From NCBI GenBank assembly GCA_050259235.1, contig JBLNAG010000002.1, positions 24,382-88,381 of the forward strand: DNA of 64,000 nucleotides, read 5' to 3'. The DNA comes from Ignavibacteriales bacterium. GTDB lineage: Bacteria > Bacillota_I > Bacilli_A > RF39 > UBA660. The notes under the pieces are model-generated. The model saw only the letters and a list, made by a program, of their open reading frames with translations. It made no database searches and had not been told where the DNA came from. Made by a program: the position numbers and the translations under genes. This document shows, piece by piece, positions 1-64,000 of the stretch; within the stretch, counting starts at the first letter, position 1, and each line of letters begins with the position of its first letter.

Positions 1-76
1 TATTAGTAACAATGGTCACACTATCTTCATTATGAGATCTTACTTTACCTTGATCAGTTAAATATGCATACTCCAT
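1..76 (-). CDS. N-terminal fragment of a PP2C-family Ser/Thr phosphatase (Stp/PrpC-like). The gene continues beyond the window start.
   Basis: Reverse complement of 1-76 reads aggaggaacaataATG then MEYAYLTDQGKVRSHNEDSVTIVTN, a typical PP2C N-terminus. The ATG shares one base with the rlmN stop, the usual rlmN-stp arrangement. Confidence 0.5.
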   Translation of the reverse strand, partial: MEYAYLTDQGKVRSHNEDSVTIVTN

Positions 77-1101
77 TATTGTTCCTCCTCATAGTTTGAT
101 CTTAGTTGACCACAAGCGGCGCTAACACTAGAACCAAATTCTCTTCTAATTGTTACATTAATTTTATTTTTCTTTAGTACATCATAGAATTTTAAAATTG
201 TATTTTGATCACTCTTTGTAAGATTAATATGACTTGTTTCATTATATGGAATTAAATTTACATAACAATTCATTCCTCTTAATAATCTACTTAATTCTAT
301 GGCATTTTCTTCTGAATCATTTATGTTTTTTAACATGATATATTCAAATGTAACTCGACGATTAGTCACATCAATATATTTTTTTATTGTTTTTATTAAT
401 GACTCAATATTATACACTTTGTTAATAGCCATTATTTGATTTCTTATTTCATTATTAGGGGCGTGCAAACTAATAGCTAAATTAACTTGCTTACCTAAAT
501 TCATAAATTCTTCTATCTTAGGTATAATTCCACACGTTGAAATAGTTATATGTCTAGAACCTAATTCAATTCCCTTTGGGTTATTGATAACGTCAATAAA
601 ACTAATAACATTATCATAGTTATCAAAAGGTTCTCCAATTCCCATTAATACTATATGAGTTATTTTTTTATTAATATAAGATTCAACTAATAAAATTTGC
701 GAAACCATCTCATAAGTTTCTAAATTTCTAACTTTTTTTAGACGTCCACTTTCACAAAAAGCACATCCCATATTACATCCTACTTGAGTTGAAATACATA
801 AGCTAATACCATAATCATGATACATAAGAACTGCTTCTATTTTATTTTCATCTTTTAATTCAAATAGAAATTTTTTCACATCGTTTCCTTCTTCAATTTT
901 TACTATCTTTAAAGAACTAATGTCAAAATTTTCTTCTAAATAAGTTATTAAATCTTTTTTTAAATTAGTCATTTCTTTAAAATTATTTACTCTTTTTTTA
1001 TATAACCAATCATATATTTGGCTAGCATTATATTTTTTATAATTAGATTCAACTAGAACCTTTTCTAATTCATCTAAAGAATAATTATAAATGTTTCCCA
1101 T
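76..1101 (-). CDS. rlmN: 23S rRNA (adenine2503-C2)-methyltransferase RlmN, a radical SAM enzyme
   Basis: 341 aa with CNMGCAFC radical-SAM cluster motif, C-terminal conserved GSSVSAACGQL motif and a typical RlmN/Cfr-family N-terminus. Confidence 0.9.
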   Translation of the reverse strand: MGNIYNYSLDELEKVLVESNYKKYNASQIYDWLYKKRVNNFKEMTNLKKDLITYLEENFDISSLKIVKIEEGNDVKKFLFELKDENKIEAVLMYHDYGISLCISTQVGCNMGCAFCESGRLKKVRNLETYEMVSQILLVESYINKKITHIVLMGIGEPFDNYDNVISFIDVINNPKGIELGSRHITISTCGIIPKIEEFMNLGKQVNLAISLHAPNNEIRNQIMAINKVYNIESLIKTIKKYIDVTNRRVTFEYIMLKNINDSEENAIELSRLLRGMNCYVNLIPYNETSHINLTKSDQNTILKFYDVLKKNKINVTIRREFGSSVSAACGQLRSNYEEEQ

Positions 1102-1162
1102 AGTTCCACCCTATCATCATTATACCAAAATAACAAAAAAAATAATAGATTAATCTATTATT

Positions 1163-1726
1163 TTAATTATTTAATAATATCTTTTCAATATCTTTCCAAT
1201 TGTTTACTCTTATTACTCCAGCTTCATCTAGTTCTTCCTTTGGATGTTGACTATTATTATAAGAAGTAAATAACAATTTTGTTTCAGCATTACCTTTTAA
1301 GTTTTTTAATAAGTCATCAATTTTAATATCACAATTAATCAGTTCTTTACTAGCTGTGAATATGTAATGTGATGGATCAATAAATGGCAACGTTTTAAGT
1401 AACCATTCATGTTTTCTTTGAACTAAGATTCCAGATCTGGTATTTTCTCCCTTTAATAAATAAGAACTTGCGATATATATTTCATATTCATGTGATAGTT
1501 TTTCAATAATTTCAATAGCATCTTCTTTGATATCAGCATAATCATATACATTATGACTAAAATAATAATCATAAAAGGCCTCTAATTTTTCTCTTGGAAT
1601 ACTGTCTTGAATATAATAACTTTGTATATCTTCTATCTTTAAGTTTTTCTCTAAAAACTCATTTACCATCTTCAAAGTTCCATCTGTACATATAGTATCA
1701 TCTATATCAATCATTATTTTTTTCAT
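1163..1726 (-). CDS. HAD-superfamily hydrolase, putative nucleotidase
   Basis: 187 aa with an N-terminal DxDxT-type HAD motif (IMIDIDDTI) and no signal peptide. Confidence 0.55.
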   Translation of the reverse strand: MKKIMIDIDDTICTDGTLKMVNEFLEKNLKIEDIQSYYIQDSIPREKLEAFYDYYFSHNVYDYADIKEDAIEIIEKLSHEYEIYIASSYLLKGENTRSGILVQRKHEWLLKTLPFIDPSHYIFTASKELINCDIKIDDLLKNLKGNAETKLLFTSYNNSQHPKEELDEAGVIRVNNWKDIEKILLNN

Positions 1727-1732
1727 AAAATT

Positions 1733-1945
1733 TTAGAAACCTATGATTAAACAAACTAACATAAACACCAATCCTAAGAATGCTGTTAATCTAGTTATAA
1801 AAAGTTCTCCGCCTCTTTCTTTTCTGTTGGCAAACAAACTATCATTACCACCCGAAATTACATTAGAAGCACTTTCTGCTTTACCAGCTTGTAAAAGGAC
1901 AATAGCAATTAATAATATTGAAATTATAATTAAAAACACTTGCAT
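1733..1945 (-). CDS. secG: preprotein translocase subunit SecG
   Basis: 70 aa with two TM segments and the Gly-rich central loop typical of SecG (LLQAGKAE...GG). Confidence 0.75.
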   Translation of the reverse strand: MQVFLIIISILLIAIVLLQAGKAESASNVISGGNDSLFANRKERGGELFITRLTAFLGLVFMLVCLIIGF

Positions 1946-1998
1946 TATTTCCCTCCTTAACTACATAATAATTTATCATATCTAATATTAAAAAGCAA

Positions 1999-3279
1999 CT
2001 ATTTTAATGGATTAATAATAAAAGTAGTATAGTTATCTAAGCACAAATTTTCTAAAACATATTTAACTTCTTCTAATGTTGCTTCTTCTAATTCTTTAAT
2101 TCTCTCAGTATTAACTTTATTATATTTAATAATATCATTCATTACTAAATGATTCATTCTAAAAATATTATCACTAGCTGTAATGTTATTACTAATCATA
2201 ACTTTTCTGTAACGATTAAATTCTTCTTCAGTTACCGAAGTATCTTTTAAAGCTTCAATTATCTTCTTAATTAATGTTTTAGAATCTTTAGTATCAGCTG
2301 CAACCATTACTAAAACATGATTATCGACATATGAAAGATGAAGTCCCATATAATCTGCAATTACTTCATTTGTTCTTAATTCTTCACTTAAATGTGAAGT
2401 AATACCAAGTTTTAAATTGAAGAAATTATCAATATAAGAACAAATTTTCTTAATAGGTAAATCTTTCATTTTATCAATATTTATTTTAAAGGCAATAGCT
2501 GCTTTCGTAATTGCAACATTCATTTTGATTACTTCATTTTTCTTACCAACTTTATCTGGTTCATCATAACTTTTAATCTTTATATTATCAACGGTAGATA
2601 TATTTCGTTTATTTTGATTCCTTTTAATTATTTCTAATGTTTGTTCTGGATTAATATTGCCTGTAACTACAATAAACATATTTGATGGATGATAAAAAGT
2701 ATTATAACATTTATATAAATCCTCTTTAGTTATTGAATTAATACTCTTAATTGTTCCAATTACTGGATATCTAATTGGGTGTTTAATAAAGCTATTATAA
2801 TAGATTCCTTCATATAACTTATTATATGGACGATCATCACCCATTTTTATTTCTTGTTCAATAATTCCTTGTTCCTTAGCTACATTTTCATCAGTAAAAT
2901 ATGGTTTTTGAACAAAATCCATTAAGAAATCTAGATTTTCTTCAAAGAAATCGGGACCTGAAAACAGATATGTTGTCTTAAAGTTAGAAGTATTAGCATT
3001 GATGTCTGCTCCTCTTTCTCCAAAGAAATCAAAAACATCAAGTTTATCTTCTTGTTCAAAAACTTTATGTTCCAAGAAATGAGCTATACCTCCCGGAACT
3101 TTAATCATTTTCTTTTCATCAACTGGTATAAATTCATTGTGAATTGAACCATATTTTGTAGAATAAGTAGCATATATATTATTAATATTTTCCTTAGGAA
3201 TCATATATACTTCTAAACCATTATCTAATTTTTCATAATATAAATCTAAATCTATTTTATATAGAGGTATTTTATCCAT
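1999..3279 (-). CDS. M16-family zinc peptidase (insulinase-like), catalytic subunit
   Basis: 426 aa with an HFLEH inverted zinc-binding motif (HxxEH); overlaps the upstream M16 paralog by 8 nt, as in ymfF/ymfH-type operons. Confidence 0.8.
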   Translation of the reverse strand: MDKIPLYKIDLDLYYEKLDNGLEVYMIPKENINNIYATYSTKYGSIHNEFIPVDEKKMIKVPGGIAHFLEHKVFEQEDKLDVFDFFGERGADINANTSNFKTTYLFSGPDFFEENLDFLMDFVQKPYFTDENVAKEQGIIEQEIKMGDDRPYNKLYEGIYYNSFIKHPIRYPVIGTIKSINSITKEDLYKCYNTFYHPSNMFIVVTGNINPEQTLEIIKRNQNKRNISTVDNIKIKSYDEPDKVGKKNEVIKMNVAITKAAIAFKINIDKMKDLPIKKICSYIDNFFNLKLGITSHLSEELRTNEVIADYMGLHLSYVDNHVLVMVAADTKDSKTLIKKIIEALKDTSVTEEEFNRYRKVMISNNITASDNIFRMNHLVMNDIIKYNKVNTERIKELEEATLEEVKYVLENLCLDNYTTFIINPLK

Positions 3280-4540
3280 TGTTATTACCTCCTTCTAAAA
3301 AGAAAATGGTATCTAAGTGTACTTTTTTAGCAAAGTTAATAATCATTTGACGAGTAACTCTTTCAATACTTTTCTTACGTTCTTCAAGTAAATCATAACC
3401 CAAATATTGATGAGTAACATATAAATTTATAATTGAATTTGGTGAATCTTCTAATTGCTTAAAAGATGCTAAATAAGTAACTTTAGCTTTTTCAATATCA
3501 CTTTCAGTAAATTCTCCTCTTTCCATTTTTCTTACTTCTTCTCTAATAATTCTAGTTGCTTTATTATATTTATCAGCATTAATACCAGCAGATATAGTCA
3601 TAGTACTAATAATAGATGAAAATGAAGCACTAATAGAGTAACATAGTGAATTCTTTTCACGAACATTTTTAAATAGTTTCGAGTCTGCTCCTCCACCTAA
3701 AATATATGAATATATATTTGCTATGTATTGTCTTTCAAATAATGTAAGTGGATCTGATTTAAATCCCATACATAAATAACTTTGATTAATATCCTTTTTT
3801 TCCTTAACCTTTTTTATTTTACTATTAATCCTTTTGTGATTATAAAAATGTTCTTTAGATGGTTTTTTAGCTGTTTTAATATTAAAATTATGCAAAATGA
3901 TATTTTTTATTTTATCTTCATCAATATCTCCAATAACAAAAATATCAATTAAATCACTCTTTAGGACATTTTGATAATATCTATATAAATTTTCTTCATT
4001 TATTTTTTCTAAATCTTCTATATATCCTACTCCACGATAAGATATTTTTTCTTTTTTTCCCATTACTTCATACATTCTTGCATTAGTATATTGAGTATTA
4101 TTTTCTTCAAATGAATTAATATCATCCTTCAAAATATTATATGCTTTTTTAAAACTTTCCTTTTCAAACTTACCACCAACAACATTAGGTTTTAATAATA
4201 AATCAAAGAAAAATTGTAATGACTTTTCATTCATTCCCTTTTCAGTATACTTTTCATGCAAAAAACTACAATTATAACTCATAATTGCATATTCACCAGA
4301 ACTAAATGTTCCACTACTATAACCTAGATTATATAATTCTTCTGTTGCAATCTCCAATAATCTTCTAGTTGGATAATTACAAGAAGACTCTAACAAAACA
4401 TTTACTAAAATATTTCGGAAAGTAATATCTTCTTTATCAAACAATTTCTTAAAATTTATTTTTACAGTAATTGTTTTAAATTTATCTGTTTTAATTAGAT
4501 GAATATTATAAGCAGGTGTTTCATATTTTCGATATTTCAT
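3272..4540 (-). CDS. M16-family peptidase paralog, probable non-catalytic partner
   Basis: 422 aa with M16-like fold and length but no HxxEH motif; translationally coupled to the downstream M16 gene. Confidence 0.7.
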   Translation of the reverse strand: MKYRKYETPAYNIHLIKTDKFKTITVKINFKKLFDKEDITFRNILVNVLLESSCNYPTRRLLEIATEELYNLGYSSGTFSSGEYAIMSYNCSFLHEKYTEKGMNEKSLQFFFDLLLKPNVVGGKFEKESFKKAYNILKDDINSFEENNTQYTNARMYEVMGKKEKISYRGVGYIEDLEKINEENLYRYYQNVLKSDLIDIFVIGDIDEDKIKNIILHNFNIKTAKKPSKEHFYNHKRINSKIKKVKEKKDINQSYLCMGFKSDPLTLFERQYIANIYSYILGGGADSKLFKNVREKNSLCYSISASFSSIISTMTISAGINADKYNKATRIIREEVRKMERGEFTESDIEKAKVTYLASFKQLEDSPNSIINLYVTHQYLGYDLLEERKKSIERVTRQMIINFAKKVHLDTIFFLEGGNNNG

Positions 4541-4552
4541 TCAAACCTCCTG

Positions 4553-5251
4553 TTAGATAGATTCTAAAGCTAATTCAATCATTTTAGTGAAAGATGTTTG
4601 TCTCTCATCACTAGTAGTTTCTTCATGAGTTACTAAATGATCTGAGACAGTTAATATGCATGCAGCTTTTTTATTTAAAACATTGGCATTATGAAATAAA
4701 GCAAATGATTCCATTTCAACAGCAATACAATTATATTTTTCATATACTTCTTTAAAATTATCGTTTTCTCTATAGAAAACATCACTAGAATGAATTACTC
4801 CTTCAATTAAATTAATGTTTTTTTCTTTAGCTTTTAATCTAATCTTCTCATTAATATATTCGTTAGATTTCAAAATATTGTCTCTGCATCCATTTTGATT
4901 ATATGCATAACTTGATTCTGAAAACGAAGATAATGTTAAAACAACATCATATAGTTTTAAATTATCGGTATAAGCACCACAAGAGCCTACTCTAATAATA
5001 GTATCTACATCATAAAATTTAAATAATTCATATGAATATATACCAATACTAGGCATTCCCATACCTGATGCCATAGCAGTAACTCTTTTTCCATTATAAG
5101 TTCCAGTATAACCTAACATACCTCTTACATCATTGACTAGTTTATAATTTTCTAAATAAGTTTCTGCAATGAATTTTGCGCGAAGAGGATCTCCCGGCAT
5201 AATTACTATACTTGCAATATCTTCCTTTTTAGCTTCTATATGTGCTGTCAT
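4553..5251 (-). CDS. deoD: purine nucleoside phosphorylase, DeoD type
   Basis: 232 aa; the motif run GDPLRAKFIAE...GMGMPS...VGSCG matches PNP/UDP family 1. Confidence 0.9.
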   Translation of the reverse strand: MTAHIEAKKEDIASIVIMPGDPLRAKFIAETYLENYKLVNDVRGMLGYTGTYNGKRVTAMASGMGMPSIGIYSYELFKFYDVDTIIRVGSCGAYTDNLKLYDVVLTLSSFSESSYAYNQNGCRDNILKSNEYINEKIRLKAKEKNINLIEGVIHSSDVFYRENDNFKEVYEKYNCIAVEMESFALFHNANVLNKKAACILTVSDHLVTHEETTSDERQTSFTKMIELALESI

Positions 5252-5289
5252 AATTACCTCCTATATTTAGTATACCATTTTTTAGTATT

Positions 5290-5790
5290 TTAACCCTTTG
5301 TTTTACTTTTAATTATTTCAATTAGCTTATTAAACTTGTTTCCAGCTTTTAGACTATTCTTACTGAAAAAAAGTGCTCTATTATAATCTACATATAATGT
5401 AATATAATCATCAGTTATTCTAACTTTTTTTATTTCCCTCCAAAGTACTTGTTCTTCTAATTTTTCGTTTTCCTCATATATACCATCATCATCGACAATA
5501 ACTTTATATTTTCCATATACCGGTGACATCTTGTTGTCATCTTTCTTTACAACAACAAACGTAAATACTCTGTTATATACTTTAAAAATTAACATTATAA
5601 TTAAAATATATACTACAAATAGAAACCCAATAGTAATTGGCTTATCCATAAGTAATTTATACATAAATAAGCAATATAAAATACTAGCAACTATAAAATA
5701 TACAATATTATATTGCTTATTACGTTCATATATAAAAGTTTTGTAATCATCTCTTGTAAGTACATAATTAAAATGCATCATATAACACAC
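5290..5790 (-). CDS. hypothetical membrane protein (YcxB-like)
   Basis: 166 aa with two TM helices followed by a small cytoplasmic domain. Confidence 0.45.
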   Translation of the reverse strand: MCYMMHFNYVLTRDDYKTFIYERNKQYNIVYFIVASILYCLFMYKLLMDKPITIGFLFVVYILIIMLIFKVYNRVFTFVVVKKDDNKMSPVYGKYKVIVDDDGIYEENEKLEEQVLWREIKKVRITDDYITLYVDYNRALFFSKNSLKAGNKFNKLIEIIKSKTKG

Positions 5791-8610
5791 CTACTTTATT
5801 AATGGTTTTAAAAACATTCCTGTATAGCTTTCCTTAACATTAACTATTTCTTCAGGCGTACCAGTAGCAATTATATTACCACCTTTATCTCCACCTTCAG
5901 GTCCTAAATCAATGATATAGTCAGCTACCTTTATAACATCTAAGTTATGTTCAATAACTATTACTGTATCTCCATTATCTACTATTTTTTGTAATATTAC
6001 AAGTAGTTTCTTTATATCATCACTATGTAAACCAGTAGTTGGTTCATCTAAAATAAATAAACTCTTACCAGTTGGCTTTCTTTGTAATTCTTTTGCCAAT
6101 TTAATTCGACCAGCTTCTCCTCCACTTAAAGTTGGAGCACTTTGTCCGAGTTTAATATAAGATAATCCAACATCCATTAGAACTTGTAATTTACTTTTTA
6201 CCTTAGGTATATTTTCGAAAAACTCAATTGCTTCTTCTACTCGCATTTCTAAAACATCATATATATTTTTACCTTTATATTTTATTTGTAATGTTTCGCG
6301 ATTATATCTTGTTCCACCACAAACTTCGCATGGCACATAAACATCTGGTAAAAAATGCATCTCTATTTTCTTAACGCCATCTCCCCAGCAAGCTTCACAT
6401 CTTCCACCTTTTACATTGAATGAAAAACGACCTTTTTCATAACCACGTATCTTAGCTTCTTTTGTTTCAGTAAAAACATCTCTAATATCATCAAATGCAC
6501 CTGTATATGTTGCTGGATTACTTCGTGGTGTTCTACCAATTGGTGCTTGTGAAATATCAACAACTTTATCAATATTTTCTATTCCTTTAACACTCTTATA
6601 TTTACCAGGTTTATCTTTTACTTTATATAAATTATTATTTATTATCTTATATAATGTTTCATTTATTAAACTACTCTTACCACTACCACTTACACCAGTA
6701 ATACAAATAAATGTTCCTAAAGGAAATTTAACATCAATATTCTTTAAATTGTTTTCGCTTGCTCCTTTTAACTCGATAAACTTTTTATTTCCTTTTCTAC
6801 GAGTGCTAGGAACTTCTATTTTTTCCTTACCGCTTAAGTAACGACCAGTAATACTATTGTCATTGTTCATTACTTCAGTAGGAGTTCCAAAAGCTACAAC
6901 TTCTCCACCATGATCCCCAGCTTTAGGACCAATATCAACTAAGTAATCACTGGCTAACATAGTATCAGTATCATGTTCAACCACAATTAAAGTATTACCT
7001 AAATCACGCATTTCTAATAGTGAATTTATTAAACGATTATTATCTCTTTGATGTAAACCAATACTTGGTTCATCTAAAACATATAGAACACCTGTTAATC
7101 TAGAACCTATTTGAGTTGCTAATCTAATTCGTCCAGCTTCCCCCCCACTTAATGTTCCAGCCATACGATTAAGAGTTAAATACTCTAATCCAACATTAAT
7201 TAAAAATGTTACTCTTGAGCATATTTCTTTAACAATTAAATTAGATATTTCTTTTTCTTCTTTAGTCAATTTTAAATTATCTAAAAACTCATATAGTTCA
7301 CCAATACTTAACTTAGTTACTTCATATATATTTTTACCATTAATAAGAACTGATAAAACTGAATCATCTAATCTTGCTCCTTGACACTTCGGACATGGAA
7401 GTTCAGTCATAAATTGTTCAATCCAATCTCTAATCCAATTACTCTTAGTTTCAATATATCTTCTTTCTAAGTTAGTTATAATACCTTCATAATAATCTTT
7501 TGTTTTCCTACTATTACCATTCTTAGAAGTATAATTAAATTCAATAATATCTTTAGATCCATATAAAACAATATCCAGCTCTTCTTTTTTTAAATTTTTA
7601 ATTGGTTTAGTCATATCAATATTATAGTATTTACATACTGTTTCGATATTAGTAAATGTTATATTATTGGTATCATTATTGTTAATGGCTGTAATAGCAC
7701 CATCAATAATACTTAAATCACGATTAGGAATAACTAAATCTTCATCTATTTTAAGTTTTATTCCTAGTCCCTTACACTCATCACATGCACCATATGGAGC
7801 ATTAAAAGAAAATAATCTTGGTTCTAATTCAGGTAAAGAAAAATCACAATCTGGACAAGCATATTTTTCACTCATAATTATCTCTTTACCATCAATTACA
7901 TCAATTATTACTTTACCATTAGATAACTTAGAAGCTATTTCCATTGCTTCATATAATCTACTTCTAACATCATCTCTAATAATTAAACGATCAATTACCA
8001 CATGAATATTATGTTTTTTGTTTTTATCTAAAGTTATTTCATCTGATAATTCATATTCTTCATTATCTATACGAACACGAACATATCCATCTTTTTTTAG
8101 TTCTTCTAATAACTCTTTATGTGTTCCCTTTTCACCATTGATAGCAGGACTTAATACTCTAATTTTAGTGTTTTCACTTAAATTCATAACTTGGTTAGTC
8201 ATTTCTTCAATGCTCTGACTACTAATTGGTTTATGATGATTAGGACAATATGGTACTCCAATACGAGCATATAGTAACCTTAAATAGTCATAGATTTCAG
8301 TGACTGTTCCTACTGTACTACGAGGATTTTTATTAGTAGTTTTTTGGTCAATACTTATAGCTGGGCTTAACCCTTCAATTGAATCAACATCTGGTTTTTC
8401 TGTTCCACCTAAAAACTGTCTAGCATATGCACTAAGACTTTCAACATATCTTCTTTGACCTTCAGCATAAATAGTATCAAAAGCTAAAGAACTTTTACCA
8501 CTACCGCTTACTCCTGTCATTACTATTAATTTATTTTTAGGCAAAGTAATATCAATATTTTTTAAATTGTTTTCCCTTGCTCCTTTTATAATTATTTGAT
8601 CCATTTTCAT
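5791..8610 (-). CDS. uvrA: excinuclease ABC subunit A (UvrA)
   Basis: Two ABC ATPase modules (GVSGSGKSSL twice), zinc-finger cysteines and the LSGGEAQR signature. The ORF-track start at 8682 looks too far upstream; the conserved N-terminus MDQIIIKGARENNLKNI begins near 8604-8610. Confidence 0.95.
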   Translation of the reverse strand: MKMDQIIIKGARENNLKNIDITLPKNKLIVMTGVSGSGKSSLAFDTIYAEGQRRYVESLSAYARQFLGGTEKPDVDSIEGLSPAISIDQKTTNKNPRSTVGTVTEIYDYLRLLYARIGVPYCPNHHKPISSQSIEEMTNQVMNLSENTKIRVLSPAINGEKGTHKELLEELKKDGYVRVRIDNEEYELSDEITLDKNKKHNIHVVIDRLIIRDDVRSRLYEAMEIASKLSNGKVIIDVIDGKEIIMSEKYACPDCDFSLPELEPRLFSFNAPYGACDECKGLGIKLKIDEDLVIPNRDLSIIDGAITAINNNDTNNITFTNIETVCKYYNIDMTKPIKNLKKEELDIVLYGSKDIIEFNYTSKNGNSRKTKDYYEGIITNLERRYIETKSNWIRDWIEQFMTELPCPKCQGARLDDSVLSVLINGKNIYEVTKLSIGELYEFLDNLKLTKEEKEISNLIVKEICSRVTFLINVGLEYLTLNRMAGTLSGGEAGRIRLATQIGSRLTGVLYVLDEPSIGLHQRDNNRLINSLLEMRDLGNTLIVVEHDTDTMLASDYLVDIGPKAGDHGGEVVAFGTPTEVMNNDNSITGRYLSGKEKIEVPSTRRKGNKKFIELKGASENNLKNIDVKFPLGTFICITGVSGSGKSSLINETLYKIINNNLYKVKDKPGKYKSVKGIENIDKVVDISQAPIGRTPRSNPATYTGAFDDIRDVFTETKEAKIRGYEKGRFSFNVKGGRCEACWGDGVKKIEMHFLPDVYVPCEVCGGTRYNRETLQIKYKGKNIYDVLEMRVEEAIEFFENIPKVKSKLQVLMDVGLSYIKLGQSAPTLSGGEAGRIKLAKELQRKPTGKSLFILDEPTTGLHSDDIKKLLVILQKIVDNGDTVIVIEHNLDVIKVADYIIDLGPEGGDKGGNIIATGTPEEIVNVKESYTGMFLKPLIK

Positions 8611-8717
8611 CACTTCTTCTATGTCAAAATTTGTTAATATTTCATAATTATTATACCACATTTTATAATGGGTAATCTCCATATATTATAATTAGAAATA
8701 TCTATTAGCATTTTATC

Positions 8718-8729
8718 AAACAAACGTTT
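8718..8729 (-). promoter_or_regulatory. candidate Cheo/LexA-like box (AAAC-N4-GTTT) in the uvrA upstream region
   Basis: aaacaaacgttt lies 40-110 nt upstream of uvrA. It resembles the recA-upstream box in this window (shared AACAnnnnGTTTG). Confidence 0.3.
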
Positions 8730-8776
8730 GGTTGTCAATGCTATAAATAATATAAAAAAACTTAACTCTCGTTAAG

Positions 8777-9370
8777 TTAATAATATTTGTATTTAATAAA
8801 TTTTTCACCTTTTTTTAATTTCATTTCCATGATGGTTTGAAGTATTCTATTGGTACCTGTTTTAAAATCATATTTATTTTGTAAAGGATCAACTAAAATA
8901 CTACATAATCCATATTCATTTGCTCCTTTAATATCAGTAAGCATTTGATCACCTATCATAGCAGTAGAACAAGCATCACTTTCAAGTAATTTAAGAGCTC
9001 TATCAAAAGCTTCTTTTTTAGGTTTATCTGCATTTGATAGTGACAGTACTTTTAACTCTTTAGCTACCGGGTTAACTCTTTCCACTGAATTATTTGACAC
9101 AATACATATATTAAAGCCATCATCAATTAGAGTAACAAATAATTTAACTAATTTTTCATCTACCTCTATATCATTAACAGGTAAAATTGTGTTATCAATA
9201 TCAAAAATTAAATTAACAATACCTCTTTCATATAAATCTTGATAATTGATAGAATATACATCTTTTGCATAATAATCAGGTATCATCATTTCTATTTGTT
9301 TTTTATTACCACACATTACTGATATAAAACTCTTAGCCATCACTTTAATTTTACTCATAACGCACCTCAT
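8777..9370 (-). CDS. yqeG: YqeG-family HAD-IIIA phosphatase
   Basis: FDIDNTIL motif I, ICIVSNNS and MIGDQMLTD motifs. The true start is probably the internal Met near 9289. Confidence 0.7.
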   Translation of the reverse strand: MRCVMSKIKVMAKSFISVMCGNKKQIEMMIPDYYAKDVYSINYQDLYERGIVNLIFDIDNTILPVNDIEVDEKLVKLFVTLIDDGFNICIVSNNSVERVNPVAKELKVLSLSNADKPKKEAFDRALKLLESDACSTAMIGDQMLTDIKGANEYGLCSILVDPLQNKYDFKTGTNRILQTIMEMKLKKGEKFIKYKYY

Positions 9371-9388
9371 AGGTATTATATCATAAAA

Positions 9389-9739
9389 TTAATCTTTTGG
9401 TTTAAAAATAAGCGATAAGACAAAGGAGAATACTATAGCAGCTGTTATTCCGGAAGCTGTTAAATCAAACATTCCCATTAATAATCCCATATATCCAAGA
9501 CTACCAGCTGTATCTAAAGCTCCATGAATTAATAAGTGACCGAAACTAGTAATAGGAACTAATGCCCCACCACCAGCCCACAATATTAATCTGTCATATA
9601 AATTGAAGATATCTAAAAAAGAACCTAAAACAACAAAGATAGTTGTAATATGACCAGGAGTTAATTTAGTGTTATCTAATATTAATTGTCCAATTAGACA
9701 GACAACTCCCGCAAATATAAAGGCATTCAAATATATCAT
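9389..9739 (-). CDS. spoVAEB: stage V sporulation protein AE (SpoVAEB-like)
   Basis: 116-aa membrane protein of the SpoVAC/SpoVAEB family, immediately downstream of spoVAD. Confidence 0.8.
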   Translation of the reverse strand: MIYLNAFIFAGVVCLIGQLILDNTKLTPGHITTIFVVLGSFLDIFNLYDRLILWAGGGALVPITSFGHLLIHGALDTAGSLGYMGLLMGMFDLTASGITAAIVFSFVLSLIFKPKD

Positions 9740-10737
9740 TCTATTACCTCCAAACTAATTGCGTGAGCAATACTTGGAATGGTTAATTTTTCATTTACCA
9801 TTGTTGGGGACATTAAAGCGCCAGTCGCTACTAATAGGACACGATCTAATTCACCATTTTTCATCTTTTGAAGTATATAACTATAAGTAACTAAAGGAGC
9901 ACAGGCTGGTCCACTAGCTCCTGAATATACTGGCTGTTTATTTAAATCATAAATCATACATGCTGTATCATCATAGTTCTTTAATTTTATTCCATATTCT
10001 GTTTTAATATATTCCTTTAAAATATCTTTTCCAATAGCACCTAAATCACCAGTTAAAATAAGATCGTAATAACCAGCTTCCCTTTTGGTATCACGTAAAT
10101 GACGATAAATAGTGGATGCGGCGGCTGGAGCCATAGCTGCTCCCATATGATATACATCTTTACATCCAATATCAGTAGTAACTCCTATTGTTGCGCTTTC
10201 AATACGAATTCCTGCTTTTTTAGAATCAAGATAAGCACTTGCTCCACCAGTTGATGTAAATGTTGTAGTCTTTTTTTTCGGTCCACCATATTCGGTCGGA
10301 TATCTAAATTGTTTTTCTGCAGCATTATTATGAGAGGATGTTGTACATATACAATTCTTTATTTGTTTTGCTTCAATCATGTTAGCCCCTATTATTAAGC
10401 CTTCAACACTAGTTGCACAAGCACTATATATGCCAAGATAAGGAATACCTAAACTACTAGCAGCATAATTAGACGCAACAATTTGATTTAATAAATCACC
10501 TGATATTAATAAATCAACATCAAATTTTGTTCTCTTAATTTTGGTTAATAAAATATCAACACTTTCTTCAATTAATTTACTTTCTGCTTGTTCCCATGTA
10601 TTCATTCCAAAATACAAGTCATCGTAACTCTTATCAAAAAATTTACTTAATGGTCCTTTTGATTCATATGGTCCAGTAATAGTACTAACTTCATTTATAT
10701 ACACATTATTATATTTAAATGTCATATTAAGCACCAA
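9736..10737 (-). CDS. spoVAD: stage V sporulation protein AD
   Basis: 333 aa with a thiolase/ketoacyl-synthase-like fold and a SpoVAD-typical N-terminus (TGPYESKGPL); overlaps both spoVAC and spoVAE. Confidence 0.85.
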   Translation of the reverse strand: MVLNMTFKYNNVYINEVSTITGPYESKGPLSKFFDKSYDDLYFGMNTWEQAESKLIEESVDILLTKIKRTKFDVDLLISGDLLNQIVASNYAASSLGIPYLGIYSACATSVEGLIIGANMIEAKQIKNCICTTSSHNNAAEKQFRYPTEYGGPKKKTTTFTSTGGASAYLDSKKAGIRIESATIGVTTDIGCKDVYHMGAAMAPAAASTIYRHLRDTKREAGYYDLILTGDLGAIGKDILKEYIKTEYGIKLKNYDDTACMIYDLNKQPVYSGASGPACAPLVTYSYILQKMKNGELDRVLLVATGALMSPTMVNEKLTIPSIAHAISLEVIE

Positions 10738-11167
10738 ACATTAATAATCTTAATGTCCCAAAAAAGTATGCACTAACTACACCATATATAATAACTGAAC
10801 CTGCTAATTTAAGCATATTAGCACCAATACCTGTCACTAAACCTTCTTTACGATATTCTAAAGCTGCACTCATCATTGCATGAGCAAAACCGGTAATTGG
10901 AATTATTAGACCACATTTAGCAAAATTAACCCATTTATCAAAAAAACCTAGACAGGTAAGAAGACATCCTAAAAATATCAATGTTATAATCATAAAAATA
11001 GATGCTTCAGTACTTGAAATATGGAAAAGAAATGAATAAATATCAATAAAAAATTGTCCTATTATTCCCATAATTCCCCCAATAAAAAACGCTATCATTG
11101 CATTATATAAAATATTTTCCTTTGGGGTTTTTCTATCCACTAACTCTTTATATTTGCTTTTATCCAT
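10727..11167 (-). CDS. spoVAC: stage V sporulation protein AC
   Basis: 146 aa with four TM helices, typical SpoVAC size and sequence. Confidence 0.85.
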   Translation of the reverse strand: MDKSKYKELVDRKTPKENILYNAMIAFFIGGIMGIIGQFFIDIYSFLFHISSTEASIFMIITLIFLGCLLTCLGFFDKWVNFAKCGLIIPITGFAHAMMSAALEYRKEGLVTGIGANMLKLAGSVIIYGVVSAYFFGTLRLLMFGA

Positions 11168-11228
11168 AATATTCCTCCTAGAATTATTATGAATAAGGTT
11201 TTATTTTTTTATACAAAAAAACAGTCAA

Positions 11229-11594
11229 TTACGAATATTGACTGTCTTGTTCAACAATATTAAAAGTTCCATCGACTCCTGCTCGTTCATAGTCACTACC
11301 ACCAACAAGTTGCATAATAAAACTAACTACAAATGGTAGTAAGAAAATTATAGCACCCGCAATTAATCTTTTAAAGGAAGTATTCATTGCTTTCTTTAAA
11401 GCCTCGTTATCTTGTGAAGTAACTGCCTTCGCAAAATCAACCGAACAAATTATAACTAATATAACTGGTACAACAATACAAATTATTCTAATAATTACTT
11501 CAATTATATCTAGAACTCCACCAAAATCACTTTGTAAATCTGAAATAATATCTAATAACATAATTTCACTCCTATACTGTTTATATTTTAGCAT
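11229..11594 (-). CDS. hypothetical small membrane protein between sigF and spoVAC
   Basis: 121 aa with two TM segments and no HATPase motifs, so it is not SpoIIAB. Confidence 0.4.
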   Translation of the reverse strand: MLKYKQYRSEIMLLDIISDLQSDFGGVLDIIEVIIRIICIVVPVILVIICSVDFAKAVTSQDNEALKKAMNTSFKRLIAGAIIFLLPFVVSFIMQLVGGSDYERAGVDGTFNIVEQDSQYS

Positions 11595-11616
11595 ATTACA
11601 TAATAAAATACAATAA

Positions 11617-12264
11617 TTAGGCCGCTAAATTATTTTTCATCTTAACTAATATTTTCTTTTCTTGTCTTGATACCTGTACTTGACTTATTCCTAATACTTT
11701 TGCAGCTTCATTTTGTGTTAAATCTTCCATATATCTCTTTTCAATTAATTCCTTTTCTGATTGTTTTAGTGCTTCTATTTCTTCTCTTAAAGCTAATAAA
11801 GTATCCATATCAGTTTGTCTTTTAGTAATTACTTCATGCAAAGACATATCATTAACTGGTTCATCAATGCTTTGAGTTAAATTATTAGATTTCACAGCTT
11901 CCACTACAAATATCTCAGGAATTTCTAAAAAACTTGCTAATTCACTAATAGTTGGTTCACGCATTAATTTTTGCGTTAATAATATTTTAGCTTTTTCTAT
12001 TCTTAAATTTCTTTTAGATATATCACGACTAATCTTAATACTCTTATCCTCTCTAACACACTTTTTCATTTCACCTAAAATATATGGGTAAGCATAAGTA
12101 CTAAACTTAACATTCATATTAGGATCATAATTATTATAAGCATTAATTAATCCTAAAACCCCTACTTGAAACAAATCATCCTTGTGTGGATAATTATTAA
12201 AATAATGAGTCATACCATGAATCAATCTCTGATTTTCAATAATTGCTTGATCTAAATTTTCCAT
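11617..12264 (-). CDS. sigF: sporulation sigma factor of the SigF/SigG family (RNA polymerase sigma-70 family), N-terminally short
   Basis: Region 2 (DLFQVGVLGLINAYNNYDP...FSTYAYPYILGEMKK) and region 4 HTH (LTQNEAAKVLGISQVQVSRQEKK). A good RBS (aaggagaaaatATG) sits right after spoIIAA. It is 215 aa against about 255 for canonical SigF. Confidence 0.8.
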   Translation of the reverse strand: MENLDQAIIENQRLIHGMTHYFNNYPHKDDLFQVGVLGLINAYNNYDPNMNVKFSTYAYPYILGEMKKCVREDKSIKISRDISKRNLRIEKAKILLTQKLMREPTISELASFLEIPEIFVVEAVKSNNLTQSIDEPVNDMSLHEVITKRQTDMDTLLALREEIEALKQSEKELIEKRYMEDLTQNEAAKVLGISQVQVSRQEKKILVKMKNNLAA

Positions 12265-12274
12265 ATTTTCTCCT

Positions 12275-12622
12275 TTATAAATTAATGATGTTTATAGCTG
12301 CTAACTCATCACTTGCTTCATACATATAATTTAACAGTCGACTATGCTTAATTCTCTCCTTTACTAAATCATTATCTATTCCACACACTAAGCTCTTACC
12401 ATTATTATTTCTACATATTTCATAATTGTAAAGCAGTGTATTTATTCCTTTAATATCTATTGATGTTAGATTAGAAATATTAAAAACAATGTTTCTAATT
12501 CCATTATCTTTTATCAATTTAGTGACTTCTTTATTTAACTTATCAACTGTTCTTTTAGTTAGCATTCCTTCTAATCTTACAAAAAGAATTCCCTTCCTAA
12601 ATTCCATAGCTATGTCTAACAA
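12275..12622 (-). CDS. spoIIAA: anti-sigma-factor antagonist (STAS domain), SpoIIAA-like
   Basis: 115-aa STAS fold with a phosphorylatable Ser in NLTSIDIKGIN, directly upstream of the sigma factor gene. Confidence 0.75.
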   Translation of the reverse strand: MLDIAMEFRKGILFVRLEGMLTKRTVDKLNKEVTKLIKDNGIRNIVFNISNLTSIDIKGINTLLYNYEICRNNNGKSLVCGIDNDLVKERIKHSRLLNYMYEASDELAAINIINL

Positions 12623-12688
12623 GATATCACCTTCCCATATAATTTAGCACATTTTTTTAAACTCTTATACCGATACGACAAAACTAGT

Positions 12689-14188
12689 TTATTTTTTTAA
12701 TTTATACTTTATTTTGAACACAAATATCGTTATTAATACAATTATTAAATATATAAATAATAATGTTTTATTAAGTACTGTACTCTTTTTAATAACAAAT
12801 GAAGGACTTAAAGATTCTTTATTCTTATTTAATTCTTTATTTTTAAGTTGTAATGTTAATATATCATTATTAAACTTATTAATTAAATCATCTTTACCTT
12901 TTAATATTTCTTTTATATTTATATATTGATTATTAATAATTGTATTTAAATTATTAATTTGTTTTTTTAAACTTTGATTTTCATTTATTTTATAATTTAA
13001 AGCATCAATTAAATTTTGTTTTATATCAACCATAACATCTTTCGTGATTGTCTTATAAGGAAGAATATAATTAACTTTATATGTACCATTTATATCTTTA
13101 TCTAAATTACTAGTTATCTTTATATCATTTACCGTTGACTCTAAAATAAAATCTTTTAAATTAATATCTTTATTATCTATTATTAAATCTTTTTTTATAA
13201 CAACTTTATCACGTGTCTGGGATCTGTATAAAGTAATAGTTTCACCTTTATATGGATAATCATCATTTCCTATTTCACTATATCCATCCATATAATGATT
13301 AATTAGATTATAATGACGATATAAAATATCCTTATATTTATATCCTTTAATAGGATTTATAACACGAGTTGGAAATAACTCAGGAATAGTATTAGAAATC
13401 CCAGATTCACTATATTCTGGATTCTTAATTACTAAGTCTTGATATGTATAATTAAATGGTTCGATATCAGAAGTTGAACCATTTTTAAATATGTAACTAA
13501 ACAGTTCTTCAGCATAAATTAAATCATTATTTTCTTTTTCCCTACTAACACTTATCTTAAATCTCTTAACACTTTCTTGTTCATCGTATAAGTACATTAC
13601 AACTTTAAAATCATTCAAATTATAGTAATCTTTTAAATCAACAATTAACTCATTTCCATTTTTTATTCTTGATTGATTTTCACGAGTAATTCCATTATTT
13701 ATATATTTATCAAAACTACTATTACATTCTGTACATAAATAATCATAATTTATCTTTTGATTATTAATATAGATATTTAATTCTGGTATATTGAAGTATC
13801 CATTACTTCCTTCAACATCTTTAATATGGATATATCTAATTTTTAGCATATCTTTATATTCATATATATCTTTTTTAATAATAAGACGATTAGGAATAAT
13901 TTCCGGTTCTTGTATGAACCACTCACTCCAATCACTAAGAATGTAATCACCTTTATCAATAAAAGGATAATTCACATCATTGCTTCCCTCAACATAATAA
14001 TCTCCCATACTTTTTTCGGTATTATACCAACTATATAATACTTTCTTTTCTACTTTAACTAAATCAGATTCCAACACTTCTGTTTGACTATAGTCTGAGA
14101 AAGAAGAATATGGAGAATAATAAATATCACTAGCCAAGACTCTACTATTTAAACTAAATAGTAACAATATAAAAATTATTTTTTTCAT
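12689..14188 (-). CDS. hypothetical secreted protein with a C-terminal coiled coil and TM anchor
   Basis: 499 aa with an N-terminal signal peptide, an Asn/Tyr/Lys-rich body, a C-terminal heptad-like segment and a terminal hydrophobic anchor with a KYKLKK tail. Confidence 0.5.
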   Translation of the reverse strand: MKKIIFILLLFSLNSRVLASDIYYSPYSSFSDYSQTEVLESDLVKVEKKVLYSWYNTEKSMGDYYVEGSNDVNYPFIDKGDYILSDWSEWFIQEPEIIPNRLIIKKDIYEYKDMLKIRYIHIKDVEGSNGYFNIPELNIYINNQKINYDYLCTECNSSFDKYINNGITRENQSRIKNGNELIVDLKDYYNLNDFKVVMYLYDEQESVKRFKISVSREKENNDLIYAEELFSYIFKNGSTSDIEPFNYTYQDLVIKNPEYSESGISNTIPELFPTRVINPIKGYKYKDILYRHYNLINHYMDGYSEIGNDDYPYKGETITLYRSQTRDKVVIKKDLIIDNKDINLKDFILESTVNDIKITSNLDKDINGTYKVNYILPYKTITKDVMVDIKQNLIDALNYKINENQSLKKQINNLNTIINNQYINIKEILKGKDDLINKFNNDILTLQLKNKELNKNKESLSPSFVIKKSTVLNKTLLFIYLIIVLITIFVFKIKYKLKK

Positions 14189-14259
14189 TTAATCACCTCA
14201 CTACTATTATTCAATATATACTTTCTTTTTCCTTCATAAAAAAAACTGATTGCTCAGTT

Positions 14260-16584
14260 TTAACTATAACTAACTTCTTTAATTGTCTTAATAGTGATAT
14301 TTTTTTGATTATCTATTATTTTTTCAATAATTCTATTATCTAATTTATCATTTATAATCTTATCTATTTTTCTAGCTCCAAATTCTTTATAATTACATAG
14401 TTCAATTAATTCATCAATAATATTATCTTTTAGTTTTACCGTTATTTTCTTCTTACTATATTTTTGTTTTAATTTTTTTATTTTCTCTTCAACTATTATT
14501 TTAATACTATCAACATCTAAATTATTAAATATTATGGTGTTATCAATACGATTAATAAATGAAGTCGTAAAGTTTTCTTTTAATTTAGTTAAGACAACAC
14601 TTTCATTTTTATTAAAACCAATGTTTTTATCATTAAAACCAATATTAGAAGTCATAATAATTATTACATTATCAAAACGAACTGTATGTCCTTTAGAATC
14701 TTTTATTTTTCCTTCATCAAATATTTGAAATAGTAAATTAATTATACTTGAATGAGCCTTTTCTATTTCATCTAATATTAATACTGCATTAGGACGATTT
14801 CTAATTTCTTCAAGAATATTTTTATTATCACTATAACCAATATATCCTGGAGGTGCTCCAATTATTTTACTAATAGAATGGCCCTCACTATATTCACTCA
14901 TATCTAATTTAATAACATTTTCTTTTCCTACTAAACTAGCTCCAAAAGACTTAGCTAATTCAGTTTTACCAACACCACTGTTTCCAACAAACATCATGGA
15001 ATAGCATCTATTTTCATCACTAAACCCTAGCTTTATCTTTCTAGCAATTTTAATTACTTCTTCTTTTACTTTATCTTGACCAACGATATAACTTAATGAA
15101 TCTCTAATTTGTTTAATGACAATATCATTTTCTTTTAACAATTCATATACAGGAATCTTAGTCTTAATACTTATTATTTCGGCAATATCCTCTTTAGTAA
15201 CTACCTTAACATTGTTTTTATTATATAACTGCATTTCTAAATTATTTATTTTATCCATCATTATATTTTCTTTTTTCTTATATTTAGATGCTAAAACAAA
15301 GTCATTATTTATAATAGCATCATTTTTATTTTGAATAATGTTATGTAATTCTTTATTTAGTTGTTTATATTCAATTAATTCCTTTTCTTCTGTTAGGCTT
15401 ACTTTAGCTGCTACTTCATCCATGATGTCAATTGCTTTATCTGGTTGATTACGGTCATATACATATTTTTCACTTAAATCAATAATTAGATCAATAATAT
15501 CATCACTAATTAGTACTTTATGGTAACTTTCATAGATTGGTTTTAACTTTAGTAGTATTTCTTTTAGTGTTTCAGGTGATGGAATATCAATATATACTTT
15601 TTGGAATCTTCTTTCTAATGCTCTATCATTTTCAATAAACTTCTTATATTCATCTATAGTTGTAGCTCCTATACAGCGTAATTTATTACGTGCTAAAGCA
15701 GGTTTAAATATATTAGAAGCATCAATTGCTCCTTCTGCTCCACCAGCACCTACTAATGTATGAATTTCGTCAATAAATAAAATGATATCATCATTTTCTT
15801 CCACTTCTTTTAGTACTTTTTTTATTCTTTCTTCAAATTCTCCACGATATTTAGTTCCTGCTACTGAACTAGCCATATCTAGGCTTATAATTCTTTTATT
15901 TTTTAAACTCATAGGAACATCACTTCTTACAATCATTTGACTTAATTCTTCAACTATTGATGTTTTCCCAACCCCAGCTTCGCCAATTAATATGGGATTA
16001 TTTTTAGTTCTTCTAGATAAAATTTCTAAAACTCTTTTTATTTCTTTTTCCCTTCCAACCACAGGATCTAACTCATTATTTAAAGCTTTATTAGTTAAAT
16101 CAATACCTAATTCATCTAGTAATAATTTTTTATTCTTTTTGAATTTATTATTGTTTATTTTATAAGCAAATTCACTATATAAACTATCTATATCAATATT
16201 CATTCCTAACATAATTCTAATTGCGACTCCTTCACCTTCTTCTAATAAACTAGAAAAAAGATGAGTTGGTGTGACTTCTCCATTATTATTTTCTTTACTA
16301 TCAATAATGGCTCCTTCCATTACTCTCTTCAATAATGGTGTGTATAGAAAATATTCACTTGCTTTTGAACCTATGCCAACAATTTTAATTATCTCAGCTT
16401 TAAAGGTATCGTAGTCTAAATCATATTCTTTTAATTTCTTAGAAATTGTATTATTATCTTTTAAGATGGCTAATAATAGATGTTCACTACCTACATAGGG
16501 ATGTTTTAATTCATACATTTCTTCTTTTGCACGCATTAATATTTTTCTAGCATCTTCGGTAAAATTGTTAAACATAGATATCAT
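14260..16584 (-). CDS. clpC: ATP-dependent Clp protease ATP-binding subunit (ClpC-type AAA+ chaperone)
   Basis: Two Clp_N repeats, then D1 (GEAGVGKTS) and D2 (GNSGVGKTE) Walker A motifs in a two-AAA+ architecture. Confidence 0.85.
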
Positions 16585-16629
16585 CTCCTATCATTATTGT
16601 ATGTCTTTACAGGATTTTAAAACTTACTT

Positions 16630-16666
16630 TTTTTCATCAAAAAAACACATTTTTTATATGTGTTTT
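16630..16666 (-). terminator. rho-independent terminator overlapping the flippase gene stop (bidirectional hairpin)
   Basis: aaacacat ttttta atgtgttt stem-loop followed by a U-run on the minus-strand transcript. Confidence 0.5.
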
Positions 16667-18294
16667 TTAATTCTTAATTTTGTTAATATTTGATCTATTA
16701 AACGTTTACCAAAGATATCAACAACTAAATTAGATTTATATGTAATTACTAGATATATTATTGCTCCTACTAATCCATAGATAGTCGCGTATATTAAAGC
16801 TGGTAATCTATGAATAGTTTCAAAGTTAACAAATGTACTCATAATTAATAAACTAGCTATCATTATACCTGTACATAAAGTTATATTTAATAATCGCATA
16901 TTAGTTGTATGAAAACTAACTTTATATTGTGTCTTTAATTTCATTAATAAATACATTATTGCAATTGCTTGAACTACAATTGAAGATAAAACTGGTCCAA
17001 GATATAATGGAACTCCCATCATATCACATAAATACATTGATGGAATATTTATAGCTATCTTACCAACTAAACTTAGTAGTAAGGTTGTTAAAGCTACTTT
17101 AGTATTATTCATTGTTTGTAAAATGTTAATTAATACTGTAAAGAATGAGAATGATAATGCTTGAAAGATAAATATTCTAAATATATTAATACTAAGTACA
17201 TCATATTCATAGAATATTACCCAAACTTCTTGAGCTAAGAAACAAATTCCCGCAATCATGGGAATAATTATATATGACATAGCTTGTAATGCTTGATTAA
17301 TTTTTCTACTAACATCATTCATGTCATTTTTAATATAGCTACTAGCAATATTAGGAATAAGACTAACAGTTAAACCAATAGCTATAGATATAACAACTAA
17401 ATTTAACTTAGTAGCCCAAGTAGAAATAACTCCTATTGTTGTTTCAGCAATAGCACCCGCTCCTAAATTATTTAATGTGTTTACAACAGTAACAGTATCA
17501 ACTAAGGCAAATGCTGATTTAATTAAATCAATTAACACAAATGGTAAAGCATAGAAAATAATTTTCTTTAATATTTCTTTGCTTGTAATCTTAGCTTCCT
17601 CACGAGTAATCTCTTCATCTCTTTTTAGTTTATCCTTACTCTTCTTCATCTTATATAATAAGTAAAAATAAGCGCTAAGAGCACCAATTGTTGCACCAAA
17701 GACAGCAATACCAACAGCACTATTAATAGATAAATTAAATACCTTAACAGCCATATAACTACCTAATAATATAACAACTACACGAACTATTTGTTCAATA
17801 ACACTAGCTACACTAGATGGTGTCATAAAATTATGTCCTTGAAGATAACCTCTAGTAACACTTAATAGAGGAACAATAAGTAAAGCAGTAGCCACTACTC
17901 TAATTACCATTGTTACTCCTTCAATTGTATTTCCACCTTCTAAATCCCCTAGGATAGTCTTAGCTAATAATGGAGCAATTACCATTAATACAATAAATGA
18001 TAATATACCAAATCCAATAATAATATTAGATCCCATCTTATAAGCTCTTTCTTTAGTATAATTGTAATTTAAACTACTATATTCACTAATTATTTTACTG
18101 ATAGCTATTGGTATACCACCAGAAGAAATGGTCAAGAAAACAGCATATATAGCATATGCATAACTATATAATGCTCCTCCCTGCTGTCCAATAATTTGAT
18201 AAAAAGGGATAACGTAAATTAACCCTAATATCTTACAAACAATGATACTAATAGTAGCAACCATTGCACCTTCTATAAAATTACTTCTTTTCAT
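16654..18294 (-). CDS. MOP-superfamily flippase (MurJ/SpoVB-like polysaccharide biosynthesis protein)
   Basis: 546 aa with about 14 predicted TM helices and the MVATISIIVCKILG N-terminus typical of SpoVB/MurJ. Confidence 0.7.
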   Translation of the reverse strand: MKRSNFIEGAMVATISIIVCKILGLIYVIPFYQIIGQQGGALYSYAYAIYAVFLTISSGGIPIAISKIISEYSSLNYNYTKERAYKMGSNIIIGFGILSFIVLMVIAPLLAKTILGDLEGGNTIEGVTMVIRVVATALLIVPLLSVTRGYLQGHNFMTPSSVASVIEQIVRVVVILLGSYMAVKVFNLSINSAVGIAVFGATIGALSAYFYLLYKMKKSKDKLKRDEEITREEAKITSKEILKKIIFYALPFVLIDLIKSAFALVDTVTVVNTLNNLGAGAIAETTIGVISTWATKLNLVVISIAIGLTVSLIPNIASSYIKNDMNDVSRKINQALQAMSYIIIPMIAGICFLAQEVWVIFYEYDVLSINIFRIFIFQALSFSFFTVLINILQTMNNTKVALTTLLLSLVGKIAINIPSMYLCDMMGVPLYLGPVLSSIVVQAIAIMYLLMKLKTQYKVSFHTTNMRLLNITLCTGIMIASLLIMSTFVNFETIHRLPALIYATIYGLVGAIIYLVITYKSNLVVDIFGKRLIDQILTKLRIKKHI

Positions 18295-18306
18295 AAATTA
18301 TCCTCG

Positions 18307-18477
18307 TTATTGATAAATTATCATTGCTGAAAAACAATATACTTGGTCTTCACTAAAATCGCTAATAGCAACTTGATATTTTATATCAATAACTTCACCT
18401 TCTAATTCACCTAAAAATTTATTAACAGATGCTTCTAAATCTTTTTCATGACCTTCATCAAATACTTTAACTTTCAT
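18307..18477 (-). CDS. cse60: Cse60-family small sporulation protein (absent from the ORF track)
   Basis: Hand translation gives 56 aa: MKVKVFDEGHEKDLEASVNKFLGELEGEVIDIKYQVAISDFSEDQVYCFSAMIIYQ, matching the Cse60/YteV pattern as I remember it. Confidence 0.5.
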   Translation of the reverse strand: MKVKVFDEGHEKDLEASVNKFLGELEGEVIDIKYQVAISDFSEDQVYCFSAMIIYQ

Positions 18478-18525
18478 ATTATCACCCCTACTATTATAGT
18501 AAATAGTAAAGATTATTCTTGTCGA

Positions 18526-19743
18526 TTAATAGTGATTTGAATAGAATATGTCACGATTACCCCACCAACCGGTTGGGACATTCATTTTCGTTGCTGGATT
18601 AACTAGATTAGAATAGAATCTGGCATCCCAGAAACCATAATCATCTCCGGCATAACCATATAATAATCCAAAGTGTAAATGAGCACCAGTTGAACAAGAA
18701 TCCCACCATGTAGCACTAGGATCTCCTCCTACAGCACCAATTACTGTATCCTTAGTTACAACATCTCCAACATTTACATATGTTTTATATAAATGCATAT
18801 ATTGCGATGTATAATTAACACCATTAACATTATGCTTAATATATAATGTAGTTCCTCCACAAGATGTTCTATAAGCAATATAACTTACAACTCCTTTGGC
18901 TGCAGCATATACATTTGTTCCTAAAGCCGCCACCATATCAACACCATTGTGGAAATCACTTACCCATCTACCATTTAACCAGAAAGTACGAGGACCCCAT
19001 TCACTTGAAACACTACTACTTATTAAAGGTCGCCAGAAAGTATTGTCTGGTGGAATTCTATTTCCACAGTTATTTACATCATCGTCTAACTGACAATTCA
19101 TATCAAGACGAGTTTGAATATAATCTTCTTGTTGTCTAATTGATTCTTTTTTATCGATACTAATTTCATAAATACCGGCTAATTGATTACCTAATTTTGA
19201 AAGTTGACCTTCAAGATTCTTTTGCTCATCTTTTAAGTTTGCTTCTTTAACTTTTAACTCTTGACCTTTTTTGATATTGTCTTCAATCATTTGATTGTAT
19301 TCTGCAATTAACTTATCGTTGTAATCAGTCATTTGTTCAGTAATAGCAACCCTATAAATAAAATCAGTAAAGTCTTGAGCACCAAAAGCATATTCTAAAT
19401 ACGCTGATTCACCATTAGATAATTGTAAGAAATTAATAATATCTTTTATTTCTTTGTCCTTTTCTTTAATTTGAACATTCAATTGTTGAATCTCATCATT
19501 TAAATTAATAATATCTTTATTAATTTGCAATATTTTAGAATTGATATTAGAAATATTGGTTTTTACTTCAGCAATTTGTTGATTAGTTAATTGTTCTTGT
19601 TTCTTACTTTCTTCATATTCTTTCTTTGTTTGTTCTAATTCATTATATAAATCTCGTAATGTCTTAGCTGAGACATTCTCAGGTATTACAAAACAAGAGA
19701 TTAACAAACCTAAACAAAGGAATATATTAAATAATTTCTTCAT
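18526..19743 (-). CDS. M23-family metalloendopeptidase with an N-terminal coiled coil (EnvC/PcsB-like architecture)
   Basis: Signal peptide, about 200 aa of heptad-rich coiled coil, then LytM motifs HNGVD...HLHFG. Confidence 0.8.
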   Translation of the reverse strand: MKKLFNIFLCLGLLISCFVIPENVSAKTLRDLYNELEQTKKEYEESKKQEQLTNQQIAEVKTNISNINSKILQINKDIINLNDEIQQLNVQIKEKDKEIKDIINFLQLSNGESAYLEYAFGAQDFTDFIYRVAITEQMTDYNDKLIAEYNQMIEDNIKKGQELKVKEANLKDEQKNLEGQLSKLGNQLAGIYEISIDKKESIRQQEDYIQTRLDMNCQLDDDVNNCGNRIPPDNTFWRPLISSSVSSEWGPRTFWLNGRWVSDFHNGVDMVAALGTNVYAAAKGVVSYIAYRTSCGGTTLYIKHNVNGVNYTSQYMHLYKTYVNVGDVVTKDTVIGAVGGDPSATWWDSCSTGAHLHFGLLYGYAGDDYGFWDARFYSNLVNPATKMNVPTGWWGNRDIFYSNHY

Positions 19744-19749
19744 GCATTA

Positions 19750-20385
19750 TCACTCCCTTAGACTTTTACGGATTCTTTTGTAATTTGGTGCATATTTTTC
19801 CACACAATTCCAAAAAGATCTTGAATGGTTAAAATGAATAAAATGAGATAACTCATGAACAATAACATAATCTAATTTATCAATCGTTTCTCTAATTAGA
19901 TTAGCATTTATTGTAATGCTTTCATCTCTTTTATTACATACTCCCCATCTTGTTTTCATTGCTCTTATTTTTAATTTAGGATAAGGTATCTTTTCTTCAA
20001 ACTTGTTATATACAATATCTAATCTCTCATTAAAAATATGCTCAATTTGCTTCTTATACCACTTTGTTAAATCATTCATACTTTTAGTATATATTTTACC
20101 ATTTAGTATAAATGTTTCATTATATGAAGGAACAATGATTATATCATATTCTACACCTAAGAAAAAGAAGCTATCTCTTTTTTCTTGTTCACTATCCCTT
20201 TTGGTCATCATATCTTTTAAGTATTCTTGGTTACGATCTAATAACTCTTCAATATATCTTTTAGACGCCAAAAAGTTAGTAGTAACTTGAATTGTCTTAT
20301 CTTCCTTTACTCGTATATAAGAATTCTTATTACTCTTTTTAACTATTTTAACATCGTAATAAACACCATCCAACTTATACTTCAT
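19750..20385 (-). CDS. YgjP/DUF45-like zinc metallohydrolase (HExxH)
   Basis: 211 aa with a VHELSHFIHFNH HExxH motif near the C-terminus. Confidence 0.65.
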   Translation of the reverse strand: MKYKLDGVYYDVKIVKKSNKNSYIRVKEDKTIQVTTNFLASKRYIEELLDRNQEYLKDMMTKRDSEQEKRDSFFFLGVEYDIIIVPSYNETFILNGKIYTKSMNDLTKWYKKQIEHIFNERLDIVYNKFEEKIPYPKLKIRAMKTRWGVCNKRDESITINANLIRETIDKLDYVIVHELSHFIHFNHSRSFWNCVEKYAPNYKRIRKSLRE

Positions 20386-20386
20386 A

Positions 20387-21271
20387 TTAATTTACTGCTT
20401 TACTGCCCTTATGACATGATTTTCTAACACATTTTTTTATACCATCATTTAGCAGACCATAACAATAATCATCATTTAATAAAGTTTCTATATTTTTTAC
20501 TTTTAATAATAATCCATAATATAGAAGTTCATTTCGATTTATTCCAGCATTATTTCCTAAACTATTAGGTAAATAGTTTTTAAAAGATAACCATTTATGA
20601 TACTCATCATTTGCCACTCTTGTTCTCTTAAAGATGTGCATGAAATAAAACTCTAAGAAAAATGAAGGAAGAATCATACCATATCCAATGATAGTATGAT
20701 AATTAAATATAATATTAATTAAAAATAAAATTAATCCAACATACTTATATAAAATTATTTTAGTATAACAAGTTTTTGGTTCATAATAGTCAGTTAGAAT
20801 TGTTTCTTTTCTAATTATCGCTAACCATAATTGATAATTTAATTGAAATTCAGAACGACCATGGTTACTATCACAGAATTTAGCAATAGTTGAAAAAGAT
20901 ACATGATCAATTTCACCCATTGTTTCAAATAAAAGAGTTATAATAAACTTTTCACTTGCAATCATTTTATTTTGATTAACATGTGGATTTAAATATAATA
21001 CATAATCATCCATTGTTCTTTCTATTCTAAGTATCCCTTTATCAATCATTGATATTATGGATACAGTTAAAACCTCTGGAATTATCTTTTTATACATTAG
21101 CAAACTTAATTCAACTGCTAATTTCTTACTAGGTATGTCTGTATAACGACTATTCTTATATTGAGACTTATATTCTCCACTGTGAGCTTGTGACAAATAC
21201 ATTATAAAAATAAGAAATACTACATACCATATCATAACAGCAGCATAATAAATTGTTAAATATTCTTCCAT
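20387..21271 (-). CDS. hypothetical membrane protein
   Basis: 294 aa with TM helices at the N-terminus and mid-protein; translationally coupled to the HExxH gene. Confidence 0.45.
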   Translation of the reverse strand: MEEYLTIYYAAVMIWYVVFLIFIMYLSQAHSGEYKSQYKNSRYTDIPSKKLAVELSLLMYKKIIPEVLTVSIISMIDKGILRIERTMDDYVLYLNPHVNQNKMIASEKFIITLLFETMGEIDHVSFSTIAKFCDSNHGRSEFQLNYQLWLAIIRKETILTDYYEPKTCYTKIILYKYVGLILFLINIIFNYHTIIGYGMILPSFFLEFYFMHIFKRTRVANDEYHKWLSFKNYLPNSLGNNAGINRNELLYYGLLLKVKNIETLLNDDYCYGLLNDGIKKCVRKSCHKGSKAVN

Positions 21272-21345
21272 TTTACCACTCCTATATTTATATATAACAT
21301 TTTATCATACTTTTCATCATTTTAAAAGTAAAATGCGACAAAAAA

Positions 21346-21365
21346 AGAGATGATTAATCATCTCT
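21346..21365 (-). terminator. rho-independent terminator downstream of the YfcC-family gene
   Basis: Perfect palindrome agagatgattaatcatctct followed by a U-run on the minus-strand transcript. Confidence 0.5.
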
Positions 21366-22803
21366 ATACTAGCATACTTAATAGTAAAGCAATTACTAAA
21401 ATGACAGCTAAAATTTGTAATAAGTATTTCCAAATATATTTAATCCATTCTTTGTATGAAGTTTCACTTAAACTTAATCCAGCGATTAAAATCATACTTG
21501 TTGGAATAAATAGCATCATTAATCCATAAATAGATTGGAAAACAATAGTTAATACTGAATAGAATTCTGTATCTTTCCAAACTGCTTGAACTGGTGTAGC
21601 TATATTACTCATCATATAATAGAAATCATTATAGAAGAAGCTACCAAACATAGATATTAAAGTAGCAACAAACACATTTACACTGTCAGTTAATCCTAAC
21701 ATATAGTTTGTTAATGTTGTACAAATTGTACCAGATTGTGCATTTAGTAATACAGCAAATATAATATTTGCTAATACTAAGTAGAAAGCTGGTTTAATTA
21801 CTTTCTTAGCACCTTCACCTAAAGCAGTAATAATATCATTAAATTTAACATTGTAGATCCATCCTAATAAGAATGAAGCAATTATTAACATTAGTGACAT
21901 TTCATAACTACCCCAGTATCCAAGTGGAACTGTAGTGTAGCCTAAAATGTTAGTTATAATTGGTACATCACCAACTGTCACAGCAGCTATATTATTATAT
22001 AAATCTGTGAAGATTGGAGTCTTAAATACAAGATACCAATTATAAGCACCAACTAATAGAGCAATAATTGCTAAGCCAGCTACAATAATAAGTGGCCAAA
22101 CACTCTTCTTGCTAACAGCCTTACTATCATATAAAGGTTTTTCAACTTTTGTTGATTCTCCCTTATCTTCAGATTTCTTTGAAGATTCCTTTTTAGTATC
22201 ATTTTTAGCTTTTGCTAAAACGAATACTATTAATAAGAATGTTGTAATTACAAAGATTGCAATTTTAGCAATAATATCAGTATGTATTCCCAAATTATAG
22301 AAATAATTACTGTATCCACTACTCATTCCATATGTACATCCAACTAAACCTACTAATATCGCTCCAATTGTAGAAGCTAAAGCAGTTAGTTTACTGTATC
22401 CTAATGATATAATAACAGTCATTAAGAATGGAACTAAAATAAATAGTGGCCAAACTAATCCAGATAAAGAAGATAATAATGATAATACAGAAATTACAAT
22501 TATTAAAAATTTCTTTTCTTTACCTTTGAATTTTTTTACTAAGTAATCAACTATATTACTGTATACACCAGTCTTATTAACTACTCCGTAAAATCCACCT
22601 ATTGCCAACAATATAACACCATATTGGATAAATGTTGTAATAGTAAGTATTGGGAAATATATTATATCCATTAAACCTACTGGAGTAATTTTTCCCTTTA
22701 CAAATGCGCCTGACTCAAAAGATCCAACTGGAATAATCCAACTTAATACAACAAAGATCAAGAAAGTTATTCCGATAGCTTTCAATAAATTATGCTTTTT
22801 CAT
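21364..22803 (-). CDS. YfcC/DcuC-like family permease
   Basis: 479 aa polytopic membrane protein with a Lys/Ser-rich central loop, as in YfcC-family transporters. Confidence 0.65.
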   Translation of the reverse strand: MKKHNLLKAIGITFLIFVVLSWIIPVGSFESGAFVKGKITPVGLMDIIYFPILTITTFIQYGVILLAIGGFYGVVNKTGVYSNIVDYLVKKFKGKEKKFLIIVISVLSLLSSLSGLVWPLFILVPFLMTVIISLGYSKLTALASTIGAILVGLVGCTYGMSSGYSNYFYNLGIHTDIIAKIAIFVITTFLLIVFVLAKAKNDTKKESSKKSEDKGESTKVEKPLYDSKAVSKKSVWPLIIVAGLAIIALLVGAYNWYLVFKTPIFTDLYNNIAAVTVGDVPIITNILGYTTVPLGYWGSYEMSLMLIIASFLLGWIYNVKFNDIITALGEGAKKVIKPAFYLVLANIIFAVLLNAQSGTICTTLTNYMLGLTDSVNVFVATLISMFGSFFYNDFYYMMSNIATPVQAVWKDTEFYSVLTIVFQSIYGLMMLFIPTSMILIAGLSLSETSYKEWIKYIWKYLLQILAVILVIALLLSMLV

Positions 22804-22907
22804 TTTCTACCTCCATTATGATTATATCATTTATAGTATAAAATATAAATAGGTTTTTTTACTTTTTTACCCAAAAAATGATATAATAATCAAAATTGAG
22901 GTGATTT

Positions 22908-23837
22908 ATGAATCCATTTAAATATAGCTATAATAACAAAAGGTATCATACGTTAGATTATCATTATAAATTATTATTTAACTGTAAAGTTGCTAAAATT
23001 AGCTTAAATGCTGGTTTTACTTGTCCAAATATTGATGGAACAGTTGGTACTAAAGGATGTATATATTGTTCAAAAATTGGTAGTGGTGAATATGGTGGAG
23101 ACTTTAGAAAGGATCTAATTACTCAATTTGAAGATGGAAAAAAATTAATGAAAAAATGGAAAGCAAAATATATTGGTTACTTTCAAGCTCATACCAATAC
23201 TTATGCTCCACTAAATATTTTAAAAGTAAAATATGAGTTAATATTAAAACAACCAGATGTAATTGGTCTTACTATAGCAACAAGACCAGATGCAATAAGT
23301 GATGAATGCTTAGATTATCTCAGCGAATTAAATAATAGAACTTTTTTAACTATTGAACTTGGATTGCAAACTATTCATGAAAATACCTCAAAATTAATTA
23401 ATCGGTGCCACACTCTAGATCAGTTTGAAATAATGGTTAATAAACTAAGATCAAAAAATATAAATGTCGTAGTTCATATTATTAATGGTTTGCCATATGA
23501 AACTAAAGAAATGATGTTAGATACTGTTAGATATTTAAATAAATTAGATATTCAGGGAATAAAAATACATATGTTATTTATTCTAAAAAATACACCATTA
23601 GAAAAAATATATCTAAAAGATAATTTCCATATTCTAACTAAAGAAGAATATATTGATATTGTCTGTGATCAATTAGAATTACTAAGACCGGAAATAGTCA
23701 TTCACAGAATCACAGGTGATCCAATGAAAGAAGATTTAATCATTCCAAACTGGTTAATTAAAAAAACTATTCTCTTAAATGATATTGATAAAGAATTATT
23801 AAAAAGAAATACTTATCAAGGGAAAAAGACATTATAA
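22908..23837 (+). CDS. TIGR01212-family radical SAM protein (YhcC-like)
   Basis: CPNIDGTVGTKGCIYC cysteine motif and a conserved TIGR01212 N-terminus (MNPFKYSYNNKRYHTLDYHYK). It is the only long plus-strand gene in the first 40 kb. Confidence 0.85.
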   Translation: MNPFKYSYNNKRYHTLDYHYKLLFNCKVAKISLNAGFTCPNIDGTVGTKGCIYCSKIGSGEYGGDFRKDLITQFEDGKKLMKKWKAKYIGYFQAHTNTYAPLNILKVKYELILKQPDVIGLTIATRPDAISDECLDYLSELNNRTFLTIELGLQTIHENTSKLINRCHTLDQFEIMVNKLRSKNINVVVHIINGLPYETKEMMLDTVRYLNKLDIQGIKIHMLFILKNTPLEKIYLKDNFHILTKEEYIDIVCDQLELLRPEIVIHRITGDPMKEDLIIPNWLIKKTILLNDIDKELLKRNTYQGKKTL

Positions 23838-23847
23838 CAATGTCTTT
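23825..23847. terminator. bidirectional hairpin between convergent genes
   Basis: aaagacatt ataac aatgtcttt spans both stop codons. Confidence 0.4.
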
Positions 23848-24690
23848 TTATTCTTCTATTAATTCCAATAAATTAACTATTTTTAAATCTTTAGACTTAA
23901 TATATTTGATAATTAATTCTAATTCCCTTTCAACTGCATTATTTACATTTAATGCAATAATACTTCCAGAATCCAATTTATCTTTTATTTCAATAAATGG
24001 ATAATTATTAACAATAATATTAGGACTAATAGTATAGTTTTTATTTGATGCACATATATCTAGATCTTTAGTATCACCGGTTTTATAACAAAAGCTATTT
24101 TTCTGTTTACCTATCTTTTTAATGATTGTATCCATCCATATAAAAGTACTATTTTGATAATTAAGATTATCACTTAAATTACCAATATTATGTTTTTTTT
24201 CAATTAATTTTATAACCATATTGTTATTACTTGAAAACCAGTCACTATTGACAAAAAAGTTACCCTTTATTCCATTGCTGTTAAGTATTTGTAATATAGT
24301 ATTAATATTATCTGTTCCATCAACTAAGAAAACCAAACTAACCATCTTTTTAGTTTTATTACCACTAATGATATATTTATCTTTATTATCCTTCAAACTA
24401 ATACTAGGTTTAACTTTTTGATATTCCAACAAATTAGCATTGTACTTGCCAAGACGACGCATTCTTTGATAACTTTTATCAATGTTAATTTCTTTTCCAG
24501 ATATACCAGGTATAATAGTATTCCCATTAATATATGCATTAATTGCTTCTACTTTATAAGAATTTTGTTCTTCTTTTATTTGAATCATAATATTATCTAA
24601 TTCCTTAACAACACTCACAGTTTTTTCAGTATAAAAAAAACTAAAACTAACTAGACATAATATTCCTAGGTATTGGAAAAACTTCTTCAT
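23848..24690 (-). CDS. secreted polysaccharide-deacetylase-like (NodB-homology) protein, probably catalytically degenerate
   Basis: Signal peptide present. A FLVDGTDN segment aligns to the TFDDG motif, but the His-His motif is absent (HNIGNLS instead of HxxxHP). Confidence 0.5.
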   Translation of the reverse strand: MKKFFQYLGILCLVSFSFFYTEKTVSVVKELDNIMIQIKEEQNSYKVEAINAYINGNTIIPGISGKEINIDKSYQRMRRLGKYNANLLEYQKVKPSISLKDNKDKYIISGNKTKKMVSLVFLVDGTDNINTILQILNSNGIKGNFFVNSDWFSSNNNMVIKLIEKKHNIGNLSDNLNYQNSTFIWMDTIIKKIGKQKNSFCYKTGDTKDLDICASNKNYTISPNIIVNNYPFIEIKDKLDSGSIIALNVNNAVERELELIIKYIKSKDLKIVNLLELIEE

Positions 24691-24761
24691 CTTATCACCT
24701 ATTTAAATATATGAAATTATTATTTTTTTTTAACTTATAATTGCATTTTTATCTAGGCTTC

Positions 24762-24788
24762 ACTCTTTTAATAGATTTTCATACTATA
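24762..24788 (+). promoter_or_regulatory. sigmaK-like promoter (AC-16bp-CATActaTA) upstream of the Tyr/Pro-rich gene
   Basis: cAC tcttttaatagatttt CATActaTA fits AC-N16-CATAnnnTA; a strong RBS (aaaggagg) sits 7 nt before the ATG. Confidence 0.35.
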
Positions 24789-24808
24789 TATATGAAAGGA
24801 GGAAGAAT

Positions 24809-25027
24809 ATGTATAATACTAATCCTCGTACATATTATCCTTATAATGATAATGATGATCGTTTTATAGGAGGTGGATTTGCTGCTCCATTTCTTCTTGG
24901 TGGTTTAACAGCTAGTCTTCTAACACCTTATCGTCCTTATTACCCACCATATTATGCACCATATTCACCATATTATTCACCTTACTATTATCCAAGATAT
25001 CCAAGATATCCGAGATATTATTATTAA
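24809..25027 (+). CDS. small Tyr/Pro-rich protein, candidate spore-coat protein
   Basis: 72 aa, about 28% Tyr and 19% Pro, with YPRYPRYPRYYY and PYY repeats; strong RBS, and a sigmaK-like promoter. Confidence 0.6.
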   Translation: MYNTNPRTYYPYNDNDDRFIGGGFAAPFLLGGLTASLLTPYRPYYPPYYAPYSPYYSPYYYPRYPRYPRYYY

Positions 25028-25030
25028 AAA

Positions 25031-25054
25031 GCAAAGTTTACCTTTGTTTTTTTT
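25031..25054 (+). terminator. rho-independent terminator of the Tyr/Pro-rich gene
   Basis: caaag tttac ctttg followed by tttttttt. Confidence 0.45.
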
Positions 25055-25071
25055 ATAATAAAAAGAAGCTA

Positions 25072-26625
25072 TTATTTAGCTTCTTCTTGTGCTCTTGTTT
25101 CTCTAATAACAATAACCTTAATTGTACCAGGATATTGCATTTCATTTTCAATACGATTTTTAATATCACGAGCTATCTTGTAACTTCCTAAGTCATCCAC
25201 CTTATCAGGTTTAACAATAACACGTAATTCACGTCCTGCTTGAACAGCAAAGGTATTAGCTACCCCTTCCATGCTATTAGCAATAGCTTCTAATTCTTCT
25301 AATCTCTTAATGTAATTTTCTAAAGAATCATTACGAGCTCCTGGACGAGAAGCAGATAAAGCATCTGCTATTGATACTAATACTGAAATAATACTTGTTG
25401 CTTCAACATCACCATGATGTGATTCAATAGAATTAATAACAGTATCATTTTCTTTATATTTTTTAGCTAATTCAACGCCTAAAGTAACATGGCTACCTTC
25501 TACTTCATGATCAATTGCTTTACCAATATCATGTAATAAACCTGCTCTCTTAGCTAATCCAACATTTTCGCCAATTTCAGCGGCCATAATACCTGCTAAA
25601 TGAGCAACTTCGATAGAATGTTGTAAAGCATTTTGTCCATAACTAGTTCTAAAATGTAATTTACCAATTAAAGCAACTAATTCAGGATCAACTTTAGTAA
25701 TACCCAATTCAAATAAAGCACCTTCACCATATTCAATAACTTTACTTTGAATTTCCTTTGTTGTCTTATCATATACTTCTTCAATACGTGCCGGATGGAT
25801 ACGTCCATCTTTTACTAAAGTATCAATTGTAGTATGAGCTATTTGTCTTCTAAATGGATCAAAACTTGAAATAACTATAGTTTCAGGTGTGTCATCAATA
25901 ATTAAATCAACACCCGTTACAGCTTCAATAGTACGAATATTTCTTCCTTCACGGCCAATAATTCTACCCTTCATATCATCATTAGGTAAAGTAACTACTG
26001 ATACTGTTTGTTCACTAACAACATCGCCAGCATATTTTTGCATAGACGAAACTAACATAGATTTAGCTTTTTTGTCAGCTTCTAATTTTGCTTCATCTTC
26101 ACGATCTTTGATGTATGCTGCTATTTCTAAATTCATCATTTCTTCTACTTTTTTTAGAACTAAATCTCTAGCTTCTATCTTAGAATAACCAGCGATTTTT
26201 TCTAATAATTCAATTTGTTCTTTCTTAATTTCTTCCGCTCTTTCTTGTTCTTTTTGAATTTCTTTTTGTTTTTCAATTATATTATTTTCTTTTTCTTCTA
26301 GCATTTCTTCGCGATTTTGAAGAGTCTGATCGCGACGATTGATATTTCCCTCACGAATAAGTAATCGTTCCTCAGCATCCTTCACTTCTTGCTTTTTCTC
26401 TTTTACTTCTTTTTCCGTTTCAATTTTAACTTTGTGAGCCTCTTCTTTGGCTTCTAATAAATAATCTCTCTTTATTTTATCGGCTTCTTTTCTTGCTTTT
26501 TCGAGCATTAATTCAGCCTTTTTTGACATTAATGTACCTTTAATATAATTTAAAACTAGTATTAATATAACCCCAATAAAAATTCCAAGTAAAACAAGTA
26601 AACCGGAGAACATAATATCATCCAT
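25072..26625 (-). CDS. rny: ribonuclease Y
   Basis: N-terminal TM helix, coiled coil, KH domain and HD domain ([10 protein letters not shown]...LLHDIGKA). Confidence 0.95.
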
Positions 26626-26727
26626 AATATTGCCTCCATCTACATTATTAAAATTTTACTATAAGCGAAATAAATTATTTCACTCTACTATCATTTTAAT
26701 GTTTATAAAATAATAAGTCAAGTAAAA

Positions 26728-26750
26728 AGTGATATTATCAAAATATCACT
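26728..26750 (-). terminator. recA terminator hairpin overlapping the stop codon
   Basis: agtgatat tatcaaa atatcact followed by a U-run on the minus-strand transcript. Confidence 0.45.
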
Positions 26751-27786
26751 CTTCTATAACTTTATCTTCATTAGCAACTTTTAGTTCTTTTTTAGGATTA
26801 GATTTGAAGTATTCCCTAACTTTCTTTTCTAATTCATCTCTTAACTTAGTATTATTTTTTAATAATTCCTTTACATTTTCTTTCCCTTGACCAATTTTTT
26901 CTCCCTTATAAGCATACCATGCGCCACTTTTTTCAAGGATATTTGTTTCTGTGGCAATATCAACTATTTCACCTTCACGAGATATCCCTTCACCATACAT
27001 AATGTCAACAGCACAATTCTTAAAAGGTGGGGCCATCTTATTCTTAACAACTTTAATAGTCGTTTTATTACCAACTATTTCAGCCCCTAATTTAATTTGT
27101 TCAGATCTTCTTATATCCAAACGAATAGAAGAATAAAATTTTAAAGCTCTTCCCCCAGGAGTAACTTCGGGATTTCCAAACATAACTCCTACTTTTTCAC
27201 GTAATTGATTAATGAATATTGCAATAGTATTAGTTTTGCTAATAATACCAGATAGTTTTCTTAAAGCTTGACTCATCAAACGTGCTTGTAAGCCAACATG
27301 AGAGTCACCCATTTCACCTTCAATTTCTGCTTGAGGAACTAATGCAGCAACAGAGTCAATAACAACAATTCCTACTGCACCACTTCTAACCAAAGCTTCA
27401 CATATTTCTAGAGCTTGTTCACCATTATCAGGTTGTGATAATAGTAATTCATTTATATCTACGCCTAATTTAGAAGCATATTGTGGATCTAATGAATGTT
27501 CAGCATCAATAAAAGCAGCTCTACCACCTTTTTTTTGAACTTCAGCAATAGCATGCAAAGCTACCGTTGTCTTCCCACTAGATTCAGGACCATATATTTC
27601 TATAATTCTTCCTTTAGGATATCCACCTATTCCTAAAGCTACATCCAAACTTATTGATCCACTAGATACAACATCTATTTCTCTTGCTTTATTATCACCC
27701 AGTTTCATAACTGAGCCTTTACCAAATTGTTTTTCTATATCAAGTAAAACTTGTTCTAATTTTTTATCAGTAGTTGTACTACTCAT
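26746..27786 (-). CDS. recA: recombinase RecA
   Basis: Walker [11 protein letters not shown]1/L2 loops and full-length homology. Confidence 0.97.
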
Positions 27787-27815
27787 AATGTATTCCTCCT
27801 CACTTCTACATTAAC

Positions 27816-27844
27816 ATTGTATAACATCTTAAAACTAATGTCAA
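27816..27844 (-). promoter_or_regulatory. sigmaA-type recA promoter (TTGACA-17-TACAAT)
   Basis: Minus-strand read: ttgaca ttagttttaagatgtta tacaat, about 30 nt upstream of the RBS gaggagg. Confidence 0.5.
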
Positions 27845-27853
27845 TACCTAAAA

Positions 27854-27867
27854 CGAACATTTGTTTG
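27854..27867 (-). promoter_or_regulatory. candidate Cheo/LexA box (CGAACATTTGTTTG) just upstream of the recA -35
   Basis: GAAC-N4-GTTT has one mismatch to the Firmicute LexA consensus GAAC-N4-GTTC, and it sits where the recA SOS box does in Bacillus. Confidence 0.45.
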
Positions 27868-27964
27868 TTAAAATGTATAATAGTATTTATATATAATTTT
27901 CAATATGTGGTAAGCAATAAACAAATATTTGTTTATTATTTTTTTATAATTCTTAAAAATAAAA

Positions 27965-27984
27965 AATAGATATTTTTATCTATT
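27965..27984 (-). terminator. pgsA terminator hairpin
   Basis: aatagata tttt tatctatt followed by a U-run on the minus strand. Confidence 0.4.
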
Positions 27985-28573
27985 TTTCAAAAATTATTTT
28001 TTTATTCATTTGATAATATTGAGTACCAGATATTATTGAAAGAATTGTTGCAATTATCAACAATAATTCCGCTACTTTAAGATTCCATAATTCAAAAGGT
28101 AAATTATAGAATAACGTTAATACTATCCCCACCATTAAACAAGCTGTTTTAAGTTTTCCACTTTTTATAGCAGCTACTACCTTACCTTTATTACCAGCTA
28201 CCATCTTAATTGAGTTAACTACAGTATCCCTTAAAATTATTACTACTGGTATAATTGGATGGATAACACCTTGAGCAGCTAAAATAATTAAAACAGAATT
28301 AACTAACATTTTATCTGCAATAGCATCCATCATCTTACCAAAGTCAGTTACTAAATTATACTTACGGGCAATATACCCATCAAGGAAATCAGTAAGTGAT
28401 GCAATAATAAATAAAACTCCTGCAATTAAATAAGTAATATCTACAACAATCTTTTCATTAACAAATAATTGTGGTAATTCGATTCCTGTAGCATCAAATG
28501 GGAAAATTAATACAGCAATAATTATCAAAGATAATATAACTCTTAACATTGTTAACTTGTTTGGTAAATTCAT
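27980..28573 (-). CDS. pgsA: CDP-diacylglycerol--glycerol-3-phosphate 3-phosphatidyltransferase
   Basis: CDP-alcohol phosphatidyltransferase motif DFLDGYIARK...DAIADK. Confidence 0.9.
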   Translation of the reverse strand: MNLPNKLTMLRVILSLIIIAVLIFPFDATGIELPQLFVNEKIVVDITYLIAGVLFIIASLTDFLDGYIARKYNLVTDFGKMMDAIADKMLVNSVLIILAAQGVIHPIIPVVIILRDTVVNSIKMVAGNKGKVVAAIKSGKLKTACLMVGIVLTLFYNLPFELWNLKVAELLLIIATILSIISGTQYYQMNKKIIFEK

Positions 28574-28582
28574 TTTTTCCTC

Positions 28583-29062
28583 CTACATATTGTTTGTTGA
28601 ATAACTTTGTTCAATAAATTCATCGCTACTAACCAATTGAATTACAAAATATCCAATAACGATTAGAAGTAATATAATAATAATATATATAATGACTGGT
28701 GTTAATGTTGGTCTTTTTCTTTTAGACAGAGTATAAGGTGAAGCAATTTTTTTAACTGGTTCATCTTTTTTGTCCTTATTCTTTTTCTTAGCCTTCTTAA
28801 TTTCCTCTAATGAAATTTTTGAAGTATAGTCAAACAAATATTCATTAAATTCATCAACCATTTCTTCATGATTAAGACCTAAATATTTAGCATAATCTCT
28901 TATGAAGTACTTTAGATAAAAAATATCTTTAAAAGATTCGATATTTCCTTCTTCAATACTTTCGATTTGAGAAGGTCTCATCTTTAAATCTTCAGCAACT
29001 TCTTCAACAGTTATACCAATACTCTCTCTGGCTAACTTAAGTTTTTCTCCAATTTCTTTCAT
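28583..29062 (-). CDS. rodZ: RodZ/YmfM-like HTH membrane protein
   Basis: XRE-type HTH (IGEKLKLARESIGITVEEVAEDL), a basic linker and a single TM segment; it occupies the ymfM position upstream of pgsA. Confidence 0.65.
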   Translation of the reverse strand: MKEIGEKLKLARESIGITVEEVAEDLKMRPSQIESIEEGNIESFKDIFYLKYFIRDYAKYLGLNHEEMVDEFNEYLFDYTSKISLEEIKKAKKKNKDKKDEPVKKIASPYTLSKRKRPTLTPVIIYIIIILLLIVIGYFVIQLVSSDEFIEQSYSTNNM

Positions 29063-29071
29063 TTAACACCA

Positions 29072-29438
29072 CCTTAAATAACAATATTTTATAAGCCATG
29101 TTCTGTTTCTATTACTAGACGACAAACATTTATCTATCGATTACTCGATCCCATTGAAAGTTTGATTCCTTTCAACGAGTTCCCCTACCAATTTTGGGTT
29201 TCTCGCTCGAGGGGTTTACCCGTTCCACTTTTCTTATTTCTAAGAAAAATCGTCACTATGGCACTTTATGCCTAATATAACCATATCAAAGACTTAGGTT
29301 AATTCGGCGCCGTTAGTATTTCTACTACCTGAGGTTATTTTTTCCCTCAGCACGAACACTACTATCATCACAGATAGTGCGAGCATGGACTTTCCTCTAC
29401 ATTATAAAAATGCAGCGTTTGTCAAAATATCATTCTTT
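29072..29438 (-). ncRNA. rnpB: RNase P RNA (rnpB), Bacillus/type-B architecture
   Basis: The minus strand carries the universally conserved GUAGAGGAAAGUCCAUGCUCGCAC, AGUGCCAUAGUGACGA and GGUAAACCCCUCGAGCGAGAAACCCAAAUUGGUAGGGGAAC elements. The P1 stem is AAUGAUAUUUU paired with AAAAUAUUGUU. Ends are approximate (+/-10 nt). Confidence 0.85.
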
Positions 29439-29753
29439 ACCATATATTATTTTTTCTAAATTAGATAATCTTCTTAAAAGATCTGAATTGGTAATTTCAG
29501 CACCAGTTCCTTCTTTTAAGACATCAATTTGTGTTTTCATCTTGCGAATTTCTTGTTTAAGTTGCATATTGTCTTGAACTATTTCATTTTTTTCAATTTC
29601 TAATTCTTTGATTATTTTCATAAATTCTCCATAATCACGAATTACAATATCTAAAAACTTGTCAACTTCTTGTGGACGATACCCCCTAGTATCAATTTTA
29701 AATTCTTTGTCTAAAATGTCTTGACCTGTTAATAAAATTCTTTCTTGATACAA
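29430..29753 (-). CDS. gpsB: DivIVA-domain cell-division protein, GpsB-like
   Basis: 107 aa with a DivIVA N-terminal domain (ILDKEFKIDTRGYRPQEVDKFLD) and a C-terminal coiled coil. rnpB lies immediately downstream, the same synteny as in Bacillus. Confidence 0.8.
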   Translation of the reverse strand: MYQERILLTGQDILDKEFKIDTRGYRPQEVDKFLDIVIRDYGEFMKIIKELEIEKNEIVQDNMQLKQEIRKMKTQIDVLKEGTGAEITNSDLLRRLSNLEKIIYGKE

Positions 29754-29842
29754 GTTTACACCTCCAATTACCGATATAATTATCTCAAAAAATAATCAAA
29801 ATGTCAATTAAATACATTTGTATAAAAGGTTTCGTTATTTTA

Positions 29843-31765
29843 TTACTTTAGTTCCGTTTTACAGAAAAAGCAAGTACTATTCTTTTCATCGTTTACAGTT
29901 TTACAATTAGGACAAATTTTACTATGATTTCCCTTTTCTACAGTCGGCTCAGCAAGTAAAAAGTCTTCAAATATATTTGTATCAACTATTTTTGATGATT
30001 GATCAAATACTTCAGCTTGTTCATCAGCAATTTCCTCAAAGAATTTACCCTTATAATCTTCTTTCGGTTCTTCTTTTATAATTTCTTTTATAACAGAACT
30101 TTCTGCTTTTACTTCTTCTACCTTTGTTTCATTTATAGTATTACTTTCCTTTTTTTCTTTTCGTGCCTCACGTTTATAACTGTCATTACCTTTTTTCTTA
30201 CTCATACCAGACCAAAATAATGAAGTTATAATGACTGCACCTAGAACCGCTAAAATAGAAAATAATGGGATTTCATTTTTTTTAATATTAATAACACTTT
30301 CTTTAATATTACCATCGCGGCTTACAGCAATAATATAAATTTTACTACCATCTTGTAAATTGTCATTACCTAAAACTTTAATTAGAGTTCCTGGATCTTC
30401 AGCAGTAATGTTAATATCTAACTTATTTTCACTACCTATTTTTAAATCATATTCTAATTTTTCACTGTTAAATGGAACCTTATAACCTTTAACCTCAATA
30501 TTATTTAAAGTTGTAGATGGTAATTTTTCACCTTCATTTAATCTAATAACGGTAACTGTATAAGTTTTAACTGTTTCATTTTCTGCTGTTACTTTAACAG
30601 TCACAGTGTTATTCCCAACAATTAAATCTTTACCACCAACTATTTCAACCTTTGACTTACTGTTATTAGCTTCGGCTGTTAATTTTACTTCAGTGACATC
30701 ATATTCTACTGAAACATTATAAGCAATAATTTCAGGATCAAAATCTATTTTTCCTTTATCAATTTCAAGTGTTTTTAATGTGTTATCATCATTTCTAGCA
30801 TCACTTCTTTTAATGTTTAAGGTATATATTTTTACTGTTTGATTTTCGGCTATTACTTTTACTTCAACAACATTATTACCATAATTTAAATTAACTGTTC
30901 GTGGGCCAAAACCGGCTACAAAACTAGCTTTAACATCCGCTACTGCAGCACTAATGTTAGTAGTTGTTGAATCAACAGTTACACTATATGTAGTTGTACC
31001 AGCATTGAAAGCAATTGTTCCTCCACTAATACCAAGTGATGCTAAGTTATTATTACCACTTCTATTATCAGTTCTATTTACTTGAACAGAATAAACCTTA
31101 ACACTACCACTTTGTGATGTAACTTTTAACTGTACAATATTGGTACCATAATTTAGATTAACTGTTCTTGGACCAAAACCAGCTACAAAGCTAGCCGTTG
31201 CATCTGCTAAAGTTCCACTAATTTTTAAAGTACTTTTATTCATATTACCTAGATTATATGTCCCTGTTCCAGCATTAAATCCACTAACTGCGACATCATC
31301 TACTGCTAATGAAGCTAAGTTATTATTAGTAGAATATATACTAATGTTTTTAGCAATTATAGGTAAATTTGCCCCATTGGCTCCTGAATCAGATGCATAC
31401 ACATTATTTAGTGTAATAGTGGCAATTCCAGTTGCTGAAGCAGCTACTCTTACTGTTATTGTTGTTATTGATTGAGTTCCAGTAAATCCAGTATCTCTAT
31501 ATGCTAATAGTTGTGACTGATTGGATGTTCCATTCCATCCAGCTACATTAGCAATACCTACAAACTCTAAATTACCACTATATTGAATAGATGCTTCTAA
31601 ACCAGCCATAAGTTCTGGATTAGAAGTTCCTTTTACAGTACATGTTATTGTCTGCCCAGGTGAAGCTCCAGCAGGACAATCCATACTAGCACTCATACTA
31701 GCAAATACATTAGTTGGTAAAAGAAAATAAAGTAATAAGACAACTATAAAATATATTTTCTTCAT
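29843..31765 (-). CDS. membrane-anchored surface protein: signal peptide, cohesin-like N-terminal domain, three cadherin-like/Big repeats, TM helix, and a cytoplasmic tail ending in a CxxC...CxxC zinc ribbon
   Basis: The N-terminal ~130 aa resemble a type-I cohesin (PGQTITCTVKG...LEFVGIANVAGW...ITTITVRVAAS). Repeats LASLAVDDVAVSGF.../LASLGISGG.../LKTLEIDKG... follow, with a TM segment at about residue 515 and a C-terminal CPNCKTV...CFFCKTELK. Domain repeats also show at DNA level (about 30885-30950 versus 31140-31205). Confidence 0.55.
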   Translation of the reverse strand: MKKIYFIVVLLLYFLLPTNVFASMSASMDCPAGASPGQTITCTVKGTSNPELMAGLEASIQYSGNLEFVGIANVAGWNGTSNQSQLLAYRDTGFTGTQSITTITVRVAASATGIATITLNNVYASDSGANGANLPIIAKNISIYSTNNNLASLAVDDVAVSGFNAGTGTYNLGNMNKSTLKISGTLADATASFVAGFGPRTVNLNYGTNIVQLKVTSQSGSVKVYSVQVNRTDNRSGNNNLASLGISGGTIAFNAGTTTYSVTVDSTTTNISAAVADVKASFVAGFGPRTVNLNYGNNVVEVKVIAENQTVKIYTLNIKRSDARNDDNTLKTLEIDKGKIDFDPEIIAYNVSVEYDVTEVKLTAEANNSKSKVEIVGGKDLIVGNNTVTVKVTAENETVKTYTVTVIRLNEGEKLPSTTLNNIEVKGYKVPFNSEKLEYDLKIGSENKLDINITAEDPGTLIKVLGNDNLQDGSKIYIIAVSRDGNIKESVINIKKNEIPLFSILAVLGAVIITSLFWSGMSKKKGNDSYKREARKEKKESNTINETKVEEVKAESSVIKEIIKEEPKEDYKGKFFEEIADEQAEVFDQSSKIVDTNIFEDFLLAEPTVEKGNHSKICPNCKTVNDEKNSTCFFCKTELK

Positions 31766-31768
31766 TTT

Positions 31769-34700
31769 TTACTTCCCTTCTATCAGTGGATTAATTAAAG
31801 GATTAATTATATAATTATTGATTTTAACAATATCATTAACTCTCAAATTATTATCACCTGTTACATCAGCCGCTAATATTTCACTGCTATTACTAATAGG
31901 GCTATAACCAATGATGTGATTATTTATTTTTATTATATCATTAACACGAACATATCCGTCACCAGTAACGTCCCCCTTAACAACAATATTAAATCTAATA
32001 GTTTTATCTAAATTAGTTGTTTCTAAAATCATATTAGTTCCAATAATTCCCGTAGTACATTCAGTTGTACCATCACTTTGATATATCTTAATAGATGTTT
32101 CTGGTTCTACAATACTTATTTGTCCAACAAAGGCTTCAAATGAAGTTTCGTTTGATACTTCACTAATATAGCTACTATGAATTGAATATTGATTGGAAGT
32201 AATTGGGCTATCAACAATAACATCAATATTCTTAACGATTTTGCCATCATTAGCAGTAATAGTAATAGTAGCATTACCTGCACCTATAGCAGTTACTACT
32301 CCATTATCAACTGTTGCTACATCTTCATTACTTGATTGCCATACAGCTGTTTTATTTAATACGGTATCAGGATCAAATGCAATATCTATAGTTATTTCTT
32401 CGCCGATATCTAAAGATAAAGGACTAGTATCCACTATAATATCATTTAATAGTGGTAATGATTTCAAATATGGATGTTCACTAACTTTTATTCCCCAGTC
32501 ATTTGTAAAGTTAAATCCTACAAATGTTGCTTGGCTTTTTAATTCACTAAGAGTCTTTTGAACAGTATTAGTGATAGTTGCATACCCACTTTCCCCAGAA
32601 GCAGGTATAGAATCAGAAACATCATAATTGTTAGTTACACTCAAACCAACACTTGATGAACCAAATATTCCACCGATATAAATGACTCCACCTTGAACAT
32701 TACCAATATTATAAGTTTTACTTATTAAAGAGGTATTATATTCACTAGCATTTCCAAATCCAACTATTCCTCCAATATAGGAAGAAGTACTACCTAAAAT
32801 ATTCCCAGTATTATAAGCATTAATTAAATCAAAGTTTTCTCCATAACCAATTATTCCCCCAAGCATATAGGTAGTTCCAGAAATATTCCCAGTATTAAAT
32901 ACTTGTTCAATGCTTGATGCAATTATTCCCCCAAACATTCCTCCAACTTCTTCAATACCACTTATATTTCCATTATTATAACTACTAACTATATTGATTT
33001 CATTAGCGAGTCCAGTAATTCCACCAGTATATAATCCTGAACCAGTTATATTTGCAGTATTGAAAGTTCTTGTTATTCCTGAGTCGATAATAGAACCCGT
33101 AATACCACCAGTTGAATTTCTACCTATAACACTACCGCCAACATTGAAAATATCACTCAACTCTGATAATTGAGCAAATCCTGCTAAACTACCAACATTA
33201 TCTCTACCAGTTATGTTGCTATTTAATAAAGTAATATTTTTAATAGAAGAAGTATATATAATACCAAATAAACCTTGATAATCACTGGCAGCGTCATTTA
33301 TTTTTACACCTTTAATAACACGCCCATTACCATTAAAAGTTCCCACAAAAGGATTAGTACTATTACCAATTGGAATCCAATCCCAAGCTGATATATCAAT
33401 ATCATTAACAAGCTTATATGAACCAGTTAAGTTATTTCTTATACTGTTTAATTGTGATGCATTATCAATTAAAGTTATCCTATTTACAGTTACATTTATT
33501 GTATCAGATAATGTTCCATCTGTTTTGGAAACGGTTATAACTGCTGAACCTTCTTGTAAACCAGTAATTATTCCATTATTAATAGAAACAATACTAGGAT
33601 TACTACTTACCCAATTTAAAGTCGTAATATCGTCTGTTTTTTCAATAAAAGAATTTAAATCTCTTGTTTCGTTTAACCCAACATAAGCACTATTTAATTT
33701 AGAATACATACTTGTTACTTTAGTACCAAGAGAATCTGTCACTATAAAGTAATCTGTGTCAACATTATTGTTATATTTTGTTTCTACAGTATAATATCCT
33801 TTTTCAATACCTGTAGGAACAGTTATGCTAGCATTAGCTTGATTCATAATTATAGGATTTTTTACTATATTAAAACGATTAGTAACATCGCTACCCACCA
33901 TATTTTTAACAGTATAAGTTAAATATGCACCACTAGCAATATTACTAGTAATTGTATTAACTCCAATTACATAATTTACATTTGCATCATCAACAACAAT
34001 ATTAGAATTTCTAAGATCAGTGTCAATTTGTGTGCCACTTAAAGGGGTAATATCTTCTGTATAAGCTTTTATATCAACACTTATATCAAGACCACCATAA
34101 TAAGTATCTACCCAATTACTACCATCAAAAGAAGCATAACTTTGTGATGGCATTATTCCAACTAGTTCTTTAGATAATTGATCATGACCATTTTCTCTAG
34201 CCGGAACAAGATAATAACCACCATTAATGAAATGCACTATAACTGCATATTCTTTACCTTTAAGTTGAACAGGATTATTTAAAGTAACTGTATGATATCC
34301 TGGATATTCAATTGGAGTTGTTGAAGTTTGAACAAGTTTTACATTACTTCCAGTTAAACTTCCATCAACAGCATTTACATATATTTCGTAACTAGTATTT
34401 GCTTGATTAACACCAAAACTAACTTCAGTTAATGATTCTGTTTTTAAATCTTCTTTATTAAATACTACTGCTCCATAATTACCACTTACTTGATTCATTA
34501 AACCAGTCGGATTATATTGATAAGCATTATCATAGTCAGCAGTAGAAGCAGATATTATGCCTGCCATATATGCCCCAATCATATAGTCTTCATATGAATA
34601 ATAATAATATCCATTATTTCCAAAACTTGTTCCCCATGAATTTTGAACAATCCAAGCTCCATTACTTGTTGGTCGTTGTCCAGAAATTCGTCCACTATTA

Positions 34701-35620
34701 AAATTAGCTCTAGAATAATTATCATCCCAACCTATAATTACCATAGCATGAGGGGAATTATAATAATCAGTATAGTTATCAGTATAAACAGAATCATAGG
34801 TATTATTGAAATATGTTCCACTTGGCGCAGCTGCATGAAAATAAACTCCACCATTATCCATAACTTGTTTTTTAATAATATTATTGTATTCTTGTCTTTC
34901 TAAAGCAGTAGCATTATAGTTATTAAATGATGGTAAATAATAAGTATTATCAATTTGAATATTACTAGTAGCTACAAAAGTATTGGTAAGAGATACTGGT
35001 AAAGTACCATTACCACTAAAGCTACTAACTGGTCCAAAACTACTTGTCCAATAACTACTTGTATAACTAAAATTACCACCATTATTTAATTCCATTATCC
35101 CATAAGGATTATTACTTCCACCTTGAAAATCATAAGCCAATATATAATTTGCATGAATAGGATTAAAGTTATAATTTCCTTGCCCATTCAATTTTAAATT
35201 TGATTCTAAAGCACTGGATGCAGAATATGCCCAACATAATCCTAATGATCCTTGGTTTTTAATAGGTGTTGTATAATTAACTCCACCAACATTTCTTAAA
35301 TCATATTGAGCTGGTATAACACCATCTTCTACAATTGATCTAGTTTTACCAAATAATGATGTTTTATATAAAGACACAAAAGGCTGATCACTAGTTTTAG
35401 GAGCTGGTGTTTTTTCTTTTTCATCATCTGGTAAAGATAACCACTTTAGATATTCATCACTATAAGGAGCTAATTCTAATTTTGAATTAGAGGCTTCATA
35501 CGTAATATTATCTATTGAGTAAGATTTATCTGGAAAATAAAAAATACTTAAAACAGTAAGAAAACTTACAGTTAAAAGCATTATTAAATTTCTAAACTTA
35601 TTACCCATAACATTACCCAC
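31769..35620 (-). CDS. secreted multidomain papain-like (C1A) cysteine peptidase with two Big_2 domains, GLUG-motif repeats and a C-terminal type-I dockerin
   Basis: Signal peptide. C1 catalytic motifs NQGSLGLCWAYSA (Cys), SPHAMVIIGWDDN (His) and NSWGTSFGNNGYYY (Asn/Trp). Big_2 segments near residues 660 and 1080, repeated GG[IM]xG GLUG-like segments in between, and a C-terminal GDVTGDGYVRVNDIIKINNHII ... ADVTGDNNLRVNDIVKINNYII duplicated dockerin calcium-binding repeat. Confidence 0.8.
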   Translation of the reverse strand: MGNVMGNKFRNLIMLLTVSFLTVLSIFYFPDKSYSIDNITYEASNSKLELAPYSDEYLKWLSLPDDEKEKTPAPKTSDQPFVSLYKTSLFGKTRSIVEDGVIPAQYDLRNVGGVNYTTPIKNQGSLGLCWAYSASSALESNLKLNGQGNYNFNPIHANYILAYDFQGGSNNPYGIMELNNGGNFSYTSSYWTSSFGPVSSFSGNGTLPVSLTNTFVATSNIQIDNTYYLPSFNNYNATALERQEYNNIIKKQVMDNGGVYFHAAAPSGTYFNNTYDSVYTDNYTDYYNSPHAMVIIGWDDNYSRANFNSGRISGQRPTSNGAWIVQNSWGTSFGNNGYYYYSYEDYMIGAYMAGIISASTADYDNAYQYNPTGLMNQVSGNYGAVVFNKEDLKTESLTEVSFGVNQANTSYEIYVNAVDGSLTGSNVKLVQTSTTPIEYPGYHTVTLNNPVQLKGKEYAVIVHFINGGYYLVPARENGHDQLSKELVGIMPSQSYASFDGSNWVDTYYGGLDISVDIKAYTEDITPLSGTQIDTDLRNSNIVVDDANVNYVIGVNTITSNIASGAYLTYTVKNMVGSDVTNRFNIVKNPIIMNQANASITVPTGIEKGYYTVETKYNNNVDTDYFIVTDSLGTKVTSMYSKLNSAYVGLNETRDLNSFIEKTDDITTLNWVSSNPSIVSINNGIITGLQEGSAVITVSKTDGTLSDTINVTVNRITLIDNASQLNSIRNNLTGSYKLVNDIDISAWDWIPIGNSTNPFVGTFNGNGRVIKGVKINDAASDYQGLFGIIYTSSIKNITLLNSNITGRDNVGSLAGFAQLSELSDIFNVGGSVIGRNSTGGITGSIIDSGITRTFNTANITGSGLYTGGITGLANEINIVSSYNNGNISGIEEVGGMFGGIIASSIEQVFNTGNISGTTYMLGGIIGYGENFDLINAYNTGNILGSTSSYIGGIVGFGNASEYNTSLISKTYNIGNVQGGVIYIGGIFGSSSVGLSVTNNYDVSDSIPASGESGYATITNTVQKTLSELKSQATFVGFNFTNDWGIKVSEHPYLKSLPLLNDIIVDTSPLSLDIGEEITIDIAFDPDTVLNKTAVWQSSNEDVATVDNGVVTAIGAGNATITITANDGKIVKNIDVIVDSPITSNQYSIHSSYISEVSNETSFEAFVGQISIVEPETSIKIYQSDGTTECTTGIIGTNMILETTNLDKTIRFNIVVKGDVTGDGYVRVNDIIKINNHIIGYSPISNSSEILAADVTGDNNLRVNDIVKINNYIINPLINPLIEGK

Positions 35621-35682
35621 TTCATACCTTATTATTTATATAAGTATATCACATAAATAATTATAAATAAAGTTGTTTTATC

Positions 35683-35710
35683 ATAAAAAAAAGTAGATAT
35701 CTACTTTTTT
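35683..35710. terminator. palindromic terminator between the protease gene start and the upstream 290-aa gene
   Basis: aaaaaagtagatatctacttttttt is a perfect palindrome flanked by A/T runs. Confidence 0.5.
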
Positions 35711-35714
35711 TACA

Positions 35715-36587
35715 TTAAGACTTATCACTATTATCTATTCTTTTTAAAAGTTGTAAAACCTTATAATCATTGGGTCTAACTCGTTCAAGTTCTCCTTGAA
35801 ATAAAGCACTCTTTCCTTCTATAGTAACTTCTAATTCTTTAACAAAATCTCTAATATACCTAATACCATTTAATAAATTTGAATCATGAGGCGCACCATT
35901 ACTATGTGTTTCCAAATCATCTAGCTCACTAAGTATATGACCAATATACATTCTTTCATGACTTTCATATTGTCTAAAATATGTTCTAAAGTATTGATCT
36001 CTATCATTTACATACATATCAAAATCTTTATTTTCATACTCAAATCCTACCATTGGCATACTTTTAACATCTTGAATCATACCACTATAAGTGGGAAATA
36101 AAGTTGGCATTCTTGAACCTTCATTTCTTAAAACAAAACTATTCTTACTGTAATTTTTAGGACTACGGCTAAAAGTCAATATATATGCTTTATCATTTTT
36201 AGTAATACCAAAAGTAGTACAATTATCTAAATCATCATCATCTGATGGTAAAGATAATTCCATTCCGCCGCCCGTTGCTCTATATAATGGAAACTTATCA
36301 ATAATTGCATCTTCTATTGGATTCAGTAATGATCCACCAAGTTCTTTTACTTCGCTTAATTGAAGTAAATATAATTCATCTAATAACTCACATAATCTTG
36401 GATCTTCTTTTCTAGGTACTCCTACTATTCTAGTAGCTTCAAATCCTCCTTGATTTTCCTTATCATGTGCTTCAGCGTCAAAAGTAATCATTACATTTTG
36501 AGTATTATCAGTTTGAAAAAACACTCTTGTTTTACTTATATAATCAAATATTACAAATCCATTCTCTAATTTTCCTAATTTTATCAT
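35715..36587 (-). CDS. hypothetical cytoplasmic protein (no recognisable domain)
   Basis: 290-aa ORF with a good codon pattern and no signal peptide or TM helix; acidic DDDD stretch mid-protein. Confidence 0.45.
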   Translation of the reverse strand: MIKLGKLENGFVIFDYISKTRVFFQTDNTQNVMITFDAEAHDKENQGGFEATRIVGVPRKEDPRLCELLDELYLLQLSEVKELGGSLLNPIEDAIIDKFPLYRATGGGMELSLPSDDDDLDNCTTFGITKNDKAYILTFSRSPKNYSKNSFVLRNEGSRMPTLFPTYSGMIQDVKSMPMVGFEYENKDFDMYVNDRDQYFRTYFRQYESHERMYIGHILSELDDLETHSNGAPHDSNLLNGIRYIRDFVKELEVTIEGKSALFQGELERVRPNDYKVLQLLKRIDNSDKS

Positions 36588-36619
36588 TATAAACCCTCCT
36601 AAAATAATTATAAAATCTT

Positions 36620-37087
36620 CTAATCAATAAGTGATGAATCTTGAAATAATATAACATCTTCAAAATTTTGAGATAAATATCTTAATACCAAGTTATCATC
36701 ATCAATTACTATAATTTTTCTATCATTTATTTTTTCAATTGAAGTTCTTAAAAAATTCCCCTTTAATTTACTTGAGGATAAATTTGGAAAACTTTCTTTT
36801 GAAATAATTATACGGTTTTCTTTTTTGAAAAAAGGAGCATGATTATCTAACCAATAATTTTTATCTTCTATCTCAAAATCTTTTCTACAAACTGATAATA
36901 TATAAAGTTCAACATTCTCTAAAAGTGATACTTCTTTTAAGGTATTTATATTAGTCGTTAGTGGTCTTTTATTTCTAAATTCTAGTGGAGCTAGAAATTC
37001 AAAATCTGCTATTACTCCATCCATGTCGACAAAAATTGCTGCTTTATTATTACCTATCAAATCTTTTATTTTATTTGCAAAGTACAT
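36620..37087 (-). CDS. 5'(3')-deoxyribonucleotidase-like HAD phosphatase (NT5C family)
   Basis: An FVDMDGVIADF motif-I sits 18 aa from the N-terminus, and the 155-aa size is typical of this family. Confidence 0.6.
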   Translation of the reverse strand: MYFANKIKDLIGNNKAAIFVDMDGVIADFEFLAPLEFRNKRPLTTNINTLKEVSLLENVELYILSVCRKDFEIEDKNYWLDNHAPFFKKENRIIISKESFPNLSSSKLKGNFLRTSIEKINDRKIIVIDDDNLVLRYLSQNFEDVILFQDSSLID

Positions 37088-37198
37088 TATGTCACATCCT
37101 TACTATAATATTTTTTTATGATTATCTTCATTACAATTATAGATATTTCAATATCATTATAACATATCTAATAAAATAATTATAAAAATTAGTAAATA

Positions 37199-37226
37199 AA
37201 AAGCCTTATAAATAAAGCTTTTATTT
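37199..37226 (-). terminator. terminator downstream of the M23 peptidase gene
   Basis: aaagcc ttataaataa agcttt followed by T-runs. Confidence 0.35.
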
Positions 37227-37227
37227 T

Positions 37228-38067
37228 TTATTTCTTATTTTTAAATTGATTTTTAAAAAAATTAATTATTCTCTTCCAAAAATTATTTTTTGGTTTATTC
37301 TTACTTCCAGAGTTGTTGTTTCCAGTATCTGGTAATGGATTTTCATTACCTGTATTAGGTCCTTCTATCTTTTTAGGAAGTAGCAATACCCGTTCATTGT
37401 TATACACTATCCACTGTCCTTCTGCTATTTTATACCATGTATATCCATCTACAGATTTAGTTTCATAATAATTATAAATACCATTTTCTATAGCTAAACC
37501 AATTACTTGCTCATTAATTCCAGTATTAACATATACATTCAAATCACTAACTAAAACTCTCAATTGGTCTTTATTTGCGTCTCTTTCTACAATAGGAGTA
37601 ACTTTTAAAAGTTCAAAAGTTTTATCACCAAATATATAATCATAAGGATCAATTACATTGTTATCTTTAATAACTTCAAAGTGTAAATGACCCGCAGTAA
37701 CAGTACCAGTTGCTCCCATATAACCTATTACTTGCCCAGCTTGAACGCTATCACCATTCTTCACAGGAACACTATTTTGTTTCAAATGTACATACCTTGT
37801 TTTATATCCATTACCATGATTGATTACAACTTGGTTTCCATAACTAGCACCACCTACGTAACCCGGAATATCATTTATTGCTAATTCCACTGTTCCACTT
37901 GCTACTGCTAGTATGTAGTCAAAACCTCCAACTCCATCAATATTAGCAACAATATCTATTCCTAAATGGTAATCATTTATTTGTTGTCCATTAAGCCAAT
38001 ATGTTCTATCGCCAAATTTCGATATAAGCATAGGAGGATAATTTTGTAGTATTTTAATATTTATCAC
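37228..38067 (-). CDS. M23-family peptidase with a C-terminal SH3b-like domain
   Basis: HLGIDI...GHLHFEV LytM motifs, a C-terminal YTWYKIAEGQWIVYN segment and a Lys/Asn-rich tail. Confidence 0.8.
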   Translation of the reverse strand: MINIKILQNYPPMLISKFGDRTYWLNGQQINDYHLGIDIVANIDGVGGFDYILAVASGTVELAINDIPGYVGGASYGNQVVINHGNGYKTRYVHLKQNSVPVKNGDSVQAGQVIGYMGATGTVTAGHLHFEVIKDNNVIDPYDYIFGDKTFELLKVTPIVERDANKDQLRVLVSDLNVYVNTGINEQVIGLAIENGIYNYYETKSVDGYTWYKIAEGQWIVYNNERVLLLPKKIEGPNTGNENPLPDTGNNNSGSKNKPKNNFWKRIINFFKNQFKNKK

Positions 38068-38173
38068 CCCTCAAAAAATTAGTAAAGAGTTTTATTTAAC
38101 TTTCAAAACCCTTTATCTATTATATTTAATAATAAAGCTTTGTTGTGTACAATTCAAATATTCCATAAATAAA

Positions 38174-38200
38174 AAAAGCACCAATATGGCGCTTTTAATA
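38174..38200 (-). terminator. terminator downstream of the 205-aa membrane protein gene
   Basis: aagcacca atat tggcgctt followed by a U-run on the minus strand. Confidence 0.35.
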
Positions 38201-38201
38201 A

Positions 38202-38819
38202 TTATTTTTTATAAGTGTTATACTCTATTTTCAACCAATTCGTAAGACTAGCAACTTTACTCATATTAACCGATTCTTCATAAAGTAACTCATAGAATGT
38301 TTTATATTTATATGGTTCTTCTTTATAATTAATAATTATACTTAGTTGTGTTTTCTTTTTTTCAGATAACACTTCATTATCACTTAAAACCATTGAATTA
38401 TATTTATCAAATTCATTTAAACATTTTTCGTTTTTATTTAATTTTAATAACTCATATTTATTAGCATATTCTTTATTTTTGAAACTCATTAATTTTAGAT
38501 TTTTATATGTTTTGTTTTCTAAATCATTAGTTAATAAGTAACACTTCTTAATATCTAATACTAATGAATTATATGTATCCTTTAACCTTTTATCTGTAGT
38601 TTTAATTGGTTTTAATTCTTGCCAATCATTATTGACTGTTATTTCATCCATATTAGTTTTAATTATATTTATATTATAGTCTAATACACTATATATCTCT
38701 TTATATGTTTCTCCTAATAATACTTTATTTGGTTCATAAATACTAAATATAGCTATAGTTATAGCAATAATCGCAACAACAGCAACAATTAAATAATCTT
38801 TTTTTTCCATATACTTCAC
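38202..38819 (-). CDS. hypothetical membrane-anchored protein
   Basis: 205 aa with one N-terminal TM helix and a Lys/Asn-rich extracytoplasmic domain. Confidence 0.45.
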   Translation of the reverse strand: MKYMEKKDYLIVAVVAIIAITIAIFSIYEPNKVLLGETYKEIYSVLDYNINIIKTNMDEITVNNDWQELKPIKTTDKRLKDTYNSLVLDIKKCYLLTNDLENKTYKNLKLMSFKNKEYANKYELLKLNKNEKCLNEFDKYNSMVLSDNEVLSEKKKTQLSIIINYKEEPYKYKTFYELLYEESVNMSKVASLTNWLKIEYNTYKK

Positions 38820-38908
38820 CTATTTTAATTATACCATAATTGTATAAATAAAAAAACTCCTTTTAAGAGAAGTTTATTTTTATATTTTATTATTGCACCT
38901 TTTAAAGA

Positions 38909-39418
38909 TTACGGTTTATTTTTTTCTAAACTATTATACAGTTCATTAAATATTTTTAAATGTCCCTCTTCATCTTGAATAATTCGTGCAAGTAAAGCTT
39001 TAATATATTTATCATTAATCATTTCTTTATGAATCTCATATTGTTTAATTGCTGAGACTTCGGCTTTAATATCAGCATGTAGCATTTCCCTTATTTCATC
39101 AGTATAATTAACATTTTCACTATTCCAATGTATTACATTATCACTTTCAGCATTAACAGTTGCAAAAATAGGATTTAATCCTAACTTTAAAATTGTCTTA
39201 CCAAGTAATTCTAAATGATGCATTTCAACTATCGCTATTTTTTCTAACTCTTTAGCAAATTCATCCCATTTACCATCCTGCAAAAAGTTTTGATACATAT
39301 ATAAATGAATAGCTGTTTCTTCACTAACTGTACCAGCATAATCTTGGAGTAATATCATTGCATATTCAACATTAGGCATCTCAACTTTAATATCAGGGTA
39401 AGTATCATTCATTTTCAT
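38909..39418 (-). CDS. cotJC: CotJC-like ferritin-like/manganese-catalase-family protein (spore coat protein CotJC family)
   Basis: Two ExxH diiron motifs (EMHHLE, EEGHLK) and a recalled alignment to B. subtilis CotJC (YAMILLQDYAGTVSEE ~ LAKYLIEQYGGADGE; IAIVEMHHLELL ~ GTEEFAHLEMI). Confidence 0.6.
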   Translation of the reverse strand: MKMNDTYPDIKVEMPNVEYAMILLQDYAGTVSEETAIHLYMYQNFLQDGKWDEFAKELEKIAIVEMHHLELLGKTILKLGLNPIFATVNAESDNVIHWNSENVNYTDEIREMLHADIKAEVSAIKQYEIHKEMINDKYIKALLARIIQDEEGHLKIFNELYNSLEKNKP

Positions 39419-39469
39419 ATTATCACCCGATTAAAAATATGCATTCATTATTTAAATATGCCTATATAA

Positions 39470-40711
39470 CTAATATAATTTACCATATCTCTTTTGCTTA
39501 CATTTTTCATATTTGTTAGTATCATGTTCAATATATCTTTCTACTATAGGAGAACTAGTATCTAGTTCTTTTACAATCCCTTCTTCTCTACTTACAATAA
39601 TTGGGGGGATAACACAAACATCCCAGCCACGTACTATGTATTCATATAGATCTTCAAAGGGTGTTAATGAACTAGTTGTAATAGTCTTCTTAACAACCGA
39701 TTCAATTTTAGAAAAACCAGAACATCTTACTAAGATATCGCTTATTTGATTATTAGTCATAGCTTTCAATTTGTATAATTCTCGTTTTGGATTCAAAGTA
39801 TATTTTTGCATATCCTCAAAAAAATGATAAAAGCCCGCATTAGCACTTACAGCACCCAAAATAGTTTTAACAAGTTTTAGATTATAAGTTCTAGCATCTA
39901 AGAAACTATGGTTATCTGTTGTTTGAATAGAAGAAAAATCATAAATATAATTTAAATAATTCATGAAGTCACCTTTACTAATATAGCCATTATTAATAAT
40001 TTCCAATCGTTTTTTTAATAATGCATCTTTATTTCCTTCTATTGATTTACCCTCTAAAAATAATCTTTTTACTCTTTCATAAGGATAAATTAAATTAGTT
40101 TCTTTATGCCCATTTCTACCTCCCGTATTATATAAATCTCCATATGAAGTTATATACCATGCATTAGGAAGATTAATGTTTCTCGCAACTATAGTTGGTT
40201 CTTCATATTCAATGGTAGAATGGATTTTTATATCCTTTAAAGCACTATCAAAAAGAAGAGATATTTTTAGCCACTTATCTTCTATTTCAGGACATAAATA
40301 CATCACTAAAGACAAAGCCCTACTATAGAATAATAATTGAGGAATAATGTCAGTTGGAACTTCTAGTATTGCTTTTAATCTTGGAATATCCTCTTTCATT
40401 TCTTCTAACTCATTCAAAGTCATATAATCAGCTTGATACAAATTATAGTCTATTTCAGACGATTCGTTAGAATTCCATTTTATTCTTAACTTTTCAGATA
40501 TTTTATCAATATTAATACTTCTTATAAGTAAATCAATATCTTGAATAGTTCTTAATAAATGACTATACTTACCAAAAAAATCTGATGGTAAATCATTTTT
40601 CTTCACTTTCTTATATCCAATTGGTCCATCTTTTCTTTCAATAAGAGAAAGACAAAAATTATTTGGATTTTCTAATTCTTTATAATACTTAATCATATTC
40701 TCACCTAACAT
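39470..40711 (-). CDS. hypothetical cytoplasmic protein (413 aa, no recognisable domain)
   Basis: Long ORF with coherent codon usage in a coat/cell-wall neighbourhood. Confidence 0.45.
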   Translation of the reverse strand: MLGENMIKYYKELENPNNFCLSLIERKDGPIGYKKVKKNDLPSDFFGKYSHLLRTIQDIDLLIRSINIDKISEKLRIKWNSNESSEIDYNLYQADYMTLNELEEMKEDIPRLKAILEVPTDIIPQLLFYSRALSLVMYLCPEIEDKWLKISLLFDSALKDIKIHSTIEYEEPTIVARNINLPNAWYITSYGDLYNTGGRNGHKETNLIYPYERVKRLFLEGKSIEGNKDALLKKRLEIINNGYISKGDFMNYLNYIYDFSSIQTTDNHSFLDARTYNLKLVKTILGAVSANAGFYHFFEDMQKYTLNPKRELYKLKAMTNNQISDILVRCSGFSKIESVVKKTITTSSLTPFEDLYEYIVRGWDVCVIPPIIVSREEGIVKELDTSSPIVERYIEHDTNKYEKCKQKRYGKLY

Positions 40712-40856
40712 TTGTATATGTTATCACATTATAATTATCCAAGTCAATTTTTTATAATAGTTAAGTCATTATTCCAAATCCATATGGTTCAAAAACCATA
40801 CTAATTCATATACTATAATGTAAATTTAGGTAAACTAATAGAAAGGTGGTATTACT

Positions 40857-41645
40857 ATGACAACTTATACAGTTGTATCAGGTGACACAATGTGGAGAAT
40901 TGCCGTAAAGTATGGAATTGAATTAAGTGATCTAATAGCAGCAAATCCACAAATTTTAAATTCAGCTCTTATTTTACCAGGTCAAACAATTAATATTCCA
41001 AGTGCTACTAGTGTTCCAAATATTCCTAATACTAACATCTCAACTTATAAAGTTATGCCTGGAGACACCATGTGGAAAATAGCTAGAAATAATGGAATTG
41101 GTTTGAGTGATTTAATAGCAGCTAATCCACAAATTATAAATCCAACACTTATTTTACCAGGTCAAACAATTAATATTCCAAGCATTCCTAGTATTCCTGG
41201 CATGCCTAGTATTCCAAGTACTCCAACTACTCCAACTACGACAACTGCCCCTAGTGACATCAGGGCATTGGAAACTGAAGTTATTCGTCTAGTTAATGCT
41301 GAAAGAGCAAAAGCAGGTCTATCAGCACTTACTGAAAACAGCGAATTAACCCGTATTGCTAGAATTAAATCAGAAGATTTTGTAAAAAATAATTATTTTT
41401 CACATAATTCGCCTACTTATGGAACTCCATTTGAAATGCTTAGATCATTTGGTGTTAACTTTACTGCAGCTGCTGAAAATATTGCAAGTGGACAAAGGAC
41501 TGCCTCAGAAGTTATGAACAGTTGGATGAATTCCTCAGGTCATAGAGCAAACATCTTAAACTCTACATATAATCAAATTGGTGTAGGTGTTGCAAGAGAT
41601 AATGATGGTAGTTTATTTTGGACTCAATTATTCATAAGGAGTTAA
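40857..41645 (+). CDS. secreted LysM-LysM-CAP (SCP/YkwD-like) domain protein
   Basis: Two LysM repeats (YTVVSGDTMWRIAVKYG..., YKVMPGDTMWKIARNNG...), a Pro/Thr linker, then a CAP domain (FSHNSPTYGTPFEM...GHRANILNSTYNQIGVGVA). Confidence 0.8.
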   Translation: MTTYTVVSGDTMWRIAVKYGIELSDLIAANPQILNSALILPGQTINIPSATSVPNIPNTNISTYKVMPGDTMWKIARNNGIGLSDLIAANPQIINPTLILPGQTINIPSIPSIPGMPSIPSTPTTPTTTTAPSDIRALETEVIRLVNAERAKAGLSALTENSELTRIARIKSEDFVKNNYFSHNSPTYGTPFEMLRSFGVNFTAAAENIASGQRTASEVMNSWMNSSGHRANILNSTYNQIGVGVARDNDGSLFWTQLFIRS

Positions 41646-41773
41646 TACTCCTTTTTGTTTTAAATGTTTTCAAAAATTTAATTAATAAACATTTATATTA
41701 ATGTACTTTAAATATATCATTATCATATTGTTTATGATATAAAAATATATGTTATAATGTATCCATAAGGAGT

Positions 41774-42550
41774 GTGCTTATGAAAAAAGAAAGTGAAACA
41801 AAAAATAGGATATGGATTGGTATTGTTGGAGCCTTTATTGGGGCTTCTATCGCAGCAATACCGTGGATAGTAGCATATGTTTATGCTGAAATGATATTAT
41901 CTTTACTTGCAATACTAATTGCAGCTGGAGCTTTAACGGGATACAAAAAATTCAAAGGTGAAATTAACGAAAACTTGCCTATCATTATAGTTGTTATTTC
42001 TATACTGGTTGTTACAATTACTACTTTGATTGTAATACCACTTTTAATACTTGCTAAAGAAGGATATGCTATTACATTAGGTAACCTAAAAATTTTGTAT
42101 CAGTACAACGATTTTACACAAGCTATCATTAAAGATTATGTTATCTCTATTATTTTTACCTTCTTGGGGATTAGTGGTGTTGTTACTAATGTTAAAAATC
42201 AATTGAGAAATGATCCTAACGACAAGGACATAAAAGCATATGTTCCAAACCAATCAAGTTTTATAAATTATAAAATGGTAAATGAAATAAAGGAATCGTT
42301 CCTATCATTAGGAGCAATGAGTAAGGAAACTGCCTTACCTAAAAATATAATTATAGATGAACTGAAAGTTACAAATCCCAAACTAGAGTTTAATAATCTT
42401 AGAATGCAACAAATCATAAGAAGGTACAAAGGCAAATATTACTTTAGTGAACGAGCTGTTTTAAGTTTTTGGTATCGCTATTTACCACTATATCTAAAAA
42501 TCTTTTTTATAATGCTAGTACTATTTTTAATTGCTATGCTATTTTCATAA
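41774..42550 (+). CDS. hypothetical polytopic membrane protein
   Basis: 258 aa with about 5 TM helices; a terminator follows. Confidence 0.45.
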   Translation: MLMKKESETKNRIWIGIVGAFIGASIAAIPWIVAYVYAEMILSLLAILIAAGALTGYKKFKGEINENLPIIIVVISILVVTITTLIVIPLLILAKEGYAITLGNLKILYQYNDFTQAIIKDYVISIIFTFLGISGVVTNVKNQLRNDPNDKDIKAYVPNQSSFINYKMVNEIKESFLSLGAMSKETALPKNIIIDELKVTNPKLEFNNLRMQQIIRRYKGKYYFSERAVLSFWYRYLPLYLKIFFIMLVLFLIAMLFS

Positions 42551-42566
42551 AAATAACCCAAAAACA

Positions 42567-42593
42567 AAACCAACATTATTGTTGGTTTTTATT
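42567..42593. terminator. bidirectional rho-independent terminator between convergent genes
   Basis: aaaccaaca ttatt gttggtttt followed by tatttt. Confidence 0.55.
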
Positions 42594-42614
42594 TTAGTTA
42601 TTAATTACCTCTAT

Positions 42615-43907
42615 TTACTCTGTAACTTTTATACTAACAGAATCTGCTAAATAATATCTACCATCTGATTCATGACCTATTATTGATTCTTTAGCATCTA
42701 AATCATTAAAATGCCACCACTCTGATGCTAATGGTGTTAAACCAGCATTAGTACAGTAATTTTGTAATTTTATAGCATCCACAGTAATCGTAGGTGATAG
42801 TGGAGCTCCCTTCCAAGCTGTCTTTGAATCTGACATAACACCATACTTAAACACAGCTGATTTAGAAGTTAGGTCATGTATTCTAGTTGGCATAGTATAT
42901 TCTGTATAATCAACCATTTCAATATATTTATATTTTCCCATTTCCTTAATGGTATAACGATCAACCTTAACTAAACTAGTGTCCATCGCTACTCCGATTT
43001 GATGAGTTGATAATCCTCCAACAATAAACCATACTGCACCCCAACCATTTGAATTAATATCATTATAAATGTCACTATTGTTAGCTGTTAAAATACTGAA
43101 ACTATTAGCCACTTTCATTTGTACTTCATAAGGTCTAAATGTTTCATATATTTTAAGACTATCACCATTTCTTAATGCCAATTGTTGTGCTTTACTAATC
43201 TTTTTAGCCATTGCATACAATACCGGCATAGCAAATTTTTCTTTATCAAATCTTTCATTATACATTAGGACATCATATAATTTTTCGTTGGTTATACCTG
43301 ATAATTCATGTCCAGAAGATATAAATAGTGATTTATAACTATTGGTATCTTCATATACAATAGACGGGATAACATCAGGTAGATTTATCATACAATAAAT
43401 GTTATCTACCCATCCCTTACTCCCATTATAATTTATATACCACCAATTACCATCTTCTAATAATATTCTAAAGGCTTCACCTTTACCTATTATTTCAATT
43501 GTTTCTGAATCTAATGAATTACCTTTTTTCAAACTCATATCAATCGTTGCATATCCAGTAGCACCACTTATGGGTAATTCAAAACCTCTATTATTATTTA
43601 CAGGTTCTATTTGACCATTAACAGGTGTGTAATATTTAGTACCATCTGGATCATCAACTGGGGTTTCTTCATCTGGATCTTCAACTACTGGCTTTTCTGG
43701 TTCATTAGGAGTTTCTTTTTTAAAGTCACCAAATAGAAAAAAAGATGCTATACCAAAGCAAAACAATAATACTATTACTGAAATACCTATTATTAACTTT
43801 TTACGTTTACGTTCACGTTCTTTGTTACGAAAAAGTTTATGCATTATTTCTGAAATATATATTCTTAACTTTTTATGTTCTCTTCTATGAAAAAGTTTAT
43901 GCCACAT
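42615..43907 (-). CDS. membrane-anchored M15-family (VanY-like) D,D-carboxypeptidase with an SH3-like domain
   Basis: N-terminal TM helix, a Pro/Glu-rich linker, SH3-like GEAFRILLEDGNWWYINYNGSKGWV, then M15 motifs STHQIGVAMD (SxHxxGxAxD) and SEWWHF (ExxH). Confidence 0.75.
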   Translation of the reverse strand: MWHKLFHRREHKKLRIYISEIMHKLFRNKERERKRKKLIIGISVIVLLFCFGIASFFLFGDFKKETPNEPEKPVVEDPDEETPVDDPDGTKYYTPVNGQIEPVNNNRGFELPISGATGYATIDMSLKKGNSLDSETIEIIGKGEAFRILLEDGNWWYINYNGSKGWVDNIYCMINLPDVIPSIVYEDTNSYKSLFISSGHELSGITNEKLYDVLMYNERFDKEKFAMPVLYAMAKKISKAQQLALRNGDSLKIYETFRPYEVQMKVANSFSILTANNSDIYNDINSNGWGAVWFIVGGLSTHQIGVAMDTSLVKVDRYTIKEMGKYKYIEMVDYTEYTMPTRIHDLTSKSAVFKYGVMSDSKTAWKGAPLSPTITVDAIKLQNYCTNAGLTPLASEWWHFNDLDAKESIIGHESDGRYYLADSVSIKVTE

Positions 43908-43977
43908 ACTTCACATCTCCTTCTTCTTATCCCTTGATAGAAACCAATTATCCCATAAACTACTTATATTGTCAATT

Positions 43978-44463
43978 TTACTTATTATATTGATACTCAA
44001 TGCTTATAATAACATCATTTTCAACAATAAAAGATAATATAACATTTGATTTAACATATTTATATTGATTACTTATTTGCTCGTAATCTTCACCATATTT
44101 TTCAATCATTACCGATTTATCATCAGCAATCTTAACACCTTCTGGCGTTGCTACTTTATCATTTAGAAAATATACTGAATATACTGTATCTTTGCCATTC
44201 ATTTGAGAAGCAGTAATTTCAATATTTTCATAGGTATAAACTTTATCATTACCTTCAAAAGCACAGCTTGTTAATTCAATATAATTAGCTTCTTCATCAA
44301 TTGATGAACTCTTGAACTCTAAACCAGGTGTTACATCTACTCCTTTATAAGCAAATGTTAAGGTTTCTCCATCATTATTTTCCTTTTTAATATTATTATT
44401 TTTACTATTACATCCAGTAACAACAATAGTAAGTACCAAGAACAGTATAATTATTTTTTTCAT
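43978..44463 (-). CDS. hypothetical lipoprotein
   Basis: Lipobox LTIVVTGC followed by a 140-aa secreted domain. Confidence 0.55.
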   Translation of the reverse strand: MKKIIILFLVLTIVVTGCNSKNNNIKKENNDGETLTFAYKGVDVTPGLEFKSSSIDEEANYIELTSCAFEGNDKVYTYENIEITASQMNGKDTVYSVYFLNDKVATPEGVKIADDKSVMIEKYGEDYEQISNQYKYVKSNVILSFIVENDVIISIEYQYNK

Positions 44464-44483
44464 TTGTACTCTCCTTCAAAACA

Positions 44484-45485
44484 TTATTTTATTTTTTCTT
44501 TATATATTTTTAATTTTGCATTATATAAAGGATCACCTTTATAATTAGTTAAGTCATAACGTGAAGATAACACTCTAGCAAAGAATTCGGATAACTTAGT
44601 TGCTCCTGTTAAATTTAAGTGAAGACCTCCATCGTATGTATCTTTTGAATAATCAATTCCAATAATATTGGCATAATCTTTTAAATTATAATAGTCAATA
44701 TCATTTTCTTTAGCAAAGTCTTTTATTTGTTTATCGTATTCTTCATACCAATATGGATAAAGACTTGGAGCTTTTACTAGTACTAATTCAATATTATTTT
44801 CTTCACATAGTTTTAATATCAATTCTAAATAATGATAAGACTCTTCACTGAAATCATAGCTAGCTAGTTTCTTTTCAGTTGGAAGATTAGTTACACCTTT
44901 TATATTTTTATTCATTAAGAATCCATTATAGGTATTATCTTTTCTCTTAAATAGATATTCAAAGTCTTCATTTGTTAATTGATTATATCGTGAATGATAT
45001 CTCAATATTGGAAAGACATAAGACATAAAACCTTCATCTTCTGTCATTGATTCCTTTATTATTTCAATCTTTTCCTTTGACCATTTCATCTTATCAATAG
45101 TTAAACGATTATAAGCTTCGCTTACTTTTTCGCTTTCTTTATCATATCTAATTGAATTGACATTAAAGACAACTACTTTGGGAATTTCATATTTTAACGT
45201 CTCTTTTAAAATAATGTATGACTGCCAGATCATCTGTTGGGATGAACCCCTTATATATGCCTTTATTCCACTTGTTTCATACATTACCATTGGTGAAAAA
45301 TTGGCATATACTTCACAGTCACCAATGAATATTACTTCATGATCTTTAACTTCATTATAATACTGTGATATCATACTTCCTTCAACTAGATTGGTTGCAT
45401 ACTTAGGTTGAAATAACATATTTAATATCACAAATACTACTATAAAAAATATTAGCATAATTCCAATTCTTATTATTTTCTTCAT
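44484..45485 (-). CDS. DltD/SGNH-like acyl-transfer partner of the adjacent MBOAT gene (extracytoplasmic, N-terminally anchored)
   Basis: N-terminal TM anchor and an IFIGDCEVY block in place of the GDS(L) motif. It sits directly downstream of the MBOAT gene (10-nt gap), as in AlgI/AlgJ, DltB/DltD and PatA/PatB pairs. Confidence 0.5.
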   Translation of the reverse strand: MKKIIRIGIMLIFFIVVFVILNMLFQPKYATNLVEGSMISQYYNEVKDHEVIFIGDCEVYANFSPMVMYETSGIKAYIRGSSQQMIWQSYIILKETLKYEIPKVVVFNVNSIRYDKESEKVSEAYNRLTIDKMKWSKEKIEIIKESMTEDEGFMSYVFPILRYHSRYNQLTNEDFEYLFKRKDNTYNGFLMNKNIKGVTNLPTEKKLASYDFSEESYHYLELILKLCEENNIELVLVKAPSLYPYWYEEYDKQIKDFAKENDIDYYNLKDYANIIGIDYSKDTYDGGLHLNLTGATKLSEFFARVLSSRYDLTNYKGDPLYNAKLKIYKEKIK

Positions 45486-45495
45486 TTGTTACCCC

Positions 45496-46788
45496 TTAAA
45501 ATTTACTATAAATAAATTCATTGACATTAAAACCAATTCCATATATACCAAGCACTAGTATTAGTAATATTGTTATACATAAGAATGCTATTTTTAATTC
45601 AACGGATACATTTTTTAATTTTGATTTAATTTTGGCTTTATTTCCATCATATACAAAGACAATTGTAGTAAATATAAATAATATAATCCAATCATTTAAA
45701 CTTAATCCTAAATTAGGAATATTTGCAATAACATCCATTGGATTAAAAGTGGTGAATATTGATGCAGCCATCTTTAATGCTACAAAACTGTTACCCCAGA
45801 TAAAGAAAACCCATAAGATAGAAACTAATGCAAATGTTCCTAAACGATTAATCCATTTAAATGGAGTTCTACAACTATCACCAAACATAACAAATATACC
45901 ATGAATAATACCCCACAAGACATAATTTATACCGTGCCAGATACCTGAAATAAAGAATGTTATTAAAAGATTAATATTTCTTCTTATTATCCCTTTTCTA
46001 TTACCACCTAATGGTATATAGATATATTCTTTTAACCATGCACCCAATGATATATGCCATCTTTTCCAAAATTCTTTAATACTTTGTGAATAAAAAGGTG
46101 AATCAAAGTTCTCTTGAATCTTTATTCCTAGGATTCTAGATACCCCTATTACAATATCAATTCCCCCACTAAAATCACTATATAGTTGAATTGAATACAT
46201 AAATACAGCTAATAACACATACCATCCTACATATAGGTCTGTATTACTGGCAATAATAGCAATTAATATACCGATTCTTCCAGCAATAATAAGCTTTTTT
46301 AATAATCCCCAAACTATTCTCGCTGAACCATAATATAAGTTATCCCACGTAAACTTTCTTCTAGCAAATAAAGATCTTTTAATCTCATCATATCTTGATA
46401 TTGGTCCTATAAATAAATGAGGTATGTATGTAATATATAATATATATTTAAAGATATTTTTCTCAGCATTATATTTTCCTTTATACACATCAACTAAATA
46501 AGAAATTACTTGTAAAGTATAATAGGAAACTCCAAGTGGTACCATCACATTAAAGTTTAATAGTTGACTAAACATTCCATTTTGAAAGGTAATAAATTTT
46601 ATAACCAATAAAATAGAAGCATTAGCAACAATCGTTAATATTAATATAGTTTTCTTATATTTAGATTTAAAGCATCTTGTTGCTATATAGCTAGTAAAGA
46701 TACTAAACATAATAAAAATAAGATTTGTTATACCGAAACTTGCATAAATTACAATACTTAGTATTAATAGCATCATATTCACTAGCAT
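45496..46788 (-). CDS. MBOAT-family membrane O-acyltransferase (AlgI/DltB/PatA-like)
   Basis: Polytopic, with the MBOAT signature WKRWHISLGAWLKEYIYIPLGG and a conserved His. Confidence 0.85.
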   Translation of the reverse strand: MLVNMMLLILSIVIYASFGITNLIFIMFSIFTSYIATRCFKSKYKKTILILTIVANASILLVIKFITFQNGMFSQLLNFNVMVPLGVSYYTLQVISYLVDVYKGKYNAEKNIFKYILYITYIPHLFIGPISRYDEIKRSLFARRKFTWDNLYYGSARIVWGLLKKLIIAGRIGILIAIIASNTDLYVGWYVLLAVFMYSIQLYSDFSGGIDIVIGVSRILGIKIQENFDSPFYSQSIKEFWKRWHISLGAWLKEYIYIPLGGNRKGIIRRNINLLITFFISGIWHGINYVLWGIIHGIFVMFGDSCRTPFKWINRLGTFALVSILWVFFIWGNSFVALKMAASIFTTFNPMDVIANIPNLGLSLNDWIILFIFTTIVFVYDGNKAKIKSKLKNVSVELKIAFLCITILLILVLGIYGIGFNVNEFIYSKF

Positions 46789-46810
46789 ATTTTACATCTC
46801 CTTATTAAAA

Positions 46811-48391
46811 CTAATTAGCTACTGGATATGCAGCTCTATTCCAATTTCTGCCTGCCATACCAGAACTAGCATATTTTTGATCATCAGTAGCTGGACCTAG
46901 TAATTGTGTCGTTGGAGTTGTATCATAATGCCTCCACACACCACCAATATATACTAAATTCCAATAATGGGTATAATCAGTAACGCTGATTAGACGATTT
47001 GTTATTCCAGCTTTAGTTAAAGCTTTTTGGAATATTAAAGCACGCACATAACAATTACCAGCATTATTTGTTAATCCATACCAAACAGGGTCGTCCCCTC
47101 CCCAACTATAGTTATACTTGATATTATCTCTAATAAAGACAGCCATACCTAAAACATCTTTTCCAGCTAAGTATGTATTATAAAACACATTAAATTTATA
47201 ATCAGTATCAGCTTGATCATGATTAACAACAACTTTTCGTTTAGCTGTACTTATATTTCCTTTGCTATCTTGAGTTGTATAAGTTGCATAATAAGTTCCT
47301 GCAGCTGAAGTATTAACTTTACTAGCATCAACTGCAAAGGTACAACTACCATCATTATCATCAACAGCCGTTACACCATAGTTATAATTGATAGTAGCAT
47401 ATTTAGCTACATATAAGTCACTAAGACCTGATAATATTGGTCCTGTTGTATCACTAATAATAGTTAAAGTTGCTGTTTTTTCTATTTTGTTTCCATTTTT
47501 ATCTACAGCTTCAATCTTAACTTCTTGATCACCAATTTTAGCATAGTCAATGGTTTGTTTCATAGTCGTAATTACCTCTCCTGAGGCATCACCAACATAT
47601 TTTATAAAGTTATCTTTTGTTAATTCATTATCAGGATATGATTTTAGATTTTGAAGTTCAAGTTGTGGAGGTGTCGTATCTTGCACAACCACTTTTGATT
47701 TATATTTCTTATTATCATAGGTTGCATTAATGATATATTCACCCATGATCATCGTATTTACCTTTTCAATTTCAGCTTGTGAAACCTTATCAGCATCTTT
47801 TTCCATATTTTCAATAATCATTTCTTTAGAAAACTTGCTTCCTAGTTCTACATAAACTATTGGTTTTAACCATGTTATAGTTAATGTACATTTTTTAGTT
47901 GTCTTATTTCCATATTTGTCTTTTACTGTTACTTCAACTACATAATCTTTATATTCCGTAGTATCTTTAATTTGGGTAGCAGTTATATTCATTTCTGAAG
48001 AATCTTTTTTATCTACAATAAAATCATCTGCATTAACTTTGTATCCACTATATCTTGATATATTTTGAAATTCTACTACTGGTGCTTTAGTATCTACTAT
48101 TTTTAATTTTACTGTTTCTACTTTTCCTTTATGTGACAACTTAATATTAGTTTCCGAAACCTTAGAAAAATCTACTTTAGTTAAATCTGTTATTACTTTG
48201 GCATGGTCTTTGCAAGCATCACTTGTTAAAAAATTACTTAATGACACTTTATCAGTACCTAATTCAATTGTTAGATCCTTAAATTTAGGTCTCATTGCAA
48301 TATAAAAAAAATATCCAACTACCACTATTGAAGAGATAGTCATAACAATAAGAATATTTCTTGTTAGTTTTTTTATTTTAACATTATCCAT
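46811..48391 (-). CDS. membrane-anchored protein with Ig-like (DUF5011-type) domains and a C-terminal transglutaminase-like Cys-His-Asp domain
   Basis: N-terminal TM segment; GNCYVRALIFQ...HYWNLVYIGGVWRHYDTTP matches the transglutaminase-core C/H/D spacing; the upstream GPILSGLSDLYVA...TYYATYTTQDSKGN segment is DUF5011-like. Confidence 0.65.
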   Translation of the reverse strand: MDNVKIKKLTRNILIVMTISSIVVVGYFFYIAMRPKFKDLTIELGTDKVSLSNFLTSDACKDHAKVITDLTKVDFSKVSETNIKLSHKGKVETVKLKIVDTKAPVVEFQNISRYSGYKVNADDFIVDKKDSSEMNITATQIKDTTEYKDYVVEVTVKDKYGNKTTKKCTLTITWLKPIVYVELGSKFSKEMIIENMEKDADKVSQAEIEKVNTMIMGEYIINATYDNKKYKSKVVVQDTTPPQLELQNLKSYPDNELTKDNFIKYVGDASGEVITTMKQTIDYAKIGDQEVKIEAVDKNGNKIEKTATLTIISDTTGPILSGLSDLYVAKYATINYNYGVTAVDDNDGSCTFAVDASKVNTSAAGTYYATYTTQDSKGNISTAKRKVVVNHDQADTDYKFNVFYNTYLAGKDVLGMAVFIRDNIKYNYSWGGDDPVWYGLTNNAGNCYVRALIFQKALTKAGITNRLISVTDYTHYWNLVYIGGVWRHYDTTPTTQLLGPATDDQKYASSGMAGRNWNRAAYPVAN

Positions 48392-48635
48392 TTTAATACA
48401 CCTACTAATTCTTATATTATTTTTATAAGCCTATATTATAATGTTATATTCTATTTAATTATACAACACGGTATAAATAACAGTCAAATATATCTCCTGT
48501 TGGTATGACAAGAAATGTAAATAAAAAAAGAATGAATAATCATTCTTTAATAATTCATAATTGTTGGAGCAGATTGACCCATAAATGAACTAAAAAGTTC
48601 TTTTGCATTAGATGTATCTTTAGATGATTTAACTC

Positions 48636-48663
48636 AAAAAGAAAGCAATGATTAAATCCATTG
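48636..48663 (-). terminator. terminator downstream of the 946-aa gene
   Basis: gaaagcaatg attaaatc cattgctttt followed by a U-run on the minus strand. Confidence 0.5.
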
Positions 48664-48724
48664 CTTTTTAATTATAAAATATACTGTCGAATTAAATAAA
48701 ATTTCACTCCCCCAACATTAACAA

Positions 48725-51556
48725 TTATTCTATTGGGTACCTATATATAGGATATTTTTGAGAAATTTCTATATTAACACTTTCAAATATTTTAATAATC
48801 AAGTGTTCCTTTAGGTATTCATCAATATCGATGTTATCTTTTAACAAAAATTGAGGAGGATTATCTTTTAATTCTTTAACCATCTTTGTATTATTTGAAA
48901 CATCAATTAAAGAAATTTGGCGTGTTCCTTCAGAATTTAAATCGTCATATAAATCTTCTTGAAGTCTATTTTTATAGATTCCCTCAATAGATTTTTTACT
49001 TAGAATAATCGCACAATTATCTTCGAAATAAAAGCCTTCTATAACAGGAATTTTGACTTTATCTTTTTTATAATAATAAACATATCTTTCTTCCTTATCA
49101 TAATATTTTATTTTATTCGAAATATAATAATAAGGAACCAATATAACGATGTCAGATTTGTCTGGAAATGTTTTAATTATTTCATCAAGGGAATCCTCTG
49201 TTATTTCTATACTTTTTTTGTACAATTCAGTTAAGAAAAATTCATTTTCTGCTTCAATTATAGCATTAGCATATTCTTTACCAATAAATTTCACAGAATT
49301 ACCTGGCTCTTCAATAAAATAATCTTTATTTATGAATTGATTAAATCCTTTTGATTCTTTTATGCTGTTTTCGTTAATTATCCATTTCTTTCCATCAAAA
49401 AGAAAATTTGAAATTTTATCATTTCTGTTATCTAATAAATAGTTAATTTCTTCCCTAAATTTATCAATGACATCATTCGAAAGAGATGTATTTAAAATTT
49501 CATTTTTCTTTTCTTCAATGCATTTCTCCAATTTCAAATTTAAGTAATTGATTAAATCATTTTTATATGTGTCTTTTTTATCTGGTGGATATTTTAAAAT
49601 AGATTCTGCAAAATAATCATATTTCTTCAACTTATCAATGAAATTCTTAAATAAATATTCATTTTTTTTATTTACTATATTTAATAACTCTAATTTATTT
49701 TGCTCTATTCTAATACCATTATAATACGCAATTAAAGTTAAGGAACTTATTTCATCAAACTGTATTGTAATTAGGCCTTGATGCTTATTTTCAGGTTCAT
49801 TGAATTCCAAAAAGTGCCACGAAGATATAAGTTCATTATATTTTCCCTCTTTATTTAACTCCAAATTCAATTCTAATATGTCAGCCACATTATACCCTAA
49901 AAACCAATTATGAATCGTTTTTACTATAACTTTTCTGATGTTTTCTGCATTTTCTGATTTTGCTTTATTAAACTTATATATCAGCCAAGAAATAGCCCCG
50001 ATTTTAACTATATTTTCCGGAATAAGATATTCCATCGATTTTATATAAGCTTTCTTATTATTTAATATGAATGATTCTTTATAATCCTCATCCCCATCAT
50101 ACAATTCAGAATCTTTGATTCTATTAGTCGCAAAAAGACTTCCATTCACAGAATATATTCTACTTGAGTTTTGAGGGAATACACTCGTTATAACAGAATA
50201 TTTTTCCTTTCCAATTGCATCAAATATAATTTGCTGTTTTAAATTTAAGAAGTAATATGAAACATTTATTTCATCAAATTTTCCTGCTGTTATTTTTTCA
50301 TAGAAAGACAAATCATTACTAAGTTTTTCGAACTCTAAATCTGTTTTTAAATCACTAAGTCGCAAATAGAAATACATACTATAGTATTTTTTAAATTCAT
50401 TAAAATTATTTTTATTTTTGGCTTCTGATGATAATAACAACGAAAACTCTATTATTTGTTTTTCAAATTTCTTGTAATTAAACCTAATATTCCTCATTTG
50501 ACGGAAAATTTTATCTAAAAAATCATTATCATTTGTTTCAATAAAAGCTTTAAAGAACTGAATTATTTCCTTTTGATATTTATCTGCATCAAATGTATTA
50601 TTTTCTTTATAAGAATTTAATAGATCAGAAAAAATATTATTTATATCTCCTTCCACCATATTTCTATCATCAACGTTAACCGCTTTTATTCTTATTGAGT
50701 TTAAAATTTTATTTTCTTCAATTTTCAATTCTTTTTTAACTCTTAAAATAGATTCACCTTCTTTAATATAAGAACCTACAACTTTCTTTAATATAAATAA
50801 TTCTTTATTATTTTTTTGTTCTTTATTGGAAGCATCATTTATTTGAGAACTATTGGTGTCATATTCATTATTTTTATTTTTTTTAACTAATTTACCTAAA
50901 TATTTAAAATCGATATTATCAATATAACCAGTTTCTTTGCTGTATATATCCGTGTACTCGTCTTTATCTCCAAAAAAACCGTGCATTTCATCATAACTTA
51001 TAAAATCGTATTTTGCTAATTCTTTTTCAAAATTTGGATACTTACTTTTTATATCATTTATGTTTTTTTCAAAATTATCTTTTCGCTTTTCCAAAAATTT
51101 TTTGAATTTCCTATTACTTTTATCTTCAGATAAGAATATATTAATGAAATTTTTGAAATAACATAATAACATAATATTTATTGTTACTACAAGTGCTGTT
51201 ATTACATATTTTATTACTATGAAATCACAATAAAGGGAAACTATCATCAATAAAAATGTAATTAAAGAATACTTAATAAGTTTAACTATACCTGATTGTT
51301 CTACTAAGAATGGTAAATGCGTTTCTCTCTTTTTATTTTTATTTTCAAATATAAATATTGATAGTGATATTAAATATGCTGAGAATCCAACAAACACTGC
51401 TAATAGGTAACCATCATAACCATCACTCAAAATAGTTTTATCTATAAAATCTTTAAATGTATTTAATGCTTTCCATATATATGTAATTAAGCTTTGGATT
51501 GTTATCAGCAAAAAGTAAATAAAATCTTTTATAATTTCTAATTTTTCAAATTTCAT
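48725..51556 (-). CDS. large orphan membrane protein (4 N-terminal TM helices plus an ~800-aa cytoplasmic Lys/Asn/Glu-rich domain)
   Basis: 946-aa ORF. The likely start is the ATG at 51556, with the RBS ggggtgg 8 nt upstream. No recognisable catalytic motif and no P-loop. Confidence 0.55.
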   Translation of the reverse strand: MKFEKLEIIKDFIYFLLITIQSLITYIWKALNTFKDFIDKTILSDGYDGYLLAVFVGFSAYLISLSIFIFENKNKKRETHLPFLVEQSGIVKLIKYSLITFLLMIVSLYCDFIVIKYVITALVVTINIMLLCYFKNFINIFLSEDKSNRKFKKFLEKRKDNFEKNINDIKSKYPNFEKELAKYDFISYDEMHGFFGDKDEYTDIYSKETGYIDNIDFKYLGKLVKKNKNNEYDTNSSQINDASNKEQKNNKELFILKKVVGSYIKEGESILRVKKELKIEENKILNSIRIKAVNVDDRNMVEGDINNIFSDLLNSYKENNTFDADKYQKEIIQFFKAFIETNDNDFLDKIFRQMRNIRFNYKKFEKQIIEFSLLLSSEAKNKNNFNEFKKYYSMYFYLRLSDLKTDLEFEKLSNDLSFYEKITAGKFDEINVSYYFLNLKQQIIFDAIGKEKYSVITSVFPQNSSRIYSVNGSLFATNRIKDSELYDGDEDYKESFILNNKKAYIKSMEYLIPENIVKIGAISWLIYKFNKAKSENAENIRKVIVKTIHNWFLGYNVADILELNLELNKEGKYNELISSWHFLEFNEPENKHQGLITIQFDEISSLTLIAYYNGIRIEQNKLELLNIVNKKNEYLFKNFIDKLKKYDYFAESILKYPPDKKDTYKNDLINYLNLKLEKCIEEKKNEILNTSLSNDVIDKFREEINYLLDNRNDKISNFLFDGKKWIINENSIKESKGFNQFINKDYFIEEPGNSVKFIGKEYANAIIEAENEFFLTELYKKSIEITEDSLDEIIKTFPDKSDIVILVPYYYISNKIKYYDKEERYVYYYKKDKVKIPVIEGFYFEDNCAIILSKKSIEGIYKNRLQEDLYDDLNSEGTRQISLIDVSNNTKMVKELKDNPPQFLLKDNIDIDEYLKEHLIIKIFESVNIEISQKYPIYRYPIE

Positions 51557-51711
51557 ATTAACCACCCCAATAAAATAATAGTTACTAAATAAATTATATC
51601 ACAATTGTATAGTAAAAAGTAAAAAGAGACTAATTAAAGTCCCTTTTCAAATGTATTAAGATTGCAAAACCTCCTGTAAAATAAACAAAAAAATTCACAT
51701 AATTTTCATAA

Positions 51712-51730
51712 TTGGTGCAGCTGAGGAGAA
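51712..51730. repeat. 19-bp direct repeat of the tmRNA 3' end (attR-like): ttggtgCagctgaggagaa
   Basis: 18 of 19 bases match 53448-53466 (ttggtgGagctgaggagaa), which is the acceptor/T-arm end of ssrA, in the same orientation. Confidence 0.55.
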
Positions 51731-51855
51731 ATTAATTATACTGTATTTTATTGTATACAACATTTAAAAGCCTTTATATTTCAATGATTAATGTATTATA
51801 TTGTATTTATTAATTTATTTTTTTTGTACCTGATTTGTACCTAAAAAAGATGGCA

Positions 51856-53286
51856 TTACTTACATATACTTATTGTCCCGTTCAAGATATTAGGGTTATA
51901 TTTTGTATTTATAGAATATTCTATTTTATCAATGTCTTCATTCAAGAAAATACGACAAGGAAAAGATATGATTTCATTAGGTTTTATGTCTTTCTGAATA
52001 TAACTAATGGTAACGTAATCGTCGTTATAAATTATTTCATAACCTGACTTATATTCAATCAAGTCATAATAGTAATCTTTCATACTTTTATAACTTGGAG
52101 AAGAAGTTCGCCCTGTTGGCAAAGAAATAGAAGTGGGTTGGGTCGGAATACTTCGTCTCTCTAATTCTCTATAAGAACTAATTCCCTTCCGTTTCTTTAT
52201 ATCAAATATTGAATCAACTATATGTACTTTTAAGAAATCCTCAATTGTGTTTTCATAAGGGACTGGAAAATTTTTATAATCAAAGAAACCTTTTTTGGGT
52301 ATGGTTATACTAACTTTAATATCAGAATCAAAGACTTTACCTATATTTTGTATAGCAAGTTCTACAAAATGCATTTTATCAAGTTCCGTTCGTAGTTTTT
52401 CTACCTCATGTTTACGATGAATATTATCAAATATTTTATGAATTAAGCCAATCTTCTTTTTTGCTTCTTCTCCTCCAATATAATGATAACCCCCTAACGG
52501 ATAGGGAGTTTCACTTAAGTTACCCAACTCAAAAAAATTGGGGTTTAGGTGAACGTTATTATAATTTGCATACTCTCTTATTATTTTTGCTTCTTCATCA
52601 CTTATTTTTATCCTACTGCCAAAGACCACACGAGAACTAGGTTCGTCTATTATAATTTTATTAACCTCACTAATATCTTCAGTTATTTTTTCTACTAATT
52701 TACTAACGCTGAACTCATAGTTATACATATTTATAGCAAATCCTTCTATTATTCCATTATCAATTAAACCTACTACTTTTAAATCACTGATACTATTTGC
52801 CATCTTTTCTTTATAAAAAAGGTCATAATCTCTTCGGGTAACTTCGGCATTTTGCTCGCCTTTTCTAATTCTAATAAAACCTTTTGGTAATTTACCATAT
52901 TGTTTACTTAAGCAGTATGGTCTATCTCTATTAGTTTTTGATATTCTAAAAACACCAAACTGTGTGCTGCTATAATCAATTAGCTCGAAATCAACAATAA
53001 TAGTTGGTTCAATATTATTAGTAATCAATGATTGATAATTTGCCCCGTCTTGAACTTTAGACAAGTCAATATTTTTAAACTTCTTATGACCATCTTTACA
53101 TACCCCAACACCTATTATTATATATTTATCATCTAAACAATGTGAATTAGCGAAAGAAAGAACGTCAACAATGAAATCTTCTTTTGAAGTTTGGGAACTA
53201 AAATCATATATATCAATTTTAAAATCTAAATAATCACATTCTCTGCCACTATCAATATGATTTTCTACTATATCTTTATCAATCAT
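51856..53286 (-). CDS. AlbA_2 (Schlafen-like, formerly 'divergent AAA') domain protein with an unknown ~330-aa C-terminal region
   Basis: N-terminal ECDYLDFKIDIYDF...VLSFANSH...YIIIGV matches the AlbA_2 core (ExxEFK...AFANxxGGxxxIGV). The ORF track starts at 53364, but the likely start is the internal Met at 53286, with the RBS gaaggga 9 nt upstream. Confidence 0.65.
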   Translation of the reverse strand: MIDKDIVENHIDSGRECDYLDFKIDIYDFSSQTSKEDFIVDVLSFANSHCLDDKYIIIGVGVCKDGHKKFKNIDLSKVQDGANYQSLITNNIEPTIIVDFELIDYSSTQFGVFRISKTNRDRPYCLSKQYGKLPKGFIRIRKGEQNAEVTRRDYDLFYKEKMANSISDLKVVGLIDNGIIEGFAINMYNYEFSVSKLVEKITEDISEVNKIIIDEPSSRVVFGSRIKISDEEAKIIREYANYNNVHLNPNFFELGNLSETPYPLGGYHYIGGEEAKKKIGLIHKIFDNIHRKHEVEKLRTELDKMHFVELAIQNIGKVFDSDIKVSITIPKKGFFDYKNFPVPYENTIEDFLKVHIVDSIFDIKKRKGISSYRELERRSIPTQPTSISLPTGRTSSPSYKSMKDYYYDLIEYKSGYEIIYNDDYVTISYIQKDIKPNEIISFPCRIFLNEDIDKIEYSINTKYNPNILNGTISICK

Positions 53287-53416
53287 AACAACAATCCCTT
53301 CATAGAAATATATACCTATATTATAAGATAAAATCGAAGAAATGTATATATGATTATATTTCATATTTTTTAGGCACTAAAAAAGTACCTAAAATGTACT
53401 TAAAAAAAACAAAAAA

Positions 53417-53437
53417 AACCCTTATAAAATAAGGGTT
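53417..53437 (-). terminator. tmRNA terminator
   Basis: aaccctta ttt tataagggtt immediately 3' of the tmRNA CCA end, followed by a long U-run. Confidence 0.55.
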
Positions 53438-53448
53438 AACTATCACTT

Positions 53449-53790
53449 TGGTGGAGCTGAGGAGAATCGAACTCCTGTCCGAAAATATCTCATTATAAGC
53501 TTCTACAAGTTTAGTCAGTTAATTAAATTCCTAGAAAAAGTTGATAACTAACAATCCCTTCCCTAGTAAGCTTATTATTTTCATTATTACTATAAGCATC
53601 ATAATAATATATCCTATATAATCGAGCCTCTTAAATCCCCTATAGGAGAAAGAATAGAAGAAGCAGCTATGCTATTTTATTAAGCGAAAGCTAATTGATT
53701 TCTGTTTCCAGTTATTTTTGTTTGTACTTAACGCGTACCTTCGACTTGCCACCGATAACCCAACATTCCCGTCGAAACCTGAGCAGCCCC
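53449..53790 (-). ncRNA. ssrA: transfer-messenger RNA (tmRNA, SsrA)
   Basis: The minus strand begins GGGGCUGCUCAGGUUUCGACGGGAAUG, a tRNA-like 5' end. The tag reading frame ends ...AAUCAAUUAGCUUUCGCUUAAUAA, giving ...NQLAFA followed by tandem stops. The 3' end is GGAGUUCGAUUCUCCUCAGCUCCACCA. Confidence 0.9.
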
Positions 53791-53803
53791 ATAAACAATA
53801 ACC

Positions 53804-53812
53804 ATTATACCA
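53804..53812 (-). promoter_or_regulatory. extended -10 (TGgTATAAT) of the ssrA promoter
   Basis: tggtataat lies 13 nt upstream of the mature tmRNA 5' end on the minus strand. Confidence 0.4.
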
Positions 53813-53839
53813 TAAATTATTAATAAGTAAAATATAAAA

Positions 53840-53862
53840 AAGTAGATACAATGTATCTACTT
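53840..53862 (-). terminator. pyrG terminator
   Basis: agtagatac aatg tatctact followed by a U-run on the minus strand. Confidence 0.55.
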
Positions 53863-53866
53863 AATA

Positions 53867-55510
<1,644 letters not shown>

Positions 55511-55520
55511 CTACACCTCC

Positions 55521-55570
55521 AAAAAATAACAAAAAAAATCTAGAGAGAACTCTTCTTCTAGGCTCTCTTA
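55521..55570 (-). terminator. candidate leader terminator/attenuator in the pyrG 5' UTR
   Basis: Between the -10 TATAAT (55572-55577, minus strand) and the pyrG RBS: agagagcctagaagaagagttctctct hairpin then uuuuuuuuguuauuuuuu. This is analogous to the B. subtilis pyrG attenuator. Confidence 0.4.
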
Positions 55571-55634
55571 AATTATAACACTTTGAAAATAAATATTCAA
55601 ATGTTTTGTTCGCATTTCTTGAAAATTTGTAAAC

Positions 55635-56162
55635 TTATGATTTCTTATGATCAATAATTTTCCCTTTCACCCCTACTACTGTAACATCATCAGGAATATC
55701 ATTAATCACTACTGCATTGGCACCTATCTTTACATTATTGCCAATTGTAATGGCACCTAATAATTTTGCACCACAACCTACCATGACATTATTCTTTAAA
55801 GTCGGATGTCTTTTAATTTTATCTTTACCAGTTCCCCCTAAGGTAACCCCATGATAAATTAAACAATCATCTCCTATTTCAGCTGTTTCTCCTATAACTA
55901 TTCCCATACCATGATCTATAAATAATCTCCGACCTATTTTGGCACCAGGATGAATTTCAATACCCGTAAAAAATCTACCTATTTGTGAGATTAGTCTAGC
56001 TATAAAATAGCATTTATGTTTATAGAAAAAATGACCTATTTGATAAAATATTAAAATGTGAAATCCTTGATATAAGAGAATCACAGATAAAACATCCCTA
56101 GCAGCTGGGTCTTTAGTAACAATATTTTTAGCATCTTCATACAATTTTTTCATAATAATCAC
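55635..56162 (-). CDS. cysE: serine O-acetyltransferase
   Basis: 175 aa in short-form CysE arrangement with hexapeptide-repeat left-handed beta helix ([38 protein letters not shown]). Confidence 0.9.
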
Positions 56163-56265
56163 CCTATTATTACAAAATATGTGGTAAATAAATTTGAATC
56201 ATAATAAACATAATAAAATAGTATATAAAAAGAGAAATGAGCTTTCTGCTTTTATATACTATATT

Positions 56266-59013
56266 TCAGAATGGTAAATCATACATTGAGTTTTTTAACT
56301 CACTTTTACCTTTAATTCTAATTTTTCTTTCTTTCTTGTATACCTTTGATATATTTTTTATTGTTTCTTCATTTGCTCTATCAAAAGATAATTTTTCTAT
56401 ATCACGTTTAATCCATTTAGGATAATCCTTAGTAATATACTTAATAATCTGATCAATATACAAAGCATCTTTATCATAACAAGATTCAGATATTGTTGGA
56501 ATTGATTCTTTTATTCTTTGTATATCTTCTAAAGAAAGTCCATTTATGATACTAATATACTCATAAAAAGTATTAACTCTTTTAGTCCATAAATCTTCTT
56601 TTTTACTTTTTAGTTGTCCTAAAATGCTATTTAAAAATTCTAAATTACATAACTGCTTATACTCATTATTATTTATATGTCCACAGTTAAAAAGCTCATC
56701 ATAACCTGTAGTTTCTATATCTATTTGCTTATAGCTTAAATAATTGAAAATGACATCAGCATTTTCTTCTGCACTAATGATACAATTATTTACATAGCTA
56801 ATTTTAGATTGTAAAGTTAAATTAAATTTTTCTTGAAGGTAAAAAATATAAAATTTAAAAATCTGTGCTTGTTCTTCTGATAATTGATATCTTATTACTA
56901 ATTCCTCAATTTCCTGATGATGATAATCGTTTATTTTATTACCATTAATATCATTAACTATATTAATTGAATGAACATTAAAGTATAATTTAACTATTTT
57001 ATCAATTGTTAATTCTCTTTTCTCAATCTTTTCTTTAATTTTAAGGTAATTGTAATATTTATTTATGTCTTTAAATACTTCTTCCTTTTCATTATCATAA
57101 AGATCTACTTCTTCAATTACCCTATTAATAACTGCTTCTAACTCTTGATAATTGCTGATTTCCAATATATTGGCTAAGTTTTTTTCTTCACTATGTTCAA
57201 GCATCTCGCAAAATAAAATGCTCTCATATTCTCTTTCAAACCAATTTGAATAATTATCAATTAAATTTAACACATTATTTTCATGAATATACTTTTTTAT
57301 TATCTTCTGTAAGTAAAAAGAGTTAATATTTAATTTTGTAAATAAGTCAGTAATGACAATATCTAAATATTCTAGTTTAGAAGAATGATTATGATATTCT
57401 TCGTAATATTTTGTAAGATTAGGATCATTATCAGGTTGTTTTTCAACAACATGTTCAACAATATGTTCAGGAATAGTAAGTTCACTTTCTTGGCGATATA
57501 CAAGCTCACATAAAATACCACCTTCAGAATTTAAGATTGGCTTTTTATATGATAAATCTATTAAGAGGATATCACGTAATAATTTATAACCATCAGACCC
57601 ATAAATATTTGTTTGATAACGATGCAACGTACCATTATTCCAATCAACTTTAGTTATAAATCCTATATCTTCTAGATAATTTTCATCTTTATATTGAATA
57701 AAATCTATTCTTTCTTCAGTACCAATTTTTTTTCTTAATTTATAAGGCATTTTATCTACTCGTTCTAAAAATTCCTTAATACGTTTTTCATCAAAGCCTA
57801 ACATATCAACCCATTTCGTTTTAGAAATTCTAGGTACTCTTATCTTTTTATAGAAAGATTGATATTTCTGTTCAATCAGCATTCGCTGAAACATTAAATA
57901 ACCTTGTAAGTTAAACTTTTTTTCAAAATAATCAGGGTTATCACTCTTCATAAACTCTAAAACACCAGCACGCATTTTTTGAGTAATTGCAAGTTCTTTA
58001 TCTGAATTAATATATAAGCTATTGCCAATACTTTTTAATTGATCAAGTTTATAAAAATGTTCATAATTATTAATAATACCATATATATCAATTTCTTCTA
58101 GATTATAAAAATTAGTTATAAACATTAAATCTCTATCATTAAGAGGATTATCATTTTTTATTGTTAAAGATATTAAATTATTAGCTACTGTTTGAAGAAA
58201 AAATAGATTGTAAGAAATATTAATATTATATAGTGATAATCTCTTTGAATCTAAATGTAACCCTTTTTGACTCAATTCTAGAAAAACGGTATTAGATAAA
58301 CTAATATCACATTTTGCATAATTAAAACTATCGAGTGAATTAAATGTTGATGCTTCATCACAATAACGTAATGTTTTTAATAAACTTATATTAACATTTT
58401 TATCAAAAATACAATTTACGGTATCAAATCTTACTAAATTATTATAAGAATCAGCAATTATTCTAATATCAGTTTCTCTTATCACTAAATTAGAAATATG
58501 TATATCTCTAACATTTTCTTTCTCTAGTAAATCAACTTTTTTATCCTCATATAGTAGACTATCATCTTGGCTATATATTTTCTTTTCAGCCACATTATTA
58601 TCAATATAATAATGATTATTTTGAATAAAATCATTTAGTAATTCAATTACTTCTTTGATAGAAGCAGTATCTATTCCGTCATACTCAAAATCCTTTTCAA
58701 TATATAAATTACATTTCTTATATTTTTCATTATACCATTCACCATAAATATATTTAGCTTTAATCCCCTTTAATTTAATATATAAATGTGGTTCCTTTAA
58801 TTGTTGATCATGAACTTCTTTTACAACAATAACACCATTTATCACTTTTTCTTCATAATAAGGAGGCAAAGCTTTAAATTTATAATCATCCTTACCAATA
58901 CATCCATCTTCATATATAGCTGCATCATAAATTCTTTTAAGTAATCGCCTAACGCATACTTCTTTCTGCCCAAAACTAATCTCACCCATATAGAAATCCC
59001 CCGTTATTGCCAA
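56266..59013 (-). CDS. large orphan cytoplasmic protein with a leucine-rich-repeat-like central region
   Basis: 915 aa with no signal peptide or TM helix. LxxLxLxxN-like repeats span about residues 200-310 (NISLLKTLRY...LSLYNINISYN...LISLTIKNDNPLN). Confidence 0.5.
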   Translation of the reverse strand: MAITGDFYMGEISFGQKEVCVRRLLKRIYDAAIYEDGCIGKDDYKFKALPPYYEEKVINGVIVVKEVHDQQLKEPHLYIKLKGIKAKYIYGEWYNEKYKKCNLYIEKDFEYDGIDTASIKEVIELLNDFIQNNHYYIDNNVAEKKIYSQDDSLLYEDKKVDLLEKENVRDIHISNLVIRETDIRIIADSYNNLVRFDTVNCIFDKNVNISLLKTLRYCDEASTFNSLDSFNYAKCDISLSNTVFLELSQKGLHLDSKRLSLYNINISYNLFFLQTVANNLISLTIKNDNPLNDRDLMFITNFYNLEEIDIYGIINNYEHFYKLDQLKSIGNSLYINSDKELAITQKMRAGVLEFMKSDNPDYFEKKFNLQGYLMFQRMLIEQKYQSFYKKIRVPRISKTKWVDMLGFDEKRIKEFLERVDKMPYKLRKKIGTEERIDFIQYKDENYLEDIGFITKVDWNNGTLHRYQTNIYGSDGYKLLRDILLIDLSYKKPILNSEGGILCELVYRQESELTIPEHIVEHVVEKQPDNDPNLTKYYEEYHNHSSKLEYLDIVITDLFTKLNINSFYLQKIIKKYIHENNVLNLIDNYSNWFEREYESILFCEMLEHSEEKNLANILEISNYQELEAVINRVIEEVDLYDNEKEEVFKDINKYYNYLKIKEKIEKRELTIDKIVKLYFNVHSINIVNDINGNKINDYHHQEIEELVIRYQLSEEQAQIFKFYIFYLQEKFNLTLQSKISYVNNCIISAEENADVIFNYLSYKQIDIETTGYDELFNCGHINNNEYKQLCNLEFLNSILGQLKSKKEDLWTKRVNTFYEYISIINGLSLEDIQRIKESIPTISESCYDKDALYIDQIIKYITKDYPKWIKRDIEKLSFDRANEETIKNISKVYKKERKIRIKGKSELKNSMYDLPF

Positions 59014-59204
59014 TATTTTTTACATAGTCTCTATATTAACATTATGCCTATATTTTGTCAATTAAAAAAACATCTCTAAAATACCTTAAAGCTTAATTAT
59101 TAAAGTATAATTTAAATAGACAATAATTACTGAAATCTCCACAAATTTCATTGTTTTATATTAAACACAATTTTTTTATAAATAAAAAAATCCAAATGGA
59201 TCTT

Positions 59205-59645
59205 TTAATAATTTTTTAATATTCTTGCAGTATCTCTTGCAATATCTTTTTTCTTTATTGATTCTCTTTTGTCGTATAACTTTTTACCTTTAGCAAGACC
59301 TATTAAAATCTTAGCTTTATTCTTTTTAAAATATAGTTTTAAAGGTATTAAAGTATAACCTAAAAGATTAATCTTTTCATTAAGTTTTAATATTTCATTT
59401 TTATGTAATAGTAACTTTCTAGTTCTAGTTTCCTCATGATTAAATATATTGCCCTGTTCATAAGGACTAATATGCATATTTAGCAAAAACATTTCACTTT
59501 TTCTTATAACAGCATAACTATCTTTAATATTAGCAGCACCATTCTTAATTGATTTTATTTCAGTGCCAGTTAAAACTATTCCAGCTTCAACAGTATCTAA
59601 TATTTCATATTCATAGTTAGCTTTACGATTATTAATTTCTATCAT
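59205..59645 (-). CDS. smpB: SsrA-binding protein SmpB
   Basis: 146 aa; GIVLTGTEIKSIK...LLLHKNEI are conserved SmpB motifs. Confidence 0.95.
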   Translation of the reverse strand: MIEINNRKANYEYEILDTVEAGIVLTGTEIKSIKNGAANIKDSYAVIRKSEMFLLNMHISPYEQGNIFNHEETRTRKLLLHKNEILKLNEKINLLGYTLIPLKLYFKKNKAKILIGLAKGKKLYDKRESIKKKDIARDTARILKNY

Positions 59646-59653
59646 TATATCAC

Positions 59654-60787
59654 CTATTCAAAAAATCCAACTTGAACACTATCATCATACTGATTAATAA
59701 TTGCACTGTATTTATCATAGACTCCTTGATAGCCAGACAATATGCCATCATTTAATTGATTAAATGGAATAACTGAGACAGGTCCCCAATTTGTATAGAA
59801 GAGATCACCCTTAACGTCAGTTATTTCAATGGTAGTATTATCATCTTTAACTGTTTTATTAACAGTTAATGCTGCCATCATACCAATTCGTTGTGCTTGT
59901 TCAGCTTGACCTGATAAAAAATTACCTAATGAATATATAACTAATGTATCTCCAATAAATTCTATTGGTTGAATAACATGAGGATGATGTCCAATAATAA
60001 TATCTACTCCTAAATCTGCTAACTCCTTAGCTTGAGCCTTTTGTGTTTCAGTTGGAGTATGAGTATTCTCAATTCCCCAGTGCATTGACACAATTAAGAC
60101 ATCAACTTTATCACGTACTTTTGCAATATCTGCTTTTGCCTTTTCATAGCTATAAACATTTACTAAATAGTCTTGACCTGCTGGTATAGGCATTCCATTA
60201 GTTCCATAGGTATAACCTAACATTGCATATGTAATACCATTTTTTTCTTTTATAACCACAGCATCATGATCTTCTTGAGAAGCATAATTTCCTACAGCAT
60301 ATACATCTTTTTGATTTTTCCAGAAGTTAGCTGAATAAAGTGCTGCTGCTCCACCTCTATCCATAGTATGATTAGTTGCTAAATTAACTAAATCAAAACC
60401 AGTATCTATCATGTCTAATCCTATTTCATCAGGTGAGTTAAAGTTTGGATAAGTAGATACTCCAATATTTTTTCCACCGATAGCTGTTTCTTGGTTATAA
60501 AAAGCTAAATCATATTTACTGACAATTGGTTTAATATATTTAAGCATCTTTTTAAAATCGTAATTATTATTTCCAATATAAGCAGAATTGTAAATGCCAT
60601 TATGAATTAAAGCATCACCAACAGCCACCAATGAAAAACTATAATTTTCTTCTTTAGGTTCTTCTACTACTGGTGGATTATCTTTAGGATCATCCTTTGG
60701 TTCTTCTTTTTTGAAACAACCAGATACAGCAAAAACTATAAGCAATATTGGTAATATCCATCTTAATTTTTTAAACATACTCCTCAC
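59654..60787 (-). CDS. CapA/PGA_cap-family metallophosphatase lipoprotein
   Basis: Lipobox AVSGC; metallophosphatase motifs SLVAVGDALIH, NLATNHTMDRG and GHHPHV. Confidence 0.8.
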   Translation of the reverse strand: MRSMFKKLRWILPILLIVFAVSGCFKKEEPKDDPKDNPPVVEEPKEENYSFSLVAVGDALIHNGIYNSAYIGNNNYDFKKMLKYIKPIVSKYDLAFYNQETAIGGKNIGVSTYPNFNSPDEIGLDMIDTGFDLVNLATNHTMDRGGAAALYSANFWKNQKDVYAVGNYASQEDHDAVVIKEKNGITYAMLGYTYGTNGMPIPAGQDYLVNVYSYEKAKADIAKVRDKVDVLIVSMHWGIENTHTPTETQKAQAKELADLGVDIIIGHHPHVIQPIEFIGDTLVIYSLGNFLSGQAEQAQRIGMMAALTVNKTVKDDNTTIEITDVKGDLFYTNWGPVSVIPFNQLNDGILSGYQGVYDKYSAIINQYDDSVQVGFFE

Positions 60788-60794
60788 CTCATTT

Positions 60795-62897
60795 TTATTT
60801 AGTTTCTTCTTCCTTAGGTTCTACAAGAGTAAAATCAATTGTTCTATTTTCTTTAGATGCAGCTTTAACTACTACTCTAACTTTATCTCCTAAACGATAT
60901 CCTCGTTTATTATTTTCACTACGAATAGTGAATGCAGCTTCATCAAAGAAATATTTGTCCCCTGTTAAATCATCTAATCTTACTAAACCTTCAATTAAGT
61001 TGTCAAGTTCAACAAATAATCCAAAACTTACAACTCCACTAATCATACCATTAAATTCAGTTCCAACAAAACCTTCCATGTATTCAGCTGATTTCATCTT
61101 ATCAACATCTCTACCACATTTAACAAAACGTTCTTCAGTCTTACTTGATTGATCTCCATGAATAACTAATTCTTCATAAGTATGTTTGCGGTATCCTGGT
61201 ATTCCTAATATAGCTTTTAATTGATTTTGAACCATAAAGTCAGGCCATCTTCTATTAGGAGCTGTAAAGTGACCATAGTACTCTAATCCTAAACCAAAGT
61301 GTCCTAAGTTATCAGGACTATATTTTGCTTTTCTCATAGTTCTAAGTGTTAAAGAACTTAAGACAAGCCATTCATCTTTTGATTTTAATGTATCTAATAT
61401 TTTTTGGAATGATCTACCATCAACTTTTCTAATTTTACTATCAATAGGATATCCTAATGTATTAATAAGTAATAAGAATTCTTCTACATCCTTAATATCT
61501 GGTGTTTCATGAACACGATAGATAAATGGTTCTTCTAAATAATGAAAATATGTAGCTATTGTTTCATTAGTAGCAATCATAAGGTGTTCAATTATACCTT
61601 CTGAAGTACCACGATAACGTTTAGAAATAGATGTTGGTTTTCCATTTTCATCAACATGAATACGCATTTCATCAGTATCAAAATCTAAATATCCTTTAGA
61701 TATTCTACTTTTACGAAGAATACCAGCTAATTCAGCCATCATTTTTAAATCTTCTACATATGGTTCATATCCTTCAACCATTGTATTTTGTTCAATTATT
61801 TTATTAACATTAGCATAAGTCATTTTCTTTTTAGAGTTAATTACTGCAAGATAAATATCATATTTAACAACATCACCTTTATGATTAATTTCCATATCAC
61901 AACTTACAGTTAAACGATCTACTCCTTCATCTAAAGAAGTTATCCCATTACTCAATTTTTGAGGAAACATATTAATAACTCTATCAGCTAAATAAACACT
62001 TGTTCCTCTATCAAATGCTTCCTTCCAAAGAGCAGATCCTTCTTTTACATAATGACTAACATCCGCAATATGAACACCTAATAAATAATTACCATTATCT
62101 AATTTTTTAATATGATGGGCTTGATCAAAATCTTTAGTATCATCTCCATCAATAGTAAATATTGTTTCACTACGTAAATCTCTTCGATCATTATAATCAT
62201 TTGGTTGTAATTCTGATGGAATACTTTCAAGTTCCTTCATTACTTCATCACTATAAGTACTAGGAATACCATATTCACATACTATTGATAAAATATCAAC
62301 TCCTGGATCATTCTTATGACCTAATATTTTAATAACTTCACCATTATAATTATTATCTTTTAATTTATTGGTAATCTTTACTAATACTTTATGCCCATTC
62401 ATTGCTCCCATTGATTTATTTTTTTCAATTTGAACTTTTATTTTCACTTTATCATTGTCTAAATCAACATAACCCATACCTTTACTATAATAGAATTCCC
62501 CTACCATTTGTTGTAGATTACGTTCAACTATTTTCATAATACGTCCTTCTAAATCCATACCCTTTTTAGAAGTTATTTCCACCATAACTTTATCACCATG
62601 AATAGCATTATTCAAGTTTGATGGGGCAATAAAAACGTCTTCAGATCCTTCTATAATAACAAATCCAAATCCTCTTTTATTAGTAGATAAAGTCCCTATT
62701 TTTAAATGGCTGTTAGTAAATAACAAATATCCATCCTTTTTAGAACGATATATTTGCAAACTATCTTCCATTTTATTTAGTACCTTTAATAGTTCTTTTA
62801 ACTCATCAACTGTTTTGAAACCTAATGCATCATTTATTTCATAAACAGTTAGGGCATTTTTAGCTGTTTTTAGCATTTCTATAATTCGTTCTTCCAT
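60795..62897 (-). CDS. rnr: ribonuclease R
   Basis: 700 aa with N-terminal HTH, cold-shock domains, RNB catalytic domain and C-terminal S1 domain. Confidence 0.95.
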   Translation of the reverse strand: MEERIIEMLKTAKNALTVYEINDALGFKTVDELKELLKVLNKMEDSLQIYRSKKDGYLLFTNSHLKIGTLSTNKRGFGFVIIEGSEDVFIAPSNLNNAIHGDKVMVEITSKKGMDLEGRIMKIVERNLQQMVGEFYYSKGMGYVDLDNDKVKIKVQIEKNKSMGAMNGHKVLVKITNKLKDNNYNGEVIKILGHKNDPGVDILSIVCEYGIPSTYSDEVMKELESIPSELQPNDYNDRRDLRSETIFTIDGDDTKDFDQAHHIKKLDNGNYLLGVHIADVSHYVKEGSALWKEAFDRGTSVYLADRVINMFPQKLSNGITSLDEGVDRLTVSCDMEINHKGDVVKYDIYLAVINSKKKMTYANVNKIIEQNTMVEGYEPYVEDLKMMAELAGILRKSRISKGYLDFDTDEMRIHVDENGKPTSISKRYRGTSEGIIEHLMIATNETIATYFHYLEEPFIYRVHETPDIKDVEEFLLLINTLGYPIDSKIRKVDGRSFQKILDTLKSKDEWLVLSSLTLRTMRKAKYSPDNLGHFGLGLEYYGHFTAPNRRWPDFMVQNQLKAILGIPGYRKHTYEELVIHGDQSSKTEERFVKCGRDVDKMKSAEYMEGFVGTEFNGMISGVVSFGLFVELDNLIEGLVRLDDLTGDKYFFDEAAFTIRSENNKRGYRLGDKVRVVVKAASKENRTIDFTLVEPKEEETK

Positions 62898-62963
62898 ACT
62901 ACACCTCTTTATTATATTATAGATTAAATTTACTCAAAAATATAGTCATTATAAAAAGAAATA

Positions 62964-64000
62964 TCACTTTTGTGATATTTCTTCTAAACTTTCATTATTC
63001 AATTCAACTTGATTAATTGAAATAAATCTCTTAGTTATCTTATCTGTTGTTGTATGTATTTCTTTAACATCATTAGAAACTGATTCAATACTACGATATA
63101 ATTTATCCCAACGAGTTCTATATCTTTCAAATTCTTTAGATAATAAATTTAACTCTTGATGAATAACAGAGGTATATTTATCTCTTTCAATATTCTTTAT
63201 AATTATTTGAATGGTTGTTAAAGTACTAATAAGCGTAGTTGGAGATGTTAGCCATACCTTTCTTTGATAAGAATAATTAACTAAATCTTGATGGTAGGCA
63301 TTTACTTCTGCAAAAATTGCTTCTGCAGGTAAAAACAATATTGCTTGATCACTAGTTACACCTGGAATAATATATTTAGATGCAATAGTATCTATGTGTT
63401 TTTTCATATCCATTTTAAACATTTTTTCAGCCAATTCACGTTCACCTTGAGAATTATTTTTATCTACCATACGTTGATAGTTTTCTAACGGGAACTTAGA
63501 GTCAATTGCTATTACTCCTAAAGGTTCGGGAGCAAATAAAACACAATCAGCTAAAGTACCATTTTCAAATTGATATTGCATACGATATAACTTATCATTT
63601 TCTCCACCAAAAATATTAACCATAATATGACGTAAATTAACTTCACCAAAAGTTCCCCTTGCCTTTTTATCAGTTAATATTCCTTGAAGTGAAACTATAT
63701 CACTAGATAGAATATCAATTTTCTTTTGTGCTTCATCAATTTTAGATAATCTTTCAAGAACTGATGTAAACGTTTTGTTAGTCTTTTCAAAGTTTTCATC
63801 AATACGTTCATTAACACGATCGTTTATCAATCTTAATTTAACTTCAATCTTCTCATTTAGATTAGTAAAGTCTTCATTCAATGTACGATTAATATCTGAC
63901 TTAAAATCACCTAATTCTTTAATAGTATTAAGTTCTAATTTTCCTAATCTTTCTGTAATATTAGATTCATTAATATTCTTTGTTAAAGAAATAATAACAA
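62964..64000 (-). CDS. rmuC: DNA recombination protein RmuC. The N-terminus lies beyond the window end.
   Basis: RmuC C-terminal domain homology; the reading frame stays open upstream of the ORF-track start (a TTG) all the way to position 64000. Confidence 0.8.
   Translation of the reverse strand, partial: VIISLTKNINESNITERLGKLELNTIKELGDFKSDINRTLNEDFTNLNEKIEVKLRLINDRVNERIDENFEKTNKTFTSVLERLSKIDEAQKKIDILSSDIVSLQGILTDKKARGTFGEVNLRHIMVNIFGGENDKLYRMQYQFENGTLADCVLFAPEPLGVIAIDSKFPLENYQRMVDKNNSQGERELAEKMFKMDMKKHIDTIASKYIIPGVTSDQAILFLPAEAIFAEVNAYHQDLVNYSYQRKVWLTSPTTLISTLTTIQIIIKNIERDKYTSVIHQELNLLSKEFERYRTRWDKLYRSIESVSNDVKEIHTTTDKITKRFISINQVELNNESLEEISQK

Follow-up and report, generated by a model that had tools for sequence, protein, structure and literature searches.

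A kinase-less spoIIA locus in the gut bacterial order RF39 and the possible rewiring of SigF control

The activation of SigF by SpoIIAA, SpoIIAB and SpoIIE is a textbook case of cell-specific bacterial gene expression. In a 64,000-nucleotide stretch of DNA from a bacterium of the order RF39 (the whole stretch analysed, hereafter the window), a gene for a SpoIIAA-like STAS protein is followed directly by a gene for a SigF-type sigma factor, and no gene for the anti-sigma kinase SpoIIAB lies between them. The locus raises a tractable question: how is SigF controlled without the partner switch? The order is uncultured; Candidatus Coprovivens and Candidatus Faecisoma, which carry names, have been assigned to it (PMC8035907).

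The STAS gene (12275..12622, minus strand) encodes 115 amino acids from a TTG start, with the SD sequence GGAAGGTGA at 12635..12627 in its leader, and ends with TAA at 12277..12275. Between this stop and the ATG of the sigma gene at 12264 (11617..12264, minus strand; 215 aa) lie 10 nt that include AGGAG. The preliminary description had held that there is no room for spoIIAB between the two genes, and the window sequence bears this out, since the interval has space for no further gene. Downstream of the sigma gene, on the same strand, lie spoVAC (10727..11167), spoVAD (9736..10737) and spoVAE (9389..9739), each with NCBIfam and Pfam matches.

Between the sigma gene and an intrinsic terminator (11218..11248, minus strand), which ends the STAS-sigma(-121 aa) transcription unit, lies a gene for a 121-aa membrane protein (11229..11594, minus strand), with two transmembrane segments predicted by eye. 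Because the terminator (11248..11218) comes after this gene, it is co-transcribed in the window. The preliminary description had named this ORF as the only small neighbour and seen no kinase motifs in it; the protein indeed has no significant family match in NCBIfam or Pfam, and to that account can be added its co-transcription and its narrow distribution. Among the related loci, homologues occur only in the closest relatives of the window (window/L001, L006 and L004/L036), which rules out that the protein generally stands in for the anti-sigma factor. In many related loci, too, a hairpin and then a T-run, identified by eye, come after the sigma gene.

The promoter and leader of the STAS-sigma operon (12627..12682, minus strand), as read from the sequence, form a conserved block that comprises a Spo0A-box-like element TTTGTCGTA (12682..12674), GTATAA (12670..12665) and an extended -10-like element TGTGCTAAATTA (12651..12640), all on the minus strand, and ends with the SD sequence. 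The arrangement TTTTGTCGAA-N3-GTATAA-N~13-TGTGCTAAATTA-SD is kept in 78 distinct related upstream regions; the Spo0A-box core TGTCGAA/TTCGACA is exact in 66 of them and carries one mismatch in the other 12, among which is the window's own. From the B. subtilis consensus we infer Spo0A binding and a sigma-A-type promoter upstream of the STAS gene. The conserved protein of 499 aa encoded further upstream by eye has a signal peptide, a long and presumably extracytoplasmic region and a C-terminal anchor; these features, and the promoter that stands between its gene and the STAS gene, make it unlikely as a regulator.

A forespore-type promoter, GTATA-N18-CATAATA, precedes spoVAC (11185..11214, minus strand). 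It is the single match to the pattern in the window, where 0.13 matches are expected by chance, and GTATA-N17/18-CATAATA is found before spoVAC in 40 of 42 distinct related loci. We take this pattern to be the B. subtilis forespore (sigma-G/F) consensus, which does not in itself fix the sigma factor that uses it here. About 20 loci also have, close by, a sigK-like gene for a pro-sigma factor that includes a pro-sequence and region 1.2. Judged by these features, the operon and the local sporulation elements appear functional.

Is the arrangement a peculiarity of one assembly? An independent Logan assembly contains the identical protein in the identical gene order, and a scan that took one genome from each GTDB species returned at least 393 matching stretches, of which the top 80 loci were retained. 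Complete sigma ORFs are present in 84 related loci, all from gut MAGs of the order RF39, and 82 of these have a STAS ORF at a distance of -34 to +12 nt from the sigma start, so that the absence of spoIIAB from its usual place, first described for the window, recurs throughout the related genomes that the preliminary description had proposed to check. The two exceptions are L053, with a non-coding gap of 285 nt, and L057, with a short sigma factor and no STAS gene. The gap in L053 is not a spoIIAB remnant: it has stops in all frames and gives no tblastn match. A sequencing or assembly error that collapsed the region is ruled out for practical purposes by the Logan assembly and by the same gene order in over 80 MAGs that come from many different studies.

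A search for the missing kinase and phosphatase was made in the window and in the flanks of the related loci. Pfam scans of 28 window ORFs, which include all ORFs of 70 aa or more that fall in the size range of SpoIIAB, revealed no HATPase_c, PP2C or SpoIIE domain. In tblastn searches, no match in the 64-kb window was obtained with B. subtilis SpoIIAB (a probe validated against the PDB, E 2e-68), with an unvalidated RsbW probe, or with three SpoIIAB proteins of low-GC origin, taken from the closest canonical relatives. Likewise, no SpoIIAB-like or GHKL sequence was found within about 5 kb on either side in 85 related loci. At the scale of whole genomes, absence is a matter of the KO data of Field, Bowerman and Hugenholtz (2024), a survey of gene content in RF39, RFN20 and ML615J-28, whose passage on RF39 gives "reduced presence or complete absence" for both spoIIAB and spoIIE (PMC10868615); the present scan covers the 64-kb window and the locus flanks.

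The order of events can be read from the relatives. Among 1.84 billion representative proteins, the homologues of the window sigma factor are short forms down to about 150 bits, and canonical-length SigF proteins of 236-259 aa follow below. The nearest long-form relative (P0176, at locus L086) shares 43% identity with the window sigma factor; L087 and L088 are close relatives of P0176, and the contigs of all three loci have 30-33% GC. L086 is arranged dacF-STAS-HATPase_c_2-SigF-spoVAC-AD-AE, L087 and L088 are arranged STAS-HATPase_c_2-SigF, and the three STAS proteins carry FMDSSGLG or FIDSSGIG. Because these nearest long-SigF relatives keep the order STAS-SpoIIAB-SigF, spoIIAB was deleted in the RF39 lineage. 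The loss of the kinase is a derived state shared by a large clade, RF39, and not peculiar to a single genome.

The adjacent spoVA genes had been taken as a sign that this is the genuine spoIIA locus, a view strengthened by the spoVAC-AD-AE synteny common to the related loci and canonical L086, by the Spo0A-box promoter and by flanks that are those of L086. We therefore describe the locus, with high confidence in this descriptive part, as the spoIIA locus of a bacterium of the order RF39 in a streamlined, derived form. It is highly improbable that the pair is instead a paralogous one, with a canonical spoIIAA-spoIIAB-sigF operon elsewhere in the same genome: the pair lies upstream of spoVAC-AD-AE, in a position orthologous to that in L086; the 120 matches listed for the window sigma factor (53-100% identity) include no full-length long form, the longest being 232 aa; and spoIIAB is reduced or absent in the published KO data, according to the passage on RF39 (PMC10868615). 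Nor does a second, SigG-like family of short forms, which would make the window sigma factor a paralogue, appear among ten short forms with 34-47% identity to it, as these score best with SigF or SigB/F/G models and never with SigG.

Which family does the sigma factor belong to, and does its short N-terminus bear on the loss of the kinase? Pfam regions 2, 3 and 4 are present and region 1.2 is absent. When it is placed among the SigF, SigG and SigB families, as had been suggested, the SigF model scores best, as for a sporulation sigma factor of the SigF type: TIGR02885 gives 175.8 bits, below its cutoff of 321.45, and NF004052 gives 175 against a cutoff of 311, compared with 141.4 and 128.8 bits for SigG models and 106.4 for SigB. 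The closest solved relative is SigF (1l0o_C, E 4e-36). Residue 3 of the window protein aligns with residue 29 of 1l0o_C and with position 33 of NF004052; the protein begins at region 2.1 and no upstream extension is possible. The N-terminal deficit of about 40 aa given in the preliminary description thus has to be corrected to about 26-30 aa, and the missing part corresponds to region 1.2. At near-invariant positions, RF39 SigF differs from canonical SigF by W46Y, R51Y, V90Y, G105K and E115K (Bacillus numbering).

Short forms of this kind are widespread, with thousands of members of 213-223 aa in uncultured gut "Bacilli/Tenericutes" MAGs. A large clostridial group (Zongyangia, Acutalibacteraceae and others) also has SigF proteins of 217-227 aa without the region 1.2 segment. 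At one such locus, L089, a SpoIIAB of 146 aa with a HATPase_c_2 domain is encoded between the STAS gene and the gene for a 221-aa SigF. Because a short SigF here adjoins SpoIIAB, the short N-terminus is not linked to spoIIAB loss, and an explanation that ties the two together is ruled out. The short N-terminus of the window sigma factor is real but ordinary.

The STAS protein matches Pfam STAS with 49.5 bits and TIGR02886 with 51.1 bits, below the cutoff of 114.75, and its best PDB matches are SpoIIAA structures (1th8_B, with the variant 1tid_B, and 1auz_A; E 1e-13 to 1e-10). Identity amounts to 31% with B. subtilis SpoIIAA and 32% with the nearest canonical relative, L086. In the alignment to the SpoIIAA structures, IDIKGIN stands in place of MDSSGLG, which replaces Ser58 by Ile. 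Position 58 is Ile, Cys, Met, Leu or Val in 68 of 79 distinct clade orthologues (32, 14, 9, 9 and 4, respectively), and the others have Tyr (3), Lys (3), Ser (2), Asp (1), Gln (1) or His (1). Ser58 is thus gone in 77 of the 79, whereas all five canonical SpoIIAA sequences compared have it. Asp57 is retained in 78 of the 79, the remaining one having a gap, and Gly60 in 75. The alignments show a SpoIIAA descendant that is no longer phosphorylatable at the canonical site.

The remodelling extends beyond the phospho-acceptor. E21, D23, S59, G62, G66, R67 and G95, invariant in the five canonical proteins, are replaced in the RF39 STAS proteins, and most replacements are conserved inside RF39 (K23, N61, N66, Y67, N44 and N48). 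E21, D23, S58, S59, G62 and R67 of SpoIIAA form what we take to be the contact face for SpoIIAB, a GHKL protein (1TH8). The most conserved segment of the STAS protein is nevertheless the beta3-alpha2 docking loop, IDxKGINxLLYNY. The first description of the locus had concluded that either a relocated anti-sigma factor or a rewired control mechanism must follow from the missing gene; this alternative holds, and the loss of the phospho-acceptor together with that of the SpoIIAB-facing residues argues against a relocated kinase, while a kinase-inactive anti-sigma factor is still compatible with it.

Such a factor, the main rival to the explanation preferred below, could be an unlinked protein of the GHKL fold without kinase activity, with the STAS protein as its non-phosphorylated antagonist under redox, ligand or abundance control. 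The loss of Ser58 fits this scheme equally well, and 14 of the 79 orthologues form a sub-family with Cys58 (IDCYGIN) beside the widely conserved C70 and C80. Mycobacteria provide a precedent, in which RsfA is disulfide-regulated and RsbW1/UsfX lacks kinase activity (PMC7693655). Moreover, in its passage on these genes, the published survey tested the spoIIAB KO alone when it gave "reduced presence or complete absence" (PMC10868615). We nevertheless consider an unlinked GHKL factor rather doubtful, given that no gene of the GHKL type occurs in the scanned window ORFs or in the flanks of the 85 loci. The anti-sigma gene is linked to its sigma gene in the canonical loci of this analysis, as it is in the rsbW1-sigF operon of mycobacteria (PMC7693655). 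Additionally, with a partner of the same fold it would be unexpected that every one of the presumed GHKL contacts listed above has been replaced.

Is the pair still in use? Across 12 informative species pairs, dN/dS is 0.01-0.16 for the STAS gene and 0.04-0.24 for the sigma gene. The STAS gene is therefore still under selection, and purifying selection on it is about as strong as on the sigma gene. This bears on the view that the pair is a relic of a decaying sporulation pathway in a non-sporulating lineage. To our knowledge, nobody has yet seen RF39 sporulate. Cattle-derived RF39 MAGs receive a sporulation probability of 0% from SpoMAG (PMC12536801), and the survey passage on RF39 lists several sporulation genes as missing (PMC10868615). 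We regard a relic as very unlikely all the same, in view of the strong purifying selection on both genes, promoters conserved over tens of species, and the presence of a sigK-like pro-sigma gene alongside intact spoVA genes; the widespread frameshifts that decay would bring to the STAS, sigma and spoVA genes were not seen.

Our best explanation as a whole, advanced tentatively and with somewhat less than even confidence, is a rewired, phosphorylation-independent control of SigF by the STAS protein. The STAS-SigF pair would be made at the onset of sporulation, behind the Spo0A-box promoter, with SigF freed from partner switching by the kinase SpoIIAB and the phosphatase SpoIIE. As a stoichiometric, phosphorylation-independent regulator in fixed ratio with SigF, the STAS protein would make a new contact with it, either keeping SigF inactive or delivering it to the RNA polymerase core. 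Differential stability or dilution, instead of dephosphorylation, might then bring about release in the forespore.

Within this explanation, action of the STAS protein by direct contact with SigF is a possibility that we favour with further reserve, because the two genes are coupled in nearly all species and there is no other linked partner. That the SpoIIAA-derived STAS protein has itself taken over as anti-sigma factor, or become a partner that SigF must bind, is more doubtful. We are aware of no case in which a STAS protein binds directly to a sigma factor. In a mirror-tree comparison of 40 genomes, a weak test, the rate covariation of STAS and sigma gave a partial r of 0.03, against 0.52 for SpoVAC-SpoVAE, so that direct binding gets no support from it. 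Natural STAS-sigma fusions were not found; the longer matches are duplication or gene-call artefacts, or have unrelated N-terminal regions. L057, which has no STAS gene, also speaks against the pairing: either the STAS protein is dispensable in at least one species or L057 is rearranged.

These same observations, the absent covariation and the sigma gene that L057 keeps without a STAS gene, favour a SigF without post-translational regulation, in which case the STAS protein would have a sporulation job apart from SigF binding and share no more with SigF than the timing of expression. The genomes of RF39 are, besides, strongly reduced (PMC12306168). This account is unlikely in our judgement, as it leaves the tight coupling of the two genes (-34 to +12 nt in 82 of 84 loci) and the conservation of the docking loop, still the most conserved segment of the STAS protein, hard to reconcile with it. 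In B. subtilis, moreover, uncontrolled SigF activity ahead of septation is deleterious. The rewired control of SigF by the STAS protein can be approached without an RF39 culture, since the STAS-SigF pair is small and testable in B. subtilis or E. coli.

RF39 keeps spoVA, sporulation-type promoters, a sigK-like gene and a remodelled STAS protein, while the kinase has been removed and the phosphatase, according to the survey passage, largely lost (PMC10868615). In this order, sporulation probably makes its first cell-fate decision in another way, and a so far undescribed function of the STAS protein is probable. The locus suggests that, even with no partner switch, SigF activity may be confined to one compartment, or that such confinement may be dispensable. 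If the STAS protein is itself an anti-sigma factor or an essential binding partner of SigF, a gut bacterial order would make this first decision with two proteins and no phosphorylation, and a new class of sigma-factor regulators would be built on the STAS fold. There is also a consequence for genome-based prediction: spoIIAB is among the genes found in all spore-formers predicted by SpoMAG, and the RF39 MAGs of its dataset are scored as non-sporulating (PMC12536801). If RF39 does sporulate, calls of this type would be wrong.

The absence of the kinase from RF39 is known at the level of gene tables, and the anatomy of the STAS-sigF pair described here appears to be new. What the survey states is a single sentence on KO presence and absence; its passages on the subject mention no retained STAS gene, phosphoserine loss, surface, selection, operon or promoters, and its main text contains neither "spoIIAA" nor "sigF" (PMC10868615). 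Our literature search found no report of a STAS-SigF pair without SpoIIAB, or of a non-phosphorylatable STAS gene retained beside sigF.

Compared with the spoIIA operons of Bacillus and Clostridia, the RF39 locus is orthologous, with spoVAC-AD-AE downstream as in clostridia, and it shares with them a Spo0A-box promoter, a STAS protein homologous to SpoIIAA and a sigma factor closest to SigF. Unlike them, it has no SpoIIAB gene, position 58 of its STAS protein is hydrophobic or Cys, the invariant residues of canonical SpoIIAA, presumed contacts of SpoIIAB, are replaced, and both proteins score well under the NCBIfam equivalog cutoffs. SpoIIE is absent or reduced in RF39 on the word of the literature, in the survey passage cited (PMC10868615). 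The short SigF of the Oscillospirales-type clostridia resembles that of RF39 in having no region 1.2, but at L089, the one such locus compared, a SpoIIAB gene is kept. In the mycobacterial SigF system of RsbW1/UsfX, RsfA and RsfB, a GHKL anti-sigma factor is kept in the rsbW1-sigF operon (PMC7693655), whereas in RF39 none is linked to the sigma gene or found in the sequence scanned. That system illustrates, however, that an anti-sigma factor need not be a kinase and that a STAS antagonist can work unphosphorylated, RsfA being under redox control (PMC7693655).

The neighbourhood of the STAS-sigma pair, that is, the SpoIIAA-derived STAS gene and the short SigF-type sigma gene, carries further sporulation genes in related genomes. 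A sigK-like pro-sigma gene encoding 231-251 aa lies within 5 kb of the pair in the related loci L003 (642-1337) and L010 (3258-3974), and in about 20 other RF39 loci, with the sequence pattern ...FTAAYSNNVFPDPLSKEEEE...LIEHNLRLVAHIVKKY. This pro-sigma factor retains region 1.2, whereas the SigF-like factor lacks it. Moreover, L001, a locus grouped with the window, contains a 56-aa sporulation gene of the Cse60 family (PF10957; L001:3788-3958), flanked by genes for an M23 peptidase (PcsB-like) and a MurJ/SpoVB-like flippase; the matching position in the window presumably lies between ~18294 and ~18526. The Cse60-family gene adds to the sporulation-related content around the pair.

The arrangement of the pair itself varies. 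In the RF39-type locus L057 (4300-5000), the short sigma gene is present and no STAS ORF lies upstream of it, and in L053 (4684-4968) a 285-nt non-coding spacer separates the two genes. In the window, a gene for a 121-aa protein predicted to span the membrane twice (11229-11594, minus strand) is inserted after the sigma gene and ahead of the terminator of the operon. This insertion is confined to the closest relatives of the window (L006, L004/L036), and its product gave weak, sub-threshold matches to pilin-like proteins of Mycoplasma ICEs.

The sole circular genome of the clade (L008; JBAMOY010000001.1, 1,203,482 bp) carries the locus at 584-595 kb, or ~49% of the record coordinates. Should the record start close to the origin, the locus would sit near the terminus, a placement that would bear on a "transient genetic asymmetry" model.

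Elsewhere in the window, two large minus-strand ORFs (48725-51565, 946 aa; 56266-59013, 915 aa) showed no significant match to Pfam. The clade MAGs are deposited under mixed names (Ignavibacteriales, Muribaculaceae, Lactobacillales, Tenericutes, Mollicutes and Bacilli), and the window's own protein is labeled "Ignavibacteriales bacterium". NCBI labels are unreliable for this RF39-type lineage.

Among the long-form relatives, four 380-aa proteins (P0282, P0286, P0287 and P0288) combine HATPase_c_2 with sigma-70 regions 2, 3 and 4. They look like SpoIIAB-SigF fusions. This type occurs on several independent contigs; the proteins may be true fusions, or may instead reflect frameshifts or merged gene calls.

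Next to the STAS gene on its upstream side, the window encodes a 499-aa protein without a Pfam family (12689-14188, minus strand). Read by eye, it carries a signal peptide, and a coiled coil at the C-terminus together with a membrane anchor. Homologues occupy this slot in at least 48 of the 85 RF39 loci. Of the three canonical relatives, L086 and L087 carry dacF (PBP5) there.

Follow-up and report, generated by a model that had tools for sequence, protein, structure and literature searches.

In cellulosomes and amylosomes, anchoring scaffoldins are attached by sortase/LPXTG or through SLH modules, and form part of CAZyme-centred assemblies with multiple cohesins in clostridial hosts. Their surface cohesins, as in R. 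flavefaciens ScaE, C. thermocellum SdbA and OlpB, and R. bromii, capture dockerin-bearing secreted proteins. Cwp84 of Clostridioides difficile, a surface-associated protease with a C1A and lectin-like core, uses CWB2 repeats to attach to the wall and cleaves SlpA, the precursor of the S-layer protein. Cohesins are also used outside cellulose degradation, within large secreted enzymes or a dockerin-carrying protein; examples of such non-cellulosomal cohesins come from glycoside hydrolases of Clostridium perfringens (2jh2, 2vo8 and 2w1n) and from Archaeoglobus fulgidus (2xdh). The dockerin repertoire of R. flavefaciens includes peptidases and LRR proteins (PMC2930009). In Cellulosilyticum lentocellum, the adjacent single-cohesin and single-dockerin gene pair ClcC/ClcD encodes proteins that bind in vitro as a heterodimer (PMC13487519).

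In the current study, a 64-kb stretch of DNA (the window) from an uncultured, low-GC, gut-type bacterium was analysed. A sequence-only reading had placed in it a dockerin-tagged papain-like protease beside a membrane cohesin anchor, and this core is supported by sequence, fold and gene adjacency. We consider it likely that the two genes form a non-cellulosomal cohesin–dockerin surface-display cassette. The first would encode a Sec-exported, Cwp84-like cysteine protease with C1 and lectin-like domains, Ig-like and GLUG-like spacers, an X-module-like domain and a Ca-dependent dockerin. The second would encode a type I membrane protein, its one TM helix carrying four to five beta-sandwich (cadherin-like) domains that form a stalk through the wall, with a single cohesin at the distal tip. 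The dockerin would dock non-covalently onto this cohesin outside the cell, and the protease would thus be displayed on the surface independently of sortase, SLH or CWB2 anchors. The sequence-only reading had proposed tethering that dispenses with sortase and SLH domains; the apparent absence of these applies to the two proteins only, in neither of which Pfam finds an SLH domain.

The locus resembles ClcC/ClcD in that two adjacent, probably co-transcribed genes encode the only cohesin and the only dockerin seen, and in that the dockerin is of canonical type but the cohesin phylogenetically divergent. The cargo there is a GH5 cellulase, whereas here it is a cysteine protease. The scaffoldin there is a free CBM3-X2-cohesin protein with a C-terminal cohesin and no cell anchor, whereas here an N-terminal cohesin stands on a TM-anchored cadherin-repeat stalk, with no CBM and no glycoside hydrolase. 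Capture by a surface cohesin would be shared with the cellulosome and amylosome anchors; in contrast to those, the anchor in the window has a C-terminal TM helix and a predicted cytoplasmic tail, one cohesin and a non-CAZyme cargo, and its host belongs to an uncultured Bacilli lineage. The cohesin also differs in position from those of C. perfringens and A. fulgidus: it forms the outer end of a dedicated membrane anchor. Unlike Cwp84, the protease has no CWB2 match in Pfam; it has Big_2 and GLUG-like regions in addition, and a dockerin at its C-terminus.

Gene layout and expression signals

Coordinates are positions in the window, and all genes and domains described lie on the minus strand. 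The protease gene (31769..35620; Pfam Peptidase_C1, Lectin_like, Big_2 and Dockerin_1) starts with GTG and encodes 1283 aa; the adjacent anchor gene (29843..31765; Pfam Cadherin-like in three stretches) encodes 640 aa and has 252 relatives in its family. Both ORFs are thus present as first read. The anchor ATG lies 3 nt past the protease stop codon, in the same frame, and a Shine–Dalgarno-like stretch, GAAGGGAAG, lies within the last codons of the protease. Given this gap and this stretch, translational coupling between the two genes is probable.

Directly past the stop of an upstream 290-aa gene, an AT-rich hairpin followed by a T-run (AAAAAAAGTAGATATCTACTTTTTTTT, 35685..35711) can be read from the sequence, and is likely to mark the 5' boundary of a two-gene transcription unit. 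The terminator scan missed it because it demands at least three G-C pairs. Between the anchor stop and a GpsB-like gene there is a promoter-like site (TTGACA-17-TG-GATAAT, 29779..29807), a consensus match at 11 of 12 positions, which suggests that the GpsB-like gene may be transcribed from its own promoter.

The protease and its dockerin

The protease has a hydrophobic N-terminal signal segment (aa 11–30) and would be secreted. Its C1A papain-family domain (aa 102–344; 34589..35317; Peptidase_C1 53.5 bits) retains the papain-type residues Q123, C129, H291 and N327, in the motifs NQGSLGLCW, PHAMVIIGWDD and QNSWG, so that the catalytic residues are intact, as had been claimed. A lectin-like domain of Cwp84 type follows (PF18560; aa 367–521; 34058..34522; 77.9 bits over profile positions 2–156 of 156). 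Among solved structures, Cwp84 (4ci7/4d59) is the best match (E 2e-28), with an alignment that covers the C1 domain and extends into the lectin-like domain, and which places C129 opposite the residue changed to Ala in construct 4ci7. By this alignment and the Pfam matches the core is specifically Cwp84-like, comprising C1 and lectin-like domains. By analogy with Cwp84, its substrates may be surface or extracellular proteins.

Pfam finds Big_2 in two stretches (41.7 bits), in agreement with the two domains originally proposed. One is an Ig-like domain at aa 1063–1127 (32240..32434). The tool gives no separate coordinates for the second, which was placed by eye at about aa 640–715. The GLUG repeats of the sequence-only reading are retained only as a GLUG-like, G-rich region with approximate boundaries (aa ~724–1045; 32486..33451): V/IGGI.G repeats are visible by eye, but Pfam Glug has no match in the protease and Peptidase_M26_N is sub-threshold over aa 724–824 (22.5–25 bits; cutoff 27.7).

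Upstream of the dockerin is a small alpha/beta, X-module-like domain (aa 1138–1214; 31979..32209), conserved among homologues (alignment A5). Profile matches to the X-Doc chains 4u3s_B, 4wi0_B, 5k39_B and 2b59_B reach upstream of the dockerin, and AF2 models the 146-aa pre-dockerin plus dockerin segment as one confident unit (pLDDT 93.8, pTM 0.86).

The dockerin itself (aa 1215–1273; 31802..31978) consists of 22-residue repeats at aa 1216–1237 and 1251–1272, with the Ca loops DVTGDGYVRVND (1217–1228) and DVTGDNNLRVND (1252–1263). PF00404 matches over the whole model (1–56/57), at 20.6 bits in the full protein and 25.1 bits in the isolated C-terminus, only the latter exceeding the cutoff of 22.9. 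The family profile (A5) matches about 35 PDB dockerins (best E 6.5e-18), including 1ohz/2ccl, CelD and CelS. In a Foldseek search with the modelled dockerin, the top seven matches are all dockerins, superposing at rmsd 1.2–2.2 Å (TMt up to 0.88). The reading of the duplicated segment as a dockerin is supported. In 22 homologues, both repeats have Asp without exception at loop positions 1, 5 and 12; loop position 3 is Thr in place of the usual Asn or Asp, a point against the cassette reading. We infer that the dockerin binds Ca2+. Loop positions 10–11 are V-N in both repeats; these residues differ between lineages, yet match across the two repeats in nearly every protein. With the same contact residues in both repeats, two binding orientations related by 180 degrees are probable, and the dockerin probably binds cohesin in a dual binding mode.

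The membrane anchor and its N-terminal module

The anchor begins with a signal peptide (aa 1–22, VFA|S). Its stalk (aa 149–498; 30272..31321) comprises three cadherin-like beta-sandwich repeats (PF12733, three stretches, 99.1 bits), the repeat consensus being conserved (alignment A7), and a further beta region. A single TM helix follows (aa 500–521; 30203..30268; hydropathy scan and sequence), and then KKK, which by the positive-inside rule suggests that the tail is cytoplasmic and the N-terminal module outside. The tail, of about 119 aa, carries a conserved K-x-K-F-F motif (aa 571–576; 30038..30055) and ends in a C4 zinc-ribbon-like motif, CPNC-x10-CFFC (CPNCKTVNDEKNSTCFFC, aa 618–635; 29861..29914). 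This motif is kept in six orthologues (P0001–P0006 only, 45–83 % identity) while the remaining tail diverges; Pfam zinc-ribbon models give no significant match to the tail (E 0.43–0.49). The motif is thus real and conserved in one narrow clade, and there is no evidence for the intracellular partner once suggested for it.

The N-terminal module (aa 23–148, 126 aa; 31322..31699) had been likened to a cohesin. It scores 21.0 bits with PF00963, below the cutoff of 24.1, although 5 of 19 family members match the model on their own (best 2.7e-7). Its AF2 model is very confident (pLDDT 95.2, pTM 0.88), with the reservation that the alignment included a canonical member, P0096, which might bias it slightly. 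Cohesins, many of them solved in complex with dockerins, make up 24 of the best 25 Foldseek matches in the PDB (TM up to 0.80), led by those of C. perfringens and A. fulgidus (TMq 0.69–0.80, identity only 8–18 %). Whether or not P0096 is included, family profiles place the ScaB cohesins of R. flavefaciens at the top; the stalk of P0096 is near-identical to that of P0074, and P0096 has a canonical-looking cohesin in the same N-terminal position. When the profile was built from the four nearest orthologues, it retrieved only noise from the PDB. A Cys30/Cys42 pair is invariant in 18 of 18 sequences.

An improbable alternative is that the module is an Ig-like adhesin tip binding an external ligand, that the Cwp84-like protease matures the anchor, and that the dockerin binds something else. 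A tip domain on a repeat stalk with an anchor is a fibrillar adhesin architecture, the cohesin Pfam score is sub-threshold, and the protease core resembles that of an enzyme which itself cleaves SlpA. The DUF11/CLIPPER stalk domain (9ifr; bioRxiv 10.1101/2025.04.25.650565) also appears among the sequence and fold matches, at 0.0097 in the profile without P0096, in which cohesins range from 4e-4 to 9e-3. However, Pfam DUF11 matches neither this module nor any member of alignment A1, and the fold matches favour cohesins by 24 to 1. Nor does this alternative predict that what the conserved upstream neighbours have in common is a dockerin and not protease activity, or that cohesin and dockerin diverge together beyond the stalk, as described below.

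Pairing of cohesin and dockerin among relatives

Among 17 distinct cohesin-anchor loci from uncultured Bacilli MAGs, about 13 have a dockerin ORF immediately upstream on the same strand, overlapping or within 13 nt, and the paired loci occupy at least two different chromosomal contexts. Dockerin and cohesin identities are correlated (r 0.89, or 0.57 as a partial correlation controlling for the stalk; permutation p ~2e-4), a mirror-tree statistic that leaves some shared phylogeny in. Both modules are borderline by Pfam in this genome, as would suit decayed, non-binding segments whose adjacency is historical. This is very unlikely, since the dockerin is 85–87 % identical in four orthologues against 69–83 % for their anchors, the six Ca-ligand Asp positions are all conserved, both AF2 models are very confident, and the cassette is retained between lineages that share only 30–40 % identity.

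The pair had also been called self-contained, which is true within the window, where no other cohesin or dockerin is found and a six-frame search gives no further dockerin repeat motifs. The closest outgroup anchors (P0005, P0006 and L012) keep the cohesin without an adjacent dockerin gene, so that their partners must lie elsewhere, and at L028 and L016 two dockerin genes precede one single-cohesin anchor. With the genome view limited to 64 kb, there is an appreciable possibility, though not the one we favour, that the cohesin is a general socket for several genome-encoded dockerin proteins, the neighbouring protease being one client; the mechanism would be unchanged, but the pair would not be self-contained. 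A dedicated partner is instead suggested by the tight one-to-one adjacency seen at most loci, by contact residues that are specific to lineages, and by the window itself.

Under the surface-display reading, this would be a protein-display system beyond cellulose degradation that recurs with varied cargo throughout a group of uncultured Bacilli. The upstream cargo is mostly of the C1 protease type, but LRR and Flg_new/DUF11 proteins also occur, while the dockerin is constant; different cargo at the same anchor slot suggests a modular 'cargo plus socket' unit. At one locus, L009, a dockerin protease lies beside an anchor whose N-terminal module is Big_2-like and not a cohesin.

The dockerin-bearing protease

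The window has a GC content of about 27%, and its minus strand carries nearly all genes. Both members of the gene pair lie on this strand at 29843–35620, exactly where the sequence-only reading placed them. The protease gene (31769–35620, minus strand) is an ORF of 1283 aa with a GTG start and a hydrophobic N-terminal signal segment. Pfam assigns to its product a Peptidase_C1 domain (PF00112, aa 102–344, 53.5 bits against a cutoff of 20.7), followed by a Cwp84-type Lectin_like domain (PF18560, aa 367–521, 77.9 bits, full-length model), two Big_2 stretches and a Dockerin_1 match (aa 1215–1271) that covers the full model at a borderline score. The papain-type C1A catalytic residues are intact, as first read (C129, H291 and N327, with the oxyanion Q123), and the two Big_2 domains proposed at that stage are recovered. 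The GLUG repeats that had also been proposed are not: the Glug model (PF07581) has no match in the protease at E values up to 1. A below-threshold Peptidase_M26_N match covers the G-rich repeat region, and PF07581 is present in some remote homologues.

The closest solved structure is that of Cwp84 (4ci7/4d59; E 2e-28), a surface protease of C. difficile; the alignment spans the protease and lectin-like domains. Cwp84 is a member of the C. difficile cell-wall protein (CWP) family, the hallmark of which is three CWB2 (PF04122) wall-binding repeats. The likeness is, however, confined to the catalytic core; the CWB2 repeats have no counterpart in the window protease (Pfam, E values up to 1).

Type I dockerins (PF00404) consist of tandem segments of about 22 residues, each a 12-residue F-hand Ca2+ loop followed by a helix, with Asp or Asn at loop positions 1, 3 and 5 and Asp at position 12. 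The duplicated 22-residue segment noted at the protease C-terminus conforms to this pattern, with loops DVTGDGYVRVND (aa 1217–1228) and DVTGDNNLRVND (aa 1252–1263). Across 22 aligned C-termini, each repeat has Asp at loop positions 1, 5 and 12, which are Ca2+ ligand positions of the dockerin F-hand, and these columns are invariant or at least 90% conserved. Position 3 is Thr in both window repeats and Asn in many homologues, a minor deviation from Asn/Asp. A reading of the dockerin and cohesin modules as relics could appeal to the borderline Pfam scores of both and would have to accommodate the conserved ligand positions; it is scarcely credible.

The whole protease scores 20.6 bits with PF00404, under the cutoff of 22.9, and the isolated C-terminal 109 aa score 25.1 bits over model positions 1–56 of 57. 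PF00404 is a precomputed annotation in most full-length protease homologues (30–37% identity), all of which end in the same duplicated segment. Solved dockerins, about 35 in number, are retrieved from the PDB by a profile of the 22-sequence alignment (best 6.5e-18); among them are the classical modules of C. thermocellum Xyn10B, CelD and CelS. A dockerin fold has two Ca-loop-helix motifs and a helix connecting them. Modelled with AF2, the last 146 aa (pLDDT 93.8, pTM 0.86) have helices at model positions 89–99, 108–114 and 124–144, and the top seven Foldseek matches of this model in the PDB are all dockerins (rmsd 1.2–2.2 Å, TMt 0.73–0.88). With the isolated C-terminus above the Pfam cutoff and a dockerin fold in structure prediction, the C-terminal segment of the protease is identified as a dockerin.

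A putative divergent cohesin on a membrane anchor

The anchor gene (29843–31765, minus strand, 640 aa) starts 3 nt past the protease stop codon, and a Shine–Dalgarno-like stretch, GAAGGGAAG, lies ahead of its start within the last codons of the protease gene. A terminator scan gave no match between the two genes and none after the anchor gene, and a promoter scan gave 73 matches where 62.7 are expected, which is background. The operon boundaries are therefore drawn from the spacing of the genes and from a single hairpin recognised by eye. Between the anchor and the GpsB-like gene downstream lies a strong promoter-like site.

The encoded protein has a signal peptide (aa 1–22), an N-terminal module of 126 aa (aa 23–148), a stalk, a hydrophobic helix (aa 500–521) followed by KKK, and a tail of about 119 aa. 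The stalk contains the three cadherin-like repeats seen in the sequence-only reading (PF12733, three stretches, 99.1 bits) and a further beta region. The tail ends in CPNCKTVNDEKNSTCFFC. Its CPNC...CFFC motif, with the two CxxC knuckles of a zinc ribbon, is conserved in six orthologues; the Pfam models DZR and Zn_ribbon_3 score non-significantly (E 0.43–0.49), and the motif is a candidate zinc ribbon.

The cohesin fold is a nine-stranded flattened beta-sandwich (jelly-roll). PF00963 has no match on the full-length anchor. phmmer of the N-terminal module against the PDB, and likewise a profile of its four closest orthologues, returned only antibody noise, and a word-indexed homologue search with the module alone as query was without any match. 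Anchor relatives were recovered by a full-length query and by an exhaustive HMMER search; the latter gave 59 representative relatives of the module, each directly behind a signal peptide. A 19-member profile of the module places ScaB cohesins of R. flavefaciens first in the PDB (E 4e-6 to 2e-5) and also finds an A. fulgidus cohesin, and five of the 19 members match PF00963 individually (best 2.7e-7). The alignment held one canonical-looking cohesin, from the anchor-family protein P0096. When the search was rerun with P0096 left out, the same four cohesins were on top (E 4e-4 to 9e-3) and the DUF11/CLIPPER stalk domain came next (0.0097). Profile evidence for a cohesin in the window anchor is weak.

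Strong evidence comes from the predicted structure. AF2 models the module as all-beta (pLDDT 95.2, pTM 0.88), and cohesins make up 24 of the model's top 25 Foldseek matches in the PDB (TMq up to 0.80), many of them from dockerin complexes; they include 2xdh, 5n5p, 2vo8, 2jh2 (TMq 0.80), 6kgc and 4uyp. The cohesin proposed earlier is upheld by its predicted fold; in Pfam, the isolated window module scores 21.0 bits (E 4e-4), under the cutoff of 24.1. A CLIPPER/DUF11 stalk-domain identity was rejected, as the DUF11 Pfam model has no matches and cohesins dominate the fold matches. In addition, P0096 has a stalk near-identical to that of its relative P0074 and a canonical-looking cohesin at its N-terminal position, which marks this position as a cohesin slot. 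Together, family profile and predicted fold identify the module as a putative divergent cohesin.

Cys30 and Cys42 (window 31634–31681), which lie in strands one and two of the module, are invariant in 18 of 18 subfamily members and absent from the canonical-looking P0096 cohesin. The pair could form a disulfide or bind a metal, as a feature that defines the subfamily. Short proteins (114–230 aa; P0119, P0124, P0137, P0141, P0147 and others) also have the cohesin module; they seem to consist of a signal peptide and the cohesin, to which some add a TM segment, and could be stalkless mini-anchors. P0119 has the module twice with a TM-like segment between, and could be two fused ORFs.

Pairing of the two genes in relatives

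Within the window, a relaxed dockerin pattern search finds only the two known loops, and our own HMMs over the 64 kb find no further cohesin and no further dockerin. Three close relatives (L005, L006 and L007) keep the protease–anchor pair, with anchors 69–83% and dockerins 85–87% identical. The pair recurs in distant relatives (protease about 30%, anchor about 37–40% identical), with the genes overlapping or nearly so, and there the chromosomal context is fpg-truB ... hisS-aspS, as against gpsB-rodZ-pgsA-recA near the window pair.

Scanning of species-representative genomes with a 6-sequence alignment gave 41 loci, nearly all in MAGs of uncultured Bacilli, from human, ruminant, rabbit and deer guts. 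All 41 were searched with our own HMMs, the cohesin HMM being built without P0096. Of 17 distinct cohesin-anchor loci, about 13 are directly preceded by a dockerin ORF on the same strand. Among paired loci the cargo is usually a protease with C1 and lectin-like domains; exceptions are L028 and L016, with LRR proteins (two in tandem), and L022/L023, with a Flg_new/DUF11 protein. What stays the same in the upstream neighbour is its dockerin and not its enzyme, and the genomic evidence that protease and anchor belong together is strong. The anchor might instead be an adhesin that the protease processes; the loci with LRR or Flg_new/DUF11 cargo stand against this reading, which we consider unlikely. 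In a 70%-identical relative, a gene for an LRR protein of 298 aa (L005 740–1636) stands two genes ahead of the protease; the matching window position, just upstream of the protease, holds an unrelated 290-aa ORF (35715–36587) without a Pfam match at E up to 1e-3.

Loop positions 10–11 are the cohesin-contacting pair in type I dockerins. In the window dockerin they are V1226/N1227 and V1261/N1262. These residues vary widely by lineage (VN, MN, IA, PL, IF, IL, MA, LS, AT and others) and are the same in both repeats of almost every dockerin protein, as expected for functional dual-binding-mode dockerins. Dockerin identity follows cohesin identity across 14 pairs (r 0.89). With each anchor's own stalk as control, the partial r is 0.57 (permutation p ~2e-4, 14 pairs), which is only suggestive of co-divergence, because phylogeny is not fully removed from the statistic.

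The pair had been described as self-contained. This is so within the 64 kb of the window and fails for the family, because the nearest outgroup anchors (P0005, P0006 and L012) keep the cohesin with the upstream dockerin gene absent, and some other loci have two dockerin genes per single cohesin. The outgroup anchors also keep the zinc-ribbon tail where the anchor is complete. A cohesin acting as a hub for several dockerin proteins would leave the mechanism the same and the pair not exclusive; the two-dockerin loci favour such a hub and the lone dockerin of the window does not, and we regard it as a tentative possibility. In L009, a C1 protease whose dockerin has divergent TPLD loops precedes an anchor with a Big_2-like N-terminal module. 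Some anchors of the family begin with this module in place of a cohesin, as seen in L009 (2601–4262) and in protein P0120.

Probable surface display and its genomic setting

A two-gene surface-display mechanism, binding step included, is probable. Protease and anchor would both be exported, and the anchor would be held in the membrane by its C-terminal helix, in line with the positive-inside rule. Ig-like domains usually measure about 4 nm, and the four to five beta-sandwich domains of the anchor would push the cohesin outward by roughly 15–20 nm. The Ca2+-loaded dockerin of the protease would plug into this cohesin, and the protease would thereby be shown on the cell surface without sortase, SLH or CWB2. 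By analogy with Cwp84, its substrates may be surface or extracellular proteins.

Cohesin–dockerin pairing is best known in cellulosomes, and few non-cellulosomal cases are known to have a defined architecture or function. In cellulosomes and amylosomes, a multi-cohesin scaffoldin with a CBM organises dockerin-bearing carbohydrate-active enzymes. The window pair differs in having one cohesin, with a CBM and a glycoside hydrolase in neither protein; it would work like the cellulosome anchoring step, yet is not a cellulosome. Non-cellulosomal cohesins and dockerins are already known. Dockerin-bearing peptidases and LRR proteins occur in R. flavefaciens (PMC2930009), a peptidase C10–dockerin protein in a rumen metagenome (PMC6487960), and a minimal adjacent single cohesin/single dockerin pair, which binds in vitro, in Cellulosilyticum lentocellum (PMC13487519). 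No description was found in the searched literature of a TM-anchored cadherin-repeat stalk with a single cohesin at its N-terminus, of a Cwp84-like protease as usual dockerin cargo, of a cargo-swappable two-gene cassette recurring in uncultured Bacilli, or of a clade-specific cytoplasmic zinc-ribbon tail on such an anchor. In public annotation the anchor is a 'cadherin-like beta sandwich domain-containing protein' and one relative's partner protease a 'hypothetical protein'. The locus is a conceptual extension of known cohesin–dockerin display, and is well supported; its binding step is putative, with indirect evidence from the conserved upstream dockerin ORFs with varying cargo and from the correlated divergence.

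The cassette, a dockerin-cargo gene followed by a gene for a TM-anchored cohesin on a cadherin-repeat stalk, recurs in uncultured gut and digester Bacilli, and its cargo is swappable (Cwp84-like proteases, LRR proteins and others). If the binding is true, this would be a distinct sortase- and SLH-independent display of proteases and adhesin-like proteins in Gram-positive-type bacteria, and genes of abundant uncultured gut Bacilli that otherwise lack annotation would gain a concrete role in surface biology. Protein engineering would then have a natural set of probably orthogonal pairs in the lineage-specific contact residues (VN, MN, IA, PL and others).

The zinc-ribbon tail, with a K-x-K-F-F motif, is found only in the window's clade. 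Directly downstream of the anchor gene is a gene for a GpsB-like DivIVA-domain protein (29430–29753, 107 aa, C-terminal LRRLSNLEKIIYG), followed by genes for a RodZ-like HTH_25 membrane protein (28583–29062), pgsA (27980–28573), recA (26746–27786) and an RNase Y-like gene (25072–26625). This order matches the Bacillus-type rodZ-pgsA-recA-rny core synteny, and the anchor occupies the slot next to the gpsB-rodZ-pgsA-recA-rny genes in all Zn-ribbon-bearing relatives. Because the clade's anchor gene is directly upstream of the GpsB-like, RodZ-like, pgsA and recA genes, the tail (K-x-K-F-F plus C4 zinc ribbon) could conceivably couple the displayed protease to the division/elongation machinery, or report cargo occupancy across the membrane, an idea to which we attach very little probability. 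Such coupling could draw the anchor to septa or poles, and the Cwp84-like protease could then act locally, at particular places where the wall or surface layer is remodelled. The CPNC...CFFC tail of the sequence-only reading is present. The GpsB-like gene co-occurs with the zinc ribbon in the window clade; a link between the two is not supported as a general rule, as the co-occurrence is confined to one clade and in locus L014 the GpsB-like gene lies downstream of a ribbonless anchor.

By composition, nothing marks the surroundings of the cassette as a foreign island (GC 0.29–0.30 against 0.23–0.31 elsewhere in the window). GC skew on the plus strand is negative in every 2-kb bin, and the minus strand carries 43 of the 46 window ORFs that are 150 aa or longer. 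The window is therefore part of a single replichore, with strongly co-oriented genes. In the relative carrying P0005 (L002 1436–10013), RNase R-smpB and a LysM/CAP gene lie less than 7 kb upstream of the anchor. The window RNase R gene (60795–62897) is about 25 kb farther from the anchor; the window lineage therefore has extra material in between, the protease gene included. Four large ORFs (48725–51565, 56266–59013, 12689–14188 and 39470–40711; 946, 915, 499 and 413 aa, respectively) lack any Pfam match at an E cutoff of 1e-5, and our cohesin, dockerin and C1 HMMs match neither these nor the 290-aa ORF.

Public records disagree on taxonomy. The label is 'Ignavibacteriales bacterium' for the exact anchor protein and 'uncultured Muribaculaceae' for close relatives, odd labels that probably reflect mis-binned or mislabelled MAGs. 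Most relatives are labelled 'Bacilli bacterium', 'Tenericutes', 'Mollicutes', 'Erysipelotrichaceae' or 'Candidatus Coprovivens', and these labels, the low GC content and the Bacillus-like synteny point to an uncultured Bacilli lineage.

Follow-up and report, generated by a model that had tools for sequence, protein, structure and literature searches.

The 64-kb window (the whole stretch of 64,000 nucleotides that was analysed), from an uncultured, small-genome gut Bacilli lineage, carries, as judged from its sequence, an integrase-less islet flanked by putative att sites at the 3′ end of the tmRNA gene ssrA. We assign the islet in this way because its repeated core is shared with viral contigs, because the DNA past the distal repeat aligns with the region following ssrA in a relative, L142, and because no recombinase relic was detected. 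The explanation that we favour, and consider reasonably probable, is that the islet is the integrase-less remnant of a former tyrosine-integrase element, or a cis-mobilizable derivative of one, carrying a single-chain anti-phage prokaryotic Schlafen protein (pSlfn). The islet is a real and largely expected find, which adds a Schlafen-type immune protein from this lineage and does not overturn current understanding. A Schlafen gene kept alone at the ssrA hotspot after the loss of its carrier would be a clear example of a host-retained defence gene.

The ssrA 3′ end, its direct repeat and the DNA between them

The complete ssrA gene maps to positions 53449–53790 on the minus strand (ARAGORN; Rfam RF00023, 176 bits, model positions 1–374 of 374) and encodes the tag peptide GNRNQLAFA. 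Its 3′ end, from the T-loop to the CCA plus one nucleotide, constitutes the proximal 19-bp repeat, or attL core (53448–53466). Specifically, TTGGTGGAGCTGAGGAGAA is the reverse complement of the last 18 nucleotides of ssrA plus one extra base, and these 18 nucleotides comprise the second half of the T-loop, the 3′ strand of the T-stem, the 3′ acceptor strand and ACCA. The distal repeat, or attR core, lies 1.7 kb from the ssrA 3′ end, at 51712–51730, in direct orientation and with 18 of 19 positions identical; the mismatch is a G to C change on the plus strand, which would break the acceptor pair G2–C. When TTGGTGGAGCTGAGGAGAA was searched on both strands of the 64-kb window allowing up to three mismatches, only these two matches were retrieved, with 0 expected from 100 shuffles. 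The original prediction of a same-orientation copy of the ssrA 3′ end with one mismatch is therefore correct, and the dispersal of the 19-mer, which it had named as an argument against itself, is not seen in the window. The ssrA-end repeat is also the top direct-repeat family between 41 and 54 kb. An apparent third copy at 41461, with 14/19 identity and within a conserved LysM/CAP gene, was treated as a chance match. The proposal that the islet is bracketed by the ssrA end and its repeat stands, with a correction to its placement: since the tmRNA is on the minus strand, the islet is located 3′ of ssrA, at lower coordinates.

The sole real gene within the 1.7-kb interval is an open reading frame of 502 aa on the minus strand (51856–53364). 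Its start is likely to be M27 at 53286, which gives a pSlfn gene of 476 aa plus stop (51856–53286), because the NCBI call agrees, because this is the starting point of 27 out of 27 aligned homologues, and because a promoter-like site upstream of M27 (TATACA-17-TATAAT, 53348–53320, minus strand; consensus match only) falls within the 5′ extension of the longer frame. Directly 3′ of ssrA we observed an intrinsic-terminator-like hairpin followed by a T-run (53409–53437, minus strand, with the stem at 53437–53417). Beyond the distal repeat, a further terminator-like hairpin (51620–51649, minus strand) may be the one that originally terminated ssrA, and the promoter, RBS and first codons of a 946-aa gene map to 51518–51610 (minus strand; flank B′). 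In addition, two AGGTAC motifs 11 nt apart (51826–51842, minus strand) are found directly past the Schlafen stop codon and a third at 53385–53390, upstream of the gene, so that the roughly 330 nt of non-coding islet DNA account for 3 of the window's 14 copies.

The description of the islet as integrase-free and with a single cargo gene was confirmed. A tblastn search of the 64-kb window with four tyrosine and two large serine recombinase queries returned nothing significant (best E = 0.11), and recombinase Pfam domains were absent from the 10 neighbouring ORFs that were scanned. The islet has both att sites and lacks recombination and transfer genes, as a CIME does; the site-specific recombinase gene that an ssrA island would contain, usually beside attL, is missing.

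The same core in viral contigs and metagenomes, and the comparison with L142

The identical 18-nt core, without the tmRNA body, is present on viral contigs, where the identity begins at the same base as in the islet repeat, TTCTCC. In two of these contigs, L210 and L212, a convergent gene encoding Phage_integrase and Arm-DNA-bind_4 domains, that is, a tyrosine integrase, lies about 90 nt past the core. On L214 and L216–218 a GH25 endolysin gene is found about 310 nt upstream of the core, in an attR-like layout, as at the end of a prophage. Sequence of 1.5 kb or more downstream of the identical 26-mer was available for 59 metagenome loci, of which seven have a recombinase within 4 kb; two further, truncated loci have a convergent tyrosine-integrase fragment just past the core, giving at least nine metagenome loci with recombinases downstream of the same 26-mer. 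The ssrA 3′-end site is recurrently occupied, and the cognate integrases of the core are probably tyrosine recombinases, judging from the gene content of the viral contigs.

L142 is the nearest tmRNA relative found, its tmRNA being 96% identical over the 3′ 197 nt. The gene order is ssrA–terminator–promoter–gene and no second core is present. Because blastn reported no match for the L142 flank, we used a tiled Smith–Waterman scan over 1274 window tiles, in which the best whole-window match of the L142 post-ssrA segment fell just past the distal repeat (score 56, against 41 for the next best), on the promoter, RBS and first codons of the 946-aa gene. Synteny between the two loci resumes further on with a LysM/CAP gene, a 203-aa gene and an M23 gene, at 67–73% amino-acid identity. 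L142 thus has the arrangement of an empty site, but it is not of the same species and its downstream genes differ: the gene after the conserved promoter encodes 431 aa in L142 and 946 aa in the window, and the two are unrelated. Since integrase-bearing viral contigs use the identical core and an empty-site-like relative exists, the repeat pair probably acts as attL/attR, in support of the reading first given to it.

Judging by the identity of its flanking genes, L142 is a fairly distant relative. The terminators that follow ssrA in the window and in L142 resemble each other by eye only, which is not significant alone (z = 0.3); true homology between them would be an argument against the crossover having occurred inside the core.

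The original prediction had also suggested a synteny check through smpB/pyrG, which turned out to be unusable. Specifically, 80 related pyrG loci were fetched and 41 were scanned for a tmRNA; since none of the 41 has ssrA nearby, pyrG is of no use for an empty-site comparison, and the adjacency of pyrG and ssrA appears, on these sequences, specific to this genome. A search for other strains with the exact smpB sequence retrieved the same contig only. The exact locus is carried by one genome only, and consequently no islet-free strain of the same species was available for comparison.

According to the explanation that we favour, a tyrosine-integrase element, either a prophage or a small integrative island, would have entered ssrA at the core running from the T-loop to the 3′ end, rebuilding the tmRNA 3′ end at attL and shifting a copy to attR. 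Loss of the integrase and of all the other element genes would have left 1.7 kb between the cores, holding an ssrA terminator, a promoter and a single accessory gene, of a type that such elements carry beside their integrase. The product may be a decayed remnant or a cis-mobilizable element using an integrase in trans.

The Schlafen protein, its C-terminal module and its homologues

The Schlafen/AlbA_2 nuclease domain spans aa 18–148 of the 476-aa form (52843–53235, minus strand). The Pfam model SLFN_AlbA_2 (PF04326) matches aa 44–174 of the 502-aa ORF with 33.6 bits, above the cutoff of 25.3, and the Slfn nuclease-lobe fold was recovered in the predicted structure, so that profile and fold both bear out the assignment originally made by inspection. 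The Ex4DxK motif (E16-CDYL-D21-F-K23) is encoded at 53218–53241, and its E, D, F and K residues are invariant in 28 aligned sequences. The match to PADLOC PDC-S50, an AlbA_2 candidate model of 387 positions, covers profile positions 6–150 and only the N-terminal 150 aa of the protein; no paper mentioning PDC-S50 was found.

The remainder of the protein is a C-terminal module of about 310 aa (aa 163–476; 51859–52800, minus strand), made of a beta-hairpin and helices followed by an Ig-like beta-sandwich. The original prediction had stated that this part has no recognisable domain. This is true as far as Pfam and PADLOC matches are concerned, of which there are none, but the region is predicted with confidence (pLDDT 87), its Ig-like beta-sandwich has integrin ectodomains as best Foldseek matches, and the module is widespread. 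No solved structure was matched by sequence, whether the query was a profile of the full-length protein, one of the C-terminal part or a DUF4062 relative. A motif conserved in the module, NxGxx[FY]DEDIE, has the form NIGKVFDSDIK in this protein, with D321S and E324K breaking the otherwise conserved DEDIE.

The same module is fused to DUF4062 NADase, TIR and nuclease effectors in 740 protein clusters; most of the N-termini are DUF4062, the others including Schlafen RNase, TIR and LmuA-type and CBASS-type nucleases. The window protein itself has no DUF4062 match, and shares only the C-terminal module with the DUF4062 proteins. Two IMG/VR contigs only share the module. We tentatively suggest, as a reading somewhat short of even chances, that the module defines a large uncatalogued single-chain immune family, of at least 740 clusters at 50% identity, in which one sensing or activation module is combined with interchangeable effectors. 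If so, the window protein would be a natural effector swap, and could help to reveal what the module senses and by what means a single sensor controls effectors of unrelated chemistry. Present in hundreds of proteins with varied effector heads and without a Pfam, PADLOC or PDB sequence counterpart, the module is the more useful by-product of this analysis; if it is a phage sensor, its Slfn-, DUF4062- and TIR-headed versions could show one sensor coupling to different killing chemistries.

A check of whether homologues sit in defence contexts, suggested at the outset, gave a positive answer, their neighbours being integrases or restriction-modification islands. Five of the seven homologue contexts examined adjoin recombinases or sit in an R-M/NERD island. 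In L004–6 the homologue is flanked by the chromosome junction on one side and a prophage tyrosine integrase on the other, and in L007 by an integrase and a PD-T4-6-like kinase; in L001 and L220 it is beside or near large serine recombinases, and in L222 within a NERD/Mrr/DpnII island. The L004 integrase is 38–40% identical to the integrases of the viral contigs L210 and L212. No convincing att repeats were found around the homologues in L004, L007 and L220, and no homologues were found in 50,697 GenBank phage records. Prophages and satellites carry accessory 'moron' defence cargo between att and int; the homologues of L004–6 and L007 occupy such integrase-proximal positions, whereas in the window nothing else of the element is left.

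For the window islet and its protein we infer, together with the history of integration and decay outlined above, a nuclease activity, a tRNA target, a sensor role and a defence phenotype. The N-terminal Slfn/AlbA_2 domain would act as an RNase through the catalytic Ex4DxK motif, and the C-terminal module may be what detects infection or governs activation. If the window protein works as RorSlfn5 does, it would recognise a phage protein and respond by cleaving tRNA, which would halt translation and phage production.

Alternative explanations and relation to known systems

Both cores are kept with one mismatch only, and both non-coding arms are strongly enriched in T-run+AGGTAC motifs, possibly arm-type binding sites. 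These features would suit an islet that is still a functional cis-mobilizable or satellite-like element, moved by the trans-acting integrase of a phage targeting ssrA/tRNA-Ala and spreading the defence gene. Viral contigs of similar AT-rich gut samples include phages that have the identical core together with its cognate integrase, and the existence of cis-mobilizable elements at ssrA has been suggested before (PMC3146451). We nevertheless consider this scenario unlikely, as some 120 ssrA/tRNA-Ala loci and the viral contigs yielded neither another copy of the islet nor a variant of it, the similarity between the islet arms and the viral att-site arms is not significant, and the mismatch falls inside the core. 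Little probability is also given to the AlbA_2 islet being the first module of a larger island (about 41.7–53.4 kb), formed by successive insertions and with its other boundaries eroded. No further core copy is present (the 41461 match being the imperfect one within a conserved gene), the tblastn searches uncovered no recombinase relic in the 64-kb window, and the 946-aa gene looks chromosomal in its promoter and 5′ end, which align with L142. On the other hand, the distance from ssrA to the LysM/CAP gene is 1.5 kb in L142 and 11.8 kb in the window, the 946-aa gene has a GC content of 21–25% and no recognisable domain, and tandem ssrA islands are known (PMC3146451).

As for the protein, the source annotations ('RNA-binding', 'putative DNA binding domain-containing protein'), the crystallisation of the SAMD9 AlbA_2 domain as a DNA-binding domain (7ksp) and the many fusions of AlbA_2 proteins to HTH domains (PMC13056530) would point to a nucleic-acid-binding regulator, serving the mobile element or the host, rather than to an immune nuclease. 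This role is improbable for a protein that has no HTH domain, in a family whose catalytic Ex4DxK is invariant, whose C-terminal module is elsewhere joined to NADase, TIR and nuclease effectors and not to regulators, and whose homologues occupy defence and integrase-proximal cargo positions. The idea that the 19-bp match is due to chance, or is a tRNA-fragment relic next to an ordinary, lineage-specific gene, is disfavoured and very improbable, even if there is a lone mismatched copy, no integrase and one genome with the locus. Zero matches are expected by chance, the copy is in direct orientation and the single gene that it encloses is one that mobile elements carry elsewhere, the identity has the same left boundary as real phage att cores, and the flank past the distal repeat matches the L142 post-ssrA region.

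With the integrase-less remnant or cis-mobilizable derivative carrying a pSlfn as the preferred reading, the novelty first claimed for the protein, an undescribed single-protein defence, has to be given up. Prokaryotic Schlafen defence was already published in 2025–26 and the window protein therefore joins a known class: pSlfn nucleases with variable, swappable sensor domains are phage-activated anti-phage tRNases (PMC13056530), and PADLOC lists the AlbA_2 candidate PDC-S50. The window protein shares with pSlfn5/RorSlfn5 (PMC13056530; Perez Taboada et al., Nat Microbiol 2026) a single-chain build with an N-terminal PF04326 domain and an Ex4(E/D)xK motif at nearly identical positions (E16/D21 here, E15/D20 in RorSlfn5). 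The C-terminal Ig-like beta-sandwich with integrin ectodomains as best Foldseek matches is also common to RorSlfn5, according to its published description, and pSlfn proteins in general share with it an accessory C-terminal fusion and homologues among defence genes and mobile elements. The window protein differs in exceeding RorSlfn5 by about 100 aa (476 aa against 43.1 kDa), in having a C-terminal module whose homologues form the C-termini of proteins headed by DUF4062, TIR or nuclease domains, and in coming from an uncultured low-GC gut Bacilli lineage.

The ssrA gene is also occupied by CP4-57/P4-type islands. Integrase-less islets flanked by an ssrA direct repeat are an already described phenomenon: the Dehalococcoides ssrA-GIs are islands with 20-bp repeats, some of them without integration genes (PMC3146451). 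The window islet is similar to these in having ssrA with an intact tmRNA and a direct repeat of about 20 bp of its 3′ end, starting in the T-loop. It differs in its extremely small size of 1.7 kb, its single gene, the absence of an integrase and of a visible tandem array, and the probable use of tyrosine recombinases by its core, as suggested by the viral contigs, where the Dehalococcoides islands rely on a serine recombinase.

Swarozyc (bioRxiv 10.64898/2026.05.01.722283) and NIR (10.64898/2026.09.04.749371) are DUF4062/NIR NADase single-chain systems, in which an N-terminal effector is joined through a linker to a C-terminal auxiliary domain acting as the sensor of a phage protein. The window protein resembles them in this general architecture, and DUF4062 heads most of the proteins that carry its C-terminal module, but its own N-terminal domain is Slfn and not DUF4062. 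In addition, the auxiliary domain of KpSwz is described as an HTH/winged fold.

[quoted passage not shown]

A complete ssrA gene (tmRNA) maps to 53449-53790 on the minus strand (ARAGORN and Rfam RF00023, 176 bits, model positions 1-374 of 374), and its 3' terminus reads ...GGACAGGAGTTCGATTCTCCTCAGCTCCACCA on the tmRNA strand. Read as its reverse complement, the 19-mer at 53448-53466 covers the final two bases of the T-loop, the 3' T-stem, the 3' acceptor strand and ACCA, and adds one base more. A second copy, differing at a single position, lies at 51712-51730 in direct orientation. When up to three mismatches are allowed, the window contains no other match and 100 shuffles yielded none; between 41 and 54 kb the pair ranks first among direct-repeat families. 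The mismatch in the distal copy would break the acceptor pair G2-C, which makes this copy a non-functional fragment, and neither ARAGORN nor Rfam called a tRNA-like body before it. The tRNA-Ala(cgc) genes have the same 3' end as the tmRNA.

The sole gene between the two copies is an ORF on the minus strand (51856-53364). Translation of this Schlafen gene most likely begins at M27 (53286) and yields a protein of 476 aa, since the NCBI annotation starts there, all aligned homologues share this start, and a promoter-like site (53348-53320, minus strand) falls inside the longer ORF. Terminator-like hairpins follow both ssrA (53437-53417) and the distal repeat (51649-51620), and no recombinase relic was found in the 64-kb window. 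These data confirm the original prediction of a directly repeated ssrA 3' end bracketing one cargo gene with no integrase. In addition, three of the 14 AGGTAC copies in the window (both strands) fall within the roughly 330 nt of non-coding islet DNA, flanking the gene on both sides (53385-53390, 51837-51842 and 51826-51831, minus strand), each preceded by a T-run; possible roles are as arm-type sites for a recombinase, as operators or within hairpins.

The ssrA core in viral, metagenomic and related sequences

A scan of IMG/VR for the 18-mer core returned viral contigs that carry it without a tmRNA body, and on which the identity begins at the same base as in the distal copy of the window. Specifically, on the viral contigs L210 and L212 a convergent tyrosine integrase (Phage_integrase and Arm-DNA-bind_4) lies about 90 nt past the core, accompanied by a cI-like HTH gene. 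A GH25 endolysin precedes the core by about 310 nt on L214 and L216-218, and the genes beyond the core on L214, L217 and L218 are non-phage genes, as expected for attR. We also scanned metagenome loci with the identical 26-nt tmRNA/tRNA-Ala 3' end: a recombinase was present within 4 kb at 7 of the 59 loci having at least 1.5 kb downstream, and two truncated loci showed a convergent tyrosine integrase directly past the core. The recombinases downstream at these loci indicate that the ssrA/tRNA-Ala 3' end is a recurrent integration target.

The closest tmRNA relative found, locus L142 (96% identity across the 3' 197 nt), has neither a second core nor a Schlafen gene. There, ssrA and its terminator are followed, about 80 nt on, by a promoter, RBS and start codon, a stretch that aligns with window positions 51518-51610, just past the distal repeat. 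When the segment following ssrA in L142 was compared with 1274 window tiles on both strands, 51518-51610 scored best (56, against 41 for the next tile and 37 for the 99th percentile). Three lines of evidence, namely the viral cores, the recombinases at metagenome loci and the L142 flank match, indicate that the repeat is an att scar.

L142 belongs to a different species, and behind the shared promoter its gene (431 aa) is unrelated to that of the window (946 aa). Synteny picks up further on, with LysM/CAP, a 203-aa gene and M23 at 67-73% amino-acid identity, the interval being 11.8 kb in the window versus 1.5 kb in L142, so that more than the islet varies at this locus. The block 41700-51700 is missing from the syntenic region of L142, which indicates that the whole stretch downstream of ssrA is variable, not the islet alone. 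The collections contain no further strain of the source organism. The synteny check at pyrG that had been proposed earlier fails: in the 41 related pyrG loci examined, no tmRNA gene lies within 10 kb, and the smpB-pyrG-ssrA arrangement is thus lineage-specific. Although the source MAG carries an Ignavibacteriales label, the nearest pyrG loci (74-85% identity; set L009-L088) belong to MAGs of uncultured gut Bacilli, to Mollicutes-like MAGs and to 'Candidatus Coprovivens/Coprosoma' MAGs, not to Ignavibacteriales; some of these MAGs are labelled Muribaculaceae, and the taxonomic labels look unreliable.

The gene order, all on the minus strand, is smpB, a 915-aa gene, a hexapeptide acetyltransferase, pyrG, ssrA, the islet, a 946-aa gene, an Ig-like/transglutaminase protein and an MBOAT protein, the 915-aa and 946-aa genes having no recognisable function. 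The smpB-ssrA interval (53867-59645) thus holds the 915-aa ORF, which lacks a recognisable domain (GC about 22-24%), the acetyltransferase and pyrG. The block 41700-51700 contains the domain-less 946-aa protein (GC 21-25%), the Ig-like/transglutaminase protein, MBOAT and a DltD/GDSL-like protein, among others. On the same contig beyond window coordinate 64000 (L089 1-4604), upstream of rnr-smpB, a VirD4/TraG-type coupling protein and an M23 peptidase suggest a conjugative-element remnant just outside the window.

The Schlafen domain and the C-terminal module

The islet protein matches Pfam SLFN_AlbA_2 above threshold, which upholds the predicted AlbA_2/Schlafen domain. Among 5.8 billion proteins it has 32 homologues, most of them 472-496 aa long and 34-53% identical over the full length. 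In an alignment of 28 sequences E16, D21, F22 and K23 are invariant, and these residues correspond to Ex4(E/D)xK, the catalytic motif of Schlafen RNases (PMC13056530).

The C-terminal module (aa 163-476; 51859-52800, minus strand) is also carried by proteins P0033-P0180 and by a protein of the viral contig L227 (5239-6897). Searching with a profile of residues 163-476 gave 740 representatives of clusters at 50% identity, and E was <= 1e-30 for 213. The C-terminus had been described as lacking a recognisable domain; this holds for Pfam and PADLOC, whose matches in the module-bearing proteins analysed all lie in the N-terminal heads, but the module itself is common to all 740 representatives. 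By sequence it has no relative in the PDB, and its otherwise conserved DEDIE reads DSDIK in the islet protein. In a sample of 96 representatives, the islet protein included, the heads were the DUF4062 N-terminal part of PADLOC PDC-S60 (79), Slfn (6), LmuA-type (2) and TIR/ThsB-like (1), and the head fused to the module (hhalign probability 99.2) in the L227 protein is a CBASS-type 'Effector, Endonuclease'. DUF4062 was recently shown to be a TIR-like NADase immune effector activated via a C-terminal auxiliary domain (bioRxiv 10.64898/2026.05.01.722283; 10.64898/2026.09.04.749371). A single module combined with exchangeable toxic heads is characteristic of a sensor or activation domain, a role that this module may have.

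The PADLOC PDC-S50 match is confined to the N-terminal 150 aa, so the islet protein may not be a full-length member of PDC-S50 or pSlfn5; it has no DUF4062 and is therefore not a Swarozyc protein. On these grounds we assign it to the pSlfn class, as a protein whose C-terminal module is distinct. The best-supported account is a single-chain prokaryotic Schlafen immune nuclease in which, by analogy with the characterised nuclease RorSlfn5, the module would sense a phage protein and the Slfn domain would then cleave tRNA.

Homologue contexts and origin of the islet

At L004-6 the Schlafen homologue lies between chromosomal genes and the convergent tyrosine integrase of a prophage, an enzyme sharing 38-40% identity with the integrases of L210 and L212. 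Other homologues sit between a tyrosine integrase and a 384-aa Ser/Thr kinase matching PADLOC PD-T4-6 at E = 8e-36 (L007 8581-12638), between KilA-N and a large serine recombinase (L220), 2.4 kb from a large serine recombinase (L001), and inside a NERD/Mrr/DpnII restriction-modification island (L222); two more contexts were uninformative. The Schlafen gene is thus typical integrase-proximal cargo, and the window locus fits the residue of such an element that has otherwise disappeared. Specifically, a tyrosine-integrase element would have integrated into ssrA at the T-loop-to-3'-end core and decayed afterwards, or may have been a minimal cis-mobilizable unit all along, the residue being attL-terminator-promoter-pSlfn-attR.

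The original interpretation is correct as to islet and domain but claimed too much novelty in proposing an undescribed single-protein defence: islands at ssrA bounded by repeats of roughly 20 bp, integrase-less ones included, have already been described (PMC3146451), as has pSlfn defence with many sensor fusions (PMC13056530), and both components are already known kinds. What stays of interest is the uncatalogued C-terminal module, together with the T-run and AGGTAC motifs flanking the gene.

At L007 the homologue and the PD-T4-6-like kinase together make up a defence cluster of two genes, located at the element's integrase end. Two metagenome contigs carry the tRNA-Ala/tmRNA 3' end twice, with the copies spaced 240-290 nt apart: L107 (1042 and 1335) has two tRNA-Ala genes, and on L118 (2061-2086 and 2300-2325) only one tRNA was called, so this pair may be another very short att-flanked segment.
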